NCBI GenBank assembly: GCA_021816865.1
Contig: JAKAWX010000003.1
Span: forward strand, 110,960 to 174,959
DNA length: 64,000 nt
Source: Thermoplasmata archaeon
GTDB taxonomy: Archaea > Thermoplasmatota > Thermoplasmata > Lutacidiplasmatales > UBA184
Direction: 5' to 3'
Shown: positions 1 through 64,000 of the stretch, in pieces
Position numbering within the stretch: the stretch's first letter is position 1
How the letters are laid out: every line of letters starts with the position of its first letter
Translations under genes and position numbers: made by a program
The notes under the pieces: generated by a model
What the model saw: the letters and a program-made list of their open reading frames with translations, nothing else
Database searches by the model: none
Told to the model about the DNA's origin: nothing

Positions 1-1726
1 TCGTGAACATCGACAGGGTGTCGCCGAGCGAGGTCAAAAGGCGTGCGGTGTGACCCGGTCCAAGGACCTTGACCGAGGGAACGTCCCGCACGCCGAAGCG
101 GACCTCGGCCGGGGCGAGGTCCGCGACCGCCGCCGCGAGGACGTCATGCGCGTCGCGGGCGAGCGCGTCGACCGAGCGTCGCTCGCCGACCGGGTTGATC
201 CCCCCATCGACCTCGTGGACCACGTGGTTATCGGTCGTCATCACCTCGGCGACATCGACCACCGTCTCGAGCGAGCGCACGATCGGTTCGCGCAGGCCGA
301 CGACGAGGTTGTTGCCGTCGATCAGGACGTACCCCGTGGTCGTGCCCCCACCACGGATCGCGAGCGCGCGCATTCCCTGCGGACCGATCCCGTCGCCTCC
401 GATCGAATAGCCGTCGCGGACCGCCGCCCCGACCTCGATGGGTCCGTCCCGGGCGGCGGCGGCCGCGGCACGGACGGCGGCCTTCGCGTCCCGGATCATC
501 TTCTCGGCGGGCGGCGTCCCGTAGACGATGTCGCCTTTCCCTTCGATGTAGGAGTTGTGGGCGTCGACGAGCACGACCTTCGCGACCCCATCGGCGGTCA
601 GGTCGCGCACCAAGCGGTCGGCCACGCTGAACGCGATGTCGTCGGTCGGCGCGGGCGCCTGCGAGACCGCGACGAACACCGCATCGCCGAGCACCTGGGC
701 CCGGGCGAGGCTGTCAGGGTACGGCCGGACGAGAGGGCTCGCGCGGGACGGGGCGGGGGACGAGAGCGAGGCGAAGAGGTCCCGGCTCGCCGAGACGACC
801 CGGGCCACCTCGGACTCGCTCGGTAGGTCGAGGTCGTGGTCCGAGGGGGTGTGGGGGACGAGGACCGTCCCCGACGCCGGGCCGAGGCCCTCCGCGAGCT
901 TTCGGGGCAGGTCGCTCGCGCCGAGCGCGGCGAACGGGCCGGGATGGACGGTCGGGAGGGCGACGGTCACCGGGGGCCGGCCCGTTCGTTCGAAGCGGAG
1001 GAGGCGCACCGAAAGGTCGGCCGGGATCGCCGCCTTGAGGAAGAACTCCTCGAGCGACCGCGTCGCCTCCGGGTCCCGGCTCGCGACGTGGTCGAGCAAC
1101 GGGCGGATCAGGGCCACCCCGGAGGTCTGGAACTCGCGCCGGAGCGGTCGGTCGGCCGCCCGAACGAGCGCGACCGCGTAGACGAAAGCGAGGGCGAGGA
1201 TGACGAGAGCGCTCAGCGCCTCGGGCGCCGTCGGCGGGCGGACCGCAAAGAGCGCCACGAGGTAGAGCGCCGTGGGGAAGAGCGAGATCCCGACCATCCG
1301 AGCGTGGCTCGAGCGGGAAACGCCGTAGAGCGTGAGATGCCGGAACCAGAACGCCGGGCCGGCAAGAAAGACCCCGAGGAACACGAGGTCGGGGACCGCC
1401 GTGGGCCATGCCTGCCATGCTCCGCGCCAGACGAGCGCGAGCGGCGCCTGGAGCAAGAGCACCGTGAGCGAGAGGAACGCCGAGCGGTGGAACTCGAACC
1501 GGCCGCCGAGAGCGCGCGCGAGCGGCGGAGTGACGACGGCGGCGAGCAGCGAGGGGATCGCGAAGACGAAGAGGAACCCCTCGAGGAACCGGGGAGTGTC
1601 CGGAAGCCAGAGGAGGGCGGCGAGCGCCGCGCTCGCGACCACGATGAGGCCGACCGTGACGGCCGGTGGGGGGGCCCGAAAGAGGAGGTGCCCCCGGCGC
1701 ACGTCCCGGTGCGCTTCGCCCGTCAC
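1..1726 (-). CDS. DUF2070 family membrane protein (predicted membrane-associated hydrolase, neutral-ceramidase-like); 3' end runs off the window
   Basis: Not in the ORF track because it has no stop in the window. Hand translation from GTG at 1726 gives MTGEAHRDVRRGHLLFRAPPPAVTVGLIVV..., several N-terminal TM helices, then PTVHPGPFAALG, VDAHNSYIEG and EVMTTDNH motifs. Starts 13 nt after the GGGPS stop. Confidence 0.8.
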   Translation of the reverse strand, partial: MTGEAHRDVRRGHLLFRAPPPAVTVGLIVVASAALAALLWLPDTPRFLEGFLFVFAIPSLLAAVVTPPLARALGGRFEFHRSAFLSLTVLLLQAPLALVWRGAWQAWPTAVPDLVFLGVFLAGPAFWFRHLTLYGVSRSSHARMVGISLFPTALYLVALFAVRPPTAPEALSALVILALAFVYAVALVRAADRPLRREFQTSGVALIRPLLDHVASRDPEATRSLEEFFLKAAIPADLSVRLLRFERTGRPPVTVALPTVHPGPFAALGASDLPRKLAEGLGPASGTVLVPHTPSDHDLDLPSESEVARVVSASRDLFASLSSPAPSRASPLVRPYPDSLARAQVLGDAVFVAVSQAPAPTDDIAFSVADRLVRDLTADGVAKVVLVDAHNSYIEGKGDIVYGTPPAEKMIRDAKAAVRAAAAAARDGPIEVGAAVRDGYSIGGDGIGPQGMRALAIRGGGTTTGYVLIDGNNLVVGLREPIVRSLETVVDVAEVMTTDNHVVHEVDGGINPVGERRSVDALARDAHDVLAAAVADLAPAEVRFGVRDVPSVKVLGPGHTARLLTSLGDTLSMFT

Positions 1727-1739
1727 GGTCTCGGTCGGC

Positions 1740-2507
1740 TCAGGTCCCACGGGCGCGACGCACCTCCTCGAGAATCCCGCGGAAGCCGTCCCCGAGGCCC
1801 TCGTCCTCGGTGATCGTCCCGGTGACGAGCACGCTGGCACCCGCGGCCAGGAGCGGCGCGGCGTCCGCCGCGGATCGGATCCCACCGCCGACGACGATCG
1901 GGATCTCGATCGCCTTGCGCACGGCCGCCAGCATCGGCACGGGGACCGGGGCGGGAGCACCGGAGCCGGCCTCGAGGTAGACGAACCGCATCCCGAGCAG
2001 CTGGGCGGCGAGCGCGTACCCCGCGGCGAGACTGAGGTCGTCCCTCGCCACCGCGTCGACCTCCCCGACCTCACCGACCCGCATCCCGGGGGCGATCACG
2101 AGATAGCCGAGGGGGATCGGCTCGAGGCCCAGCGCTCGCACCGCGGGGGCCGCGCGGGCGTGGGAGCGGATCACGAAGTCGAGGTTCCGGGAATTGAGGA
2201 GGCTCATGAAGAGAAGGCCGTCCGCCTCGGGGGCGAGCGACGCCGGACCCTCGGGGAAGATCACGACCGGCACCTTCACGCTCGACTTCACGGCCTTCGC
2301 CGCGGCGCCGACCACCTCCCGCGAGATCCCGGTCGAGCCTCCGAGGAGGATCAGGTGGCTCCCGAGCGCGACCGCCCCCCGAGCGATGGCGCCCGCCTTC
2401 TCGCCCGGTGACTTGTCCGGGTCGATCAGGGTGAAGTGGAGCGGTCCCCCGCGAAGCTCGTCGGCGAGGTACTGCTCGACCCGTCCCCGGGTCGTCGGGC
2501 CGGTCAC
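1740..2507 (-). CDS. Geranylgeranylglyceryl phosphate (GGGP) synthase
   Basis: HFTLIDPDK, LLGGSTG, FMSLLNSRN, YLEAGSGA and VGGGIR motifs; start overlaps the DGGGPS stop. Confidence 0.95.
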   Translation of the reverse strand: MTGPTTRGRVEQYLADELRGGPLHFTLIDPDKSPGEKAGAIARGAVALGSHLILLGGSTGISREVVGAAAKAVKSSVKVPVVIFPEGPASLAPEADGLLFMSLLNSRNLDFVIRSHARAAPAVRALGLEPIPLGYLVIAPGMRVGEVGEVDAVARDDLSLAAGYALAAQLLGMRFVYLEAGSGAPAPVPVPMLAAVRKAIEIPIVVGGGIRSAADAAPLLAAGASVLVTGTITEDEGLGDGFRGILEEVRRARGT

Positions 2508-3352
2508 CGGAACGCCACCGCCAGGAAGGCGAACAACGCCACCGTCATCGCGAGCTTGCTCATCGTCTGCCCGTGGTGGAGCCGTCCGGGGAGGTGCCGC
2601 ACGGACTCACCGAAGATCAGGTCGGCGGCCCCGACCAGCACGACGTACATAATCCCCGCGACCGACGCGACCGGAACGAACCAAACCAGCGGCACGACGC
2701 TCAGCACGACGGCCGCCCCGACGCTCGCCCGCGCGACGCGGGCGCTGAACGGTAGGCCGTGCGTCTTCGGCAGCGTCGTCCGACCGACGTCGCCCGAGAC
2801 GTCCTCCATATCCTTGATCACCTCGCGGCTCAGCGTGGCGAGGAACGCCATTCCGGCGAACGGAAGCAGGATCGCGGCGTTCGAGGCGGCGGCGCCTCCG
2901 TAGAGGAACACCATCGCCGTCAAGAACGCGACCACGAGGTTCCCGACGAATCCGAGCGACTTCAGCCACAACTCGTAGCCGAGAAGGGCCAGGACGGCGA
3001 CGGCCAGGATCGCTCCCACGAGCGGCGCGACCGCCACCACGGGCAACGCGACCATGAGCCCCGAGAGGAACAGCACGACGACCAGCGCCCGGGCCGACTC
3101 GAACGGGACCTCCCCCGTCACGAGCGGGCGGTCGGGATGGTTCGTCCGGTCGATCTCGAGGTCGAGCACGTCGTTGAGGACGTTGCCCGCCGCCGTGACG
3201 CACGCGGTCGAGAACCCCGCGAGCAGCATGAGAGCCCAGAACCCCGCCGAGGGAACGAGCCCCGACCCGCGGGCGACGAGCCCCCCCACGAGCGTCCCGG
3301 CGAACGAAACGGCCACGTTCGCCGGCCTCACCAGCCGGACGGCGGGGTGCAC
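2504..3352 (-). CDS. Digeranylgeranylglyceryl phosphate (DGGGP) synthase, UbiA prenyltransferase family
   Basis: C-terminal part of track ORF 2504..4876; start re-called at GTG 3352 (VHPAVRLVRPAN). Motifs NDVLDLEIDRTNHPDRPL and REVIKDMEDVSGD; multiple TM helices. Confidence 0.92.
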   Translation of the reverse strand: MHPAVRLVRPANVAVSFAGTLVGGLVARGSGLVPSAGFWALMLLAGFSTACVTAAGNVLNDVLDLEIDRTNHPDRPLVTGEVPFESARALVVVLFLSGLMVALPVVAVAPLVGAILAVAVLALLGYELWLKSLGFVGNLVVAFLTAMVFLYGGAAASNAAILLPFAGMAFLATLSREVIKDMEDVSGDVGRTTLPKTHGLPFSARVARASVGAAVVLSVVPLVWFVPVASVAGIMYVVLVGAADLIFGESVRHLPGRLHHGQTMSKLAMTVALFAFLAVAFR

Positions 3353-3544
3353 GACCGGCGATGGCGGCGGAGCGGGGATAACCGTTGTGGTGGGGCGCCG
3401 GCGCGAGCCCCGCTTCGGCCGCACCTCGGGTTCGGCTCCGGTTTCCCGGAACCGGCCGCCGTTCCCGGGGGGAGGATGGCGACGACGGAAGCCGACGACA
3501 CCGGCTGGATGCGCGTTATAAGGGAACGCGGTTCGCGTCCGCCG

Positions 3545-4867
3545 ATGGCCCTCCCCACCGTCCCGAGGCCTCGGCTCACGAAGTTCGCGTTGCCGAACGG
3601 CCTCTCGGTCGTGCTCGCCCCCGAGCCGCTCAGCCCCACGACGAGCGTCTGGGTCTGGTACCGGGTCGGCTCGAAGAACGAGTGGCCCGGCATCACCGGT
3701 GCGTCGCACTGGGTCGAGCACATGCTTTTCGAGGGCTCGCCACGGTACAAGAAGGGCGATATCGACCGGGCCGTGGTGAGCGTCGGCGGGGAACTGAACG
3801 CGTTCACCGACACCGACTTCACGGCCTACTTCACGACCGTCCCCCGGGAGCACCTCTCGGTTCCGCTCGACATCGAGTCGGACCGGATGACCCGGGCCCT
3901 GATCGCGGACGACGAGGTTGCCCGCGAGCGGACGGTCATCCATTCCGAGCGGGAGGGCAACGAGAACTGGCCCGAGTTCCGCGTCGAGGAGGAGCTCTAC
4001 CAGCTCGCCTTCCGCGTCCACCCGTACCGCTGGGATGCGCTCGGACGTCGCGAGGATATCGAGCGGATGACCGCCGAGGAACTGCGCGGCTACTACCGGC
4101 GGTTCTACGGGACCCGGAACGCGATCCTCGTGGTCGCGGGCGGGTTCGACCTGGCCGCGACCTCCGCCGACGTCCGCCACCGGTTCTCCCCCCTCCCCGC
4201 GACGGGCGATGACGTCCGCGTCGCCGAGGTCGAGCCCGACCAGCGCGGCGAGCGCCGTGCCGAGCTCTCGGGACCGGGGACGACCCCGTACCTCCAGGTC
4301 GGCTGGCGGTCCCCGGCGCTCCACGACCCCACGACGCCCGCGACGATGGTGCTCGACACCCTGCTCGGAGGGGAGAGCCGCCTCTTCGCGGCCGGCCCCG
4401 GTTGGGGACGCGGCGCGCGGGAGCACCCGAGCGCGCGGCTCTACCGGGCGCTCGTCGATCCGGGGCTCGCGGTGCGCGCCACGAGCGAGTGGCGACCCCG
4501 GGAGTATCCGAGCCTCTTCACGGTCCAGGCGCTCGCCGCGCGCGGCGTCTCCCTCGACCGCCTCGAGGCGAAGGTCGAGGAGGTCGTGGACCGGCTCGCC
4601 CGCACCGGCCCGACGGCGAAGGAGATGGAAGACGTCCGGACGAAGGTCCGGCGCGGCGCCGCCCTCTCCTACGAAGGGGCGTCCCGGACGGGGTTCCGCC
4701 TTGGCTACTTCTCCGTCCTGCGCTCCCCCGAGTTCGAGGACAAGATCTATCGGGCGGTCCTCCGGACGACGGCCGCCGAGGTGAAGCTGCGGGCACGGGA
4801 GCTCTTCCGGCCCGCCCAGCGCGTCGTCGTCCGGTACGAGCCGATCGGAGGCGACCGCGATGAGTGA
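3545..4867 (+). CDS. M16 family zinc peptidase, catalytic subunit
   Basis: Inverted zinc motif HWVEH, LNAFT and HPY motifs; start re-called at ATG 3545. Confidence 0.92.
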   Translation: MALPTVPRPRLTKFALPNGLSVVLAPEPLSPTTSVWVWYRVGSKNEWPGITGASHWVEHMLFEGSPRYKKGDIDRAVVSVGGELNAFTDTDFTAYFTTVPREHLSVPLDIESDRMTRALIADDEVARERTVIHSEREGNENWPEFRVEEELYQLAFRVHPYRWDALGRREDIERMTAEELRGYYRRFYGTRNAILVVAGGFDLAATSADVRHRFSPLPATGDDVRVAEVEPDQRGERRAELSGPGTTPYLQVGWRSPALHDPTTPATMVLDTLLGGESRLFAAGPGWGRGAREHPSARLYRALVDPGLAVRATSEWRPREYPSLFTVQALAARGVSLDRLEAKVEEVVDRLARTGPTAKEMEDVRTKVRRGAALSYEGASRTGFRLGYFSVLRSPEFEDKIYRAVLRTTAAEVKLRARELFRPAQRVVVRYEPIGGDRDE

Positions 4868-6131
4868 GTCGAGCAACCCGCTCGAGATCGAGTACGGGAT
4901 CGAGCTCGACGGCCTGCGCGTCGTGCGCCAGGCCTCCCCCGCCGGGGCCGCCAGCTTTTCCGCCTCCTACGTGGGACCTGCCGGCTGGGGGTTCGACCCC
5001 AGCGGCCTCGAGGGGACCGCGCGGCTCGTCAACCAGCTTATCACGAGCGCCGCCGGGGCGCGCGACCGCGTCGAGCTCGCCCGCGCGCTCGACCGGGCCG
5101 GGGCGACCCTCTCCCGGCAAAGCGCGCCCGAATCCGGCGAGGTTACGATCTGGGGCCCCGCGACCGGATGGGAGCGCCTTTTGGGGATCCTCGCGGACGT
5201 CGTGCTCCGGCCCCGGTTCGACCCGAGCGACGTCGCGCGCGCCCGCCGCCAGATCCGAGAGGTCCAGCTCCGGGAGGCGACGCAGCCGGCGAACCGCGCC
5301 GAGCGCGAGCTCTGGCGGACCGTCTTCCCCGACGGCCACCCGTACCGGGAATCCGGCCTCGGCTCCGCCACGTCGGTCGACCGTATCGCGCGGGCCGACC
5401 TCGTTCGCTTCCACCGCCGGCACTACACGAGCGGCGACGCGGTCCTCGTCGTGACCGCGCCCGCCCGACGACCGGCGGTCGAGCGGGCCGCGCGACGGCT
5501 CTTCGGCACGTTCGCCGAGACGCGGGGCCCCCGGCTCGCGCTTCCCAAGGTCCGTGCACCGGCCGTGGCGACGCGCTCGGTCGACCTGCCGGGCCGTTCG
5601 CAGGTCGAAGTACGCGTTGGCGGCGCGTCGATCGCCCGTTCGGCGCCCGAATACCCCGCCGCCGCGCTCGCGAACGAGATCCTCGGGGGCCGCCCGCTCC
5701 TGAGCCGGCTCTTCCAGCGCGTCCGCGAGCACGGCGGGCTCGCCTACCACGCGTCGAGCTCCCTCGAGGCGATGCGGTTCGCCGGCCACTGGGAGGTCCA
5801 GGCCGGCACCGGCGCGGACCGCTACCGCAAGGTCCTCCCGATGCTCCGCGAGGAGCTCGACCGGTTGCGGACCGACACCGTCGGCGCGCGCGAGCTCGCC
5901 GCGATCCGCGAGAGCGCGATCGGCGAGATCCCTCTCGCGCTCGAATCGACCTCGGACGCGCACGAGCTGGCGGTCGACGTCGCCTACCACCGGCTCGCGG
6001 GCGACTACTGGCTGAGGTGGCCCGCGGCGCTGCGAGCCGTCCGTCCGGTCGACGTGAGGGAAGCGGCCGAGGTCGCGATCGACCGCCGGAGCTCGGTGAC
6101 GGTCCTCGCGGGGCCGCTCGGTTCGCGCTGA
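4860..6131 (+). CDS. M16 family peptidase, non-catalytic partner subunit
   Basis: M16 fold motifs (HPY, SRLFQRVRE..GLAY) without HXXEH; overlaps the upstream gene by 8 nt. Confidence 0.88.
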   Translation: MSESSNPLEIEYGIELDGLRVVRQASPAGAASFSASYVGPAGWGFDPSGLEGTARLVNQLITSAAGARDRVELARALDRAGATLSRQSAPESGEVTIWGPATGWERLLGILADVVLRPRFDPSDVARARRQIREVQLREATQPANRAERELWRTVFPDGHPYRESGLGSATSVDRIARADLVRFHRRHYTSGDAVLVVTAPARRPAVERAARRLFGTFAETRGPRLALPKVRAPAVATRSVDLPGRSQVEVRVGGASIARSAPEYPAAALANEILGGRPLLSRLFQRVREHGGLAYHASSSLEAMRFAGHWEVQAGTGADRYRKVLPMLREELDRLRTDTVGARELAAIRESAIGEIPLALESTSDAHELAVDVAYHRLAGDYWLRWPAALRAVRPVDVREAAEVAIDRRSSVTVLAGPLGSR

Positions 6132-6191
6132 GTCTTCGGCGCCGGGCGGCGGAGGGGACGGGCCGCTAGCGGTTCGGGGAAGCGACGACCG

Positions 6192-7037
6192 CTACGGGCC
6201 GTCGCGCACCCGCTCCGGATGGGCGTAGAGGCTCAACCGGTCGCCTCGGACGAACGCGGCGAGCGTGATCCCGAATCGGTCGGCGGCCGTGACGGCAAGG
6301 CTCGACGGCGCGGAGACCGCAGCGACCACCGGGACGCCGGCCGCGTGGGCCTTTTGGACGATCTCGAAGCTCACGCGTCCGCTCACCTGGAGGAGAAGGC
6401 CCGACGCCGGCAGACGGCCGTCGAGGAAGAGGCGGCCGACGACCTTGTCGACGGCGTTGTGCCGTCCGATATCCTCGGCGACCGCCACCGCCCGATCGTC
6501 CGCGTCGAAGAGGCCCGCGGCGTGCAAGCCACCGGTCCGCTCGAAGAGGCGCTGGTGGGCGCGCAGCGCCTCGGGGAGCGCGGCGAGGCGGCGCGCGCTC
6601 ACCACGAGGTCGCTCTTCACCGGTCCCCCGCGCTCGGCGTAGATCCCCTTCACGAGCGCTCGGCCGCACACCCCGCAGCTCGAGTTCGTCAGGAACTGTC
6701 GACGGGCGCCCGCGTCGACCGTCACGGGGCGGCGCGTGTGGACGTCGACGATCTGGTCCCCGTTCGCGGCGTGCGACTCGATCCGGTCGACCTCGGCCCG
6801 GTCGGAGAGAACCCCTTCCGCGAACAGGAACCCGGCGGCGAGGCTCTCGTCGTCGGTCGGGGTGCGCATCGTGACGCTCACCGTTTCGGCGCGGCCCGCG
6901 CACACCAGGCGGATCTCGAGCGGCTCCTCCGTCACGACCGTCTCGGGCGCCGGGTAGGAGAGGGGCCCGCGGCCGTCCGGGACCGACCACTTCACGCTGT
7001 CGACCGTCGTGACGCTCGCGAGCTCGCCCGACCTCAT
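6192..7037 (-). CDS. fdhD: Formate dehydrogenase accessory sulfurtransferase FdhD
   Basis: TMRTP, SSCGVCG, TGGLHAAGLF, EDIGRHNAVDK and SGRVSFEIVQKA motifs. Confidence 0.95.
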   Translation of the reverse strand: MRSGELASVTTVDSVKWSVPDGRGPLSYPAPETVVTEEPLEIRLVCAGRAETVSVTMRTPTDDESLAAGFLFAEGVLSDRAEVDRIESHAANGDQIVDVHTRRPVTVDAGARRQFLTNSSCGVCGRALVKGIYAERGGPVKSDLVVSARRLAALPEALRAHQRLFERTGGLHAAGLFDADDRAVAVAEDIGRHNAVDKVVGRLFLDGRLPASGLLLQVSGRVSFEIVQKAHAAGVPVVAAVSAPSSLAVTAADRFGITLAAFVRGDRLSLYAHPERVRDGP

Positions 7038-7038
7038 C

Positions 7039-7506
7039 TCACGGCCCGGGAGATCGACCGGCGCCCCTCAGGAACCCGAGGGTCATGCGCACCCCTCGGT
7101 TGACGTCCGGGTCGTTCAGCGCGGCGAGCACCTCGATCGGCCCGATCGGCGGGCCGGCGGCGGCGCGCTCGGCCTCGGCGAGGGCGCGCGGGACCCGTGC
7201 GGTCCAAGAGGCGAGCGCGGCGGGGTCGACGTCGCGGAACGCCGCCGCGAGCGCGGTCGCCGCGCGCATCGCGCCGCGGACGTCGGAGGCGGGCAGCCTC
7301 TGGGTGAGCACCTCGACCACCCGGTCCTCCTCGCGGAGGAGGTCGGAGCCGAACCGCAAGAACCCTTTCTCGTCCAGGAGGCGCAGGAGGGCGAGGAACG
7401 CTCGCAGGGAGTCGGCGGAGGCAACGAGATCGGTCCCGAACGCCCCGGACGCGGCGACCGGGGAGGTAGCGCTCGCCGGCGGTCGGGACCGGATCGGGCG
7501 CGCCAT
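7039..7506 (-). CDS. DUF1641 (YjgD/ForE-like) partner subunit of formate dehydrogenase
   Basis: MARPI start, L..LDEKGFL, C-terminal ALNDPDVNRGV..LGFLRG; directly follows the FDH alpha gene. Confidence 0.85.
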   Translation of the reverse strand: MARPIRSRPPASATSPVAASGAFGTDLVASADSLRAFLALLRLLDEKGFLRFGSDLLREEDRVVEVLTQRLPASDVRGAMRAATALAAAFRDVDPAALASWTARVPRALAEAERAAAGPPIGPIEVLAALNDPDVNRGVRMTLGFLRGAGRSPGP

Positions 7507-7507
7507 G

Positions 7508-10426
7508 CTAGCTCCCCGGCGGGCGGTAGTCGGGGCGGGCCCACTTCTTGGCGACCTCCACCCCGTGCTGGGGGCGGCGGAGCTTGCCGCGCGGGTTCGA
7601 GGGGCGGACGGGCGATTCGAGCGGACCCGCCGGGTCGATCCGCTCGAGGCGCACCCGGGTCCCCTTGTAGTCGGGCGTCGACGTCGGGGGGTCCCGGACG
7701 TCGCTCGTGAGCCGGTTGACGGCCGCCTCCCCGCGGTCGTTCAGGGAAAGGAACAGCGTGCGGCCACGGACGCGGTCGGTGACATGGACCCGCGTCCGGA
7801 CCGCGCCCGACGCGGAGACGAGGCGCACCGTGTCGCCCTCGCGGAGGCCCCGCTCGTCGGCGAGCACGCTCGACACCTCGACGTACGAACCGGGCACTTT
7901 CGCGGAGATCCCGGGGGTCTCGTACGTGAGGTTCCCCCAGTGGAAGTGCTCCAGGACCCGGCCGTTGTCGAGCGAGAGGTCGAACTCGGGGTCGACCGGC
8001 GCGGGCTCGGTCGTGTCGACCGGGAAGAAGTGCGCCTTCCCCTCGGGAAGGTTGAACCGTTCGAGGTGGAGTACCGGCGTGTCGGTGCCGTCGGCGCGGA
8101 TCGGCCAGAGCAGGCTCCGGAATCCCTCGAGCCGGGCGAAGCTCGCCCCGGCGAAGGCGGGCGTGACCCGCGCGACCTCGTCGAGCACGTCGGACGGCGA
8201 CGTCGCGGTCCATCGGGCGCCGAGCCGGTTCGCGAGCGCGGTGAGGATCTCCCCGTCGGTCTTCGTCCCCTCGAGCGGAGGGAAAGCGCGGTAGAGGCGC
8301 TGGAGGCGGCGCTCGGTGTTGACGAACGATCCCTCCTTTTCGAGGCTCGCCGCGACGGGCAGCACGACGTCCGCGTACTCGGCGGTGCGGGTCAGGAAGA
8401 GGTCCTGGACGACCAGGAGGTCGAGGCGCTCGAACGCCCGGGCTACCTTCGCCTCGTCCGCGTCGGCGAGCAGCTTGTCCTCCCCGAGGATGTAAAGGGC
8501 GTGGAGGCGCCCGTCGAGGATCGCGTCGACAAGCTCCGTGCTCGTGAGTCCCTTCGTCGACGGAAGGGGTGTGGCCCACTCCCGTTCGACGCGCGCCCGC
8601 GCGTCGGCGTTGTCGACGCGCTCGTACCCCGGAAGGAACGCGGGCAGGCATCCGAAGTCGCTCACGCCCTGCACGTTCGCATGACCGCGCAGCGGGTACC
8701 CCCCGGTGGAGGGGCGCCCAAAGTTGCCGGTGACGAGGAGGAGGTTGCAGATCGCGGTCGAGGTGTCGCTGCCGTTCTGGTGCTGGGTCACGCCCATCGC
8801 CCAGAGGATGCACGCGGTGCGGGCGGCATGGAACATCTCGGCCGTGCGGACGATCTCGGCCCGAGGGATCCCGGTCGCCTCCTCCGCGAACTCGAGCGTG
8901 AACTTCGCGAGACTCTCTTTCCATCGGTCGAAACCCTGCGTCCGCTCGGCGATGAAGCGACGGTCCTCCCACCCCTGGTCGACGAGGTACCGGGCGACGG
9001 CGTTGAGGAGCACGAGGTCGGTCCCGGCGCGGGGCGAGAGGAAGAGGTCCGCGCGGGCGGCGAGCTCGTGGCGCCGAGGGTCGACGACGAGCAGCTTCAG
9101 GCGGCCCTGCTTTTGCGCCCGTTTGATCCGTCCCGCGAGGACCGGGTGGGCCTCGGCGGCGTTCGACCCGATCGTCATCACGAGCTCCGCGCTCTCGATG
9201 TCGGCGAAGGTCCCGGGGTCGGCGCCGACGCCGACCGTGCGGAACAGGCCGGTCGTGGCCGGGGCCTGGCAGTAGCGCGCGCAGTTGTCGACGTTGTTCG
9301 TGCCGAGGACCTGGCGGGCGAACTTCTGGGTGAGGTACGCCTCCTCGTTCGTCCCGGTGCACGTGGCGATGATCCCGATCGAGTCGGGGCCGTAGCGCTC
9401 ACGGATCTCGCGGAGGCGGGAGGCGACCCGGTCGAGCGCGTCGTCCCACCCCGTCGTACGGAAGCGGTCGCCGTCGCGCACGAGCGGCTCAGTAAGACGA
9501 TTCGGGCTGTTGACGAACCCGAGACCGAACTTCCCTTTCACGCAGGTCGCGATCCCGTTCGCCGGCGACTCGGCGCGCGGGAGCACCTTGAGGATCTCGC
9601 GGCCGCGGGTCCAGACCTCGAACGAGCACCCGACGCCGCAGAACGGGCAGACGGTCTTGGTGCGCGCGATCGAGCCCGCGCGCGACGCGGCCTCGATCTC
9701 GCTCGACAGCCAGAGCGGTTCGAGGTCGGGCGAGGCCTCCTTGACCCACGAGACGAGGTGCGAGCGCGCGGGAGCCGAGAGCCCCGAGAAGTGCGCCGCT
9801 CGTCCCTTCATCGACTTCTCGAGGAGGGCGTCGACGGGGCAGACGGTCGCGCACGTCCCGCACGAGACGCAGGACGAGCGGTCGATCTCCGCGCCGTCGT
9901 CCCAGACGACCCGGGGCGGCTCGAGCGACCAGTCGATGTGGAGGACCTCGTGGACGACGACCTCCTGGCAGGCCTCGACGCAGCGGCCGCAGAGAATGCA
10001 CTGGCTCGGGTTGTAGGAGTAGAACGGGCTAGAGTCGTCGACCGGGTACGGCTTCGGCCGGAACGACTGGATCTGGATTCCCATGCGGAGCGCGGTGTTG
10101 TGGAGCTCGCAGTCGCCGTTGTTGCGGTCGCAGATCGTGCACGCGAGCTCGTGGTTCTCGAGCAGGCGGCCCATCGCGGCCTCGCGGGCGGCGACGACCG
10201 TCGGGCTCGAGGCGTCCACCTGCATACCTTCCTCGAGCTGCGTCGCGCACGACCGCACGACGCGCCCGTCGACGACGACGAGGCAGGTATCGCACGTCGC
10301 GAGCGGGCCGAGCTTCGGGTGATAGCAGACGCTCGGAACGCTGCGCCCCGTGGCACGCAAGAACTCGAGGAGGGACCCGCTCGGCGGGGCCTCTCGCGGC
10401 TCCCCGTCGAGAACGACCCGAACCAT
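7508..10426 (-). CDS. fdhF: Molybdopterin formate dehydrogenase alpha subunit (YjgC/ForC-like) with N-terminal 2Fe-2S/4Fe-4S modules
   Basis: Fe-S motifs CY..CDTC..C, H...CxxC....C, CILCGRCVEAC, CVSCGTCATVCP and CPFCGVGC; active-site region NCARYCQAP; PLRGHANVQG. Confidence 0.93.
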   Translation of the reverse strand: MVRVVLDGEPREAPPSGSLLEFLRATGRSVPSVCYHPKLGPLATCDTCLVVVDGRVVRSCATQLEEGMQVDASSPTVVAAREAAMGRLLENHELACTICDRNNGDCELHNTALRMGIQIQSFRPKPYPVDDSSPFYSYNPSQCILCGRCVEACQEVVVHEVLHIDWSLEPPRVVWDDGAEIDRSSCVSCGTCATVCPVDALLEKSMKGRAAHFSGLSAPARSHLVSWVKEASPDLEPLWLSSEIEAASRAGSIARTKTVCPFCGVGCSFEVWTRGREILKVLPRAESPANGIATCVKGKFGLGFVNSPNRLTEPLVRDGDRFRTTGWDDALDRVASRLREIRERYGPDSIGIIATCTGTNEEAYLTQKFARQVLGTNNVDNCARYCQAPATTGLFRTVGVGADPGTFADIESAELVMTIGSNAAEAHPVLAGRIKRAQKQGRLKLLVVDPRRHELAARADLFLSPRAGTDLVLLNAVARYLVDQGWEDRRFIAERTQGFDRWKESLAKFTLEFAEEATGIPRAEIVRTAEMFHAARTACILWAMGVTQHQNGSDTSTAICNLLLVTGNFGRPSTGGYPLRGHANVQGVSDFGCLPAFLPGYERVDNADARARVEREWATPLPSTKGLTSTELVDAILDGRLHALYILGEDKLLADADEAKVARAFERLDLLVVQDLFLTRTAEYADVVLPVAASLEKEGSFVNTERRLQRLYRAFPPLEGTKTDGEILTALANRLGARWTATSPSDVLDEVARVTPAFAGASFARLEGFRSLLWPIRADGTDTPVLHLERFNLPEGKAHFFPVDTTEPAPVDPEFDLSLDNGRVLEHFHWGNLTYETPGISAKVPGSYVEVSSVLADERGLREGDTVRLVSASGAVRTRVHVTDRVRGRTLFLSLNDRGEAAVNRLTSDVRDPPTSTPDYKGTRVRLERIDPAGPLESPVRPSNPRGKLRRPQHGVEVAKKWARPDYRPPGS

Positions 10427-10475
10427 GTCCAGCGACCGACGTACGCGGTTGCACGTCCGTAGGGGACCCGGCTAT

Positions 10476-11105
10476 TTAGCCGCCCCCAGAATCGGACCGG
10501 CGGCGCCCGGAGGACCCGAGCGCCGGGTCGGTCGACCACCGACGGTACGCTTCGACCGTGTCGACGTCCCGGAACGACCGCGGTTCGATCGTGCCGGCGG
10601 GGAGGAACCGCACCCCACCGGCGCGGTCGAGCTCCGCGACGAGATCCTTCAAGCCGCGACCCTCCCTTCGCAGCGCCCCGACCCGGCGCGAGTCGACCCC
10701 CGCGTAGATGGCGTGAAGGACCTCCCACTCGCCGTCGGGTCCGACCGGTACGATCGTCCGTCCGTCGAACTCCCCCCGCATCGTTCGGATCCCGGCGACA
10801 TCGAGGAACGGCATGTCGCCACCGAACAGGAAGAACGGCGCGTCCGTCCGCGAACGCGCGACCTCGAGGCCTCCGAGCGGTCCCGCGTCGAACGGGTCGG
10901 TCACGACCCGGACCCCGCCGAGGTCGCAGGGAAGGACGCTCACGACCGTCACCTCGAGGCCCGCGTCCGTGAGGAGACGCACCTCCCTCCGGACGATCGG
11001 CTCGCCGTCGACCACGAGGTGGAACTTCCCGGGGAGGCGCGTCGCGCGACCGAGGAGGACGAACGCGTGCCGGACCGGCGCGAGCGTGGGACCCGGTCGC
11101 GTCAC
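10476..11105 (-). CDS. mobA: Molybdenum cofactor guanylyltransferase MobA-like
   Basis: DPFDAGPLGGL, GGDMPF, LHAIY and FRDVDT motifs; N-terminal Gly loop is divergent. Confidence 0.82.
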   Translation of the reverse strand: MTRPGPTLAPVRHAFVLLGRATRLPGKFHLVVDGEPIVRREVRLLTDAGLEVTVVSVLPCDLGGVRVVTDPFDAGPLGGLEVARSRTDAPFFLFGGDMPFLDVAGIRTMRGEFDGRTIVPVGPDGEWEVLHAIYAGVDSRRVGALRREGRGLKDLVAELDRAGGVRFLPAGTIEPRSFRDVDTVEAYRRWSTDPALGSSGRRRSDSGGG

Positions 11106-11650
11106 GAGCGTCGGACCTCGCGAACGTTTTGGGCGGACATCAGATGGCCCACGAACGTCCAGAGCGGGTCCGCGGTCCGGGCTCGACCATCGAGCTCGAG
11201 CGTCATCCGGCCCCGGCGGAGGGGCGCCCGGGCGAGAACCTGCCGAACGAGCCCCGGCGCCTCGCCCGGTTCGCGGATCCTCAGACGGAGGCCGCCGAAC
11301 GAGCGACGCGTGTAGCCCTCGACGAGGACCACGTCCACCGGGAGAAGATGCACGAACGTCCGCGGGGTGTCGCGAAGGTAGAAGAGCGACTCGGTCGAGT
11401 CGAAGACCACCACGTCCGCCCCCGCCGCGCGGTAGCGTCCGGTGTCCTTCCGGGGAAGGTCGGGCGGGTGGTGGGAGTGCTTGACGACCCCCACTCTCAG
11501 TCCGCGCGCGACCAGCCGGCGCACGCTCTCTTCCACCACCGTCGTCTTGCCGGACCCGCTCCGGCCCACGACCTGGATCACCACCGGGAGGTCGGGATCG
11601 GCCGCGGCGGGCCTCCGCACGGCCCCTTTACCCCCCCGCTCCGCGGGCAT
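11102..11650 (-). CDS. mobB: Molybdopterin-guanine dinucleotide biosynthesis protein MobB
   Basis: GRSGSGKTT, VKHSHH, KDTGRY and VLVEGY motifs; start re-called at ATG 11650. Confidence 0.88.
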   Translation of the reverse strand: MPAERGGKGAVRRPAAADPDLPVVIQVVGRSGSGKTTVVEESVRRLVARGLRVGVVKHSHHPPDLPRKDTGRYRAAGADVVVFDSTESLFYLRDTPRTFVHLLPVDVVLVEGYTRRSFGGLRLRIREPGEAPGLVRQVLARAPLRRGRMTLELDGRARTADPLWTFVGHLMSAQNVREVRRS

Positions 11651-11794
11651 GTTCAGTCGCCCCGGTCGGCCATTGGCCCCGGCCCCACCGGCCCCGACCG
11701 AGCCGAACCGGGGCTCGGTGGAGCTGACCTCGAACGGGGTTCGGCCGCCCCGCGCGGAGGCCTCCGACCCAAGTCGCACCGCTTTTCCCTCGCA

Positions 11795-11812
11795 ACAATA
11801 CGCACTTATACA
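11795..11812 (+). promoter_or_regulatory. Putative archaeal TATA element (CTTATA) upstream of the RHH gene
   Basis: AT-rich patch acaatacgcacttataca about 20-25 nt upstream of ATG 11832 in otherwise GC-rich DNA. Confidence 0.45.
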
Positions 11813-11831
11813 CCCTCTCTATCGGGAAGGT

Positions 11832-12089
11832 ATGCGGTCTCGCGCCAAAGCCGAACTCCCGGCCCAGGGTATGTTGAGGAAGAACATCACCATCACGCCC
11901 GACGAAGCGGAGTTCCTCGAACGCCACCCCGAGATCAACCAGAGCGCCCTCTTCCGCCAGATTGTCGAGAGCCTCATGCTCGCGGAGCGCGCGCCGGGAG
12001 TCGCCTCCACGCAGGCGGTCCGCCTCGGAAAGGCGGTCTACCGGTCGGGCGCGATCATGTTCCAGCAGCCGGCCCAGCGTCGTCCGTAG
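11832..12089 (+). CDS. Small ribbon-helix-helix (CopG/MetJ-like) DNA-binding protein
   Basis: RKNITITPDEAEFLERHPEINQSALFRQIVESLM matches the RHH strand-helix-helix pattern; start re-called at 11832. Confidence 0.65.
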   Translation: MRSRAKAELPAQGMLRKNITITPDEAEFLERHPEINQSALFRQIVESLMLAERAPGVASTQAVRLGKAVYRSGAIMFQQPAQRRP

Positions 12090-12918
12090 GCGCCCCCTCG
12101 GCGTCGCCCCTTCGGGGAGCCTCCTTCTCGCGAAGCCGCGGGGCGAGGCCCGCGAAGCTGGGGTGGCGCGCGTCCTCGGACCGGATGTAGAGGATTCCCT
12201 CCGCCCCGGGGGTCCGGGCGTACGCGGACTCGGCCGTGGCCCGGTCCAGCCCGACGAGCGCATGCCGGGAGATGAGGTGGCCGAACGCCCAACGTCTCCT
12301 CAAGGCGAGTTCCGTGAAGCGGGGTGCGTAGTGTCCTCCACCCACCCCGACCGCGACCCGGTCGCCGGGCGTGACGGCGAGCGCCGGCAGGACGCGGGCG
12401 AGCAGCCGGACCTCTTCCTCGGAGGGCGCCGACCGTTCGCCGAAGCCGATCTCCACGAAGAATGAGGGCAGACCGAGCTCGGGTCCGTGATGGGTCGACT
12501 CGTAGGTGGCGGGAACCCCCGCACCGGGAGCCCCTTCGGCCAGCGCCCGTAGGGCGGCCGCCATCCGCGGCGGGTCGGTCGGGACGAGGGTTCGGGGCCG
12601 ACCGCCGACGTCCGCCGTATCGCCCGGGTTGCCGAGCGGGTGCACCGTGAGGCACTCGACGCCCTCTCCGCTGCGGTGGATGGAAGGGAAGACGAGGGTC
12701 GGCGCTTCGGCCCGGAGCGGAGCGGGCAGCCGGAGGTCGAGCCGCTCGTCATGGATGTGCCGGACCCCGCGCTTGAGCAATCCGGCGCCGGGCCCGAGAC
12801 GGCGTATCGGCGCCCCCTCGACGTGTCCCTCGGCGGCGGGCGGGGTTCCCCAAAGCCCCGCGACCCGGACGGCGACCGGGTCCGTTTCCGAGACCACGAC
12901 CAGGTACTCGAAGGCCAT
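12055..12918 (-). CDS. dtdA: D-aminoacyl-tRNA deacylase (archaeal DTD2 type)
   Basis: SIHRS, LTVHPLGN, YESTHHGP, FVEIG and GGGHYAPRF motifs; start re-called at ATG 12918. Confidence 0.93.
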   Translation of the reverse strand: MAFEYLVVVSETDPVAVRVAGLWGTPPAAEGHVEGAPIRRLGPGAGLLKRGVRHIHDERLDLRLPAPLRAEAPTLVFPSIHRSGEGVECLTVHPLGNPGDTADVGGRPRTLVPTDPPRMAAALRALAEGAPGAGVPATYESTHHGPELGLPSFFVEIGFGERSAPSEEEVRLLARVLPALAVTPGDRVAVGVGGGHYAPRFTELALRRRWAFGHLISRHALVGLDRATAESAYARTPGAEGILYIRSEDARHPSFAGLAPRLREKEAPRRGDAEGAPTDDAGPAAGT

Positions 12919-13011
12919 CCCGGGCGCGGGAAGCGCGGGCACGCATAGGTCTTCTCCCCGCACCGGAGGAGAGTCGCCTCTCTGCCGAGCGGGGCCGGGG
13001 CCGGAGCCCGC

Positions 13012-13614
13012 TCACGCCATAGCGGTGGTCGGCGACGGAGGCACCGCGGCCGGAGTTGCCGCGGCGGCGACGTACCTGACGACCTCGGCCGAAAGTTCGC
13101 GGAGGATCTCCCTCGCCTGTCGAAGGGCCTCCTCGGCCCGCCCCTGGAGGGGTGGGGCGATCGGGCGAACGAGGCAGTGGTCGGCGTACTCCTCCTCGTA
13201 CGCGGCCCAGGCCCGATCCGAGGCACTGGCCCCCCGGAGCATTCCGGCCAGCTTCGGCCGACCGCCGAACCGGCCCGTGGAGTAGTACCCGAGCATTCGC
13301 TCGAGCGACGGAATCCGGGTGTTCTCGAGGATCTGCTGCTCGCGGAGCTCTCGAATCCGGGAGGCGCACGTCGGGATCTCCTCCGCTATCGGGAAGGCAC
13401 CGAACAGTTCGCGGATGCGGGGGGCCCGAACCTGGGTGAGGTAGCGGGACCAGAGGGTGAGCCCGGCTCGGACCTCGTCCGCCGTCACCGCCTCGCCCTC
13501 TTCGAGGCGATCGGCGATCCCGTCCATCTTCTTCACCAGGGGAAACAATACCGACCCGTGCTCCTCTCGCACGAATCCGCGAATCTCGTCTACGAGGAAA
13601 GGGTTCGTCGCCAT
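13012..13614 (-). CDS. Hemerythrin-like four-helix-bundle protein with degenerate metal ligands
   Basis: EEH...L..M..IADRLEEG..V start resembles the hemerythrin/HHE family, but the later His ligands appear substituted. Confidence 0.55.
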   Translation of the reverse strand: MATNPFLVDEIRGFVREEHGSVLFPLVKKMDGIADRLEEGEAVTADEVRAGLTLWSRYLTQVRAPRIRELFGAFPIAEEIPTCASRIRELREQQILENTRIPSLERMLGYYSTGRFGGRPKLAGMLRGASASDRAWAAYEEEYADHCLVRPIAPPLQGRAEEALRQAREILRELSAEVVRYVAAAATPAAVPPSPTTAMA

Positions 13615-13797
13615 CCGGCGCCTCCTTCATCTCGTTCTTGGCGGCCCGCCAGATAAGGGGAGGGTGAAACCGCTTTGACACCTCCGAGCCCCGAAAAGGA
13701 GGATCCGAAGGCCGGGGTCCGGCCGGAACGCTTCGAAACGGGAACCTCCCACGCTGAAGAGGTATTACCCCGTCCGGCCTGAGGCACCGAACGGACC

Positions 13798-15816
13798 ATG
13801 ACAACCGAAGGATCGTTGTTCCCGGAGTCCCTTGTGGGCCGCGGAGCCGCCCCTCATCCCCTCCCGGTCCGGCGATTCTCGGTCGACCTCATGGACCGGA
13901 CTGCCGACCCGTCGACCGATTTCTACGCGTACGCGACCGGCGGGTGGCGGAAGTCGAACCCCGTGCCGGCCGACAAGGCGATCTGGACAGGATTCGACGA
14001 GCTGCGCGACCGGAATCGGACCCTTCTGCGGGCGATCCTCGAGGAGTGCGCCGCCCGTTCCGACGCGGACCCGGTGCGTCGGATGTTGGGCGACCTCTAC
14101 ACCGCGGCCGTCGATACTTCGACGCGGGACCGTCTCGGGCTCGCCCCCGTTCGGGAGGACCTCGACCGGATCGCCTCGGCCGGGAACGTCACCGAGCTGG
14201 TCCGTATCGTCGCCCGGCTTCATGACGACGGGATCTCGGGCCTCTTCCATGCGTTCGTGCGCCCCGACCGTCGCAACAGTAAGGTCTACTCGCTCTACAT
14301 TTGGCAGGGCGGTCTCGCGCTGCCGGACCGGGACTACTACCTGCTCGACGAATTCGCGCAACTGAGGGGGCGCTACCGCCGTCACGTCGCCCGGCTGCTC
14401 GCGCTCGCGGGGTCCTCGGTCGAAGAGGGCGAGCGAGAAGCCGACACGGTCCTCGAGATCGAGACGGAGCTCGCTCGGGCGAGCCGGACCGCCGCCGAAC
14501 AGCGGGACGAGATCAAGAACTACAATCGGTTCGAACGGCTCGACCTCACCCGGACGAACCCGAACCTCGGGTGGAACGAGTACCTCTCGGGGCGGGACCA
14601 GGCGAACGTCGCGTACGTCGTCGTCGGCCAGCCCGAGTTCTTCGCCGCGCTCGACGGGCTTCTCGCCGGGCGGCCGCTCTCCGACTGGAAGACCTATCTC
14701 CGGTGGCACCTCCTGCACTCGGCCGCACCGACCCTTCACGACGCCGCGGAGTCCGAGGACTTCGACTTCTTCCACCGTACGTTGCGCGGCCAGCTGGAGC
14801 CGGAGCCGATCGGCACGCGTGCGGTCGAGGCCGTCGACCTCCTGGTCGGGGAGGCCCTCGGCCGGGAGTTCGTCCGCGCGTACTTCCCGTCCGAAAGCCG
14901 GGAACGCGTCCGTGCGCTCGTCGCCGACCTTCGCGAGGTCTTCGCGGACCGGCTGCGCTCGCTCGAGTGGATGAGCGAGGCGACGCGCGAGCGGGCCCTC
15001 GCGAAGTTCGCCCGTTTCCGCGTCAAGATCGGCCACCCCGACCGGTTCCGCGACTACTCGGGCCTTCGCGTGCGGCCCGACGACCACCACGGGAACGTGC
15101 GACGGGCGGCGGCCTTCGAATCGCGCCGGAGGATGGTCCGGGTCGGCGGGCCGGTCGACCCGGACGAGTGGGAGATGACCCCACCGACCGTCAACGCGTA
15201 CTTCGACGCCTCCCGCAACGAGATAGTCTTTCCGGCCGGGATCCTCCAGCCTCCGTTTTTCGACCCGGGGGCCGACGACGCGGTCAACTACGGCGCGATC
15301 GGATGCGTGATCGGCCACGAGATCACCCACGGGTACGACGACCAGGGACGACGGTACGATGCGGACGGGAACCTCAACGACTGGTGGACCCAGCGGGATT
15401 CGGCCGAGTTCGCGCGCCGAGCGCGTTCGGTCGTCGAACGGTACGCGGCGGTCGAGCCGCTCCCGGGGGTCCACATCAACGGCGAGTTGACCCTCGGCGA
15501 GAACATTGCCGATTTCGGCGGCGTGAGCATTGCCTTCGAAGCGCTCGAGCGACGGCTCGCCCGGGAGCCGTCCGCGCGGGCGCCGGTCGACGGCCTGACG
15601 CCCCAACAGCGGTTCTTTATCGCCTACGGGCAGATCTGGAGGGCGAACTACCGCGAGCCCGAGCTACGTCGTCGGCTCGCCGTCGACCCCCACTCGCCCG
15701 CGCCGTACCGCGTCGCGCTGCCCGTTCGCCAACTGGACGGATTCCACGCCGCATTCCCGGCCGCGAGTACCCCCCCGGACGGTCCCGGTGCAACTCCCCC
15801 GTTACGGATCTGGTAG
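13798..15816 (+). CDS. pepO: M13 family (neprilysin/PepO-like) zinc endopeptidase
   Basis: DFYAYATGGW, VNAYF, NEIVFPAGILQPPFF, GHEITHGYD, GENIADFGG and DPHSP motifs. Confidence 0.95.
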   Translation: MTTEGSLFPESLVGRGAAPHPLPVRRFSVDLMDRTADPSTDFYAYATGGWRKSNPVPADKAIWTGFDELRDRNRTLLRAILEECAARSDADPVRRMLGDLYTAAVDTSTRDRLGLAPVREDLDRIASAGNVTELVRIVARLHDDGISGLFHAFVRPDRRNSKVYSLYIWQGGLALPDRDYYLLDEFAQLRGRYRRHVARLLALAGSSVEEGEREADTVLEIETELARASRTAAEQRDEIKNYNRFERLDLTRTNPNLGWNEYLSGRDQANVAYVVVGQPEFFAALDGLLAGRPLSDWKTYLRWHLLHSAAPTLHDAAESEDFDFFHRTLRGQLEPEPIGTRAVEAVDLLVGEALGREFVRAYFPSESRERVRALVADLREVFADRLRSLEWMSEATRERALAKFARFRVKIGHPDRFRDYSGLRVRPDDHHGNVRRAAAFESRRRMVRVGGPVDPDEWEMTPPTVNAYFDASRNEIVFPAGILQPPFFDPGADDAVNYGAIGCVIGHEITHGYDDQGRRYDADGNLNDWWTQRDSAEFARRARSVVERYAAVEPLPGVHINGELTLGENIADFGGVSIAFEALERRLAREPSARAPVDGLTPQQRFFIAYGQIWRANYREPELRRRLAVDPHSPAPYRVALPVRQLDGFHAAFPAASTPPDGPGATPPLRIW

Positions 15817-15965
15817 CGGCGCTCGACGCGGGGCCCGTCGGACCAGCTACCGCCCGGAGCCAGGGGTACCTGGCCCGTGCACCGCGCGGACACTGGCGTG
15901 TCGGCCGCTCCCGGCCACCCTCCTCGGTGGGAAGGGCCGTGCCGTGCGCTTCGGATGAATTGCTA

Positions 15966-15977
15966 CGTTTAATTAGC
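15966..15977 (+). promoter_or_regulatory. Putative TATA box for the Zn-finger/GT2 gene pair
   Basis: TTTAATTA at 15968-15975, about 23 nt upstream of GTG 15998 (leaderless spacing). Confidence 0.5.
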
Positions 15978-15997
15978 CCGACACCGACGGACCGTTT

Positions 15998-16732
15998 GTG
16001 AGTCGTGCGTCCCTGACCGCAGGTATCGTCGGCGATCGGGGCTCGCCCTCCTCGCCTCCGCCCGGGCTCCCGGTTCCCCGCGATGGTATCGAAGACGAGG
16101 TCGTGCGCGACCGCTCGGTCCGTAGCTGCACGTGCTGCTCCGGTACCCTCTCCGTCGGCGAGAGGATGTTCTACTTCCTGGAAGGCGTCGACGCGCCGCC
16201 CGTCTGCCGGGCCTGCCTCTCCCGCGCCGAGGGTGCGTCCGACGGGTCGCCCGAGACGCGGCGGAGCGAGAGCCCGACGGTCGTTCCCGAATTCTCCCGG
16301 GCGGCGGTCGCGGCCGAGGCGGCCGCGCGCGACCCCCCCGAGCTGAGCCGGGCCGTCCGACAGTATCTCGACGAGGAGCTCGCTCGTTCCGAGCGCCTCC
16401 TCGATAGCGCTCCCCCCGGATCCCTCGACACCGACCGAGCCCGCGAGCTCCACCGGGCCGCGATGGACGAATCCGCGAAGGACCGCCTTCCCGAAGCCGT
16501 GTTGCTCGCCGCCGACCTGCGGCGGACGCTCTCGCGGGTCGAGAACCCGCCGCCGCGATCGACCGCCCCCGCGTTCTGGAGCGCCGAGGTGGACGAAATG
16601 CTCCGCGAGGTTCTCGAACGAGCCCGGGCGATCGCCGCCCGGTCGAGGGCCGACGCGTCGGAGCCCGACTCCCCGTCCGGGGAGGTCGTCTCCGCCCAGA
16701 ACGAAAACTCCGATTCGATCGGTTCGGCATGA
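15998..16732 (+). CDS. Hypothetical protein with a Cys4 zinc finger and a helical-hairpin unit
   Basis: CTCC...CRAC finger, then LDTDRARELHRAA...DRLPEAVLLA helical unit; preceded by a TATA-like element. Confidence 0.7.
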   Translation: MSRASLTAGIVGDRGSPSSPPPGLPVPRDGIEDEVVRDRSVRSCTCCSGTLSVGERMFYFLEGVDAPPVCRACLSRAEGASDGSPETRRSESPTVVPEFSRAAVAAEAAARDPPELSRAVRQYLDEELARSERLLDSAPPGSLDTDRARELHRAAMDESAKDRLPEAVLLAADLRRTLSRVENPPPRSTAPAFWSAEVDEMLREVLERARAIAARSRADASEPDSPSGEVVSAQNENSDSIGSA

Positions 16733-16799
16733 CGGACGGCGGCTTGGCGACGGCCGTCGCGCGGCCGACCCGAGCTCTCGAGGGGCCGGGAGAGGCCCG

Positions 16800-18341
16800 G
16801 TGACGGACGCCTTCTACGAGATCGTCACGGCCTGGGAGATCGCGTCGATCTCGCTCACCCTCCTTATCAGCGCCTACTTGATCGTCGACCTGGTCGCCGC
16901 GGTCCTTTCCCGACCGTTGGCGAGGAGGTTCCCGCGCGACCCGCGCTTCCCGCTCGTGAGCGTCGTGATCCCGGCCTACAACGAGCCCACCGACATCGTT
17001 CGCGCGACGCTCGCGTCGTGGAAGGCGGTCCGCTACCCGTCGTTCGAGCTTATCCTGGCGGACGATTCCGAGGTCCCGATCGAGGTCGACGACCCATCGG
17101 TCCGCGTCTTCCGACGCTCGAACCGGGAGGGGTTCAAGGGAGGGGCGCTGCGCGAGGCGTTCGAGCGCCTCCATCCCGAATCCGAGTGGATGGTCGTGTT
17201 CGACGCTGACTTCCTGGTCGACCCCGATATCCTCGTCCGATTCTCCGAGCATTACCGGGCGGGCGTCGGCGCCATCCAGGGATACCAGGCGATGGGGCGG
17301 AACGATCCCCCCACGTACCTCACCCGGTACTCCGAATCGTTCCACGCCGTGGCCAACACGCTGCTCACGGGGCGCTACCGGTTGGGGGGGTTCGTGGGGG
17401 TGCAGGGTACGGTCCAGGCGTACCGCGTCGAAGCGATCCGCGCGCTCGGAGGGATCGCCCCCTACACGACCGCGAACGAGGACCTCGATACGACGTTCCG
17501 GCTCCGCAAGGCGGGTTGGAAGATCGTCTACGACCCGGCGCTCGTCGGACGCGGGATCGCCCCCGAGCGCTACCGCACTCTCTTCACCCAGGTCACCCGA
17601 TGGACGTCCACCACCGTGCGAGAGTACCGTAGGCACTACGGGTCGTTCGTCCGGTCGCCCGAGGTGCCCGCGCTCGAGAAGTTCGACGCGTTGCTGTTCC
17701 TGCTCACGTGGATCAATTCGCTCGTCGTGACCCCGACGCTCGTCTTCCTTCCCTGGGCGATCGCGGACCTCCACCTCATCCCGCTCTGGCTTTCGATCCT
17801 CATCACGGCCCTCCCGATCGTCCTCTTCACCCTCCCCATGCTGAAGGGAACACCCGCACGCCTCGGGATGACCGGCTGGCTCGGCTACTACGTCCTCCTC
17901 GTTCCGGGCTACTTCGTGATGTTTCGCGCCTCGTTGCTCGGGTTCTTCACCGACCCCGGGTTCGTCCGCACCCCGAAAACGCGCCGGTCCCCCATCGACA
18001 CGGGTCGAGCGACGGCTCCGACCTCACGAGGGCTGTTCCCCGGTGTCGGGGCCCGGTCCGCTAGTGTCGGAGCCGTTCAGGTCGCGGCCTGTTCGGGCTG
18101 CGGACGTCGGCTCTCCCACCGGGAGACCCTGTTCTATGCGGTCGGCGCGCTCGACGTGGGCACACTCACCTGCCGGCGGTGCCTTCGGGCCACCGAGTGG
18201 GAGCGGTTCGGGCGCGGTCGGCCGATCCCTGCCCCGGCGGCCCCGGTCCCCTCCCCGGCGGGGCATTGGGGGCTCCGGCCGCGACACACGGTCGTCGGCG
18301 CCGCGGGAGTACGATACCGCCGACGCCGTGGATCACCCTGA
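16800..18341 (+). CDS. Processive GT2 glycosyltransferase (cellulose-synthase-like) with C-terminal Cys4 zinc finger
   Basis: IPAYNE, DDS, GFKGGAL, FDADF, EDLD and QVTRW (QxxRW) motifs; TM helices; C-terminal CSGC...CRRC. Confidence 0.9.
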   Translation: MTDAFYEIVTAWEIASISLTLLISAYLIVDLVAAVLSRPLARRFPRDPRFPLVSVVIPAYNEPTDIVRATLASWKAVRYPSFELILADDSEVPIEVDDPSVRVFRRSNREGFKGGALREAFERLHPESEWMVVFDADFLVDPDILVRFSEHYRAGVGAIQGYQAMGRNDPPTYLTRYSESFHAVANTLLTGRYRLGGFVGVQGTVQAYRVEAIRALGGIAPYTTANEDLDTTFRLRKAGWKIVYDPALVGRGIAPERYRTLFTQVTRWTSTTVREYRRHYGSFVRSPEVPALEKFDALLFLLTWINSLVVTPTLVFLPWAIADLHLIPLWLSILITALPIVLFTLPMLKGTPARLGMTGWLGYYVLLVPGYFVMFRASLLGFFTDPGFVRTPKTRRSPIDTGRATAPTSRGLFPGVGARSASVGAVQVAACSGCGRRLSHRETLFYAVGALDVGTLTCRRCLRATEWERFGRGRPIPAPAAPVPSPAGHWGLRPRHTVVGAAGVRYRRRRGSP

Positions 18342-18916
18342 AGCGGGACAGCGGACGGCGCGGCCGAGGATCCTGCTCCGAGACTTGGGGCGTCCCTGAT
18401 TGTCGGACGCGGAGTGAGGGTGGTTTCGCGCGGTCTTCGGCCTCTCGCGCAGGGGCAGGCTCTCCCGGAAGGATTCATCTCATTGATCGGATTGGCCCCG
18501 CCAATCCTACCAGGCTCCGTCGTCGGTGGGACGGGTACTGGCCGCTCGTGGAATCGTAGAGCCGGCCCGCCGCCGTTGGGCCGGGTAGAGAAGCTTCGGG
18601 CCCGGGCCGATCTCGAACGGTTCGAACCGGAACTCAAGCCCGACCGCATGATCGCGAGCTCGAGCGCCCGCCGGGCCGGACATAGCGGCCGCGCGGCCCA
18701 TTTCGACCCGGCCGGACCGAGGTTCGGACGCTCGCGGCCCCGGTCGCCGGCGCGCTCGGGGCCGGTGCCGCGGCCGGAGGACCGGTTCGAGGGTCGCGTC
18801 GGCGACCTCGGCGCCCCTCCCGCGCTATTCCCGGTCGGGGGGCCGGGACCGCGCTCGTGTTCGCGGACGGGCCCCGGAGGGGCGGGCCCGGGCGACCCCG
18901 GATCGCGAACGACGCG

Positions 18917-21900
18917 CTAGGGGGGAGGGGGCGATGGGGGGTCCCCTCGGCCGCTTCGCCGTCGCGACCGGACGAGAAGTGAAGCGACGGCCCCCACCGC
19001 GACGACCGTCCCGATCACGATCCAGTCGAGGTCGGGCAGGCCAACCAGCGAGGCTGTCCCTGTGCCGCCGGGCGCCACCCGCGCGAAGCTCACCGAGACG
19101 TTCGTCGGCGACCCCGATACCCGGACCGAACCCGAGCTGAGGTTGGAACGGTACCCCGGGACCGAGGCGATCGCGTAGGAGTAGGTGGCATTGACCTCGC
19201 GGAACTGGATCGAGTTCGTGGACGAGCTCCCGAGAGTTCCGTTGAGCGTGACGGACCAGGTCTCCCCTCCCGGAAGCCCGGTCTCGACGAACGTGACCGG
19301 GTACGTCGTCCCGGGGCTCGAGACCGGCACGAAGGCGATCGGGATCCGGACGGCGGCGCCGCTCACGTTCAGCGTTCCGGAAGCCGGGGTGGCGAGATAC
19401 CCCGACACCGGGCCCATCGAGTACGCATACGACCCGTTCGGCTCTAAGAAGGCTAGCGTGCCGGTCGTGGCCGCCTGTGTTGCCCCTCCCAGCGTGACAG
19501 ACCAAGCTTGCCCAGTCGGCAGGCCGGCCTCCGAGAACGTCACGGCGAAGGCCGACGGCGCGCGGGAGGAGAACGCAATCGACACCGAGACGGGGGTGCC
19601 GGCGACCGTGATCGATCCCGATCCGGGGGATCCGGTGTAACCCCCCGCCGCTCCGACGGTGAACGCGTAGGTCCCGTTGGTCTCCGCAAAGCCGATCGTC
19701 GGGGATGTAGAGTTCGTCGTGGTCCCGTTGAGATCGACCGACCAGTTCGTTCCGACCGGCAGGCCGGATGCGTCGAACGTCACCGAGTAGTTCCCCTTCG
19801 ACACCGCAACGAACCGGATCGAGACCGTGCTCCCCGAGGAGTTCACGAGGAGGGTGCCGCCGCTCGGAGTCGCAGCGAATCCGTTGACGGCCCCGACCGA
19901 GTAGTGATAGGTCCCGTTCGGCTCGACGAACCCCACCGCGGGGCCCGTCGACGTCGCGGTCGATCCGTTCAGCGTCACCGACCAAGCGGTGCCCGACGGC
20001 AACCCCGACTCCGCGAAGGTGATCGCGTACTGCCCTGGGGGGATCGCACGGAACGCCACCGAAATGTTCACGCTGTGGCCGCGCACGGTGACGTTCCCGG
20101 TGCTGGGGGTGGAGAGATATCCCGCCGGTGGAACGATGGCGAACGAGTAGGTCCCGTTCGGTTCGGAGAATCCGACCCGGGGGGTCGCGCTCGTCTCGGT
20201 CGTCCCGTTCATCGAGACCGACCACGTCGTTCCCGAGGGCAGGCCCGTCTCGTTGAAGCCGACGTCGAACGTCGTCGCCGGAAGGATCGCGACCGGCGAT
20301 TGCCCGAACGTGGTGTAGGCGTACAGGTTCCCGTTCTCGGCCGAGAAGTAGAGCGCGGAGTCCACCCAGACGGTCGAACCCGCGAGGTTCGCACCGACGT
20401 TGTGGTTCCAGGCGAGGACGCCCCCGTAGGTGCGGGCCGCGTACACGGTTCCCGAGCTCGTGTCCCCCACGGCGACCCCGTCCAGAGAGGAGACGCCGAT
20501 CACCGTCCCCCCGATCGGCATCGAGTACAGGAGCTGCCCGTTCGTCGCCGCCAGGAAGTACAGGTTCCCGTCGCCCGAGCCGATGACGAACTCGGGCTGA
20601 CCGTGCTGGGTGCCCGCGGTGACCAGCGCGCCGGTGTCGGAAACCGGCCCTCCCGTCGCGTACGACCAGACGGGCGCCCCGGTCGACTCCGAGAGCGCGT
20701 AGACCGAGTCGTCGGTGGACCCGACGAGGACCGTTCCGCTCCAGATGGTGGCCGCCGCGGGGAGGGAACCGCCGAGGGACCGCGTCCAGGCGATGGCCCC
20801 AGTGCTCGCGTTGAGCGCCACCAGCTCCCCGTTCGCCTCCCCCTCGACGAGGAGGTGTTCGGTGGGGTCGACCGCGGGCGCGGCGGTAAGCGCGCTCCCG
20901 AGCGAGACGCTCCAGACCGACGCGCCGGTCGACTCGTTGAACGCCGCGAGGGTGTCCAGGGTCGACGCCACGTAGACCACGCCGTCCGCGAAGACCGGTG
21001 CGGAGAGGCCGCCGGCGATCGACGCGTTCCATACCTGGGACGTGCCGGACGTCGAAATTGCGGTCAGGAGACCGCCGGTGGTCGACACGAAGACCAGTCC
21101 CCGCGCGGGGTCGACGGCGACCCCCGAATCGACCACGGAACCGTTCGGGAGGCTGTAGTTCCACAGAAGACCGCCGTACGCGAGGTCGACCGCCGAGAGG
21201 ACCCCGGACGTATCCGCGACGTAGGCGACGCCGTTCGCGATCGCCGGCGTGCCGTCGATCGGAGCCCCCGCGTAGAAGTTCCACGCGAGCTCGAGCCACG
21301 TGCCCCCGCCCACGTTCGTGTGGGCGTAGAGATTCGGGTCGTTCGGCTCGAAGTTCGTGTGCGTCGAGTTGTACCCGCCCTGCGCCCAGCTGTTCTCGAC
21401 GTTGACCGGACCGGTCGCGATGTCCCCGGACGCGGCCTGGTCGGCCGTGAGCGTCGTAAGGCCGAACGCCTCCGAGACAGGGATCGTCACGGCGAGGACC
21501 GGGAGATCGCCGGAAGAGTCCGTGCTCGCGGAACCTACCGTCGTGGTCCCCAGGGTGAACGTGACGGACTCCGAAGCGGAGAATCCCGCGCCGGTCACCG
21601 TGAGCGTCGCGCCGGGGCCGGCATCGCTCGGGCTGACAGAAAGACGCGGGCCCGACGCGACCGGAAGGACCGCGAACGCTGACTGCACGGCCGGATCGCT
21701 CGACTGCCCGGCCGAGGAGATGGCGTAGGCCGTGACCGTGTAGGTCCCTCCGTACGCGGGCGTCGGGAACGGCAGGGACCAGTTACTGGACGCGGTCCCG
21801 GCCGCCGTCAGCGTCGCCGCGTTGCCGATCGGCCCGGACGACCACGACCGGGTCGAGGCATCCCACCAGGGCCCGGTGGCTCCGCCCGACTGCACCGCGA

Positions 21901-23461
21901 CGTCCACCCCCGCAACCCCGCCGGCGTCGCCCGCCGTTCCGGAGAGCGGGAGGGAACCGGCCGGGTTCGCGATGGTCGCTCCGCCGGCTGGATAGTCGAT
22001 CGCGACGGCAGGGACGATCGCACTGTTTCCACCCCCGACGGCAAAGTCGTAGAGGAATCCGTCCGTCGAGGCGATCAGGATATTGCCGTCACTGACGGCG
22101 GGCGAGGCCGTGATGAAGCCGGCGGTCGGATAGGTGTAGAGCTGCGCTCCCGTCGCCAGGGAGACCACGTCGAACGCGCCCGCGACGTCGCCGCCGGCGA
22201 CGACCGCCGAGCCGAGCGGACCCGCGATCGCCGGCGAGGAGATCATCTCGGAACCGGACGGATCCTGGTAGCTCCAGAGGACCGAGCCGGAGGTGGCGTT
22301 CAAGTCGACGAGCCCGTGCGCGTAGCCGAAGACGACGTTCGTTCCGTCGAGCGCCGCGCTGGATCGCGGGGGCCCGGTCACTCCCAGGATCTGGTTGAAG
22401 TTGGTCGCCCAGATCTGCCGGCCCGTGGTCAGATTGAGGGCGAAGGTGATGCCGAGCTTGCTGACGACATACGCCACGCCGCCGGCGAACCCGAAGCTTC
22501 CCGGCGCACCGACGGCCGCCCCGGCCCCCACGTCGTTGTCTCCGCAGGCGCTGCCCGTGTAGGTCTGGAACCTCCAGAGCTCGGTTCCGGTAAGCGCGTT
22601 GACCGCGTAGACCGAGCAGTCCGGATCCGCCGTGCCCAAGACGATCAGAGGGACTCCGTTCGCATCGAACGTGTAGGCGAGGGGCGCCCATGTCCCCGAG
22701 ACGACGGGGTATCCGCTCCACTCCCACTCGACGTGACAGTTCGCGGCGTCGACCGCGTACAACGGCCCGCTCGTGCCCCCGTCGTTGTCCCCGAAGTAGA
22801 CCGTGGGAACGCCGCCGGGCGGGGTGGCGATGACGGGGCTCGATTCGAGGCCGTGGGCGACCGGCACCGAGCAGTCGATCGCGCCGGTCGAGGCGTTCAG
22901 CTTGAAGATCGCCGGATTCACGAACGTGCCGATCCAGAGCGAGCCGTTGCTCACGTCCGGGGTCGGGCGGATGGGGGAGCCGAGCCAGGTCGACCATACA
23001 GTCTGTCCGTTCGCCACGTCGATCGCGAGCACGTTCCCGGTCTCGGTCCCGATGTAGGTGAGGGTCGCGCCCAGCGTCGCGTCGTACGCGACCACCGGGG
23101 AGTCGAGTGCCGCCCCATAGAGGTCCGACGCCCAGACCACCCCGAGCCGGGTGGCGTTCGAAGTGGTGATCGGGCTGTTGCTCGCGACTCCCGTGAGATT
23201 GCTGTTCCCGTGAAACTCGGCCCAGTCGTACGCCGGGGTGGGCGGAGCGGTCGCGAGCGGAGCGACGGTGTGCGTCGGACCGGTGGCCGAGCCCGGGGGA
23301 GCCAGTCCTCCCGGGACGGAGACGTTCCACAAGAGCAGTAGAACGAGGGCGACCACTGCGACGGTCGACGTGAGCGATCGCAACGCCGGCCGCCTCCGGA
23401 CCCTGCCCGGCCCGCCCCGACGAGGGGCGCTTTCCCGGTGGGCGAGTCTCGGCCCTCGCAT
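18917..23461 (-). CDS. Large cell-surface protein: two PQQ-like beta-propellers, Ig-like domains, five thermopsin-type repeats, C-terminal TM anchor
   Basis: Signal-like N-terminus; many W-x-x..SSP/TPA and Y-A-L-x-x-x-T-G-x-x-x-W blades; many N-x-S/T sequons; TM helix followed by RSRRRSGR. Confidence 0.88.
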   Translation of the reverse strand: MRGPRLAHRESAPRRGGPGRVRRRPALRSLTSTVAVVALVLLLLWNVSVPGGLAPPGSATGPTHTVAPLATAPPTPAYDWAEFHGNSNLTGVASNSPITTSNATRLGVVWASDLYGAALDSPVVAYDATLGATLTYIGTETGNVLAIDVANGQTVWSTWLGSPIRPTPDVSNGSLWIGTFVNPAIFKLNASTGAIDCSVPVAHGLESSPVIATPPGGVPTVYFGDNDGGTSGPLYAVDAANCHVEWEWSGYPVVSGTWAPLAYTFDANGVPLIVLGTADPDCSVYAVNALTGTELWRFQTYTGSACGDNDVGAGAAVGAPGSFGFAGGVAYVVSKLGITFALNLTTGRQIWATNFNQILGVTGPPRSSAALDGTNVVFGYAHGLVDLNATSGSVLWSYQDPSGSEMISSPAIAGPLGSAVVAGGDVAGAFDVVSLATGAQLYTYPTAGFITASPAVSDGNILIASTDGFLYDFAVGGGNSAIVPAVAIDYPAGGATIANPAGSLPLSGTAGDAGGVAGVDVAVQSGGATGPWWDASTRSWSSGPIGNAATLTAAGTASSNWSLPFPTPAYGGTYTVTAYAISSAGQSSDPAVQSAFAVLPVASGPRLSVSPSDAGPGATLTVTGAGFSASESVTFTLGTTTVGSASTDSSGDLPVLAVTIPVSEAFGLTTLTADQAASGDIATGPVNVENSWAQGGYNSTHTNFEPNDPNLYAHTNVGGGTWLELAWNFYAGAPIDGTPAIANGVAYVADTSGVLSAVDLAYGGLLWNYSLPNGSVVDSGVAVDPARGLVFVSTTGGLLTAISTSGTSQVWNASIAGGLSAPVFADGVVYVASTLDTLAAFNESTGASVWSVSLGSALTAAPAVDPTEHLLVEGEANGELVALNASTGAIAWTRSLGGSLPAAATIWSGTVLVGSTDDSVYALSESTGAPVWSYATGGPVSDTGALVTAGTQHGQPEFVIGSGDGNLYFLAATNGQLLYSMPIGGTVIGVSSLDGVAVGDTSSGTVYAARTYGGVLAWNHNVGANLAGSTVWVDSALYFSAENGNLYAYTTFGQSPVAILPATTFDVGFNETGLPSGTTWSVSMNGTTETSATPRVGFSEPNGTYSFAIVPPAGYLSTPSTGNVTVRGHSVNISVAFRAIPPGQYAITFAESGLPSGTAWSVTLNGSTATSTGPAVGFVEPNGTYHYSVGAVNGFAATPSGGTLLVNSSGSTVSIRFVAVSKGNYSVTFDASGLPVGTNWSVDLNGTTTNSTSPTIGFAETNGTYAFTVGAAGGYTGSPGSGSITVAGTPVSVSIAFSSRAPSAFAVTFSEAGLPTGQAWSVTLGGATQAATTGTLAFLEPNGSYAYSMGPVSGYLATPASGTLNVSGAAVRIPIAFVPVSSPGTTYPVTFVETGLPGGETWSVTLNGTLGSSSTNSIQFREVNATYSYAIASVPGYRSNLSSGSVRVSGSPTNVSVSFARVAPGGTGTASLVGLPDLDWIVIGTVVAVGAVASLLVRSRRRSGRGDPPSPPPP
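19080..20270 (-). repeat. Five tandem ~80-aa F-x-E-x-GLP-x-G-x-x-WSV-x-L-NG repeats (Thermoplasmata surface/thermopsin-associated)
   Basis: FNETGLPSGTTWSVSMNG, FAESGLPSGTAWSVTLNG, FDASGLPVGTNWSVDLNG, FSEAGLPTGQAWSVTLGG, FVETGLPGGETWSVTLNG; boundaries approximate. Confidence 0.85.
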
Positions 23462-23541
23462 TCTGAACCGCCGGCTCGGAGCCTCCCGCGTACGCGGGCT
23501 CGAGTCTCGGCCGCGGATATCGCTAACTCGTCGTATCCGCG

Positions 23542-23553
23542 GGTTTATAAACC
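23542..23553. promoter_or_regulatory. Palindromic TATA box GGTTTATAAACC, probable promoter of the surface-protein gene
   Basis: Perfect 12-bp palindrome containing consensus TTTATAAA, about 80 nt upstream of ATG 23461. Confidence 0.55.
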
Positions 23554-24406
23554 TATGTCAGTGGATAACCTGTCCGCGTTCCCGTTCGGGCGGAATCCTG
23601 GGGCGGTAGCGGCACGGACGCACGGCCGGAAGCGCCCTCCGGCCCTCCCTGCAGCGCCCTGCATCCGCGCACTCGGGCTCACCCATCGCACCGAGGGCCG
23701 CGCCCGAGCGTACCTCCCCGTCACCTTCGTGCGTCTTCCGCTCGAGGGGAACTTTTGGTTCGGGGCCCGAATCGAGGTCGAAACGCAACCGGCTCTTGGG
23801 AGGCTTCGGAGCGTCCATCTGCAGTACGAAGATGCGGGGACCCCGGCCGTCGGGATCGACGTTCGCCACGCCCCGCCCGGAGGACGGATCCCCCGCGGTG
23901 CGGGGAACGCGTCCCGGGGGCCAAAGCCTGCCGGAGGATCCGGATCCGCCTGGCGCACGGCCCCGGCACAGGACGTGGGGAGGTCGTCCGGGTCTCGGCA
24001 GTCGAACAAGATTCGAACCTTTCCTCTCGCCACGACGACGATCGGCCACCGTGCGGGCAGCCGAAGGTATCGAGGTCCCGGGATCGACGGCACCACCGGG
24101 CCCCCGTGGGGCCTACCCGAAGAGCCACCGTGAGCGTCGCCCCCGGGGTTCCGAACACCGAACGATGGGGCGAACGCCTTACCTCGACTCGAACGGGCGC
24201 GGAGGGACCCGCCGCACCAACTCAATTGCCCGGCCCGGGTGGGTAAGGACCAGAACGAGGTCGCGAGACCCGCTTGCTGAGCTCTGCCGTTTCGTCCGGC
24301 GCATACGGCGGCACTCGAAGAGCCTTGGCCGTTCTAGCGATGCAGTCGCTGTACGTAAACGAAATCGAGGCCGCCGTCGACGTAGGGTCTCGCCCAACGA
24401 ATTAGG

Positions 24407-24509
24407 TGCTCCCGGCGGGAGTCTCCCCGGTCGGCTCGGTCCCGACCGGCTTTGAACCCGCGTCAGAGGCTCGAGAGGCCTCTATCCTTGACCACTAGAC
24501 TACGGGAGC
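24407..24509 (-). tRNA. tRNA-Glu (anticodon CUC) with a 30-nt intron at position 59/60
   Basis: Reverse complement folds as acceptor GCTCCCG/CGGGAGC+A73, D-arm GTCT/GGAT, anticodon arm GAGGC-CT[CTC]GA-GCCTC and T-arm GCGGG-TTCAAA^T-CCCGC. CCA is not fully encoded (ACCT). Confidence 0.93.
24421..24450 (-). other. tRNA intron (T-loop, 59/60) with relaxed bulge-helix-bulge motif
   Basis: GCCGGTCGGGACCGAGCCGACCGGGGAGAC; 8-bp CCGGTCGG/CCGACCGG hairpin; bulges AAG and ACT; removal restores the T-loop TTCAAAT and a 73-nt tRNA. Confidence 0.88.
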
Positions 24510-24734
24510 GCCACGCGCCCGTAGGGGAACGCCTCTTTGAGGCTTTCGCCGTTCCGGGTCTCCGCGCGGTAAGAATCTCCGGCTCCCGGCGCCCGCCGAG
24601 GGGCCCGGTCCGCAGCGGGGGGGTCGAGGCCGGCGAGCGACGCCGGTCCGTGGGAGGAGGGGGCGCAGGGGCCCTCCGACCGCGCGCTCGCGCGCCGGGA
24701 GAAGCGCTAAGAGCCGGCGGGGGCTCGTTCGAAC

Positions 24735-25190
24735 GTGACCCCACCGGTCAAAGCGCGCAGCGGCCACATCCTTCTCGACTCGAAGCGTTCGTACCGGGAC
24801 CTGGTGCGCGTGTACCCCGAGATCCACAAACGCGTGGTGGAGATGAACCGGCCCTTCGTGAAGGAGTCGGACCCCCTTCTCCCGGAGGTCCTGCTCGATG
24901 AGAACCTGCGGGACCTCAAGGCGAACCGGAAACCGGTCGGCTACAACCGCCAGGACGCGTTCGGCCTCCGCCTGATCTTCCCTATCGTCGAGGAGCGCCG
25001 GGCGGAATTCTACTTCACGAAGCCCGCGCGCTGCCAGGAGGTCGTCCAGATCACCGAGCAGGTCTCGGTGCTCCTGCGCCGCCGGGGGATCCGCCACCAG
25101 GTCGAGTACGACCGGCTGACGCTCGGGCCGCCGCGGGGCCTCCCGCCGGGACCGGTGTCGGGCGTCGGCTCGGGATTCCTCTCGTCGTAG
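24735..25190 (+). CDS. Hypothetical protein (151 aa)
   Basis: Globular-looking composition and host-like codons; no recognised motif. Confidence 0.7.
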   Translation: MTPPVKARSGHILLDSKRSYRDLVRVYPEIHKRVVEMNRPFVKESDPLLPEVLLDENLRDLKANRKPVGYNRQDAFGLRLIFPIVEERRAEFYFTKPARCQEVVQITEQVSVLLRRRGIRHQVEYDRLTLGPPRGLPPGPVSGVGSGFLSS

Positions 25191-25201
25191 GCGCGGAGGC
25201 G

Positions 25202-28200
25202 CTAGGGCGCGCTCGGGGGCCGGCGGAACGGCCAGAACGGGGCCGCGGCCGAGACCCCCGGACTCTCGCTCGTCCCCGTCTCCTGGAGCTTCTTCAGCGC
25301 TTCGCGGGCCTTCGCGAGCGCCGCGGGGTAGCCCTGGTCCCGGAGGCGGATCGACTCGACGAGCAGCGCCCGGGCCTCGGTCGTGTCGACGTGCCGCTCG
25401 TGCGCCCGCACGAGCCCGGCGTCGATGAGGTAGTGGAGGTTCATGAGCTCGCGATGGAGGGATTTGCGGAGGCTGAGCTCTTCCTCCGTGGAGATGAGGA
25501 GCCGCGCCGCGTCGAGGAGCCGACCCGACCGGTCGAGCTCCTCGATCTCCTTCAGGCGCTCGCGGACCGGGCCGACCGTCACGTGGAGACCTTCCTCGGC
25601 GAACGTCACCTCGGCGCCGAGCTCCTTGCGCCGGGCGACGAACGGTTCGTGGATCGCCGGCTCGAGGGCCGCGCTCGCGCGGGCGAGGCCCGCCTCGGCC
25701 TCCGGGAGGTGGTGGGCGTCGAGCGCCGCGCGGGCCTCGCTGAAGGTCTGCATCATGGGCGTCGTGTCGACGCCGAGCCGCTCTCCGATCCACAGGCGGT
25801 CCTTGAACACCGCCATCTTCGCTTCGAGCTCCTCCGCCCGACGGCGTCGCGCGACCTCGAGCTCGGCGCGGAGAAGGACGAGCGCGCCGCCGAAGTCCCG
25901 ACGCTCGCGTAGGGTCGCGAGCTGCCCAACGACCTCCTCGCGTCGCGCCGTCTCCGCCGCGCTCGGAGGGCCCGAGCGCGCGTACTCGGCCTCGACCTCG
26001 CGGTAGCGGCCGTCGATCACCGATTCGAAAAGGCGCCGGCTCGCCACCGTGCCCCGGTCGAGCGCTTCGCGGACCCGGCCCCAATCGCGCGTTCGCAGCG
26101 CCGCCTCGGCCTCCCCCGCGATCGCGTCGATCGCATCGACCTCGCCCGTGAGACCCTCCTTGCGGGCCGACTCGATCTGGCGGCGGAGCTCGCCGAGCGG
26201 CGTCGCGACCAGGCGTTCGATCGCCCATCGGGCCATCTCGGTCGCCTCGCGGCCGATGCGGATCGCCTCCGAGTACTGGCCGAGTTCGAGGAAGTGCCGT
26301 CCCTGGCCGAGGTGGCCGGCGGCCTCCGCCACGTCGGCGTGGTTCTCGATCGCTTCCGCGATCTGGCGGTCGGCCCCCCCGACCGCCTCGCGAGCGCGGC
26401 GGTGCGCTTCGCGGGCGACGCCGAGGGCATCGATCGCGGCCATCGCGCGCTCGAGGACGTCCGGATAGGCATGCTGCTGGAGGGCGGCCTTCGCGGCCTC
26501 GAACTCCTGGGAAGCGACGGGCGCGAGGATCCCCTCCGCGACGGTCCGGGCGATCGCGGCGCCGGTCGCCTCGACCGACCCTTCGGCGAGGCGGCGCTGG
26601 AGCTCGACGCGCTCGAGTTCGGTCTCGCTCTTCGCGGCGAGCTGCAGCGCCTCGACCGACCGACCCTCGTCGAGGGCCATCCGGGCCTGGTGGAGGAGGT
26701 TCTCGGCGAGCGAAGTGTCCGCGCCGGTGTTGCGGAGACGCGACAGGATCGCCTGGAAGCCCGCGAGGTTCTTCGAAACGTGCTGGTACGTCGCTTGGAG
26801 CAGGTCGCGCTCGAGCGGCCCGCCGAGTTCGATGACCCGCGCGAACTGCTTCTCGCCGAGCAACTGTTCGAGCCGGTCCATCGCCCCGCGGAGCGCGACC
26901 GTGTCGACGTGCAGGAGCTCCGCTTCGGCGAACGCCTCGCGGGCGCGCTTCGCCACGCGCTGCCCGTGTTCGACCAGGCCTCGGGTGGAGACGAACTCGC
27001 GGCGCGCCTCGTCGAGGAGCGTCGCGGCCCCAATCGGCACCGGGAGCCCGATGCGCCGCCGCGCCTCGCCGAGCGGCTCGAGGATCGGGACCAGGTCGAC
27101 GCCCGCGGCTCGCGCGATGTCGAGGTCGCGCTCGAGCGCGCGCAGGTTCTCCTCGAGCACGGGTCGCAGGACGGCCGTCAGCTCGTCATGGAGGAGACGC
27201 GCGCCCGTGCGCGTCGCGCCGGCCGGGGCGGTCGTGCGCTCGGTCTTCAACTGGTGCGCGCGCGCGGCGAACGGCTCCATCGGCGCGGCGAGCCGCCGCC
27301 CGTCTTCGACGAGCTGATCGATCTCGGCCAGGAGGCGACCGGTCTCGAGACGGGCATCTTCTTCGCCGAGCTGTGTCTCGGTCGTCTCGAGGATCTCGCG
27401 CGCCCGGTCGAACTCGAGCGCCTGGAACGCGAGCCGTGCGTTGCGCAGCGCCTCGTAGTACGGCCCCGGGTCCGCGCCCGCGCTGCGCAATCGGCCAAGA
27501 TGCTCCTGACCGTGGGAGATCCCTTCGAGGATCTGCTGGGCGGCGGCCCGAGCACGGCTCGCCGACTCCTCGAGACGGGCCGCGGTCTCGTATGCGGTGA
27601 GGTGCTCGGAGGCCCGCGCCGCCGTCTGCGCGGCATCGAGCTGCGTGCGGAATTCGCGGAGGTCGAGGCCCATCGTCTCGAGTTCGACGAGCGAGAGCTT
27701 CGCGTGCGAGACCGCTTCCTCGCTGCGCAGCAGCTGTTGCTGGAGCGCGCGCGTCCGGATTTCCTGGGAGGCCCGCGACGCCTTCACGAAGTCGCCCATG
27801 TTGAAGATTTGCTGGACCTCATCGATCTGGTGCTGGACTTCGTCACTCGGGCCGCCCATCGACTCGAGGACCCGGCGCTCGGCCTCGAGCCCCTCGACGA
27901 GCGCGGAGGCGTGGGCCGCGAAGACCGCCGAGAAGTCGCGCTCGGCCCGGCGCAGGCTATCGAGCGACCCGATGAGGTCTTCCTTGACCCGGAGGCCAAC
28001 GTCCGCATCGGCGAGCAAGCGCCGGACGGGGGCCGTCAGAGCCTCGTCGGGGATGTCGGCGAGCCCCTGCTCCATCTCTTCCACCCGGTGCGCGACGTGC
28101 GGAGCGGCCGCGGTCCTCAGTTCGACCTCGGACCGAGCGATTCGCTCGGCGGCGTCCGCGAGGTCGCCACGGTCGAGGAGCTCGCGCGCCTCGGTGAGGC

Positions 28201-29662
28201 TCCCGTCGACGGACGGCGGGAGGAACTCCCGTTCCCGGGCGTACTCGCGGACCTTGTCGAGCGCCGTCCATCGACTGAGGTAGAACTGGAGCGCTTCGCG
28301 GCCGAGACGAACGACCGTCTCGCGCAGGAGCTCGCGCGCCGGTGCGACCTCCGCCCGCTCGACATGCTGGCGGAGCCGAGCGAGAACCCCGTCGAACGAC
28401 TCGACGGCGAAGCCCGACCGTCGGAACCGCTCGGCCATCTCCTCGAGCGACTGGAGCTCCTCGGTGACCGTGTCGAGATCCTCGGTGAGCCGCCCGACCC
28501 GGTCGAGCGCCTCTTGGCTCGCCGCGAACGCTTCGGAGTAGATCTTGAGTCGGATCGCCTCGCGGGCCCGGTTCATCGACGCGAAGACCTCGCTCGGGTC
28601 CCGACCGAGCCGACGGGCGTTTGAGATCCGGGGCCGGATCTCGTCGAGGATGCCGGCGATCACGGTGACGACGGGCTCCTCGGCGGAGCGACGCGCCTCG
28701 ACGAACAAGGGGCCGATCTCGAGCGCCGGGGCCTTGGTGATCCTCGCGAGCGCTTCGGCGATCGTCTGGCGGGCCGCCGACGGGTCGATCCCGTAGTCGA
28801 CCGTCTGGTCCAGCGACGTCTTCAGCGCCTCGAGCGCGAGGGCGCACCGCTCCCGCAGGGCTTCGGTGACTTCCTCGGCGGCCCTCTCCGTCGCGGGGAC
28901 CGTGTCGGGCCATTGTTCGGGCGAGACGTCGGCGCCCCGGTCGAGCGCCGCCTCGAGCCCCGAGGTCGGGGCCCCGTGCTCCTTCGCCTGGGCCATCAGG
29001 GCCGCCGCCCGGTCGCGCACCGACCGCCGCTTCTCGGCGGCCTCGGGGAGTCCTTCGCGCACGAGGCGGTGGACCGCATCGAGCGCTTCGGCGAGCCGTC
29101 CTTCCCGCGCCGGGTCGACCGCGGCGTCGAGCTGGCGCTCGAACTCCGCGAGCCGGTCCGGGGAAAGGCCGCCCCACTGTGCGGTGCGCAACGCCCGCGT
29201 CCGGGCCCGGGCGACCTGTTCGGCCTCGGCGGCGCGTAGCGCCTCCTCAACGCGGGCGAGCCGACCGATTGAGGTCGACCAGCTCTCGTCGGGGGGGAGT
29301 TGCGCGAGGGCGTCGAGCTCCGCCTTGACCTCCGTCGGGATCGCGACCCCGATCCCCGAGAGGCGTCCGAGGGCCTCGACGGTGCGGGCGCGTCGCCCCT
29401 CGAAGCTGAGCGGGACGGTCTTAGACAGATACTCGAGGAGGGCTTTCGACTCGCGGTCCACGCCGTCCCAGTCGGAGCGACGCTGGAGCTCGCGGATCGC
29501 CTGGGCCCGGTCGCTCGTCCCCGGCGGGCTCAACCCGAGCTCTCCCAGCCGCGCCAGCTGCTCCTCGACCTCCTTGAACGACGCCTCGGCGACCTGCCGC
29601 TGGCGCTTGAGCGCCTCGGCCTTCTCCTGAAGGATTCGAGTCAGGCGGGAGGACGGCAGCAC
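25202..29662 (-). CDS. Giant all-alpha helical-repeat/coiled-coil protein (1486 aa)
   Basis: Recurrent units such as GADTSLAENLLHQARMALDEGRSVEAL, GVDTTPMMQTFSEARAALDAHHLPEA and HVDTTEARALLVES; no Walker A and no TM. Confidence 0.85.
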   Translation of the reverse strand: MLPSSRLTRILQEKAEALKRQRQVAEASFKEVEEQLARLGELGLSPPGTSDRAQAIRELQRRSDWDGVDRESKALLEYLSKTVPLSFEGRRARTVEALGRLSGIGVAIPTEVKAELDALAQLPPDESWSTSIGRLARVEEALRAAEAEQVARARTRALRTAQWGGLSPDRLAEFERQLDAAVDPAREGRLAEALDAVHRLVREGLPEAAEKRRSVRDRAAALMAQAKEHGAPTSGLEAALDRGADVSPEQWPDTVPATERAAEEVTEALRERCALALEALKTSLDQTVDYGIDPSAARQTIAEALARITKAPALEIGPLFVEARRSAEEPVVTVIAGILDEIRPRISNARRLGRDPSEVFASMNRAREAIRLKIYSEAFAASQEALDRVGRLTEDLDTVTEELQSLEEMAERFRRSGFAVESFDGVLARLRQHVERAEVAPARELLRETVVRLGREALQFYLSRWTALDKVREYAREREFLPPSVDGSLTEARELLDRGDLADAAERIARSEVELRTAAAPHVAHRVEEMEQGLADIPDEALTAPVRRLLADADVGLRVKEDLIGSLDSLRRAERDFSAVFAAHASALVEGLEAERRVLESMGGPSDEVQHQIDEVQQIFNMGDFVKASRASQEIRTRALQQQLLRSEEAVSHAKLSLVELETMGLDLREFRTQLDAAQTAARASEHLTAYETAARLEESASRARAAAQQILEGISHGQEHLGRLRSAGADPGPYYEALRNARLAFQALEFDRAREILETTETQLGEEDARLETGRLLAEIDQLVEDGRRLAAPMEPFAARAHQLKTERTTAPAGATRTGARLLHDELTAVLRPVLEENLRALERDLDIARAAGVDLVPILEPLGEARRRIGLPVPIGAATLLDEARREFVSTRGLVEHGQRVAKRAREAFAEAELLHVDTVALRGAMDRLEQLLGEKQFARVIELGGPLERDLLQATYQHVSKNLAGFQAILSRLRNTGADTSLAENLLHQARMALDEGRSVEALQLAAKSETELERVELQRRLAEGSVEATGAAIARTVAEGILAPVASQEFEAAKAALQQHAYPDVLERAMAAIDALGVAREAHRRAREAVGGADRQIAEAIENHADVAEAAGHLGQGRHFLELGQYSEAIRIGREATEMARWAIERLVATPLGELRRQIESARKEGLTGEVDAIDAIAGEAEAALRTRDWGRVREALDRGTVASRRLFESVIDGRYREVEAEYARSGPPSAAETARREEVVGQLATLRERRDFGGALVLLRAELEVARRRRAEELEAKMAVFKDRLWIGERLGVDTTPMMQTFSEARAALDAHHLPEAEAGLARASAALEPAIHEPFVARRKELGAEVTFAEEGLHVTVGPVRERLKEIEELDRSGRLLDAARLLISTEEELSLRKSLHRELMNLHYLIDAGLVRAHERHVDTTEARALLVESIRLRDQGYPAALAKAREALKKLQETGTSESPGVSAAAPFWPFRRPPSAP

Positions 29663-29818
29663 CCCGACACCCCCCGGGCCCGTCGTACGTCCCCCTCCTA
29701 ATCCCGGGTCTCCCGGCCTGGTCGGACCGGTGTCGCGGGTATCCGTTTCATGCGTGGTCCCCTTTATTAACCAAGCGAGGGACGGAACGGTCTGGCCCCC
29801 GCCGGGGAACCTCGGGCT

Positions 29819-30205
29819 CTAGGTCCGGGTGATCCGTCGCTTTCCCATCGCGTCGAGATATTGGACCTCGGCGCCCGGACTGAGCTGGCCTTTCATCTCG
29901 GCATCGATCGGAAGGCTGAACGTCTCGTAGGTCTCGAGGTCCATCAGCTGCACTTCGACATCGGTCATCGAAAGGACCTGGGCCTGGCGCTTGCCGATCA
30001 TCGGCACCAGCACCTTGTGCTTTACCGGGAACACGACGCTGCGCTTCCCGCCGTCGAAGAGGCCCACCGCATCGATGCGAGCCTTCGCCTCCCCGTGCTT
30101 TCCCGGTTTCGAGGTCTGGATGCTGATGATACGGCACGGCTCCTCCTCGATCAGCATGTACCGGCCCTCCTTCAGCTCGCGGACCTCCTGCTGCGTCCAG
30201 GCCAT
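29819..30205 (-). CDS. eif5a: Translation factor aIF-5A (eIF-5A)
   Basis: [12 protein letters not shown] hypusine motif and [11 protein letters not shown]; start re-called at ATG 30205. Confidence 0.97.
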
Positions 30206-30344
30206 CGGGGTGTTCCTCGAGGTCCGGGGAGAGTCGGGACGGGATAAGAGTTGCCCCGGATTCCGGGGCGGGACGCGACGAGCGGCCAAGGGTTTATTCC
30301 CCACGACCCCCCTCGTTCTCCGTGGGTTCTCCCGGGCGCTAGGT

Positions 30345-33300
30345 ATGGCATCGCTCCCCGACGAGTACCGGCCCGCGCAAGTCGAGCAGGAGGTCCGGGC
30401 GCTCTGGAAGGCGCACGGCCTTCCCCCGACGACCGGGAGCCTCGGCCCGGCCGGGGGACCGACGGTCCGCCAGTTCGTCGGGACGTTCACGTCCGGAGAC
30501 GCGGTCGCGATGGTGGCCCAGCGCGCGTTGGCCGCGGACGTCGATGCGCGGTATCTCGCGCTCACGGGACGCCGGACGCTCGCCACCTTGCGACGGGAGG
30601 GGCGGCCCGATAGCGATCCGGCGGGCCCGGTCGAGCGAGCCCTCGTGCGACTTGGGGTCTGGGTCGGGGGCAGCGGAGGGGGTCCCTCCGACTCCGAGGA
30701 CCGCCACGCCCGCGTTGAGCGGATCGTGGGTCAGCTCGCGCGGCGGGGAATCATCGCGACCCGCGACCTCCCGCTCCGCGTCTGCCCATCGTGCGCGGCC
30801 CCCCGGAGCCCCGAGCGGATCATCTACCAGGAGGAGGACGGCGACACGTACCTCGTCCGATTCGACCTGCCGCTCGACGGCCGGGTCGCCCGGGCCCTCG
30901 TCTGGGTCGACGCACCGTGGCGGCTCCTCGCCACCAGCGCGATCCTTGTGAATCCCGACCTTCCCTACGTCGTCGCGCGCTACCGCCGTCGGGACACCGA
31001 AGAGCTCGTCTTTACGTCGCGCTCCTCGCTCGAACGGTTCCGTTCCTGGATCCCCGGTGCGACGTTCGAGGTACTGGAGGAGCGACCGGGGCGGGAGTAC
31101 GCCGGGCGTGCCTACGGCTACCCGCTCGCGCACGAGTTCCCGATGGGCGGCGCGCTCGCCCCTCCGGCCGGCACGATCCTCGAGGTGCCGGACGTTACCG
31201 ATACGGGCACGGGCCTCGTCCCGCTCGTCCCCGGACACGGGGCGACCGACGCCGTGATCGCCGAGGCCCACGGGATTCCCGGGTGGCCGCTCGTCACGCC
31301 GACCGGCCAGCTCGATGTCACGCTGAAGCACAAGTACGCCGGCCTCGACCTGCGCACGGCCACGGAGTTCATCGTCCGCGACCTCAGCGAGAGCGGCGCA
31401 ATATTCGCGCAGCTGAGGGTTCGCCGGGGCGTCCCGCATTGCGCGCTTTGCGGGAGCGCCCTCGTCTGGACGCCGGGGCGCGCCTGGTGCCTCGAGCCGG
31501 GACGGCTCAGCGCGGAGCTCGCCGAAATGTACCGTCGCCTCCTCCCGGCCGCTCCGGCGTTGCCGCAGGTCGAGGTCGCACCTTGGCCGGTCAGCGAGAC
31601 GACCACGAACTCGGATCCCTCGGCGGTGGCGCTGCTCGAGTGTCCGTCCTGCGAGAGCCTGGACAGCCTCGACGCCTCTCCGTCGTGCCGATGCGGCGGC
31701 ACCCGCTACCCGGTCCGCCGGCGCCTAGTTCCGTCCGCCGCCGGTGTTTTGGCCGCATGGGCACGCTCGGACCCGTTCCCCGGCGCGGACACCGCCCGGC
31801 TCTACGTGGGGGAGCGGCGGGCCGTGCCGACGGTCGTCCACCACCTCACGGCGCTCGCGGGCGTGGACGGCCTACCGGCGGAGGTCGGCGTGACGCTCCT
31901 GCCGACGGTGACGGAGATCGACCTTGTCGCGCTCGCGGACCAGCACGGCGCGGACGCCGTGCGGACCGCTCTCGTCCGGACCGACGCCTCGGGTCGGGCG
32001 AGCGAGACGTTCGTCGAGCGGTGCACGCAGGAGCGGGGCCGGCTCGACCACCTCTGGCGGTTCGCCCGCGAACTCTCGGAGCGACTCGACCCGGCGCTGC
32101 TCGCCGCGTTCGGTTCCCCGGTCTCGGGGGTCCTCGGGGAGCTTGAGGTCGAGGACCGCGCCCTCCTCGCGCGGTGGGAACGAGCGCGGGTCCGGGCACT
32201 GGCCGACTACGACCGATGGTCCGCCGCGTCGGCGCACCGTCGGGTCTTCCGGTTCCTCGAGACCGACCTCGCCGAGTACCGCGAGTGGGTCCGACCGAGG
32301 ATCGCCCTCGTGGGGAGCCCCCCGTCGAAGCGCGCGGCTCTGCGCACGTTGGTCCACGTCCTCTCCGGCGCCGTCGGCCTCCTCGCGCCGGTCGCCCCCT
32401 TCACCGCCGAAAGGATCCGCCGCGCCCTCGTGCCCGACCGCACGAGCCTCTACGACGGACGCCTCGCGCCGGTCGACCGGGGGCTGATGGGCGACGATCT
32501 CACGGTGGCGTGGGACCGATGGAGGTCGGTCCTCGCGGCACTCCGTTCGTTCCGACGGGCGAACGGGCTCTCGAGCGACGTTCCGATCCCGTCGGTGGCG
32601 CTCGTCGTCGGCACGGAGGAGGTCGGGACGACGTTGCGCGGCGACCGCCCTTTGCTCGAACGTCTGGGGAACGTCGCCAAGGTCGTCGTCGGCTCCCCTT
32701 CGGACCCGTGGGCGGGGCGCCAGCACCAGATCCGGCCGAACGAGCCCGAGATCCAGCGGGTCTACGGTTCGCAGGCCTCGCAGATCGCCCACCTGCTTCG
32801 GCGCATGCCCCCGCGGCGGGTCCGCGACCCGGGCGGCGGTTCCGACCTCTCCGTCGTCATCCAGGGCCAGCCGCGCACGCTCGCACCGTCGATGGTCTCC
32901 TACTCCGAGAGCCTGCCCGAGCGGGTCGTCCCCACCCCGTGGAGCCTCGGCGAAATGTACGCGGAACGCCCCGTAGCCGGCCGCTCGTCCGCGAGCCCAC
33001 CGCCCCTCTCGCCCGACGCGTTCTGGCTCGTGCGCCGGCTCGATCGCCGCCTGCGGCGTGGGCGCGCTTCCGGGTCGGTGCCCACGGTCGCCGTCATCGC
33101 GACCTCGGACCCGCTCGCCGCCGAACTGAGCTCGGCCTCCGGTCCGCTCGCAGCCTACCTTGGGCTCGGGGAGGTCCGGGTGAGCGATCGGATCGAGGAG
33201 CCTGCCCCCTCCGGGGCGGTCACCGGGCGCGCGAAAACGGGCGTCCGCTGGTGGGTCGACGTCCCGGGGCTCACGCGCCCCCCGCGCCGAACGAAAGTCC

Positions 33301-35105
33301 GCGCGTCCCGACGGCACCGGCGCCGGTTCCCGAGCGGGTTCGTTCCCGTCGGGGGTGTTCCCGTCGAGGTCGACTACGCGGCCGAGGAGGTCGTTTCTCG
33401 GGAGCAGGCCATCCGGGCGCTCAACCAGGAGCTGGACGCCGTCCTCGGCGTCCCGGTGCTGGGCCCGACCAAGGTCGCGGCGGCCTGGGACAAAGGCCTA
33501 CGACGTGTCGAACAGTTCCGCGACGTTCCGTTCGAGGACCTATCGGCCCTGCCCGGGTTCGGCCGGGCGGTGGTCGAGCTCCTCTTCGGCCGGTTCGGGG
33601 TTGCCGGGTCGGTCCCGGCGACGCCCGGACCGGCCCCCGTCGCTCCGTCGCGCCGACGCCGAGCCCACGCGCCACCGGCCCTACCGGTCGGGCCGGCGAC
33701 CGCCGATCTCTCGGCGGTCGGCCCCGCCGCCGCAGAGACCCGGTCGCCACCGTTGGCCATGGGCTCCTTGGCCGCCGCGCCCGACTCGTCCGAGCTCCCC
33801 GCGGCGAGCCCTGTATCGACGGCGGAGGCTCCCGCATCGCTCGTTCCCCCATCGGGGTGCGCGCAAGGGGCCGGGACCCCCTCTCTCTCAACCTCGCTCG
33901 TGCCGGTCCCGACGTCGTCCCCGCTCGTTCCGTCGGACCTCCGGGACCGCCCGCGCGCCCTCGTCGAGACGGACGCTGTCGTCCCGGAGGAAAGACCACA
34001 GGACGAACCCGGGCCCGAGTCCCCGGAGGCGCTCCCGATCCCTCCGTCGCCCGGCTCTCCGGCCCACGACGGCGTGGCGGCCGATGGAGCCGAAGCGGCG
34101 GGGACGGGCGCCGTACTCCCTCTAGCCCTCGAGGCCGCGATCGAGGCCGACGCCCAAAACGCTGGAGCCCTGACGGAGACGCCGGGACGGGAGACCGAAC
34201 CGGCCGCGGGGAGCGCGGTCGATCGGGGCTCGCTTCCCGCACCCGCGTCGCCGGCGGTAGCGGAGGAGTCCCCGACAACCGCTCCCAGCGGTCCCGCGGC
34301 CGGTCCTGCCTCCACCACCGGGCCTGTGGGAGGCGTCGGGACCACGGATGCCCCTGTGGGCGGGCCGGCCCGTCCGGTCGGGGGCGACGCGGCCGTTTTC
34401 CCGGGGGCCGAGCCTCGTATCTCGCTCGATCCCGTGACGCCGACGTCCATTAAGGCGTCCGGTGCGACGGACCCACGTTCGCCCCCGGGCTCGCCACCCG
34501 AGCCGCCGATCCCTCCCGAAGGAACCACGACCCGAGGGCCTCCGGCCCCCGCCGGTTCAGCCTCGTCGTCGCGTTCCCTTGAGGCCCCCCCTATCGCGCT
34601 CCCGGCCGTGCCGCCGGAGGAGCCGGCGCGGGGATCGGTTTCCGCGCCTCCGAGGGCCGGTGTGGAACTCGAAGTGGGAAGCTCGATCCTGACGTCCCTC
34701 CAGCCGTTCCTTGATGCGACGGCCGCCGGGCACCCCGGGCTGTGTCTCGTGCGAGAGTCGCCGGAGCGCATCTCGGCCCAGGTCGGCCGCCGCCCCGTCG
34801 ATGTCTACTGGCTTACGAACCTCGGGCGGGGGCGGACCCTCAAGCCGAACGACCTTCCCGCGGTCTTCGCGTCGCTGACGCGCGCGATCACCGGGGAAGG
34901 CCGGACGGTCGTCTTCGTCGAGGGGCTCGAGTACCTGGTCCGGCTCCACGGGGTCGACGCCGTGGTCGACCGACTCGCAGAGTTCGACCGGTTCGCGAAG
35001 GAGCACGACGTCCGGGTGTGGACGCACGTGAGCCCCGAACTCCTGCGGCCCACCGACCTCGAGCGGTTCGTCCGCCGCTTCACTCGGTCCGGACCGTCCG
35101 CGTAG
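30345..35105 (+). CDS. Inactivated isoleucyl-tRNA-synthetase paralog fused to HhH, Pro/Ala-rich linker and C-terminal DUF835 domain
   Basis: IleRS-like N-terminus (EQEVRALW), CP1 motifs ([23 protein letters not shown]), HGADAVR, anticodon bundle ([11 protein letters not shown]), IRPN..; HIGH and KMSKS absent; LSALPGFG HhH; C-terminal [24 protein letters not shown]; start re-called at ATG 30345. Confidence 0.85.
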
Positions 35106-35216
35106 ACGCGCGGTCGCCGCCTCGAGGTCGGGAGCTCCCCGTCCCGGAGAGGGGCGGGCGGGCTAACGAACGGTTAGCGTGATTAGATATCATCGGACGG
35201 TGGTCCCGTCGAAGAG

Positions 35217-35942
35217 ATGGGGACCGTGCGTACCTCCGCCGAGCGGGCCCGCCGGCGGACGGCCCCGCTCGCGGTCCTGCTCGTCGTCGTTCTGCTCCTC
35301 GGTGCGGCCGGGGCGTTCGCCCCCGGCGCGGCGCGGGCCGCCGCGATCGGATGCTCGAACGTGAGCGCGAAGTACGGTGTGAACGCCACGGTCACGTGGA
35401 ACGGCGTGAACGTGTGTTCGGGCGGTTCCGCCTCGTCGGCGTTCTCGGTCGACCTCACCCAGTCGATCGGCCTGCGCTACAACTGGTCCGGACCGCTGGG
35501 CCATCCGCTGTCGCTGAACGACGCTCGACTCCAGATGTTCTACTTCGGCTTCCCGCTCGCGACCCGGGACGTCACGACGGTCGGGGGCGTCCAGGGGCCC
35601 TCCGGGAGCTTCGTCATGAACTGGACCCCCGGAGTGATCGCCTACGTCCTCGAGGGGCTCTACGGGCTGACCGCGAGCCTCCTCGCGACGAACGGCACGA
35701 CAGTTTTCAGCGAGGATTTCTTCGTCCATGCGAACGCCCCCTACGGGATCCTTGCGGCCCTTCCGATCCTCCTCGTCGTCCTCGGGATCTACGAGGTCTA
35801 CAACGTCGCGCGTTCGGGACGGCAGGCCGCGCTCCCGAAGCGGGCAGCGCCGGCAGGCCCCCCGCCGCCGCCGCCGGAGCCGGGCGCGGGACCCGGTCCG
35901 GACGGCGCGGGTACTCCCCCTCCGGGAGCCGGAGGACCATGA
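35217..35942 (+). CDS. Membrane-anchored/exported hypothetical protein
   Basis: N-terminal signal/TM, beta-rich domain with sequons, C-terminal TM and Pro-rich tail. Confidence 0.75.
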   Translation: MGTVRTSAERARRRTAPLAVLLVVVLLLGAAGAFAPGAARAAAIGCSNVSAKYGVNATVTWNGVNVCSGGSASSAFSVDLTQSIGLRYNWSGPLGHPLSLNDARLQMFYFGFPLATRDVTTVGGVQGPSGSFVMNWTPGVIAYVLEGLYGLTASLLATNGTTVFSEDFFVHANAPYGILAALPILLVVLGIYEVYNVARSGRQAALPKRAAPAGPPPPPPEPGAGPGPDGAGTPPPGAGGP

Positions 35943-36163
35943 GCGCGACCAGCCACGGGGCGGCCGCGGGCGCGGTGCTCGGGATCGTTGCGGTCCTCCT
36001 CGCGCAGCAGCTGGGTCTCTGGAGCCTTAGCGACCTTGTGACGAGCGTCGTCTACCTCGTCCTCGGCATTGTCGTCGGCGCCGCGGTCTGCGGCGCGATC
36101 GGCATGGCCCTCGGTCGACGGTGGGTCGCCTCGCACCCGGCCGAGCCGCCGGCCCACGGCTGA
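35939..36163 (+). CDS. Small two-TM membrane protein
   Basis: MSATSHGAAAGAVLGIVAVLLAQQLG...; ATGA overlap with the upstream stop; GGAGG upstream. Confidence 0.7.
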   Translation: MSATSHGAAAGAVLGIVAVLLAQQLGLWSLSDLVTSVVYLVLGIVVGAAVCGAIGMALGRRWVASHPAEPPAHG

Positions 36164-36178
36164 CGGATCGCCGGTCCG

Positions 36179-36391
36179 CTACGGACCGGGCCCGCGGCGC
36201 GAGAGCGCTCCGACCATCTCGTCCGGCGTCACGACCGGGCGGCACTCGATCTCGCGCGCCCCCGCGAACTCTTGGATCACGAGGTCGTAGAAGGCCCGGG
36301 CCCGCTGCGAAGGGAGGTCGGCGGGGCCGTCGGGGCTTCCGACGCCCTTGCGGAGGACGGCGGGCCGACGTTCGGTACGCGCAGGGGTCAT
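36179..36391 (-). CDS. Small hypothetical protein (70 aa) translationally coupled to hemE
   Basis: ATGA overlap with the hemE stop; MTPARTERR...RARAFYDLVIQEFAGAREIECRPVV. Confidence 0.4.
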   Translation of the reverse strand: MTPARTERRPAVLRKGVGSPDGPADLPSQRARAFYDLVIQEFAGAREIECRPVVTPDEMVGALSRRGPGP

Positions 36392-37428
36392 CGTCGAGCT
36401 CGCGGGAGGCCCTGGGAGTGGACGAAGTCGACGAGGTCGGCCACGTGCGCGGGGTCGGTCTCGGGCAACACGCCGTGCCCCAGGTTGAAGACGTGCGAAC
36501 GATGGTCCGGGATCTCCTCGAGCACCTCCCGGGCCTCCCGACGTAGCGTGGCGACGGGGCCGAGGAGCGCCCCCGGGTCGAGGTTCCCCTGGAGGGCGAG
36601 CCGGGTCCCGACGCGCCGTCGCACGCGGTGGAGGGGCTCGCGCCAGTCGACCGAGAGCGCGTCCGGACCGGTCCGGGCCAGCCCCTCGAGGAGGTGGGAC
36701 GACCCGGTCGAGAAGAGGATCGTCGGTCGCCCGAGGGACCGCACCCCCTCGAAGATGGTGGCGAGCGGCTCGCGCAGGTGCCGCTCGAAGGTGGCCGGGC
36801 CGACGGCCCCGATCCAGGTGTCGAACACCTGGAGCGCGGCGGCGCCGCTCTCGGCCTGCATCGTGAGGTAGTCGACCGCCAGCGTCGCGAGCCGATCGAC
36901 AAGGCGGTCGAACGTCCCCGGGTCCCGGTAGATCATGCGCCGGGTCGCCGAGAACTCCCGGTCGGCCCGCCCTTCGATAAGGTAGGACGCGAGCGTGAAC
37001 GGGCCGCCCGCGAAGCCGATGATCGGGCGCTCGTGCTCGAGCTCGAGGTACCGCTCGATCGCCCGGCCCACGAACGGCACGCTGTCGCGCGCCGAGAACG
37101 CGCCGAGCGCTTCGACGTCCCGCCGGGTCCGGATCGGGCGCGGCACGACCGGTCCTACGCCCGGATCGATCGAGAAGTCGATGCCGAGCCCGGCGAAGGG
37201 GAGCGTGATGTCGGCAAAGACGACGGCGGCGTCGACGTCGTAGCGGTGGATCGGCTCGAGGGTGACCTGGGCCGCGAGCTCCGGCGTCCGGGCGATCTCG
37301 AGGATCGGGTGCTCCCGTCGAAGCGCCCGGTACCCGGGCAGGTGGCGCCCGGCCTGTCGCATGAGCCAGATCGGGACGGTGTCGGTCTCCTCGCCCCAGA
37401 GCGCCCGGGTCAGGCGGTCGCGGGTCAC
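36388..37428 (-). CDS. hemE: Uroporphyrinogen decarboxylase
   Basis: PIWLMRQAGR, FADI, IGFAGGPFTLASY, QVFDTW, LQGNLDP and FNLGHG motifs; GTG start overlaps the hemL stop. Confidence 0.95.
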   Translation of the reverse strand: MTRDRLTRALWGEETDTVPIWLMRQAGRHLPGYRALRREHPILEIARTPELAAQVTLEPIHRYDVDAAVVFADITLPFAGLGIDFSIDPGVGPVVPRPIRTRRDVEALGAFSARDSVPFVGRAIERYLELEHERPIIGFAGGPFTLASYLIEGRADREFSATRRMIYRDPGTFDRLVDRLATLAVDYLTMQAESGAAALQVFDTWIGAVGPATFERHLREPLATIFEGVRSLGRPTILFSTGSSHLLEGLARTGPDALSVDWREPLHRVRRRVGTRLALQGNLDPGALLGPVATLRREAREVLEEIPDHRSHVFNLGHGVLPETDPAHVADLVDFVHSQGLPRARR

Positions 37429-38732
37429 GGGGAACCCTCCCGGCAAGCCCGGAACGCCGCCCGGAGCGCCGGCGCCGCCCGTTCGACCTCGGCGGGTCCC
37501 GTCGCCATCGAGACGAACGCGGTCTCGAGGGCCGACGGCGGCAGGTAGATCCCGCGGTCGAGCGCGACATGGAAGAACCGGGCGTAGCGGGCGCGGTCGG
37601 TCGTCTCGGCCCCCTCCACGTTCGTGATCGGTCCCGGCGCGAAGAAGAGCCCGAGCATCGAGCCGGCCCGCTGGAGCGTGAACGGCTCGGCGCGGAGTTC
37701 GGCGGCCGACTCGACGAGCACGCGCTCGAGAAGGCGAGAGGTCTCCTCAAGCCTGCGGTAGCGCGAGTCCGTGAGCGCGTCGAGGGTGGCGATGCCGGCG
37801 GCCATCGCGACCGGGTTGCCGGCGAGCGTGCCGGCCTGGTAGACGGGTCCGACGGGGGCGACGACCTCCATCACCGCCCGTCGGCCGCCGTACGCCGCCA
37901 CGGGCATCCCGCCCCCGATCACCTTGCCGAGCGTGACGAGGTCCGGGCGCAATCCGAGCGTCTCGCCGATGGTTCCCCGGCGCAGACGGAAGCCCGTGAT
38001 CACCTCGTCCGCGATGACGAGCGCCCCGGCTCGGTGCGCGAGGTCCGAGACCGCCGCGAGAAACCCGGGGCGCGGAGGGACCACCCCCATGTTGCCGGCG
38101 ACCGGCTCGACCACGACCGCGGCGACCGATTCACCCCAGCGCTCGAAGAGCCGGCGGAGTGCGTCGGGGTCGTTGTACCGCGCCACCAGAGTCTCCCCCG
38201 CGATCGCCCGCGGGACCCCGGCGGAATCCGGGAGCGACCCCGCGGCAACTCCCGAACCGGCTCGGGCGAGCAGGCCGTCCGAATGTCCGTGGTACCCGCC
38301 CGCGAACTTGACGATCTTGGAGCGGCCCGTGCGGCCTCGCGCCGCCCGGATCGCGCTCATCACCGCCTCGGTCCCCGAGCTCACGAAGCGCAACCGTTCC
38401 AAGGTCGGGACCGCGCCCTTGATCCGCTCGCCGAGCTCGTGCTCGAGGACGCTCGGCGCCCCGAACGAGAGCCCTCGGGACGCGGCCCGTTGGACCGCTC
38501 CCACGACCGACCGGGGCGCGTTGCCGAGGAGGTTCGCCCCCCACGAGCCGACGAGGTCGAGGTAGCGTCGGCCGTCCTCGTCGACGAGATACGGCCCGCG
38601 GCCGCGCACAAAGAAGACCGGGCTCCCGCCGACCGCGGCGAACGACCGGACCGGGCTGTCGACCCCGCCGACGAGCGTGCGCGCGGCCCTCCGGAACAGG
38701 GCCCGGGACCGGGGGCCGGCGCCCCGGCTCAC
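37425..38732 (-). CDS. hemL: Glutamate-1-semialdehyde 2,1-aminomutase
   Basis: GGVDSPVR, SSGTEAVM, GGYHGH, DEVITGFR, LGKVIGGGMP and YQAGTLAGNP motifs; start re-called at GTG 38732. Confidence 0.96.
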   Translation of the reverse strand: MSRGAGPRSRALFRRAARTLVGGVDSPVRSFAAVGGSPVFFVRGRGPYLVDEDGRRYLDLVGSWGANLLGNAPRSVVGAVQRAASRGLSFGAPSVLEHELGERIKGAVPTLERLRFVSSGTEAVMSAIRAARGRTGRSKIVKFAGGYHGHSDGLLARAGSGVAAGSLPDSAGVPRAIAGETLVARYNDPDALRRLFERWGESVAAVVVEPVAGNMGVVPPRPGFLAAVSDLAHRAGALVIADEVITGFRLRRGTIGETLGLRPDLVTLGKVIGGGMPVAAYGGRRAVMEVVAPVGPVYQAGTLAGNPVAMAAGIATLDALTDSRYRRLEETSRLLERVLVESAAELRAEPFTLQRAGSMLGLFFAPGPITNVEGAETTDRARYARFFHVALDRGIYLPPSALETAFVSMATGPAEVERAAPALRAAFRACREGSP

Positions 38733-39475
38733 GGGAGGCCGTCCGCGAGGTCGAGCGCCCGCCTCGGGGAGGTCCGGACGCACGTGAAGATCGGGGTCTC
38801 GAGGGCCGTGTACCGGCTCGCTTCCGACGGCCGGAGGTCGTTCACGAGGTCGAGGAACTCGTCCGGGCGGTCGGCCTCGAACGCGAGGATGAATTCCATG
38901 TCGTCGAGACCGAACGAGTAACCGGTGTGGATGTCGACACGGGGGTACTTGTGGCCGATGCGGAAGTGCTCGCCCATGATGCGGCGGCGCTCCTCGAACG
39001 GAAGGCCGTACCACTCCCGCTTCTTCACGAACGGGTAGACGAAGAGGTACGGCCGATCGCCGGGGCGACGCCGGGTGCCGGTCCCCTCGCCTCCGTGCGC
39101 GTGCGCGCCGAGGTACTCCGACTTTCGGGCCATCCCGAGGTAGGAGTAGGGGGTCGCGAGGAACGGCCCGAGCCCGGTGCCGAGGACGCGGGCGTGAAGC
39201 GTCTGGACCGGCTCGAGCGCCGGCGCGACCGACCAGACGAGGAAGTCGACCCCGGCCTTCAGCCCGACCGTCGAGTAGGTGCCTACGAGGACGTTCTCGG
39301 GGGGGTGCTCGAGCACTTCGACGAGCGCGGCCTTTCCCGCCTCCCGCTCCGGTCGGGGGAGGCGCCGCCACCCCGGCTCCACGCGGTAGAAGGTGTACTT
39401 GACGACGTCCCGGGGCTCCTCCGTCCCGGGAGCGTCATCGGCCGCGCCCGGTCGGGACGGGGTCGGGTCGGTCAC
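38729..39475 (-). CDS. chdC: Coproheme decarboxylase ChdC/HemQ (chlorite dismutase superfamily)
   Basis: YPFVKKREWY, ERRRIMGEH..IG and YSFGLDD.EF motifs; lies inside the heme cluster. Confidence 0.88.
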   Translation of the reverse strand: MTDPTPSRPGAADDAPGTEEPRDVVKYTFYRVEPGWRRLPRPEREAGKAALVEVLEHPPENVLVGTYSTVGLKAGVDFLVWSVAPALEPVQTLHARVLGTGLGPFLATPYSYLGMARKSEYLGAHAHGGEGTGTRRRPGDRPYLFVYPFVKKREWYGLPFEERRRIMGEHFRIGHKYPRVDIHTGYSFGLDDMEFILAFEADRPDEFLDLVNDLRPSEASRYTALETPIFTCVRTSPRRALDLADGLP

Positions 39476-40491
39476 CGGTCCTCCCGGAGCCAGCGGACCG
39501 CGTCGCGCGCGAAGTAGGTGACGATGAGGTCGGCGCCGGCTCGGCGGATAGCGACGAGCGTCTCGCGGGCGGCCTTCTCGAGGTCGACGATCCCGCGGGC
39601 GGCGGCGGCGTGGATCGTCGCGTACTCGCCGCTTACCTGGTACGCCGCGAGCGGGAGGTCGAAGCGGTCCCGCGCCCTCGCGAGCAGGTCGAGGCTCGTG
39701 AGGGCGGGCTTCACCATCAGGATGTCCGCTCCCTCGGCGGCGTCGAGCGCCATCTCCCGGAGGGCTTCGCGGCCGTTGCGGGCGTCCATCTGGTAGCCGG
39801 CACGGTCACCGAATTCGGGGGCCGACCCCTCGATCTCCCGGAACGGCCCGTAGAAGGCCGAGGCGTGCTTGGTCGAGTACGCCAGGACGCCGGTCCCCTC
39901 GTAGCCGGCATCGTCGAGGGCGTGCCGGATCGCACCGACCTGGCCGTCCATCATGGCGCTCGGGGCCACGACGTCGGCGCCCGCGCGCGCGTGCGCGAGC
40001 GCGACGCGCTGAAGCCGTTCGACGGACGCGTCGTTCGCCACATCGCCGTCCTTCACGACCCCGCAATGGCCGTGGGTCGTGTAGGCGCACAGGCAGACGT
40101 CGGTCGCCACCACCAGGTCCGGAGCCGCCTTCTTGAGCGCCCGAACCGCCTCGGGGACGAGGCCGGTGTCGGACCACGCGTCGCTTCCCTCGGCATCCTT
40201 CGTGCGGGCGACCCCGAAGAGCAGGACGGACCGCACCCCCTCCGAGGCGAGCGTGCGGCCGAAGGGGCCGATCCGTCCGAGCGGGTACCTCGCAACGCCC
40301 GGGCACGACGGGACCGGGGTCGGGCCCCCTCCGCCCGGTCGGACGAACAGCGGGAGCACCCATCGGTGGCTCTCGAGATCGGTCTCGGCGATCCAGTCCC
40401 GAAGGGCGGCCGTGCGACGCATGCGTCGAGGCCGGACGACGGCCGAGGGGCGCGCGGGCCGGCCACCGTGCTCGATGACTCGGGAGTTCAT
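39472..40491 (-). CDS. hemB: Porphobilinogen synthase (ALA dehydratase, Zn type)
   Basis: RPRRMR, DVCLCAYTTHGHCG, PSAMMDG, FYGPFR, MVKPA and AYQVSGEY motifs; start re-called at ATG 40491. Confidence 0.96.
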   Translation of the reverse strand: MNSRVIEHGGRPARPSAVVRPRRMRRTAALRDWIAETDLESHRWVLPLFVRPGGGGPTPVPSCPGVARYPLGRIGPFGRTLASEGVRSVLLFGVARTKDAEGSDAWSDTGLVPEAVRALKKAAPDLVVATDVCLCAYTTHGHCGVVKDGDVANDASVERLQRVALAHARAGADVVAPSAMMDGQVGAIRHALDDAGYEGTGVLAYSTKHASAFYGPFREIEGSAPEFGDRAGYQMDARNGREALREMALDAAEGADILMVKPALTSLDLLARARDRFDLPLAAYQVSGEYATIHAAAARGIVDLEKAARETLVAIRRAGADLIVTYFARDAVRWLREDR

Positions 40492-41234
40492 TCGATCCCC
40501 GCGGGGAGAAGTGGGCGCGTAAAGCGTTGTGCCGTCAGCGAGGGCGTGACGGAGATGCGGACAAAGCCGGCGGCCCGTGCGGCTCGGGCCGAGCGCGGTC
40601 CGATCACGACCAGCCGGACGCGGCGGGCGAGCCGGGCGAGCGAGGGCGGGTCGAGGGCGGCGACCAGCGCGCGGAGGGCGGAGGGGCTGCTCGCAACGAT
40701 CAGGTCCGCGCGCGCGAGACGGGCGCGTTCCGCCCGCCCGAACCGGGCCCGCAGCCTCGTCCGATAGACGACGACGTCCGTTACCGTGTGGCCGCGAGCG
40801 CGAAGGGCGCGAGCCAGGGACGGCCCCGCCCGGTCGGAGCGGAACCGCAAGATCCGCCGCCGCCCCCGGCCGATTGCCCGGGCGACGGCCGCCCCACCGA
40901 GCCCCGGCGGCTCCCGCACGTTCGTGACCCCGACCGACCGCAGCGTCGCGGCGGTTGCGGGTCCGCTCGACCAGTACCGCACGCGGCGGGCCCGTCGGCC
41001 CTCCTCGCGCCACGGGACCACGCCGGCAAGGACGCCGGATCGGCTCGTGACCACGACGTCGTCGACCGCGCCGAGCGCCGAGAGGGGCGGGCGCCACGCG
41101 GACGGGGGGAGCGGTACCGGTTCGACCACCACGAGGCGAGTGACCTTGGCCCCCCCGACGCGAAGCGCTTCGACGATCGGCTCGAGGGCGTTCGGTCCGG
41201 TGAGCAGCACGACCCGCACGCGACCGTGAGGCAC
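40488..41234 (-). CDS. hemD: Uroporphyrinogen-III synthase
   Basis: VVTSRSGV, GPATAATL, VYRT, SSPSA and VIGPRSA motifs; position between hemC and hemB. Confidence 0.82.
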   Translation of the reverse strand: MPHGRVRVVLLTGPNALEPIVEALRVGGAKVTRLVVVEPVPLPPSAWRPPLSALGAVDDVVVTSRSGVLAGVVPWREEGRRARRVRYWSSGPATAATLRSVGVTNVREPPGLGGAAVARAIGRGRRRILRFRSDRAGPSLARALRARGHTVTDVVVYRTRLRARFGRAERARLARADLIVASSPSALRALVAALDPPSLARLARRVRLVVIGPRSARAARAAGFVRISVTPSLTAQRFTRPLLPAGIE

Positions 41235-41243
41235 GAGCTCCTC

Positions 41244-42149
41244 CTACCGGGTCTGGGCCAGGATCTCGTCCCCCCCGGCGGAGAGCACGGCGCGGCCCAA
41301 CGAGCGGCCGATCGCCTCCGCGTTCGAGGTCGGTCCCCGGCGGCTGGCGCGAACGCTCCGTCGACCGTCCGGCGCGAGGACCTCGCCCACGAGCGAGAGC
41401 CTCGCTCCCCGAACGGTCCCGAGGGCGGCGAGCGGAGACCGACAGTCCCCGCCGAGCTCGGCGGAGAACGACCGTTCGGCGAGGACGGCCGCGCGGGTGG
41501 CAGGGTGGTCGAGGGCCGCGGCGACCCGTTCGGACGGACCGTCCCCCTCCCGAACGGCCACGACCAGCGCTCCCTGGCCGGGCGCCGGCAGGTACTCCCG
41601 GGTGGGAAGGACCCGACCGATCGACCGGGTTCGGTGGAGGCGGGCGAGACCGGCGACGGCCAGCACGATCGCATCGACGCTCCCGTCCCGGACGAGCCCG
41701 AGGCGCGTTCCGACGTTGCCGCGCACTTCCTCCACGACGAGGTCGGGGCGGCGTCGGAGGAGCTGGGCCCGGCGCCGCACGCTGCTCGAGCCGACACGCG
41801 CGCCTTTCGGGAGCCGGCCGGGCGCCACTCCGCGGCGGACGACGAGGCAGTCGCGGGGGTCGGCCCGACGTACGAAGGCCGCGAGGCGGAGGCCGGAAGG
41901 GAGGATCGACTCCACGTCCTTGGCGCTGTGCACCGCGAGGTCGATCTCGCCGCGTGCGAGCGCGAGGTCGATCGCATCGGTGAAGTCGGGCGAGCCGCCC
42001 GCCGCGGTCTCCCGGTCCCCGCTCGTCACGATCGGGACCGGGCGGAACCGCATCTCGGGGAACCGCCGAACGAGTCGACGCACCACCTCGTCCGTCTGGA
42101 GGAGCGCGAGCGGGCTGCGACGCGTCCCGATCCTCACCCGCTCGGTCAC
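41244..42149 (-). CDS. hemC: Hydroxymethylbilane synthase (porphobilinogen deaminase)
   Basis: RIGTRRSPLALLQ, DLAVHSAKD, GSSSVRR, RGNVGTRL, PAPGQGAL and GGDCRSP (cofactor Cys); start re-called at GTG 42149. Confidence 0.94.
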   Translation of the reverse strand: MTERVRIGTRRSPLALLQTDEVVRRLVRRFPEMRFRPVPIVTSGDRETAAGGSPDFTDAIDLALARGEIDLAVHSAKDVESILPSGLRLAAFVRRADPRDCLVVRRGVAPGRLPKGARVGSSSVRRRAQLLRRRPDLVVEEVRGNVGTRLGLVRDGSVDAIVLAVAGLARLHRTRSIGRVLPTREYLPAPGQGALVVAVREGDGPSERVAAALDHPATRAAVLAERSFSAELGGDCRSPLAALGTVRGARLSLVGEVLAPDGRRSVRASRRGPTSNAEAIGRSLGRAVLSAGGDEILAQTR

Positions 42150-43423
42150 GGGTCGAGCGTCGCGGGATCGAACAGCTCGAGGGCGAACCGCCGCAGCCGT
42201 TCCCCCTCCGGACCGGGCGGCAACGAGCGCAGCCGCTCGGTGGGCGAGAGGAGGAGTCGCGCGACCAAGCGGCGCGTCAGGCGGTCGACCGCCACCTCCT
42301 GTTCGGCCGTAAGCGTCCCGAGGAACGGGCGGGCGCGCTCCAGCTCGGAGCGCCGGAGGGTCTCGATCGCGCTCCTCAACACGTCGATCCACGATTCGAG
42401 GGCCCGACGTTCGAACTCGCGGTAGTGCCGGTCGACCGCCTCGTCCAGACGGACGTCGGAGTCAACGTCCGTGGGTCCCGGGTGGCGGTGGGCGCCCAGT
42501 TCTCCAAGGTCGACCAGCTGGACGTTCGGGGCTCCCCGGACCGCGGGGTCGATGTTTCGGGGCACTCCGAGGTCGATCAGGACGAGCGGCCGGGAGGAGG
42601 GAAGGTCGCCCCCATCGAGGCACCGCTCGCCGCTCTTCGCGGCCGCGATGACGCCGTCGGCGACGGCGAGCTCATCGGCGAGCTCCGGGACTCGGACGGC
42701 CCGGGCACCGGTCCCGCGGAGGAACCGGTCGTCCGGGACTCGTTCGCGATAGACGACCGTGACACGGGCGGAGCTCGCGAGGCACTCGGTGACCTGGCGG
42801 CCCACTGTCCCGGCACCGATGACGACGACCCGGGGGAACGGCCGGGCGACTCGCTCGAGGAGGGCCGTCGCGGCGATCGCCGCGATCGACTGCGACGACG
42901 GCACCGAAGGCGCGAGCTCGTCCGCGGTCGCCGCCGCCGACTCGAGGAGCTCGCGAAGGAGGGGCCGGGGGTGTCGGCTCCAGGTCCGGCGCGCGGCCGA
43001 CCGTACCTGGTCCCGCACTTCACGTTCGCCGACCGCGAGCGACCGGCGGCCCGCCGCGACCTCGAACAGGTGATGAGCGGCCTCGCGGCCGGAGCGAATC
43101 CTCCACGCCGTCGGATCCCCCGGAAGTCGTCCCAGCCACCGGTCCGCTTCCTTCGGGTCGCAAGTGACCCCGTAGAGCTCTACTCGGTGGCACGTGACGA
43201 GCAGCGCCACCTCCCCGGTCGGGGCCGGGTCGTCGAACCAACCGTCGACCCGTTGGGCACTGACGGCCCTCGCCACGGCTTCGAGCTCGTCGATCGAGGT
43301 CGTGTCCAGGCTGAGCTCGAGATTGAACAGACGGAGCCGGGTCGGCGCCAAAGGGACGGTGACCGCGGACGCCGGCGTCGGATGAGGGACCGCGGCCACC
43401 CCATCGACGGGAGCAGAGACCAC
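42146..43423 (-). CDS. hemA: Glutamyl-tRNA reductase
   Basis: TCHRVELY, HLFEVAAG..SLAVGE, IGAGTVG and IDLGVPRNID motifs; start uncertain, GTG 43423 chosen because TTAAAG lies about 33 nt upstream. Confidence 0.9.
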   Translation of the reverse strand: MVSAPVDGVAAVPHPTPASAVTVPLAPTRLRLFNLELSLDTTSIDELEAVARAVSAQRVDGWFDDPAPTGEVALLVTCHRVELYGVTCDPKEADRWLGRLPGDPTAWRIRSGREAAHHLFEVAAGRRSLAVGEREVRDQVRSAARRTWSRHPRPLLRELLESAAATADELAPSVPSSQSIAAIAATALLERVARPFPRVVVIGAGTVGRQVTECLASSARVTVVYRERVPDDRFLRGTGARAVRVPELADELAVADGVIAAAKSGERCLDGGDLPSSRPLVLIDLGVPRNIDPAVRGAPNVQLVDLGELGAHRHPGPTDVDSDVRLDEAVDRHYREFERRALESWIDVLRSAIETLRRSELERARPFLGTLTAEQEVAVDRLTRRLVARLLLSPTERLRSLPPGPEGERLRRFALELFDPATLDP

Positions 43424-43672
43424 GGGCCCTCGACCGGCAGGGAACGCCCGCCCGACTTTAAGTGTCGAGGTACGAACGACGAAACCTCGTGCCCGGGGTG
43501 GGCCGCCGGGAACCTGGGGGCCGACCGGTCCGAGGCTCCGTATTCCGCCTTCCCCGCCGGGGTTCCTTCCCTCGCCACCGGAGCGAAAACACCCCTCGCC
43601 TCTACCTCCACGGCCCGGCGGCCCAACTTCGGGAACCCTCTTACTTTCCGAGAGCATGGACATGAGACGGCG

Positions 43673-44923
43673 ATGTCGGAGCCGGCCGCGCCGCGATCCC
43701 CGAACGCCCCGCCCGGGACTCCCCCGTCTCCGTCGCCCCGGGTCGCCCCGACAGGGAGAGCGCGGACGGCTCACGGGTTGCCGTTCTTCACCGCGGTCGG
43801 GTCGGCGCTGGTGATGCTGCTCCTCGTGCTGGCGATCGTGCTCGCCCCCTTCCTCGGGCCCCCCGGCGGCGCCCCAGGCTCGGGGGACCTACTTTCGTTC
43901 ACGGAGGCGAGGGGCATCGCCGACCGGCTCCTCGGGGGCATCGGGAGCGTCCCGTGGAACCTTCTGGACGCCGGTGGAGTGCTTTCCTCTACGGTCCTGA
44001 CCTTGCCTTCGAGCTTCGCCGTGCTCGAAAATGCCACGCTGGGAGGGCTTTCGTGCAGCACGGTCCCGGGTCCCACCAACCTCTCGGTACCGGGGAGCAA
44101 CGCGAGCCGAAGCGACGGAATCGCACCGATCTGGCTGTTCACGTACGGGGAGGCTTCCGCTTTCGCCGAGGTCGCGGTCGTCGGCGGCGTCGCACATCTC
44201 TTGCTCGACTACAGCGGACCTTGCGGGTCCTTGCTCGCGGGATCGGAACGGACGGTGCCCCCGCAAGCGATCGACAGCACCCGGGCCGCGAGAGATGCGG
44301 CTCCCTTCGTCACGCCGTATCTCCGGCTGCATCCGTACGCCAACGAAGTCATCAGCCTCTTCGGGGGGTTCAACTCTTCCGCGAACCTGTCGAGTCCAGC
44401 CACCTGGTCGATCCTCCTCACGACCTGCCCGCTCTCCTCGAGCGGCCCGGCATCGGGGTCGGTGGCCTACGCCAGCCTGAACGCGACCTCCGGCGCGCCG
44501 CTCGGCAACTCGACCCTCGACCAGACCTCGTGCCCGGGCGCTCCCCTGCTGGCTTCGGCGCTCTCCTTCGGTTCCCCGGTGACCGTCCCCTCGGGAAACC
44601 TCACGACCGTCTCGTTCGCGGTCACGTCCGCCGCCGACGGAGTCCGCTGGGCGAACCTCTCGGCCCAGCTCCAGAACAGCGTCGGTGCGACGGTCTCTTC
44701 GGGGTGGAACCTTACGGCCGTCACGGCCGACGGGCGAACGATCTCGACGTACAACGTGGCGACAGGACTCTGGTCGAGCGGAGGCACCCAGCCGATCGAG
44801 GTCGGGGACTCCCTGGTGCTGGTGACCCTGATCGGCCTGGTGAGCGGGCCGGTCGGATTGCAGGGATTCCTCATCCTCAACGGGGTCGGGGGATTCGGCG
44901 GGTCGATCGCGCTGTTCCTTTGA
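43673..44923 (+). CDS. Membrane-anchored surface protein (N-terminal TM, Ser/Thr/Gly-rich beta domains)
   Basis: Pro-rich N-terminus, TM helix, Cys pairs and many N-x-S/T sequons; start re-called at ATG 43673. Confidence 0.75.
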   Translation: MSEPAAPRSPNAPPGTPPSPSPRVAPTGRARTAHGLPFFTAVGSALVMLLLVLAIVLAPFLGPPGGAPGSGDLLSFTEARGIADRLLGGIGSVPWNLLDAGGVLSSTVLTLPSSFAVLENATLGGLSCSTVPGPTNLSVPGSNASRSDGIAPIWLFTYGEASAFAEVAVVGGVAHLLLDYSGPCGSLLAGSERTVPPQAIDSTRAARDAAPFVTPYLRLHPYANEVISLFGGFNSSANLSSPATWSILLTTCPLSSSGPASGSVAYASLNATSGAPLGNSTLDQTSCPGAPLLASALSFGSPVTVPSGNLTTVSFAVTSAADGVRWANLSAQLQNSVGATVSSGWNLTAVTADGRTISTYNVATGLWSSGGTQPIEVGDSLVLVTLIGLVSGPVGLQGFLILNGVGGFGGSIALFL

Positions 44924-45120
44924 CCCATCGGTCCGATGGGGTCGGGAGAACGCGGGGAGGCCGAAGGTCGGTTCGGCCCCTCGTCCAGCCGGAAGGCCCG
45001 GGGACCACCCGATGGCGCCGCCCGGGACAGCTTCTCCCGGGGGTACCGCCACCGCCGGTTCGGTTCGGTGCGGGCTCAGGACCGGGGCGCGACACGTCCG
45101 GAGTCCGGGTCCCAACAGCA

Positions 45121-45131
45121 GGTTTTTATCC
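45121..45131 (+). promoter_or_regulatory. Putative TATA box for the flotillin-GTPase module
   Basis: GGTTTTTATCC, the clearest AT-rich element in the 44924-45370 gap. Confidence 0.45.
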
Positions 45132-45200
45132 CCATCCATGCGTATCAACGTCCACGGACCCCGCGTCACGCGGGAGCCGGCCGAAAGGGAGGGGGAACGA

Positions 45201-45389
45201 TTGACCCGCACGCATCGACAGGGTTCGGGGACGTCGGGCCACCCTTCGTTCGGCGATTTTTCGGCAGAGTCGGTTGAGATCGCTAGCCCCGCCCGGGTCG
45301 ACGGCTGGCCACCGGAGCGCGACACGTTTGCCGTGCGTCGCGCGCCGTTCGGTCCTCGGCAGGGCGGAGCATGGGGATCCCAGACCTAG
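45201..45389 (+). CDS. Possible short leader ORF (62 aa)
   Basis: TTG start behind GGAGGGGG; stop overlaps the SPFH gene start; no motif. Confidence 0.2.
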   Translation: MTRTHRQGSGTSGHPSFGDFSAESVEIASPARVDGWPPERDTFAVRRAPFGPRQGGAWGSQT

Positions 45390-46369
45390 CGTTTCCGCTC
45401 CTGGCCTCGTCCGCGGTCGCGGCGACCGTGGGAATCGCGCTCTATGCGCTCTACGCCCGATGCTATCTGGCCGTTCCCCCAAACCGGGCCCTTGTCCTCT
45501 ACGGGCGGCGGGCCCCGGCGCGCCGCCGCGACCTCGTGGGCCGGGCCGAGGGGATCGAAGTGCGTTCGCCGCGCGTCGTGGTCGGTGGCGGAGCGTTCGT
45601 GGCGCCCTGGGAAAAGGGAGTGGGCCACCTCTCCCTCGACCCGGTGGCCGTGGACGTCCCCGTACGCACCGTGCACGCCCTCGAGGGGATCCACGCCACC
45701 GGCTGGGAGGCCCGCCTCGCGATCGAAGCGAAGATACCCGCCGAGCCCGCGCTCCTCGCGACCGCGGCCGAGAACTTGCTCGGCCGCAGCGAGGACGAGG
45801 TCCGCGCGATCGTCCGACGGGCGGTCGAAGACGTGGTGCCGGGACTGCTCGCCCGCTTAGGACCGGGGGACGGCGAGCCGGACTGGGATCATCTCGCCGC
45901 CGAGGTCGAGGCGTCGGTCGCCGCGGACCTGGTCGGGTGGGGGCTTATCGTCCGGCGGCTCAGCTTCACCCAGCTCCACCGCATCCTCCCCGCCGAGCCC
46001 GCGTCGGCGAGCGGGCCCGCGAAGACGGTCCCGGTCCTCCCCTCGACGCCCGGTCCGAGGGAGCTCGCGGCGGCCGTGGGCCGGCTCGAGGCCCGGCTCG
46101 TCCGGGCCGAGCGCAGCCTCGGGCTCGTCGGGGCCGAGGTCCTGCGCCTGCGCCAGGAGGCGCCCGGCGCGTTCGATGGGATCCCGCGGCCGTCCGTCCT
46201 CGACCTTCCCCTCGGGTACGGGATTCCGGTGGACCTCGGAGGGACGGAGGGGACCTTCGTCTCCGATCACGATTCGATGGGGGGCGAGCCTTCGCTCCGA
46301 CCCCGCCCGGCACCGATCGGTGCCGGACCGGGGGAGGGAGGGCGCGGGCCGCGACCCCTGTTGGATTGA
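45371..46369 (+). CDS. Flotillin-like SPFH (band 7) membrane protein, C-terminally shortened
   Basis: N-terminal TM; Y..VPPNRALVLYG, RVVVGGGAFV.P, LSL....VDV, AAENLLG and V..DL...GL.V signatures; only a short coiled coil follows. Confidence 0.8.
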   Translation: MGIPDLAFPLLASSAVAATVGIALYALYARCYLAVPPNRALVLYGRRAPARRRDLVGRAEGIEVRSPRVVVGGGAFVAPWEKGVGHLSLDPVAVDVPVRTVHALEGIHATGWEARLAIEAKIPAEPALLATAAENLLGRSEDEVRAIVRRAVEDVVPGLLARLGPGDGEPDWDHLAAEVEASVAADLVGWGLIVRRLSFTQLHRILPAEPASASGPAKTVPVLPSTPGPRELAAAVGRLEARLVRAERSLGLVGAEVLRLRQEAPGAFDGIPRPSVLDLPLGYGIPVDLGGTEGTFVSDHDSMGGEPSLRPRPAPIGAGPGEGGRGPRPLLD

Positions 46370-46394
46370 ACCGAGCAAGGAGAGAACGAGAACC

Positions 46395-47414
46395 ATGTGT
46401 CCAGCAGCGATCTTGGGCGACCGAGCGTGCGGAAAGACGACCTTCCTGGGACTGCTGTACGCGGCCCAGGTAAAGTACGGAACGCGGGTCATCGACTCGT
46501 TCCGGTTTCACGCGCCGCTCGCATCGCTCCGGTTGATGAGCCAGGTCTACGAGGGAATGAAGGACGCCCGCTTCCCGGGCGCGACGCTCAAGGACGAGAT
46601 GACCGAGATCGGGTTCGTCTTCGGCTACAGGAAGCCGATCGCCGGCCGCCTGCCGGCGTCGCTCAAGGACAAGAACTGGGTGAATCCGTTCGCGAAGCTC
46701 TCGTTCGCGGCCTACGATGTCTCGGGCGAGGACGTCCAGGAGTTCATCGAAACGGGGGTCGCCGCGAGCCCGATCATCCAGCAGCTCCTGAAGAGCCACG
46801 TCGTCGTGATCCTGGTCGACTGCAGCAAGATGACGACCGAGATCGATTCCCCGATCTTCCGGCAGATGCTGAAGTACGACAGCGAGGTCGCGTCGCTGCT
46901 CGTCTCGCTGCAGACCTACAAGAAGCAGGAGTTCTCGCGGATGAAGACGCAGGGCTTGAGCGTCGGCAACCCCGTGATCTACCCCGCGATCGTGCTGTCG
47001 AAGTTCGACAGCGTCCGGGACGAGGTCCTCGTCAAGCTGGGCCTCCACCGCGGCGTGCCGAACGGCGACCAGAAGCGCAAGCGCAAGGAGTACGCGGAAG
47101 CCCTCCTGCGGGTCTTCATGCCGCAGACGCTCAGCCAGATCCGGGGCGGGAAGGTCGCCGGGGTCAACTTCGACCAAGCGGCGTACTTCTTCAGCTGGGT
47201 CCGGACCGAGACCGCGGAAGCCGGCATGCAGCCGGTCGGCGCGCCGCGGATCGTCCGCAAGGGGTTCTCGGCGGACGGCGGGGCGGAGCCGGACTTCTCC
47301 TACGACGACTACGTCGCGTTCATCGAGCACTTCCGAGATGTGGCGAACAAGGTCCCGGACGAGATCGTCGAGCAGACGACCCTCCAGACCCCTCCCACGG
47401 CCGCGACGGCCTAG
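46395..47414 (+). CDS. TRAFAC-like P-loop GTPase (double-GTPase system type), intact motifs
   Basis: G1 GDRACGKT, G2 PGAT, G3 YDVSGE, G4 SKFD; SD AAGGAG before ATG 46395. Confidence 0.85.
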   Translation: MCPAAILGDRACGKTTFLGLLYAAQVKYGTRVIDSFRFHAPLASLRLMSQVYEGMKDARFPGATLKDEMTEIGFVFGYRKPIAGRLPASLKDKNWVNPFAKLSFAAYDVSGEDVQEFIETGVAASPIIQQLLKSHVVVILVDCSKMTTEIDSPIFRQMLKYDSEVASLLVSLQTYKKQEFSRMKTQGLSVGNPVIYPAIVLSKFDSVRDEVLVKLGLHRGVPNGDQKRKRKEYAEALLRVFMPQTLSQIRGGKVAGVNFDQAAYFFSWVRTETAEAGMQPVGAPRIVRKGFSADGGAEPDFSYDDYVAFIEHFRDVANKVPDEIVEQTTLQTPPTAATA

Positions 47415-47463
47415 GCCGCGGGCCGCGGGCGGTCACGGACGACGCACTACGGAGGGAACCACG

Positions 47464-48276
47464 ATGGACGACGAGACGACGCTCGCGCTCGAGCACTGGA
47501 TCTACGGCGCGAGCCACGAGAAAGGGTACGGGGTCAAGGCGGAGTCGCACGGATTGAACGGGCCGCTCTACATGCGCTACCTCGAGAACCACCTGACCCC
47601 GGTGCGGGTCGAGAAGACGGCGAACGGGGGAACGCTCATCGACGCGCGGATGGTCCACCCCGCGCCGGCGAACGACGAGGTGCTCCTCTCGATCCTCGGG
47701 CGCGGGGTCGCGGACGAGTACAATCGACCGACGATCGCGAACCACACGGTCGTGATCCCGGCGAGCGCCCTGCGCGCGGGCCGGCTGACCCTCGCCGACG
47801 TCGAGGCCGCTGCGATCGACTACGACCGTCGGTACCCGAAGGCGGCGGGCCGGATCGACGCGATCCCGGTGCGCCTGAGGGGCCCCGAGGCGCCCCGCGA
47901 CCCCGCCGGCGTCGGGATCCGCCGCCTCATCACGAAGGCGGCGGTCGACACGCTCGCGAGCCGATTCCTGGGCGACCGGCAGGGCCGCATGCTCGTGCTC
48001 TGCCGCGGGTCCACGAACCAGTACCGCAACGAGCTCCTCTACTGTCTCGTCGAGCTCCTCCACGCCGGCGGAGAGATCCCGCTCTTCCCCGCGATCAGCG
48101 ATGCGCCGACGCTGAGCGCCATGAATCACTTCCGGCTCGCGATCTCCTCCCGCGGGGTCCGGGCCGACGGTTCGTGGACGCTCCTCGACGCGAGCATCGA
48201 CGAGCCCGCGCTGCCGCCCGTTCGGGGGAAGAACCCCCTCTACGGTAGGATCGCGGAGGCGTTCGCGGCCGCGTAA
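47464..48276 (+). CDS. GTPase-associated protein (GAP1-N/uDENN-like N-terminal domain)
   Basis: HWIYG....GY.VKAES.GL...DEYNRP..ANHTVVI pattern; lies between two GTPase paralogs; SD GGAGGG; start re-called at ATG 47464. Confidence 0.65.
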   Translation: MDDETTLALEHWIYGASHEKGYGVKAESHGLNGPLYMRYLENHLTPVRVEKTANGGTLIDARMVHPAPANDEVLLSILGRGVADEYNRPTIANHTVVIPASALRAGRLTLADVEAAAIDYDRRYPKAAGRIDAIPVRLRGPEAPRDPAGVGIRRLITKAAVDTLASRFLGDRQGRMLVLCRGSTNQYRNELLYCLVELLHAGGEIPLFPAISDAPTLSAMNHFRLAISSRGVRADGSWTLLDASIDEPALPPVRGKNPLYGRIAEAFAAA

Positions 48277-48340
48277 CGGCCCGACGGGAGATCGTTCGGA
48301 GAGCCGGGCCCGCATCGTCGTCGCGCACGGAGGGTCCGAC

Positions 48341-49279
48341 GTGGGGAGCGCGCTCGTGGTCGGCGACCCCGGCGCGGGGCTCACGACCTTCGTGGGACTC
48401 CTCTACACCGCCGAGCTTCGCTTGGGGACCCAGGTCGAGGACCGGTTCCGCTTCTCGGCCGAACGGGAGACGATCCGTCAGCTCGAGGGGATCTACGGGG
48501 AGCTCGTCGCCGGGCGCTTTCCCGAACGGGACGTGAACTGGGAGACGCACCCCGTGTCGTTCACGCTCGGCTTCCGGGGCGGACGCCTGAGGCGGGGGGG
48601 ACGGGGCGGAGGGGTGCGCGACGAGGGGTTCGATACCGTGCGGGTCCAGGTCGGTGGCATCTCGGCGCAGGAGATCTCGGAGCTCGCCGACCGGGACGCG
48701 ATCCTCGAGGATTCGACTCGGCGACTCCTGCGGAGCCCGGTGGTCCTGCCGCTGATCGACGCGTCGCGGCTGGAGGACGACCCGGAAGACGCGACGCGCC
48801 GGATCCGGGCGCGCTACGACCGGCTGCTCGCCACGACGCTCGAGGTCATCGGTCGCTTCCTCGCCGCCGAGCCCGACCGTCGGTCCCGCACGATGCACCC
48901 GTTGTTCGTGGTGACGAAGTTCGACCGGTGCCCTCCGGCCACCCGGTCCGCGCTGGAGGTCCCCGACGGCGATCCGGCCACGTGGTCGGCCGACGCCCGC
49001 GCCCGACTCGGCGATCGGATGCTCGCCCGTTTCTTCCCCCGGGCGGCCTCGTCGCTCGCCGCGCGGTCGACGGGGGGGAAGCTCCGCGTGGCCCGCCCGA
49101 AGTGGTACTTCAGCAGCCTCGAAGTGACCTCGGGTCCACAAGGCCCCCGGGTCGTACGACGGTCGCTCGCGCCGTTCGGAGGTTGGGAGCCGGTCTACCC
49201 GTTCGAGGAGTACCGCGCCTTGATCGAGGAGCTCGCGGAGCTCGCCCACCAGCTCCCGGGCCTCGACTTCGGGGAATAG
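48341..49279 (+). CDS. Pseudo-GTPase paralog of 46395..47414
   Basis: Aligns end to end with the first GTPase, but G1 is GDPGAGLT, G2 is PERD and G3 is GGISAQE; G4 TKFD is retained. Confidence 0.82.
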   Translation: MGSALVVGDPGAGLTTFVGLLYTAELRLGTQVEDRFRFSAERETIRQLEGIYGELVAGRFPERDVNWETHPVSFTLGFRGGRLRRGGRGGGVRDEGFDTVRVQVGGISAQEISELADRDAILEDSTRRLLRSPVVLPLIDASRLEDDPEDATRRIRARYDRLLATTLEVIGRFLAAEPDRRSRTMHPLFVVTKFDRCPPATRSALEVPDGDPATWSADARARLGDRMLARFFPRAASSLAARSTGGKLRVARPKWYFSSLEVTSGPQGPRVVRRSLAPFGGWEPVYPFEEYRALIEELAELAHQLPGLDFGE

Positions 49280-49372
49280 CCGCAGGAGATCGTCGCGAGG
49301 CCCCCCGAAGCGGGACGGAGCCCGCGTTCGGTCCCTCCGGCCGGCCCCTGGGGACGTCCGCGCCGGGGACGA

Positions 49373-50929
49373 TCAACGCGGGGGCTCGGCCCGGAAACTG
49401 AACCCCTGCCGGTGGTCCCCCTCTCGGACGACGATCCAGCCCGGGAGCTCCCAGCGCCCGTCCTCGGGGTGCCACTGTGGGTCCCCCTGAGCGAGCTCTC
49501 CCAGCTCCGCCTCGAGGTACTCGTGGTCCGTGGAGACTTCCGGCACGAGCGCGCCTTTTTGGAGAAGGGAGACGAGAAGCGGAAGGCCGGTGGGGCGACC
49601 CCGCCACTTCACCGACAGGAACGACTTCCGTACGCTGCCGTCGAGGAGGAGCAGGGTCCTTAGGGCGGCGTAGGCGGGCCGGCTTCGAGCGTCCTTCGGA
49701 GGGGAATCGAGGCGTCGCCGCTCCCGCCGGTGTTCTTCGAGGAGACCCCGCCAGGTCTCCGGCTCGACCTCTTCCGCACCCCAGATCGAGCTCGCGTCGA
49801 CCTCTTCGGGCGGGGGCTCCGACGGGGTCCCCCCTTCGGACGTCCGATCGTCGCCCGACCTTCGGGTCCGTCCCGACGCGGTGCGGGCGGCCCGACCGAT
49901 GACGAGGCTGTACGCGAGGGCCGCCCCCGTCGCCCCCGCGGCCGGAGGGCGCAGAACGACCTCGTCGCAGTCCGGATATCGGTTCGGGTGGAGCAACACG
50001 AACGGACCGGTCTCCGGCGCGCTGAACAGGAGAGCGAGCGAGTCGTTGATGGTGGGCACTTGACGCCGCACCGCGAGCTCGCTCAGGCGGACGAGCGGCA
50101 CGGACGGTTCGGCCGGACGCGGGCGGGCGGCCAGGTCGTCCAGGAGTGCCTGGGCGACCTCCGCCAGGATCTGCTGGTGCGCGGTGCGTCCGAGGGACGC
50201 CTCCGCGGCGCGATCGCGCGTGAGGCCGCGTTTGAGCTTCTGGCGCAAGGGGCCCGCGCGGGCCGCTTCCTCGCGCACGGCCCAGAGGCGAAAGTTGATC
50301 CAAGGCTGGAGGCGACCGCCGCCGACCCGTGAGTCCGCGAACAGTCCGGCCCAACGCTCGGCCATCTTCGAGCTCCACGCCGGATCGTTCGGACTGTCCC
50401 GGAACCAGCGGAGCACCTGCTCGCGCAGGATCGCCCCCGCGCTGAGGGGGTCGTCGACCTCGTTCTTGATCCGTACCATGAGCGCGGCCGTCCGCCGGAC
50501 GATCGCGGTCAGCGTCGTCGCGTCCGGTTCCGCGGCCTCGACCAGTCCCGTGAGCCGGAGGGTGTTGAGCAGTTCGAGATCGAAGCGCTCGGTCGGGTCG
50601 GTCTTCAGGAACTGCGCTACCACCGGGGAGGTGACCGAGCCGCCGATCTCCCGCGTCGCGTCGTTCCCGTACGCGATCGGTTTCGGGTCCGGCGAGCCGC
50701 CGGACCCTGCCTCGGCCGGGGGGTCCGGTCCCTTTCGGTCGATGACCACCTTGGGCACCGAGCCGTCGGGGCGATCGCCGCGCTCCCCGGCGTCGTCGCT
50801 CCCGAAAAGACCAAGGCGCACCAGTTCGCGTTGCCGATCGCTACGCTCGTGCGCGATGCGCGCCCGCTCGGCCGCCCTCCGCGCTTCGCGGTCCTTCCAG
50901 ATGCGGTCGGCGTCCGACTCTTCTGCCAT
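49373..50929 (-). CDS. Hypothetical protein (518 aa), soluble, mostly helical
   Basis: Long ORF with a charged N-terminal helix and globular segments; start re-called at ATG 50929. Confidence 0.72.
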   Translation of the reverse strand: MAEESDADRIWKDREARRAAERARIAHERSDRQRELVRLGLFGSDDAGERGDRPDGSVPKVVIDRKGPDPPAEAGSGGSPDPKPIAYGNDATREIGGSVTSPVVAQFLKTDPTERFDLELLNTLRLTGLVEAAEPDATTLTAIVRRTAALMVRIKNEVDDPLSAGAILREQVLRWFRDSPNDPAWSSKMAERWAGLFADSRVGGGRLQPWINFRLWAVREEAARAGPLRQKLKRGLTRDRAAEASLGRTAHQQILAEVAQALLDDLAARPRPAEPSVPLVRLSELAVRRQVPTINDSLALLFSAPETGPFVLLHPNRYPDCDEVVLRPPAAGATGAALAYSLVIGRAARTASGRTRRSGDDRTSEGGTPSEPPPEEVDASSIWGAEEVEPETWRGLLEEHRRERRRLDSPPKDARSRPAYAALRTLLLLDGSVRKSFLSVKWRGRPTGLPLLVSLLQKGALVPEVSTDHEYLEAELGELAQGDPQWHPEDGRWELPGWIVVREGDHRQGFSFRAEPPR

Positions 50930-51264
50930 CGACAGGGGCGAGGCCGTTCCCCATCGAGAAAAAGTGGAGCCTCGGAGCATTAACGGTTTCGGAACTGCGC
51001 GGGGGAGCCCGTGCCTCGGGCCGAGCCCCGGTCGCCGCGCTCGGGACGGCGACCGGGCGCCGGTGCCTTCGACCTAGGGAAGCAGCGACAGCGCACGCGG
51101 CCGCTCCGGCCCCCCCAGAACCCGAGTAGGACCATGACGTTCGGCGCACCCTTTTCTACCCTGGCGGCCGCTCCAATGCGCATTGGAGTGTCGTATAACC
51201 GTAGTGATTTTTGTAGTGGCATGCTTTCACACGGGGCGGGCGGCCAACCGCCCGGGAAAGCGAA

Positions 51265-53442
51265 ATGAGACTCAGAGGGAGAGGAGTTTTAGCGAGAGAC
51301 CTCGCCGTGGCCTTGGTGGCCCTGTCGATGCTCCTGCTCAGTGGGAGCACCCTAGCCGCCCCGGTCCAGGGGGCGGGGGCGGCAACGGCGACGGCGCCCG
51401 TGGCGTCGTTGGGACACGCGCCGACGTACGTAGGTCCGGCCAGCAAGTTCATGCTGGCCACGGGACCGATCCGGGTCACCCCGACCCTCGGTCTCTCGAT
51501 CGCGGGCGGGGCGGCGGCGGGGTCGAATGCTGCCCAGTATCCGTCGTTCAATCCGCGTCCCGCGCTCGACCACCCGGTCGCGGGATCGGTGGGCCTTGCG
51601 GCGACCGGGAACACCGCGACGCTGACCGTTCCGCCCGTCGTGAGTTGCCAACCGATGGGACCGGGGTGCGACGCCATCAGCACGTACAACGGTGGCGCGA
51701 AGACCAACGGCGCCGGGCTCAACTCGGTCGACAGTGCCGGAGTCTTCGGGGGCACGGTCGAGCCGCCCGACCAGGGGATGTGCGCGGGCAACGGCTACGT
51801 GATGGAGATCGTCAATCCGAACGCCCTGCGGGTCTTCCACTCGAACCTCGCAACGGCGTCGGCCGACATCTCGCTCGACAGCCTCATGGGGCTCACCCAG
51901 GCCGGGTTCAGCAGCGGCGGCGACGTCCAGTGCCTCTACGACCAAGGATACGGCGGACACTGGTTCGTCATCGAGATCGTCTCGACGAACTCCGAGGCTT
52001 CGGGCGGCACCTTCGCCGGCTGCTTCGCGGGCGTCGAGGAGGGCTGCCTTGAGGGGATCGCGGTCAGCGTGACCAACGACCCGACGGGGGCGTACAACGT
52101 CTACTTCCTGAACCCGAACATGGTCAACAGCGACCCGGGCACGGGATTCCTCCTGAACGACTACGCGAAGATCGCGACCACGCAGGACGCGTTCCTCCTC
52201 TTCTACGACGAGTTCATCCTGAACGGGAGCCTGATCCCTGCGTGCCCCGCGTACGGCTGCTTTGGCTTCAACGGGGCCCAGGAGTTCGCGATCAGCAAGA
52301 AGGCGATGGAGCTCGGCTTCGGGGTCACGAGCGGGTTCTTCAACGTAGCGTACGAGAACATGGGACTCGACCCGACGATCCAGCCTCCGGACGGGGCCTG
52401 TGCCTCCACGGGATACACGTGCTGGTACCAGGTCATCCCGGCCCAATCTCCGGACCCGTCGCAGTACGACAACGCGTGGGGCGGGAGCGGCTTCATGCTC
52501 GGCTCCCTCGACTTTGTGGGCGCGGGAGACAACCGGATCGCGGCGTTCTATTGGACGGGGCTTTCGAACCTCGCGACCGTCAGCTGCGCCACCTGCTCGG
52601 GGATCTCCTTCGGCGGGCAGTTGTTCACGGGCCTCGAGGCCTACATGGACGAGGGCGGTTCATGTCTCGCGAGCCTCGGCGGAAACTGCGGCCTGGCCCC
52701 CCAGAAGGCGGGGCCGGTGCCCCTCGGAGCCAACTGCGTAGCGTTCGGGCTCGCTAAGGCCGTCAAGAGCTGCCCCGAGAACGGGATCGCGACGAACGGG
52801 GACGGCTTCACCGAGGTGTCGTATGCGGAGGGCCAGATCTGGGGAGCCGTCGCGACGCTCGTCACCCAGAAGTTCGGCTCGGGAACGTGCGGCCATTACG
52901 CCAAGTGCGAAACGCACGTCGGAGCGGCGTACTGGGTGATCGGCACGGGAACCTTCGGGAAGACCGGCATGCTCGGCCTCACGAGCCAGGGCTACGTCAG
53001 CGCGGCGCACGAGGACCTCGCGTTCCCCACGATCGCCGGCGCCGACCACCTCTGGCAGGGCGCGATCATCTCGTTCACCCTCTCGGGGAACGGCGGCCCC
53101 ACGCACGCCAACAACGGGGGCTTCTTCCCCAGCAGCGCCTTCGGGCGGCTGACGGCGACCTCCGGCGGGCTCGTCGGGGGGACCATCCACATCACGGCGC
53201 TCGGCAAAGGTGCCCAGGACGGCTTTAGCGAGTACCTCGGCTACCCCGGAAACACGCGGCCGCGTTGGGGTGACTACGGAGCGGCGATCTTCGTTCCGGG
53301 AGCGAACGGCGGGTTCTTCTTCGCGTCGGAGTACATCCCGTCGCCGAACTGCAGCCCGTCGGCGTTCCTGAACGACCCCTCCTGCGGTGGGACACGGGCC
53401 CCGTACGCCAACTTCGGGACCTCCCTGAGCGTCGTGGGATAG
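51265..53442 (+). CDS. Secreted cysteine-rich protein (PPDQG...RWGDY type, probable beta-propeller)
   Basis: Signal peptide; EPPDQGMCAGNGYVMEIVN, NDYAK and RWGDY motifs; about 20 Cys in close pairs; no C-terminal anchor. Confidence 0.82.
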   Translation: MRLRGRGVLARDLAVALVALSMLLLSGSTLAAPVQGAGAATATAPVASLGHAPTYVGPASKFMLATGPIRVTPTLGLSIAGGAAAGSNAAQYPSFNPRPALDHPVAGSVGLAATGNTATLTVPPVVSCQPMGPGCDAISTYNGGAKTNGAGLNSVDSAGVFGGTVEPPDQGMCAGNGYVMEIVNPNALRVFHSNLATASADISLDSLMGLTQAGFSSGGDVQCLYDQGYGGHWFVIEIVSTNSEASGGTFAGCFAGVEEGCLEGIAVSVTNDPTGAYNVYFLNPNMVNSDPGTGFLLNDYAKIATTQDAFLLFYDEFILNGSLIPACPAYGCFGFNGAQEFAISKKAMELGFGVTSGFFNVAYENMGLDPTIQPPDGACASTGYTCWYQVIPAQSPDPSQYDNAWGGSGFMLGSLDFVGAGDNRIAAFYWTGLSNLATVSCATCSGISFGGQLFTGLEAYMDEGGSCLASLGGNCGLAPQKAGPVPLGANCVAFGLAKAVKSCPENGIATNGDGFTEVSYAEGQIWGAVATLVTQKFGSGTCGHYAKCETHVGAAYWVIGTGTFGKTGMLGLTSQGYVSAAHEDLAFPTIAGADHLWQGAIISFTLSGNGGPTHANNGGFFPSSAFGRLTATSGGLVGGTIHITALGKGAQDGFSEYLGYPGNTRPRWGDYGAAIFVPGANGGFFFASEYIPSPNCSPSAFLNDPSCGGTRAPYANFGTSLSVVG

Positions 53443-53463
53443 AGCCGGCCTCCCCGACGTCGG

Positions 53464-53500
53464 TCTTTAACCCTTTCCTCCCTTTTTCTCTCCCATCTTC
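53464..53500 (+). terminator. Pyrimidine/oligo-T tract, probable archaeal terminator
   Basis: tctttaaccctttcctccctttttctctccc about 20 nt after the stop at 53442. Confidence 0.55.
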
Positions 53501-53659
53501 GGCGCGGGCCGTCGCATCGCCCGGGGCGAGGGCCGGGCCGGTCGGACCCTCGAACGGTGGCCCGACGGAGTCAGAGACTCTGCGCCGGCGGCTCCCGCGC
53601 CGCGGCGAGCGGCCCGCCACGGGCGGCTCGTCCGAGCGGTCCGCAAGCCCGTCGAGCGG

Positions 53660-55138
53660 CTACGGCACGTTCTCGGACGATCCGGGTCCGGGGCTCTCCC
53701 CGATATTGAGAATCATCGTCTTGATCTCGGTGAACGACTCGATCGTCCACCGGCCGGCGACGCGTCCGAGGCCGCTACGGCCGAATCCGCCCCAGGGGTG
53801 GTTGTAGTCCCAGTAGAGTACCGGGTCGTTGACCACGACCTGTCCGGCCTTGAGGTCGCGGGCGAGACGGAACGCCCGCTGGAGGTTGGCGGTGTGCACC
53901 GCCATCGACAACCCGTACCGGGGCAGGTTGGCGACCTCGACCGCCTCGTCCAGCGTTCGGAAGGTGAGGAGCGGGGCGACGGGGCCGAACGTCTCGGAGT
54001 TCCCGAGCAGCATGTCGGTGGTCACGCCGTCGACCAAGGTCGCCGGATAGTACTGTCGCGTCGGCCGATCGATCGCACGGTGCCCCCCGACGACGACCGT
54101 CGCGCCTTGGCGCACGCCGTCGGCGACGTGGCGTTCGACCTTCTCGATCGTCGGCTCGTTGTTCATGGGACCGAGGTCGGTCGACTCCTCCCGGGGGTCG
54201 CCGAGCCGCCAGCGTCGCGCCTCCTCCGCGACCTTCGTCGCGAGCCGGTCGTGGACCCGCTCGTCGACCAGGATCCGGCCGTTCGCGCAACAGACCTGGC
54301 CGGCGTTGTTGAAGCAACCGAAAGCGATATCCCGCGCCGCCTTCGAGAGGTCCGCGTCGTCGAGGACGATGAGCGGTCCCGCTCCGCCGAGCTCGAGCCC
54401 GATCTTCTTGAGTCCGGCCCGGTGGGCGATCTCCTCGCCGGTCGACGTCTCGCCGGTGAAGCAGAGCCCGTCGACCGATCGGTTCTCGACCAGTTCCCGA
54501 CCGGCCGTGGATCCGGGGCCGGTGATGAGGTTCATCGCCCCCCTCGGCACCCCCGCCTTCTCGATCGCCTCCACGAAGTGGACCGCGCTGATCGGGGTCG
54601 TCGACGCGGGCTTGAACACGACCGCGTTCCCGCAGATCAACGCCTGGACCACGAACTCCGCGGGTATGAGCCACGGGTAGTTCCAGGGAGTGATGACGCC
54701 GACCACGCCGAGAGGCTCCCGGCGCAGAAGGTACGTCGTTTCCGGCTTCGAGTAGCCCTCGAGCGTCGGGGTCTCGATCCGCTTCAGGTCCTCGGCGCTC
54801 CACAGGAGGTTCGGGATCGTCTCCGCGACCTCCGTCCGGGCCTCGCGGATCGGCTTTCCCTGCTCGAGGGTCAGGTCAAGGGCCCAGGCGTCGAGGTGGG
54901 GTCGGATCGCCTCCGCGACCCGATACGCGATCTCCGCCCGCTCCTTGATCGACAGCCTCGCCACGGTCCGCTGGGCGGCCCGCGCGGCGTCGACCGCCCT
55001 TCGAACGTCCTCGCGACCGGCCTCGGGAAGGGTCGCCAGTCGCTCGCCCGTGACCGGACTTCGCACGTCGAAGGTCGCCCCGCTCGTCGCGTGGCACCAC
55101 TCCCCGTCAATGTACATCCGGTAGCTCGCGAGCGGCAT
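53660..55138 (-). CDS. NAD(P)-dependent aldehyde dehydrogenase
   Basis: ITPWNYP, FTGET..G, LELGG (catalytic Glu), GQVCC (catalytic Cys) and ETFGP motifs. Confidence 0.95.
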   Translation of the reverse strand: MPLASYRMYIDGEWCHATSGATFDVRSPVTGERLATLPEAGREDVRRAVDAARAAQRTVARLSIKERAEIAYRVAEAIRPHLDAWALDLTLEQGKPIREARTEVAETIPNLLWSAEDLKRIETPTLEGYSKPETTYLLRREPLGVVGVITPWNYPWLIPAEFVVQALICGNAVVFKPASTTPISAVHFVEAIEKAGVPRGAMNLITGPGSTAGRELVENRSVDGLCFTGETSTGEEIAHRAGLKKIGLELGGAGPLIVLDDADLSKAARDIAFGCFNNAGQVCCANGRILVDERVHDRLATKVAEEARRWRLGDPREESTDLGPMNNEPTIEKVERHVADGVRQGATVVVGGHRAIDRPTRQYYPATLVDGVTTDMLLGNSETFGPVAPLLTFRTLDEAVEVANLPRYGLSMAVHTANLQRAFRLARDLKAGQVVVNDPVLYWDYNHPWGGFGRSGLGRVAGRWTIESFTEIKTMILNIGESPGPGSSENVP

Positions 55139-55282
55139 CGAACCGGCTCCCGGCCGGCGAACGGGTTCCCGAGTTAAACCCTACCGATAGGGACCGGAAC
55201 CTGCCGTAAGCCTGGCCCACGGAGCTCCGGAGCGGCGCCAGTTGACCAAAGACGGATAAGACGATGGGCCGATGGGCCGGCC

Positions 55283-57292
55283 ATGCGCGAACCGGCCGAA
55301 TCGTCCCCCGCCGGTGGTCGGCCCCCGGGAGCGTCTCCGACGGCCGCGTCCGGGCCGGCCGGGCGGGCGGAGCCCCGGTCGTCGACGGACCTGGGCTCAG
55401 CGGCTTCGACCGACTGGGTCTCGCGGTACGCCGCGAAGGTCCGCACCGCCGAGGCCGCGATCACGGCCGTGGCGAGCGGGGAGCACATCTTCATCGGCTC
55501 GGGGGCCGCCGAGCCCCAGGAGCTCGTCGCGGCGCTGGTGAAGCACGCGGAGACGGTGTTCGGCACCGAGATCGTCCACATCATGACGCTCGGCCTCGCG
55601 CCGTACGTCGAGCCGAAGTGGGGCGAGAACTTCCGTCACAACGCGCTCTTCATCGGGCCTAACGTCCGGGACGCCGTGGCCCAGGGCCGGGCCGACTACA
55701 CACCGATCTTCCTCGGAGAGATCCCCCGACTGTTCGAGACGGGACGCGTGACGATCGACGTCGCCCTGATCGAAGTGAGCCCACCCGACCCTCACGGGTA
55801 CTGTTCCTACGGCGTCAGTACGGACATCGTGAAGCCGGCGACGGAGGCGGCGCGCCTCGTCATCGCCGAGGTGAACGCCCGGATGCCCCGAACCCTCGGC
55901 GACTCGTTCGTCCACGTCGACGACATCGATCTCCTCGTCCCCGTCGACTACCCGATCCTCGAGGCGGTGATCGGAGTGCCGGACGAGACCGCCCGGAGCA
56001 TCGGACGGTACATCGCGAACCTGATCGAGGACGGCTCGACGATCCAGATGGGGATCGGCACGATCCCGGACAGCGTGCTCGAGTTCCTGCGGGAGAAGAA
56101 GAACCTGGGCGTCCACACCGAGATGTTCTCCGACGGGATGATGCACCTGGTCGAACGGGGCGTGATCACGAACATGAAGAAGACGCTCCACAAGGGCAAG
56201 GTGGTCGCAGCCTTCTGCATGGGGTCGAAGCGGCTCTACGAGTTCGTCGACAACAACCCGTTCATCGAGTTCCACCCGGTGTCGTACACGAACGACCCGT
56301 TCGTGATCGCGCAGAACGACCGGATGGTATCGATCAACAGCGCCCTCGAGGTCGACTTGACGGGGCAGGTCTGCGCCGACAGCCTCGGCGAGTACTTCTA
56401 CTCGGGGATCGGGGGCCAGGTCGATTTCGTCCGAGGCGCAGCGCGGTCGAGAGGCGGCAAGCCGATCATCGCGCTCCCGTCGACGGCCGAAGGGGGGACG
56501 GTCTCGCGCATCACGTCGCAGTTGAAGCCGGGCGCCGGGGTCGTGACGAGCCGCGGCGACGTGCACTACGTGATCACCGAATGGGGCGTTGCCTACCTGC
56601 ACGGCCGGACGATCCGGGACCGCGCGCTCGCCCTGATCTCGATCGCCCACCCGAAGTTCCGCCCTGGCCTCATCCGGGAGGCGAAGCGGCTCAAGTTCGT
56701 CCCCGAGGACGTCCCCGAGATCTCCGAGCTCGGGATGGTCTATCCGAGCCAGTGGGAGACGACCCACACGTTCGACGACGGTACGCGGGTGTTCTTCCGG
56801 CCGGCGAAGCCGACCGACGAGGAGATGATGCGGGACCTCTTCTACCGCCTCTCCGAGCAGACGATCTACCAGCGGTTCTTCCGCTCGCTCAAGTCGCTCC
56901 CGCACCGCGACCTGGTGCACTTCGTGCACATCGACTTCACGGACGAGATGGGCGTCGTCGGGATCGTGGAGGATCCCGAGAAGCCCGAACGCGAGGAGAT
57001 CGTCTGCATCGGACGCTACTTCGTGAACCGGGCGACGAACATTGCCGAGGTCTCCTACCTGGTGCGGGACGACTTCCAGCACCGAGGGATCGGGTCGTTC
57101 CTCGTCCGCTACCTCTCACGGATCGCCCGGGAGAACGGCGTCGCGGGGTTCGACGCGGAGATTCTGCCGGACAACTCCGCGGCGATGAAGGTCCTCCACC
57201 GTCTCGGTTACCCCGTCGAGACGGTGGTCGCGGCCGGCAACTTCCAGCTGCGAGTGATGTTCGGGAAGCCTCCCGGAGCGACGGCCGCCTGA
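55283..57292 (+). CDS. Acetyl-CoA hydrolase/CoA-transferase (4-hydroxybutyrate CoA-transferase-like) fused to C-terminal GNAT acetyltransferase
   Basis: QMGIGTIP, GVHTEM, EVDLTGQV, GIGGQVDF and VITEWG motifs; C-terminal IGRY..AEVSYLVRDDFQHRGIG..N..M. Confidence 0.92.
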   Translation: MREPAESSPAGGRPPGASPTAASGPAGRAEPRSSTDLGSAASTDWVSRYAAKVRTAEAAITAVASGEHIFIGSGAAEPQELVAALVKHAETVFGTEIVHIMTLGLAPYVEPKWGENFRHNALFIGPNVRDAVAQGRADYTPIFLGEIPRLFETGRVTIDVALIEVSPPDPHGYCSYGVSTDIVKPATEAARLVIAEVNARMPRTLGDSFVHVDDIDLLVPVDYPILEAVIGVPDETARSIGRYIANLIEDGSTIQMGIGTIPDSVLEFLREKKNLGVHTEMFSDGMMHLVERGVITNMKKTLHKGKVVAAFCMGSKRLYEFVDNNPFIEFHPVSYTNDPFVIAQNDRMVSINSALEVDLTGQVCADSLGEYFYSGIGGQVDFVRGAARSRGGKPIIALPSTAEGGTVSRITSQLKPGAGVVTSRGDVHYVITEWGVAYLHGRTIRDRALALISIAHPKFRPGLIREAKRLKFVPEDVPEISELGMVYPSQWETTHTFDDGTRVFFRPAKPTDEEMMRDLFYRLSEQTIYQRFFRSLKSLPHRDLVHFVHIDFTDEMGVVGIVEDPEKPEREEIVCIGRYFVNRATNIAEVSYLVRDDFQHRGIGSFLVRYLSRIARENGVAGFDAEILPDNSAAMKVLHRLGYPVETVVAAGNFQLRVMFGKPPGATAA

Positions 57293-57471
57293 GTCGACCG
57301 ACCGGGGGCATCGCAAGAACGGGGCGACGTCCTCGCCGCCGGCCCGTCGCCTGGGAGGGGAGTCGACCGCCCCCCCTCAGGCGCGAAGGTGGGACGGCGC
57401 CCGCTCCTCCCCCGGAAGGGCCCGAAGCCCCCCGACCGCGGCGGGGGACCGGCAGCTCGCGCGAGGCCCGG

Positions 57472-57759
57472 TTACGGCAGGACCGTGATCTTCCCCGACC
57501 GGCCCTGAGATATCTGGAGCTTCCCCCGGAAGTCCCGGACCCAGCCGTCGGTGATCTTGAGCTTCTGGCCGACGCTGTAGCGCTTCGTGTCCTCGCCCCA
57601 CAGGGTCAGGGTGATCGTTCCCGTTTCGTCCTGCAGCGTGGCGTCCGCCACCTGGGAGGCACCCCGAGAAGTGGTCACGTCGCGCACGGCAGAGATCGCC
57701 GTGATGGTCGCCTCGATCGTCGCATTCTGGTCCGCCCGGAGGGTGGCAATGCCGGTCAT
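57472..57759 (-). CDS. ssb: Single-OB-fold single-stranded DNA-binding protein
   Basis: VADATLQDETGTITLTLWGE and GWVRDFRGKLQIS.GR.G, as in crenarchaeal/Thermoplasma-type SSB. Confidence 0.9.
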   Translation of the reverse strand: MTGIATLRADQNATIEATITAISAVRDVTTSRGASQVADATLQDETGTITLTLWGEDTKRYSVGQKLKITDGWVRDFRGKLQISQGRSGKITVLP

Positions 57760-58651
57760 GTCCGTTCCGACCTACTCCACCGCCCGTAAAAGGGTCGCCC
57801 TACCCGTCCGTGTCCCCCGAAACGGCGCCAAGGGCCCCCGGCGATGTCGCGGTAGAGGAGGCAAGCCCCCGGGACCTTCGTCCCCCGGGGAGCGGTCCCG
57901 CCTCCCGACTGGCGTCGCACGGAGACTCCGGCGGGTGGCCCGTGGCGCCGCTTTCCCGCCCGAGGGGGCAACCGAACCGCGGATCGGCGCGGCGACCCGG
58001 TGGCGTGTCAGGCGCACCGCGTTGGCCGCCTTGGTCGCATCGCCGAGATTCGAGCCGTGGGAGTGCCAGGTCCGCCGTCGTGTGAGGAGCCCCCGACCGC
58101 CCCTCCCTGCCGAGGCTACCCTCTCGCGCGTCCCCGGCGTCGGAGCGCCCAAGGCGAGGGGTTCGACCGGCCTAGAACCCGCCGGTGACCCGTCCGGCCC
58201 CGGGAAGTCTTGCATCGCGAAACCTCCCGCGGAGACGACGCCCTATGACACCGCGAGAGCGAGGGCCGCGAAGACCGGGAGCGCTTTCGGCCGGCCGAAG
58301 GGTACGGCCCGGAGACGAGAGCAGAAGGCCGGTCGAGAAGGGCCGGGACCGAGGAAGTGGAGTCGCGCGAAGTTCTCGCCCATCTCCGAACCCGTAGGAA
58401 GTGCCGTCTCCACCGAGACCGGATTGCGGGTCGACAGGGCGCGGTCTCTCCTGAGGGTCGGGGCCGGTCGAGGGGATCCCCGGCCCGGGTCCGCCCTTCC
58501 GGGCGACCCCGCGCGGTTCGTAGGGCCGGACGCCCCTACCGTCAGCGCCCGCCCCAGGGCGCACGTCGCGACGAACCCCTCAGGAGCGGTTCATCCGGCT
58601 TAACGCGGGAAAGATGTACTCCGTGCTCGATTCGTACGGGGCGGTGCGGTT

Positions 58652-59518
58652 ATGGGAGTGCCCTCGTCGGATGCGCTCGGGTCTCCTTCGGTGGTTTCGC
58701 GCGAGTCGAACATGTGGGGGGTTTCGCTCGTGCGACGCGCCCTCGAACGATTCGAGACGCTGATCGCCCTCGCGCTCGCGATCGCCTCCCTCGCTGTTCT
58801 CGAGGCATACCTGTCGTCCGCCGGCCGGCTCGACGTACGACTACCGTTCGGGCCCGTTCCCTTTGCGGAGTGGTGGTCGATCGGACTGAAGCTCGGAGTT
58901 CAAGCCGCCATCGGCGTAACGATCGCGGTCCTTGTGATCGTCGGGATCGTGGTCGCGGTCCGCGGACTGATCTCGTGGCGCCAAGGCGTTCGCACGATGG
59001 CGGAGGCCTCGCCGGAGTCCGGTCCGGCCCAGGTCGAAGCGGTCCGCCGGGCGCGGACCGATCACGCGACGACCCTCTGGCTCTTCCTCGTCTACGTACT
59101 CGCGGCCATCGTGGTCTCGGGCGCGTTCGAGGTCCTCAACTTGGGGCTGTCGTCCGCGAACCGGGTCGCGCTCCCCGACATGGTCGTTTCGATCGCGACC
59201 GGTATCGCCTCGAGCCTCGTCCTGGTGGCGATTTACTATTTCGGCGCACGGCACCTGGTCGAGTTGTTGTTCTCGATCTCTTCCCCTACCGGTCAACGGC
59301 TGCTCCTCCGCGGTCGCAACTTCCTCCTCGCGGGCGCGTTGGTGGGCGTGGGCGCGGCGCTTGCCCCCGTCTCCTGGATGTTCGAGCTGGCGGCCGTGGC
59401 TTCGCTCGTCATCATCCTGATCGGGGTCCGCCGCCTGAGCCGCGCGTATGCCCTCTGGCTCGCCGGGGACCGTCCGCCCCCGGCGCCGCTGGCCAGGTAC
59501 CGGCCGAGCCCAGCATGA
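58652..59518 (+). CDS. Multi-pass membrane protein
   Basis: About six hydrophobic helices; start may be ATG 58712. Confidence 0.72.
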   Translation: MGVPSSDALGSPSVVSRESNMWGVSLVRRALERFETLIALALAIASLAVLEAYLSSAGRLDVRLPFGPVPFAEWWSIGLKLGVQAAIGVTIAVLVIVGIVVAVRGLISWRQGVRTMAEASPESGPAQVEAVRRARTDHATTLWLFLVYVLAAIVVSGAFEVLNLGLSSANRVALPDMVVSIATGIASSLVLVAIYYFGARHLVELLFSISSPTGQRLLLRGRNFLLAGALVGVGAALAPVSWMFELAAVASLVIILIGVRRLSRAYALWLAGDRPPPAPLARYRPSPA

Positions 59519-59683
59519 GCAGCTGACGGTCTGGCGGCCGATCGAGCCGAGATGGTTCGGCGGCGAAGCGGAACCTGCGGGCCAGGAACCCCCGGCCCGG
59601 GCGAACCGGCTTCCCCCGGAGCCGTTCGGATCCGATGGGGCGGGTAGCCAACCCTGAGGTCGGCCCGCGCCCCGGGGAAGTGG

Positions 59684-59956
59684 TTAGGCGAGCCGCACCG
59701 AGAGGCTCTGGTTGCCGCTGTCCGGACTGTTGTCCGTTCCCGCCCCGGACCCCGCGCATCCCAAATCGTTCGATGCGTCGGTCTCGTTCTCGGTCTGGTT
59801 CTGGTCGTCGTAGCTGTGCGCGCCCTGCGTCGAATCCATCACGTTGCTGCTGGGGCACGGGGCGGCGGTGGCGGTGTGCGACACCGCCAGTGCAGCTCCC
59901 GCCACTCCCGAAACGAGCAGCGCCGCGAGGATCACTCCCACGATCGGTCCTGGCAT
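59684..59956 (-). CDS. Small secreted acidic protein (90 aa)
   Basis: Signal-like N-terminus, D/N/S-rich body with two Cys; GAGGT upstream. Confidence 0.6.
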   Translation of the reverse strand: MPGPIVGVILAALLVSGVAGAALAVSHTATAAPCPSSNVMDSTQGAHSYDDQNQTENETDASNDLGCAGSGAGTDNSPDSGNQSLSVRLA

Positions 59957-60587
59957 GGGGGACTACCTCGACCCCAGGTTCCCGGCGCGGGGGATGCGGC
60001 TTTTGGTGCGTGTCCCGCATTCCTTGGTGCATGGGCCGTCGTCGGGGGGTGAACTCCCCCGCCTTCCTCTCCCGAGCATCCCGGACCCGCCGGGTGGCTA
60101 GTGCCCCCTTCCTCGCCCGCAAGTCTCGCCGGAACCGGGGGCCCCGCGAGGCTACGGCGAGGCGGGCCCGCGCTCGTGCCCGCAGTGCCGGAGGAGCGCC
60201 TTCCGCCAATGCCGACGAAGCGACTCGTCCGGCGTTGCGGGCGAGTTTCGGGTTCACGGTATCCCGCAGCGGGGGTCAGATCGCGGACCGGCAGCGGGAA
60301 CCCCTCTCTGCGGCCAACGGTTCGGGAAAGGACCGTGGGCGGGGACCCGGGCCGGGGAGGGAGCGGGGGGGCGGTCGCCCCGGCCCCGAGGGGGTATGGG
60401 TCTACCCGACAGGCGAAGGGTTCGTGAGATGACGGCCCCCGGCCGTTAAACGGTCGGAGTACGGGGGCTTCTAACTCCCTCAGCGATGCCCGAAAGGCGC
60501 CGGTAGCCCCGGCGCGAAGCCCCCGGCGATCCCGTGAGGGACCGTGCCCGAGGGTCCGGGCGGGAAGCCTCTCCGCCGGCTTCGGGG

Positions 60588-60611
60588 AAAGAAGGAGGCG
60601 AACCCCCCTCC
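60588..60611 (-). terminator. Hairpin plus T-rich tract after the M29-like gene
   Basis: Minus strand GGAGG-GGGGTTCG-CCTCC-TTCTTT about 25 nt after the stop. Confidence 0.4.
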
Positions 60612-60634
60612 CGGCGCGGCCAGACCCGGCGGGC

Positions 60635-61759
60635 CTACAGGATCTTCCCCGCGCGAACGACCGGGCTGCCGTCGACACGGACTTCCGCCCCCGCGAGGCG
60701 GACCGCCCCTCTAAAGTCCGAGGGGTTGCTCCCGCCGGAGTAGGTGTTCCCGCCCACGGTCAGCTGAACGGTGCCACGCTCCATGTCCTCCAGGTACGGC
60801 GCGCTCCGGAGCTTGGGGTTCAATCCGATAACGAGCGAGCCCGTCCGATCCCTCCCGGGTTTGCTCCGGGCGTACTTCTTGGCGAACTGGGTTTCTCCCT
60901 CCTCGAACGAGAACGAGGCCAGCTTCCCTCCCGAGAACTCGAACGCCCCGCCCGAGTACCTTGCCCAGGGAAACCAGACCTCGTCGTAGCTACTGCGGTT
61001 CGAAACGATTCTGCCCTCGGCGGTCTTGGAGTCCAGCGCGATCCGGAGCCTCCCTTCCGGAAGGTTCGCCATCATATCGAACTCACTGTAGGTCTTGTCG
61101 TTGGGGTGGGGGTGGCCGTCGTAGACCCGGCCCGGGGTTCCGGCCAGCGCCACCTCGAGGTCCGTTCCGTTGGGGTGGGTGATCCGGACCTTCCTCCCCC
61201 CGTTGAGCCCGCGGGCGAGGCGGCTTCCGCTACGCGTCACCTCCTCCGGGTCGGCGAGGCAGGCTTCGAGCAGGGCCCTCCTCCATCGCGGCCCGCTGAC
61301 ACCCCATTGACGGACACGCGTCTCGGTTACCCACCCCAGGCCCATACGCCCCCCCCGCAACCCGGTCGAACGGGCCAGCTTGTACCATCGGTCGAACCAG
61401 CCGGCCGCCCACTCGTCGAAGCTCTTCTCGTCGAGCTTCTCCAACCGAGCCGAGTCCGCCGGGCCCCAGAACTGCACGTAGACATCGGCCGCCGCGATGG
61501 CGGCCCACTCCGGGTCGGACAAGCGGCCGAGGGGTTTGGCCTGCCCGCGTTCCACCGCACTCCACCAGGCGTCGTCGTTCTCGTACGCGAGGAAGGCACT
61601 CCCGCCCTCTTGGCGGACCGCGTCCACCATCGCCGACGACATGGACAGCGTATGGTCCCAGGCTTCGACGATGACGTTCTCGTCGGGCTTGACGTGGAGA
61701 TACTTCCTGACCAGGTTGCGGGCGGCGGCCCGTTCGAGGGAGGAGGGGCTCTCGCTCAC
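60635..61759 (-). CDS. M29 (aminopeptidase T/thermophilic metalloprotease)-like protein with substituted metal ligands
   Basis: L.VKPDENVIV, VRITHPNGTDL, NLP, IGLNP, GTV.L..G.N..GG.N and DG..VV..G motifs; start re-called at GTG 61759. Confidence 0.82.
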   Translation of the reverse strand: MSESPSSLERAAARNLVRKYLHVKPDENVIVEAWDHTLSMSSAMVDAVRQEGGSAFLAYENDDAWWSAVERGQAKPLGRLSDPEWAAIAAADVYVQFWGPADSARLEKLDEKSFDEWAAGWFDRWYKLARSTGLRGGRMGLGWVTETRVRQWGVSGPRWRRALLEACLADPEEVTRSGSRLARGLNGGRKVRITHPNGTDLEVALAGTPGRVYDGHPHPNDKTYSEFDMMANLPEGRLRIALDSKTAEGRIVSNRSSYDEVWFPWARYSGGAFEFSGGKLASFSFEEGETQFAKKYARSKPGRDRTGSLVIGLNPKLRSAPYLEDMERGTVQLTVGGNTYSGGSNPSDFRGAVRLAGAEVRVDGSPVVRAGKIL

Positions 61760-62173
61760 GGCCGCCACCAGAACCGTGGCCCTTACTTCTAGCCTACCCG
61801 GCGCGAGCACCGAGGTCGGTTGGCCGGCTCGAGCTCAAGCGAGGCAGGGAGTCGAAAGGAGCTCGACATCTTAGATCGGTCGTTCGGGGACGAGCGCTTT
61901 CGGCTCACGGTTCTCGTCAGCCCGGAATCGATTCCGTCCGACGGTGTCGGAGATTCCTCGCGCCGATAGACGCCACCGTTCCGGGGTTTGGAGGAGGTCG
62001 GCCCGCCCTATTGTTAAACGTCAGGGGGCATTGCGTCTCCAAACCCAGAGAGCGCTGGCGATGCCCGGCTCGGTGTCAGCCGCCTCCCGATTGCGGGGAG
62101 GTCGAATGAAGTCCTGATCGCGCCCTCCTGCGAATTCAGGGCTGGCTACCGCCGGAGGCGCCCAACCACGCTC

Positions 62174-62192
62174 GGGGGGGGGGGGGGGGGGG
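62174..62192 (+). repeat. G19 homopolymer
   Basis: 19 consecutive G in intergenic DNA. Confidence 0.9.
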
Positions 62193-62314
62193 AGAACGTG
62201 CCGCAAGCAGCCCGAGCCCCTCCGCCCGGCCCGGAGTGGTCCTAGAGCGATTTGAGATCCGTAACCCAGTGACGCCCGGGGGCCGGTAACCTTTGCAACT
62301 CGTGCCTGCGAGGT

Positions 62315-64000
62315 CTACTTGTCTGTCGGGGCGACGGGCTCTGCCACGTCTGAGGTCCCTGCCGCCTCATCGCCCTCTCGGACCTTCTTGGCGAGTGGGG
62401 AGTAGTACCGTATGCTGAGGAGGCCCCAGAGTTGTTCAGCAGAGTGGACTGCCTTCAAATCGTCGAGGGTCAGAACAACAATGCGAATCTTGTCCTTGTA
62501 AAGGGCCTCGCGCACTACTAGCGCGGCGTCGGAGACCTCGGTGCCGGTGATTCCCCGGCGAGCAAGGAGAATCCCCCACTTGCAGTCCTGATGCCTGAGA
62601 TTATCTACGAAGTTGACCACTTCGGGCTTCCCGACGGGTTTCGACCAGTTCTTGCACTCGAACAGCATCGGGTCACCCCAGGCGCCGTGCCAGTTGTTCG
62701 ACACGAGGAGGTCAATCTCCTCTGCGTGAGTTCGAACGTTGCGGTCGATAACGCTTAGCCCGCTGATCGCCGAAACCATTTCTGCCGCAAAATCCTCGAG
62801 CGTTCGCTTCTTTTGGTCATTCGTGACCGCGCTCTCGATCGCGAGTATGCCAGCAGCCCATGCAGCTTCATCGAATGTGATGAACGCCGCGGGATCTCGA
62901 GCCTTGAGCTTCTTGACCTTCTCGCCGAGCTGCGCTGAGACCTCCTTCTGATGGCCGTAATCCTTCTCGAGGCTGACCCGCTCCGAGATCATCTGCTGGA
63001 GGAGATCCATCGCTCGCGGGGTGTTCCCGCTTTCGACGCTTCGTTCCAAAGCCCGCCGGAGCTGGCTTCCCTCGACGATATTTCGGAGGATTACCTCCTC
63101 ATCACGGGGTATCTCAAGTTGCAGGGCAAGGTAGCTGACGAAGGATGCTGCCGAAGGAGGAGGTATCGGCAGCAGACTCGAGGCGAGGATTCTCGTGAAC
63201 GACTCGGCTGCCTTCTCGGGCTCGACCTCGGTCCATATGAATGGGTAGATCAGCTCGAACCACGACTCGACGGACATCGTCCCACCGAGCGCGAAACCGA
63301 GTTCCTTCGTCAGACGAGTATCTGCACGTCGCAAGCCCGCGTCATGGGTAATGAACCAAGGCGAGTTGAATGGTCGCGGCTCCCCGCTGGCGCGGATTGC
63401 CTGAATAAGTAGGAGGCTCTTCGCATCGTGTCGAATCAAGGAGAATGGCTTCCCGGTGGCACCGCCCCCCTCTACTCCGTCAAGGACTCGACTCGCATTC
63501 TCAGCCCCAGATTGGACCGCTGGGTAGTCCGCAGAGTGTACAACCCGGGCGTCCCACCGCGCCGAGAAAATGCTCACCCCCTGCCTTAACTTGGTCACGT
63601 ATCCGGCCCAATCGGTGAGGCCCTGCTGATTCTCGAAGAATGTACGGGCGATCTCGTTGCTTACGAGCCTTGCGTTAAGGTGGCCATCGAAACTCTGAGT
63701 AAACAACTGATCCGCGAACGCAACGGCCGTCCCATACTCCGTCGCGGTGAGATCGGAAATGCTGAATCGTACGCCGACTGACTTGGCGGCGTCAAGAAAC
63801 CAGATAGTCTGCTCGTGCCGCGCGCTTCCCTCGCATAGTGCCGAAATCAGGATGTTGGTGTCGAGAAGAATCTCGGTTCCATCGAAGAGCTCCCGTCGGA
63901 GCTTTGAGAGCGACGGGTCGGCGCCCATAATCCGCCACATCACGTGTTTTGTGGCAATCTGTAGCAGGCCCCTCGAGAACTCGATAGGAGCAGCTGTGAG
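62315..64000 (-). CDS. PIN-domain + Mrr-like PD-(D/E)XK restriction endonuclease fusion; 5' end lies beyond the window
   Basis: PIN motifs LLDTNILI, T..EY, HDA and FITHD; C-terminal LE......EIDLLV...FECKNW; frame is open from 63943 to 64000; more AT-rich than the rest of the window. Confidence 0.85.
   Translation of the reverse strand, partial: LTAAPIEFSRGLLQIATKHVMWRIMGADPSLSKLRRELFDGTEILLDTNILISALCEGSARHEQTIWFLDAAKSVGVRFSISDLTATEYGTAVAFADQLFTQSFDGHLNARLVSNEIARTFFENQQGLTDWAGYVTKLRQGVSIFSARWDARVVHSADYPAVQSGAENASRVLDGVEGGGATGKPFSLIRHDAKSLLLIQAIRASGEPRPFNSPWFITHDAGLRRADTRLTKELGFALGGTMSVESWFELIYPFIWTEVEPEKAAESFTRILASSLLPIPPPSAASFVSYLALQLEIPRDEEVILRNIVEGSQLRRALERSVESGNTPRAMDLLQQMISERVSLEKDYGHQKEVSAQLGEKVKKLKARDPAAFITFDEAAWAAGILAIESAVTNDQKKRTLEDFAAEMVSAISGLSVIDRNVRTHAEEIDLLVSNNWHGAWGDPMLFECKNWSKPVGKPEVVNFVDNLRHQDCKWGILLARRGITGTEVSDAALVVREALYKDKIRIVVLTLDDLKAVHSAEQLWGLLSIRYYSPLAKKVREGDEAAGTSDVAEPVAPTDK

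Follow-up and report, generated by a model that had tools for sequence, protein, structure and literature searches.

The window analysed here, a stretch of 64,000 nucleotides, carries on its + strand a single open reading frame that begins with an ATG at 30345, ends with a stop codon at 35103-35105 and encodes a protein of 1586 amino acids. The ORF itself, its Pfam matches and its composition bear out the preliminary description of this protein as an IleRS-like body followed by an HhH domain, a linker and a DUF835 domain. The features of the locus are as follows:

29819..30205, - strand: aIF5A gene (Pfam IF5A-like_N and eIF-5a), a divergent neighbour given for context and not counted as part of the system
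30293..30298, + strand: candidate TATA box TTTATT, 47-52 nt upstream of the ATG, read directly from the sequence
30345..35105, + strand: whole gene, pseudo-IleRS-(HhH)2-linker-DUF835, 1586 aa, a single ORF with the stop codon included
30345..30734, + strand: residues 1-130, N-terminal helix and remnant of the first Rossmann (HUP) half, from alignments (dN/dS 0.36)
30735..31499, + strand: residues 131-385, CP1 hinge, first Zn knuckle (C147/C150 with C366/C369, in the CP1 hinge) and editing-like domain (ileS model positions 154-428 align to residues 122-385)
31500..31949, + strand: residues 386-535, CP2, second Zn knuckle (C433/C436, C448/C450) and remnant of the second Rossmann half, from alignments
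31950..32594, + strand: residues 536-750, helical domain and anticodon-binding domain, ARD1 (Pfam Anticodon_1 at residues 604-747, E 4.3e-10; valS model 525-797)
32595..33269, + strand: residues 751-975, C-terminal IleRS domains, ARD2 with an INS-like segment of ~65 aa, then ARD3, corresponding to the DUF5915 region of fused IleRS relatives
33270..33329, + strand: residues 976-995, basic stretch with 11 K/R in 20 residues, read from the sequence
33405..33599, + strand: residues 1021-1085, (HhH)2 domain, aligned column for column with HHH_5 of fused relatives
33600..34664, + strand: residues 1086-1440, low-complexity linker of 355 aa rich in P, A, S, T and G (67% of its composition)
34665..35102, + strand: residues 1441-1586, DUF835 domain without a Walker A motif (Pfam PF05763)

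The strings quoted in the preliminary description lie where it placed them: the 20-residue string of the HIGH region corresponds to residues 46-65 (nt 30480-30539), the KMSKS-region string begins at residue 518 (nt 31896), the CP1-like string of 15 residues corresponds to residues 288-302 and LSALPGFG, in the HhH domain, begins at residue 1066 (nt 33540). The domain order of canonical archaeal IleRS (TIGR00392; 8C8U, 1ILE) is preserved over ~975 residues, from HUP to ARD3, and the family profile A1, which also includes seven catalytically canonical or near-canonical fused IleRS, matches 8c8u with an E-value of 4e-129 over positions 1-952. Anticodon_1 (PF08264) scored 40.1 bits (cut-off 25.1), and DUF835 scored 51.8 bits against a Pfam gathering cut-off of 33.1 at residues 1457-1577, and 57.6 bits in the genome scan. 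The HHH_5 (PF14520) match is weak in this protein (16.3 bits, cut-off 27, residues 1032-1078); the same (HhH)2 columns score 45-131 bits in fused relatives, and the (HhH)2 profile also picks up the HhH segments of Hel308, eL32 and Pol X. The INS-like segment is missing from the aligned unfused IleRS of congeners, and the basic stretch, which is not found in canonical fused IleRS, is basic in every paralogue of family f1 (the family of this gene) in the alignment shown.

Unlike canonical archaeal IleRS, however, the protein has lost HIGH, KMSKS and three more active-site stretches, and has (HhH)2, linker and DUF835 added. Indeed, HIGH, GWDxHGLP, DWCISRQR, EGxDQxRGWF and KMSKS are all replaced or deleted in 11 of 11 aligned f1 paralogues: residues 52-55 read DAVA where HIGH aligns, the GWDxHGLP stretch (within the region of residues 1-130) and the EGxDQxRGWF stretch (within residues 386-535) are true deletions, DWCISRQR is lost, and the KMSKS loop has given way to unrelated sequence, so that the loss of this loop announced in the preliminary description holds, as a replacement and not as the deletion it reported. 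No tRNA-synt_1 (PF00133) match was obtained for the 1586-aa protein at E<=1, against 349-446 bits in canonical relatives, and the NCBIfam model ileS TIGR00392 (isoleucine--tRNA ligase, EC 6.1.1.5) scored 103.7 bits, below its cut-off of 621.4 (71.6 bits in the genome scan; valS score 81.3). Of what defines an isoleucine--tRNA ligase, PF08264 is thus found, but a TIGR00392 score at cut-off, HIGH, KMSKS, PF00133 and the editing site are not. On its sequence, the gene product is a pseudo-enzyme, a full-length IleRS-like body with a dismantled aminoacylation site, in agreement with the catalytically dead paralogue first proposed.

That the protein is instead the working, highly divergent IleRS of the organism is extremely improbable. 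No canonical IleRS was found in this assembly (G000), which would favour such a role, but ValRS is missing too and the assembly is 83% complete. Furthermore, a separate canonical IleRS is encoded in 18 of 18 congeners; in at least five of them (G002, G003, G005, G010 and G013) ileS and valS lie ~40-90 kb apart on the same contig, and 16 of the 27 ORFs of the ileS-valS block of G013, including all nine nearest ileS, have no match in G000. The loss of all class I signature motifs and the deletion of two active-site stretches also argue against a charging enzyme. The separate canonical ileS that the preliminary description asked to confirm is present in the congeners and was not found in this 83% complete assembly.

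The editing site is altered as well: WTTTPWT reads WVDAPWR, and the His of GTGxVHxAPxxGxxD is replaced by Pro293, the Trp residues and Asp302 alone being kept. The Thr-rich WTTTPWT and the His of the second motif are among the residues important for editing, and with both lost, the conserved CP1 pocket may be structural only. Catalysis at this other site, with the pocket serving either for trans-editing deacylation or, like SbzA, for aminoacyl-tRNA-dependent transfer, would accord with the retained Asp, with the strongest constraint in the protein falling on the editing-like domain (dN/dS 0.06) and with the precedent of SbzA, an IleRS homologue described in PMC9437257 as using Ile-tRNA as a donor. 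It is nevertheless quite improbable, because of the substitutions just given, because no biosynthetic gene cluster lies nearby, and because the unfused IleRS of congeners has a full editing site (WTTTPWT, GTGLVHVAP...D), so that trans-editing is not obviously needed.

The dead copy is held under purifying selection as an intact gene. Beside the values of 0.36 and 0.06 given above, dN/dS is 0.13 over residues 1-580, 0.14 over residues 386-580, 0.26 over residues 727-985, 0.105 over residues 986-1085 and 0.16 in DUF835; it reaches 0.84 in the linker, where top-residue frequency is 0.23 and occupancy 0.58. Conservation peaks in the editing-like domain (top-residue frequency 0.76, 129 sequences), where GTGxVxLVPGHGxxD and W187/D189/W192 are at least 93% conserved. 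The preliminary description had also noted a linker of ~350 aa and Cys knuckles; the linker counts 355 residues, and the four Cys pairs (147/150, 366/369, 433/436 and 448/450) are invariant in 63 aligned sequences. Its suggestion of a genuine fusion was likewise upheld against an assembly chimera: one contig of run X1 covers 30809-35300, from body to tail, with 0 differences, and, of 156 database relatives, 113 of the 120 listed carry PF08264 and PF05763, the other seven having PF08264 without PF05763 (several are labelled partial or are much shorter). Of 56 other genomes of genus g1, 46 encode the paralogue, as do all four of g12 and all five of g66; it is absent from the remaining 10 g1 genomes and from all nine examined genomes of g11, g13, g64 and g65, and a profile search upheld the absence in 10 of these paralogue-less genomes (86-98% complete), so that the gene is dispensable in some lineages.

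Such losses in congeners, the many long spurious ORFs that come with high G+C and a very long stem branch (2.32 and 1.75 in two trees) could point to a decaying, functionless gene that stays open by chance in a genome of 72% G+C. This explanation is largely refuted by the dN/dS values of 0.06-0.36 outside the linker and has become very improbable: in addition, more than 100 relatives, 33-90% identical, retain the full-length frame, conservation reaches at least 93% at 231 positions, and low-G+C genomes in families f3, f12 and f17 have dead fused copies too (35-50% G+C at the f12 and f17 loci).

Fused IleRS-HhH-DUF835 proteins, annotated 'isoleucine--tRNA ligase', are widespread in the class Thermoplasmata. 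At least 47 of the 121 class genomes encode an ileS match (E<=1e-100) and DUF835 within one open frame, a lower bound counted by hand from two listings, and in at least 22 genomes of 10 families the fused gene is the only ileS match and has intact motifs. The Pfam set tRNA-synt_1, Anticodon_1, DUF5915, HHH_5 and DUF835 was found in one ORF in f2, f3, f4, f6, f11, f16, f17 and f25 and in one of two f12 fused proteins; the fused proteins of f5 (G026) and f10 (G076) have no HHH_5 match. This gene shares the architecture and lineage of these proteins but differs from them in that they keep H[LIMV]GT, xMSKS, WTTTPWT and GxVHxAPGxGxxD, are often the sole IleRS found, and have far shorter linkers (in f2, ~70 residues from HHH_5 to DUF835 by Pfam coordinates, against 355 here). 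Where an unfused IleRS, of another sequence type, is also present, the fused copies decay in steps: those of f2, f11 and f25 lack KMSKS, those of f12, f17 and f3 have lost all motifs, and those of f1, including this gene, show the greatest loss. In one tree, the fused side, including the f1 paralogues, has a support of 93 and the unfused clade of 100 (starred), with a stem branch of 1.75; in the other, the f1 paralogues are sister to the f3 fused copies with a support of 91 and a stem branch of 2.32. By architecture and phylogeny, the gene descends from this widespread fused form, and the fusion predates the inactivation, which came later, in lineages also holding an unfused IleRS. The idea that a dead paralogue had been repurposed as a fusion is thus reversed, since the fusion is old, class-wide and often the sole working-type IleRS found.

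Since the same tail is borne by a working housekeeping enzyme in those 22 or more genomes, its first role must be compatible with normal charging. This would suit a structural scaffold or tRNA chaperone, in which the HhH-DUF835 tail would tether IleRS, whether still catalytic or not, to a larger assembly (such as a DUF835 oligomer or a multi-synthetase or ribosome-associated complex) with no signalling output, and in which the dead body would hold or hand over tRNA(Ile), for instance the CAU isoacceptor. The HhH and the basic stretch, which suggest general nucleic-acid binding, and the modularity of the tail (G076 is without HhH and G033 without DUF835) are consistent with such a role. It is however rather unlikely, as no complex partners are encoded near the gene and DUF835 in other proteins stands at the output end of signalling architectures. 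Indeed, DUF835 is C-terminal to Ig-domain and HerA-like proteins outside Thermoplasmata, and in PMC5847659 it is labelled 'iKaiC' in a table and forms the response-regulator architectures REC-DUF835 and REC-PAS-PAS-DUF835, where, as here, it lies C-terminal behind an input domain; in REC-DUF835 that input is a receiver domain, whereas here it would be a synthetase body of 975 residues.

The DUF835 domain gives 5-30 matches per genome in most sampled families of the class. The Walker A pattern G....GK[ST] does not occur anywhere in the protein, as expected for an inactivated KaiC form, and the Pfam scan found no kinase domain in the 1586 residues. When the DUF835 profile was aligned with the KaiC-like domains of this genome (hhalign, A2 against A3), the probability was 1% and the E-value 0.05, with the P-loop and Walker B regions co-aligned; a search of PDB profiles returned nothing significant for DUF835, the top weak matches being a DNR protein (E 0.5) and FlaH 4wia (E 0.62). 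At least five strong matches to KaiC-like ATPases are encoded in the genome, none of them adjoining the pseudo-IleRS gene among the flanking genes examined.

A gutted full-length IleRS copy with a retained signalling-type tail suggests that the probable role of the gene product is to sense or hold tRNA and not to charge it. The tail would still be selected once catalysis is gone, and the editing-like pocket, both Zn knuckles, the anticodon-binding domain and the INS-like segment appear as the constrained parts; because of these two points, the body is predicted still to bind tRNA(Ile), probably together with its aminoacylated or free 3' end in the remodelled CP1 pocket, and would neither charge nor hydrolyse it. 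The DUF835 domain, given its C-terminal output position in response regulators and Ig-domain receptors, could relay the binding state to partner proteins, most likely KaiC-like ATPases. A putative sensor or adaptor that binds tRNA or its aminoacyl end and acts through DUF835 is a reading that we regard as evenly balanced between right and wrong; the comparative decay series and the position of DUF835 in other proteins strengthen it. More tentatively, and with considerable doubt, the isoleucine arm of translation in Thermoplasmata may be hard-wired to a signalling network, the housekeeping IleRS carrying a DUF835 output and the lineages that gained a second IleRS having converted the fused copy into a dedicated, non-catalytic readout of the charging state of tRNA(Ile). 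If true, archaea would here have their own equivalent of GCN2 or of stringent-type control, with a class Ia synthetase and an inactivated KaiC-like domain as its parts.

The HisRS-like domain of GCN2 is a non-catalytic, tRNA-binding input of a signalling protein derived from an aminoacyl-tRNA synthetase; GCN2 is eukaryotic, with a class II HisRS fold and a kinase output. The putative tRNA-status sensor would resemble it in working mode only and is not a member of that family, having a class Ia IleRS body, a DUF835 output and predicted tRNA binding. Other comparisons come from PMC9437257. LeuRS-I of Sulfolobaceae and LeuRS2 of Halobacteria are there class Ia duplicates that bind tRNA and charge none or barely any; this gene is likewise a duplicate of an archaeal class Ia synthetase, with predicted tRNA binding, but LeuRS-I can still make the adenylate and its CP1 is disrupted, whereas here the adenylation site is destroyed, CP1 is best conserved and a signalling-type domain is appended. 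HisZ, described in the same source, is also a synthetase paralogue without adenylation activity, acting as a regulatory subunit, but it is a bacterial class II protein that senses a free amino acid on behalf of HisG, and no extra domain is appended to it. No description of this pseudo-IleRS-DUF835 protein was found in the literature searched. The graded series within one archaeal class, from working fused copies to copies without KMSKS, then without any motif, then gutted with deletions, makes directly testable the question of why a synthetase body outlives its catalysis; the HhH and DUF835 tail would have a function of its own outliving aminoacylation and could offer a first functional handle on DUF835.

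The aIF5A gene lies 139 bp upstream of the pseudo-IleRS gene, so that the divergent adjacency initially reported is real; it recurs in 11 of the 13 f1 loci whose flanks are long enough to tell but at no f2, f3 or class-level fused locus, and the linkage does not extend beyond f1. In their source records, relatives are named 'class I tRNA ligase family protein', 'DUF835 domain-containing protein', 'hypothetical protein' and, once, 'valyl-tRNA synthetase', and automated reconstructions could therefore count the dead copy as the IleRS of a genome.

The gene under study is a single open reading frame starting with ATG (window 30345-35105, forward strand), which lies in a region of 68-76% G+C and encodes a protein of 1586 aa. 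The sequence strings quoted in the preliminary description were each found at the position given there, and two of the parts that it had proposed, a DUF835 domain and a P/A/S/T-rich linker, were confirmed, the first by Pfam and the second by its composition (67% P+A+S+T+G over residues 1086-1440). The other features of the protein, together with DUF835, are as follows:

Residues 604-747: Anticodon_1 domain (Pfam, 40.1 bits)
Residues 976-995: basic stretch, 11 K/R per 20 residues
Residues 1032-1078: HHH_5 (Pfam, sub-threshold, 16.3 bits against a cut-off of 27)
Residues 1457-1577: DUF835 (Pfam, 51.8 bits; cut-off 33.1)

The HhH profile is similar to the HhH regions present in Hel308, eL32 and Pol X. 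Neither a Pfam match to a class I catalytic domain nor a Walker A motif was found in the whole 1586-aa protein, and the NCBIfam model for ileS, whose cut-off is 621.4 bits, reached 103.7 (valS: 81.3).

The protein was aligned with IleRS of relatives, both canonical and fused, and with other paralogues of its family (f1), and the same losses were observed in all 11 f1 paralogues aligned, itself included. Indeed, (i) HIGH, DWCISRQR and the KMSKS loop are replaced, (ii) the GWDxHGLP stretch is deleted, and (iii) approximately 26 residues around EGxDQxRGWF are deleted. The synthetic site, previously described as dead, is therefore borne out as such by the replacement of HIGH and KMSKS and by the lack of a match to a catalytic domain; the KMSKS motif is lost as had been stated, but its loop is replaced rather than deleted, the real deletions being the GWDxHGLP and EGxDQxRGWF stretches. 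In the editing domain, also in 11 of 11, WVDAPWR stands in place of WTTTPWT and Pro has taken the place of the His in GTGxVHxAP. The Trp residues are retained, as is the Asp of ...HG..D; these positions include residues that we take, from the IleRS literature, to be important for editing. Four Cys pairs are invariant across 63 aligned sequences.

A genome scan of the source assembly (G000; 1.54 Mb, 11 contigs, 83% complete) revealed no canonical IleRS, and ValRS is likewise absent from this assembly, whose remaining tRNA-synt_1 proteins are LeuRS and two CysRS-like genes. The separate canonical ileS implied by the term paralogue was found in the relatives but not in G000 itself: canonical unfused IleRS and ValRS are present in 18 of 18 sampled congeners, the IleRS being fragmentary in four of the 18 and otherwise scoring about 740-806 bits. 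Since ileS and valS lie about 40-90 kb apart on a single contig in at least five congeners (G002, G003, G005, G010, G013), a single missing piece of assembly probably accounts for both absences from G000. In the 60-kb block around ileS and valS of G013, 16 of 27 ORFs, including all nine nearest ileS, are unmatched in G000. That the 1586-aa protein is itself a working IleRS, as the lack of another one in G000 might suggest, is scarcely credible given its dismantled site. The two CysRS-like frames (contig C2 of G000, 146715-149288 and 291497-293632), each with an HVGH-type motif and KMSKS, would appear to be either two copies of CysRS or a CysRS and its CysRS-like paralogue.

The fusion is real, conserved and not an assembly chimera. 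Indeed, one 8161-nt contig from sequencing run X1, possibly the sample of origin, spans window positions 30809-35300 with 0 differences, identical contigs from a second sample of the same study tile the gene, and, of 156 database proteins matched, 113 of the best 120 listed carry both PF08264 and PF05763. The other seven of these 120 have PF08264 without PF05763, and several are labelled partial or are much shorter. In the sources, the matched proteins are called 'class I tRNA ligase family protein', 'DUF835 domain-containing protein' or 'hypothetical protein', with a single 'valyl-tRNA synthetase'. Among the 56 other genomes of genus g1, genome scans found the paralogue in 46; it is also present in 4/4 of g12 and 5/5 of g66, and in none of nine genomes of g11, g13, g64 and g65. 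Its absence was confirmed by a profile search of 10 genomes (86-98% complete). The genome counts include three unpublished genomes, G122 and G166 with the paralogue and G152 without, which served for counting only, their sequences being unused. Of nine sequencing runs listed, none holds RNA.

In a single-pair Nei-Gojobori comparison with the closest relative (L049/L050), dN/dS was 0.13 for residues 1-580, 0.36 for the first Rossmann remnant, 0.06 for the editing-like domain, 0.14 for CP2 and the second Rossmann remnant, 0.26 for ARD2/3, 0.105 for the basic stretch and HhH, 0.84 for the linker and 0.16 for DUF835. Furthermore, across 129 paralogues, the top-residue frequency is highest in the editing-like domain (0.76) and lowest in the linker (0.23), and 231 positions are at least 93% conserved. 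A functionless relic is very improbable in the face of these values. The strong constraint on the CP1 pocket could also reflect a catalytic role of that pocket, a reading that we consider rather improbable given the changes in WTTTPWT and GTGxVHxAP.

DUF835 was detected in 107 of the 121 genomes of the class Thermoplasmata, most families having 5-30 matches per genome, and ileS (E<=1e-100) shares an open frame with it in at least 47 of the 121, a lower bound obtained by hand matching of the listed ileS and DUF835 rows. According to Pfam, tRNA-synt_1, Anticodon_1, DUF5915, HHH_5 and DUF835 occur in single ORFs in the fused proteins of families f2, f3, f4, f6, f11, f16, f17 and f25 and in one of two f12 proteins; the fused protein of f5 (G026) has a zinc ribbon and no HHH_5 match, and that of f10 (G076) is without HhH. 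In f12, L056 (genome G033) is a motif-less IleRS-like protein with three HHH_5 and no DUF835, whereas its relative G097 has both, and the tail is therefore modular. The fused gene is the only ileS match among the matches listed in 22 genomes of 10 families (f4, f5, f10, f14, f16, f18, f26, f27, f28, f30). Motifs are intact in the aligned fused representatives of f4, f5, f10 and f16, and also of f6, f22 and f23, namely H[LIMV]GT and either xMSKS or a slightly altered form of it (G076: PMHKS; G077: PMSKT), and most of these intact proteins also keep WTTTPWT and GxVHxAPGxGxxD. Where an unfused IleRS occurs alongside, the fused copy is canonical in f6, f22 and f23, lacks KMSKS in f2, f11 and f25, has lost HIGH, GWDxHGLP and KMSKS altogether in f12, f17 and f3, and shows motif losses plus deletions in f1. 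The unfused IleRS of f1-f3 is of a different sequence type (PPTANGxPHxGH, DWALSRNR), and misses an ARD2 segment of about 65 residues that is kept in the fused forms and the paralogue. By its position, this segment would be the INS subdomain, presented as a tRNA D-loop binder in PMC13752280.

Two trees were built from the IleRS body alone and rooted with ValRS. The f1 paralogues form a monophyletic group (support 100), whose stem measures 2.32 changes per site in the first tree and 1.75 in the second. The fused copies of f3 are their sister group in the first tree (support 91); in the second, the f1 paralogues belong to a clade that unites all fused forms (93) and is separate from the unfused clade (100). 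In this second tree, the motif-less copies of f12, f17, f3 and f1 also group together (100), which may be an artefact, because branches are long, composition is skewed and the LG+G4 search was quick; a single origin of all dead copies was not adopted for these reasons. Among side observations, the fused frames of f11 reach 1758-2929 aa (2335-2929 aa in G113:C27, G134:C9 and G032:C3), and in L066 of f25 (G087, 1805 aa) HhH and DUF835 are separated by a TPR_19 match.

Full-text literature searches gave no match for KaiC together with IleRS and, judging from the list of hits, nothing relevant for Thermoplasmata with isoleucyl-tRNA synthetase. The accessible part of a 2026 study of IleRS C-terminal evolution (PMC13752280) does not mention KaiC, fusion, helix-hairpin, appended, extension or paralog, and that of a review (PMC9437257) presents IleRS2 as an IleRS duplicate and SbzA as an IleRS-like protein, along with LeuRS-I, LeuRS2 and HisZ. 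Within this search, the class-wide fusion and its dead derivatives are undescribed; Makarova et al. 2017 lies outside it and may bear on priority.

PMC5847659 lists DUF835 among the output domains of archaeal response regulators (REC-DUF835), as an inactivated KaiC-like domain. This relationship was not reproduced here: a DUF835 profile found nothing significant among PDB sequences, and hhalign against the KaiC-like domains of G000 gave a probability of 1%. The iKaiC label reportedly originates from Makarova et al. 2017 (mBio). At least five strong matches to KaiC-like ATPases occur in G000, none adjoining the gene; they include C10:149609-150301, C10:90194-90862, C2:61491-62228, C2:63953-64687 and C3:35375-35986. 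In other classes of the phylum, five of eight long DUF835 frames (>=1300 aa) were followed up; DUF835 is C-terminal in three, classed by Pfam, and N-terminal in two, read by eye, and none of the five is an IleRS fusion. In the former (L078, L079, L080), it follows Ig-domain (Big_7/Big_9) proteins and a HerA-like (DUF87) protein, a placement in keeping with a general role as an output module. G000 has a second DUF835 protein, a 323-aa frame (C2, 260703-261671) that matches the domain in its C-terminal half alone (model positions 69-136 of DUF835).

The tail was kept though catalysis was lost, which suggests an independent role for the tail and a contribution of the IleRS-like body other than charging. 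The constrained parts (CP1 pocket, Zn hinges, anticodon-binding domain, INS-like segment), the basic stretch and (HhH)2 point to a body that may bind tRNA without chemistry. These signs, the output placement of DUF835 and the KaiC-like ATPases of the genome lead us to favour, with evenly balanced confidence, a sensor or adaptor of tRNA(Ile) status acting through DUF835. We regard a non-signalling scaffold or chaperone as unlikely beside the sensor or adaptor, to which the output placement of DUF835 speaks.

The surroundings of the gene comprise:

18920-23557, reverse: 1546-aa protein with PQQ/BamB-like beta-propeller repeats
24436-24510, reverse: tRNA-Glu(CTC), the window's sole tRNA gene (no tRNA(Ile) gene was found nearby)
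25202-29662, reverse: 1486-aa ORF downstream of aIF5A, without Pfam match, 59-67% identity in two relatives
29819-30205, reverse: aIF5A, divergent, 139 bp from the gene
35217-35942, forward: 241-aa membrane protein without Pfam match, whose N-terminus resembles a signal peptide and which has a hydrophobic C-terminal stretch and a tail rich in P/G
36391-41243, reverse: haem biosynthesis cluster (uroporphyrinogen decarboxylase, class III aminotransferase, uroporphyrinogen-III synthase)

None of these neighbours (aIF5A, the 241-aa protein, the haem genes) suggests a function for the gene. The linkage to aIF5A noted earlier holds as a divergent neighbourhood in 11 of the 13 f1 loci with enough flank but at no fused locus in f2, f3 or other families, and a functional tie was rejected on account of this confinement to f1. 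The 241-aa protein had no match in L051, and follows the gene in some relatives (L048, L050 and L035-L037).
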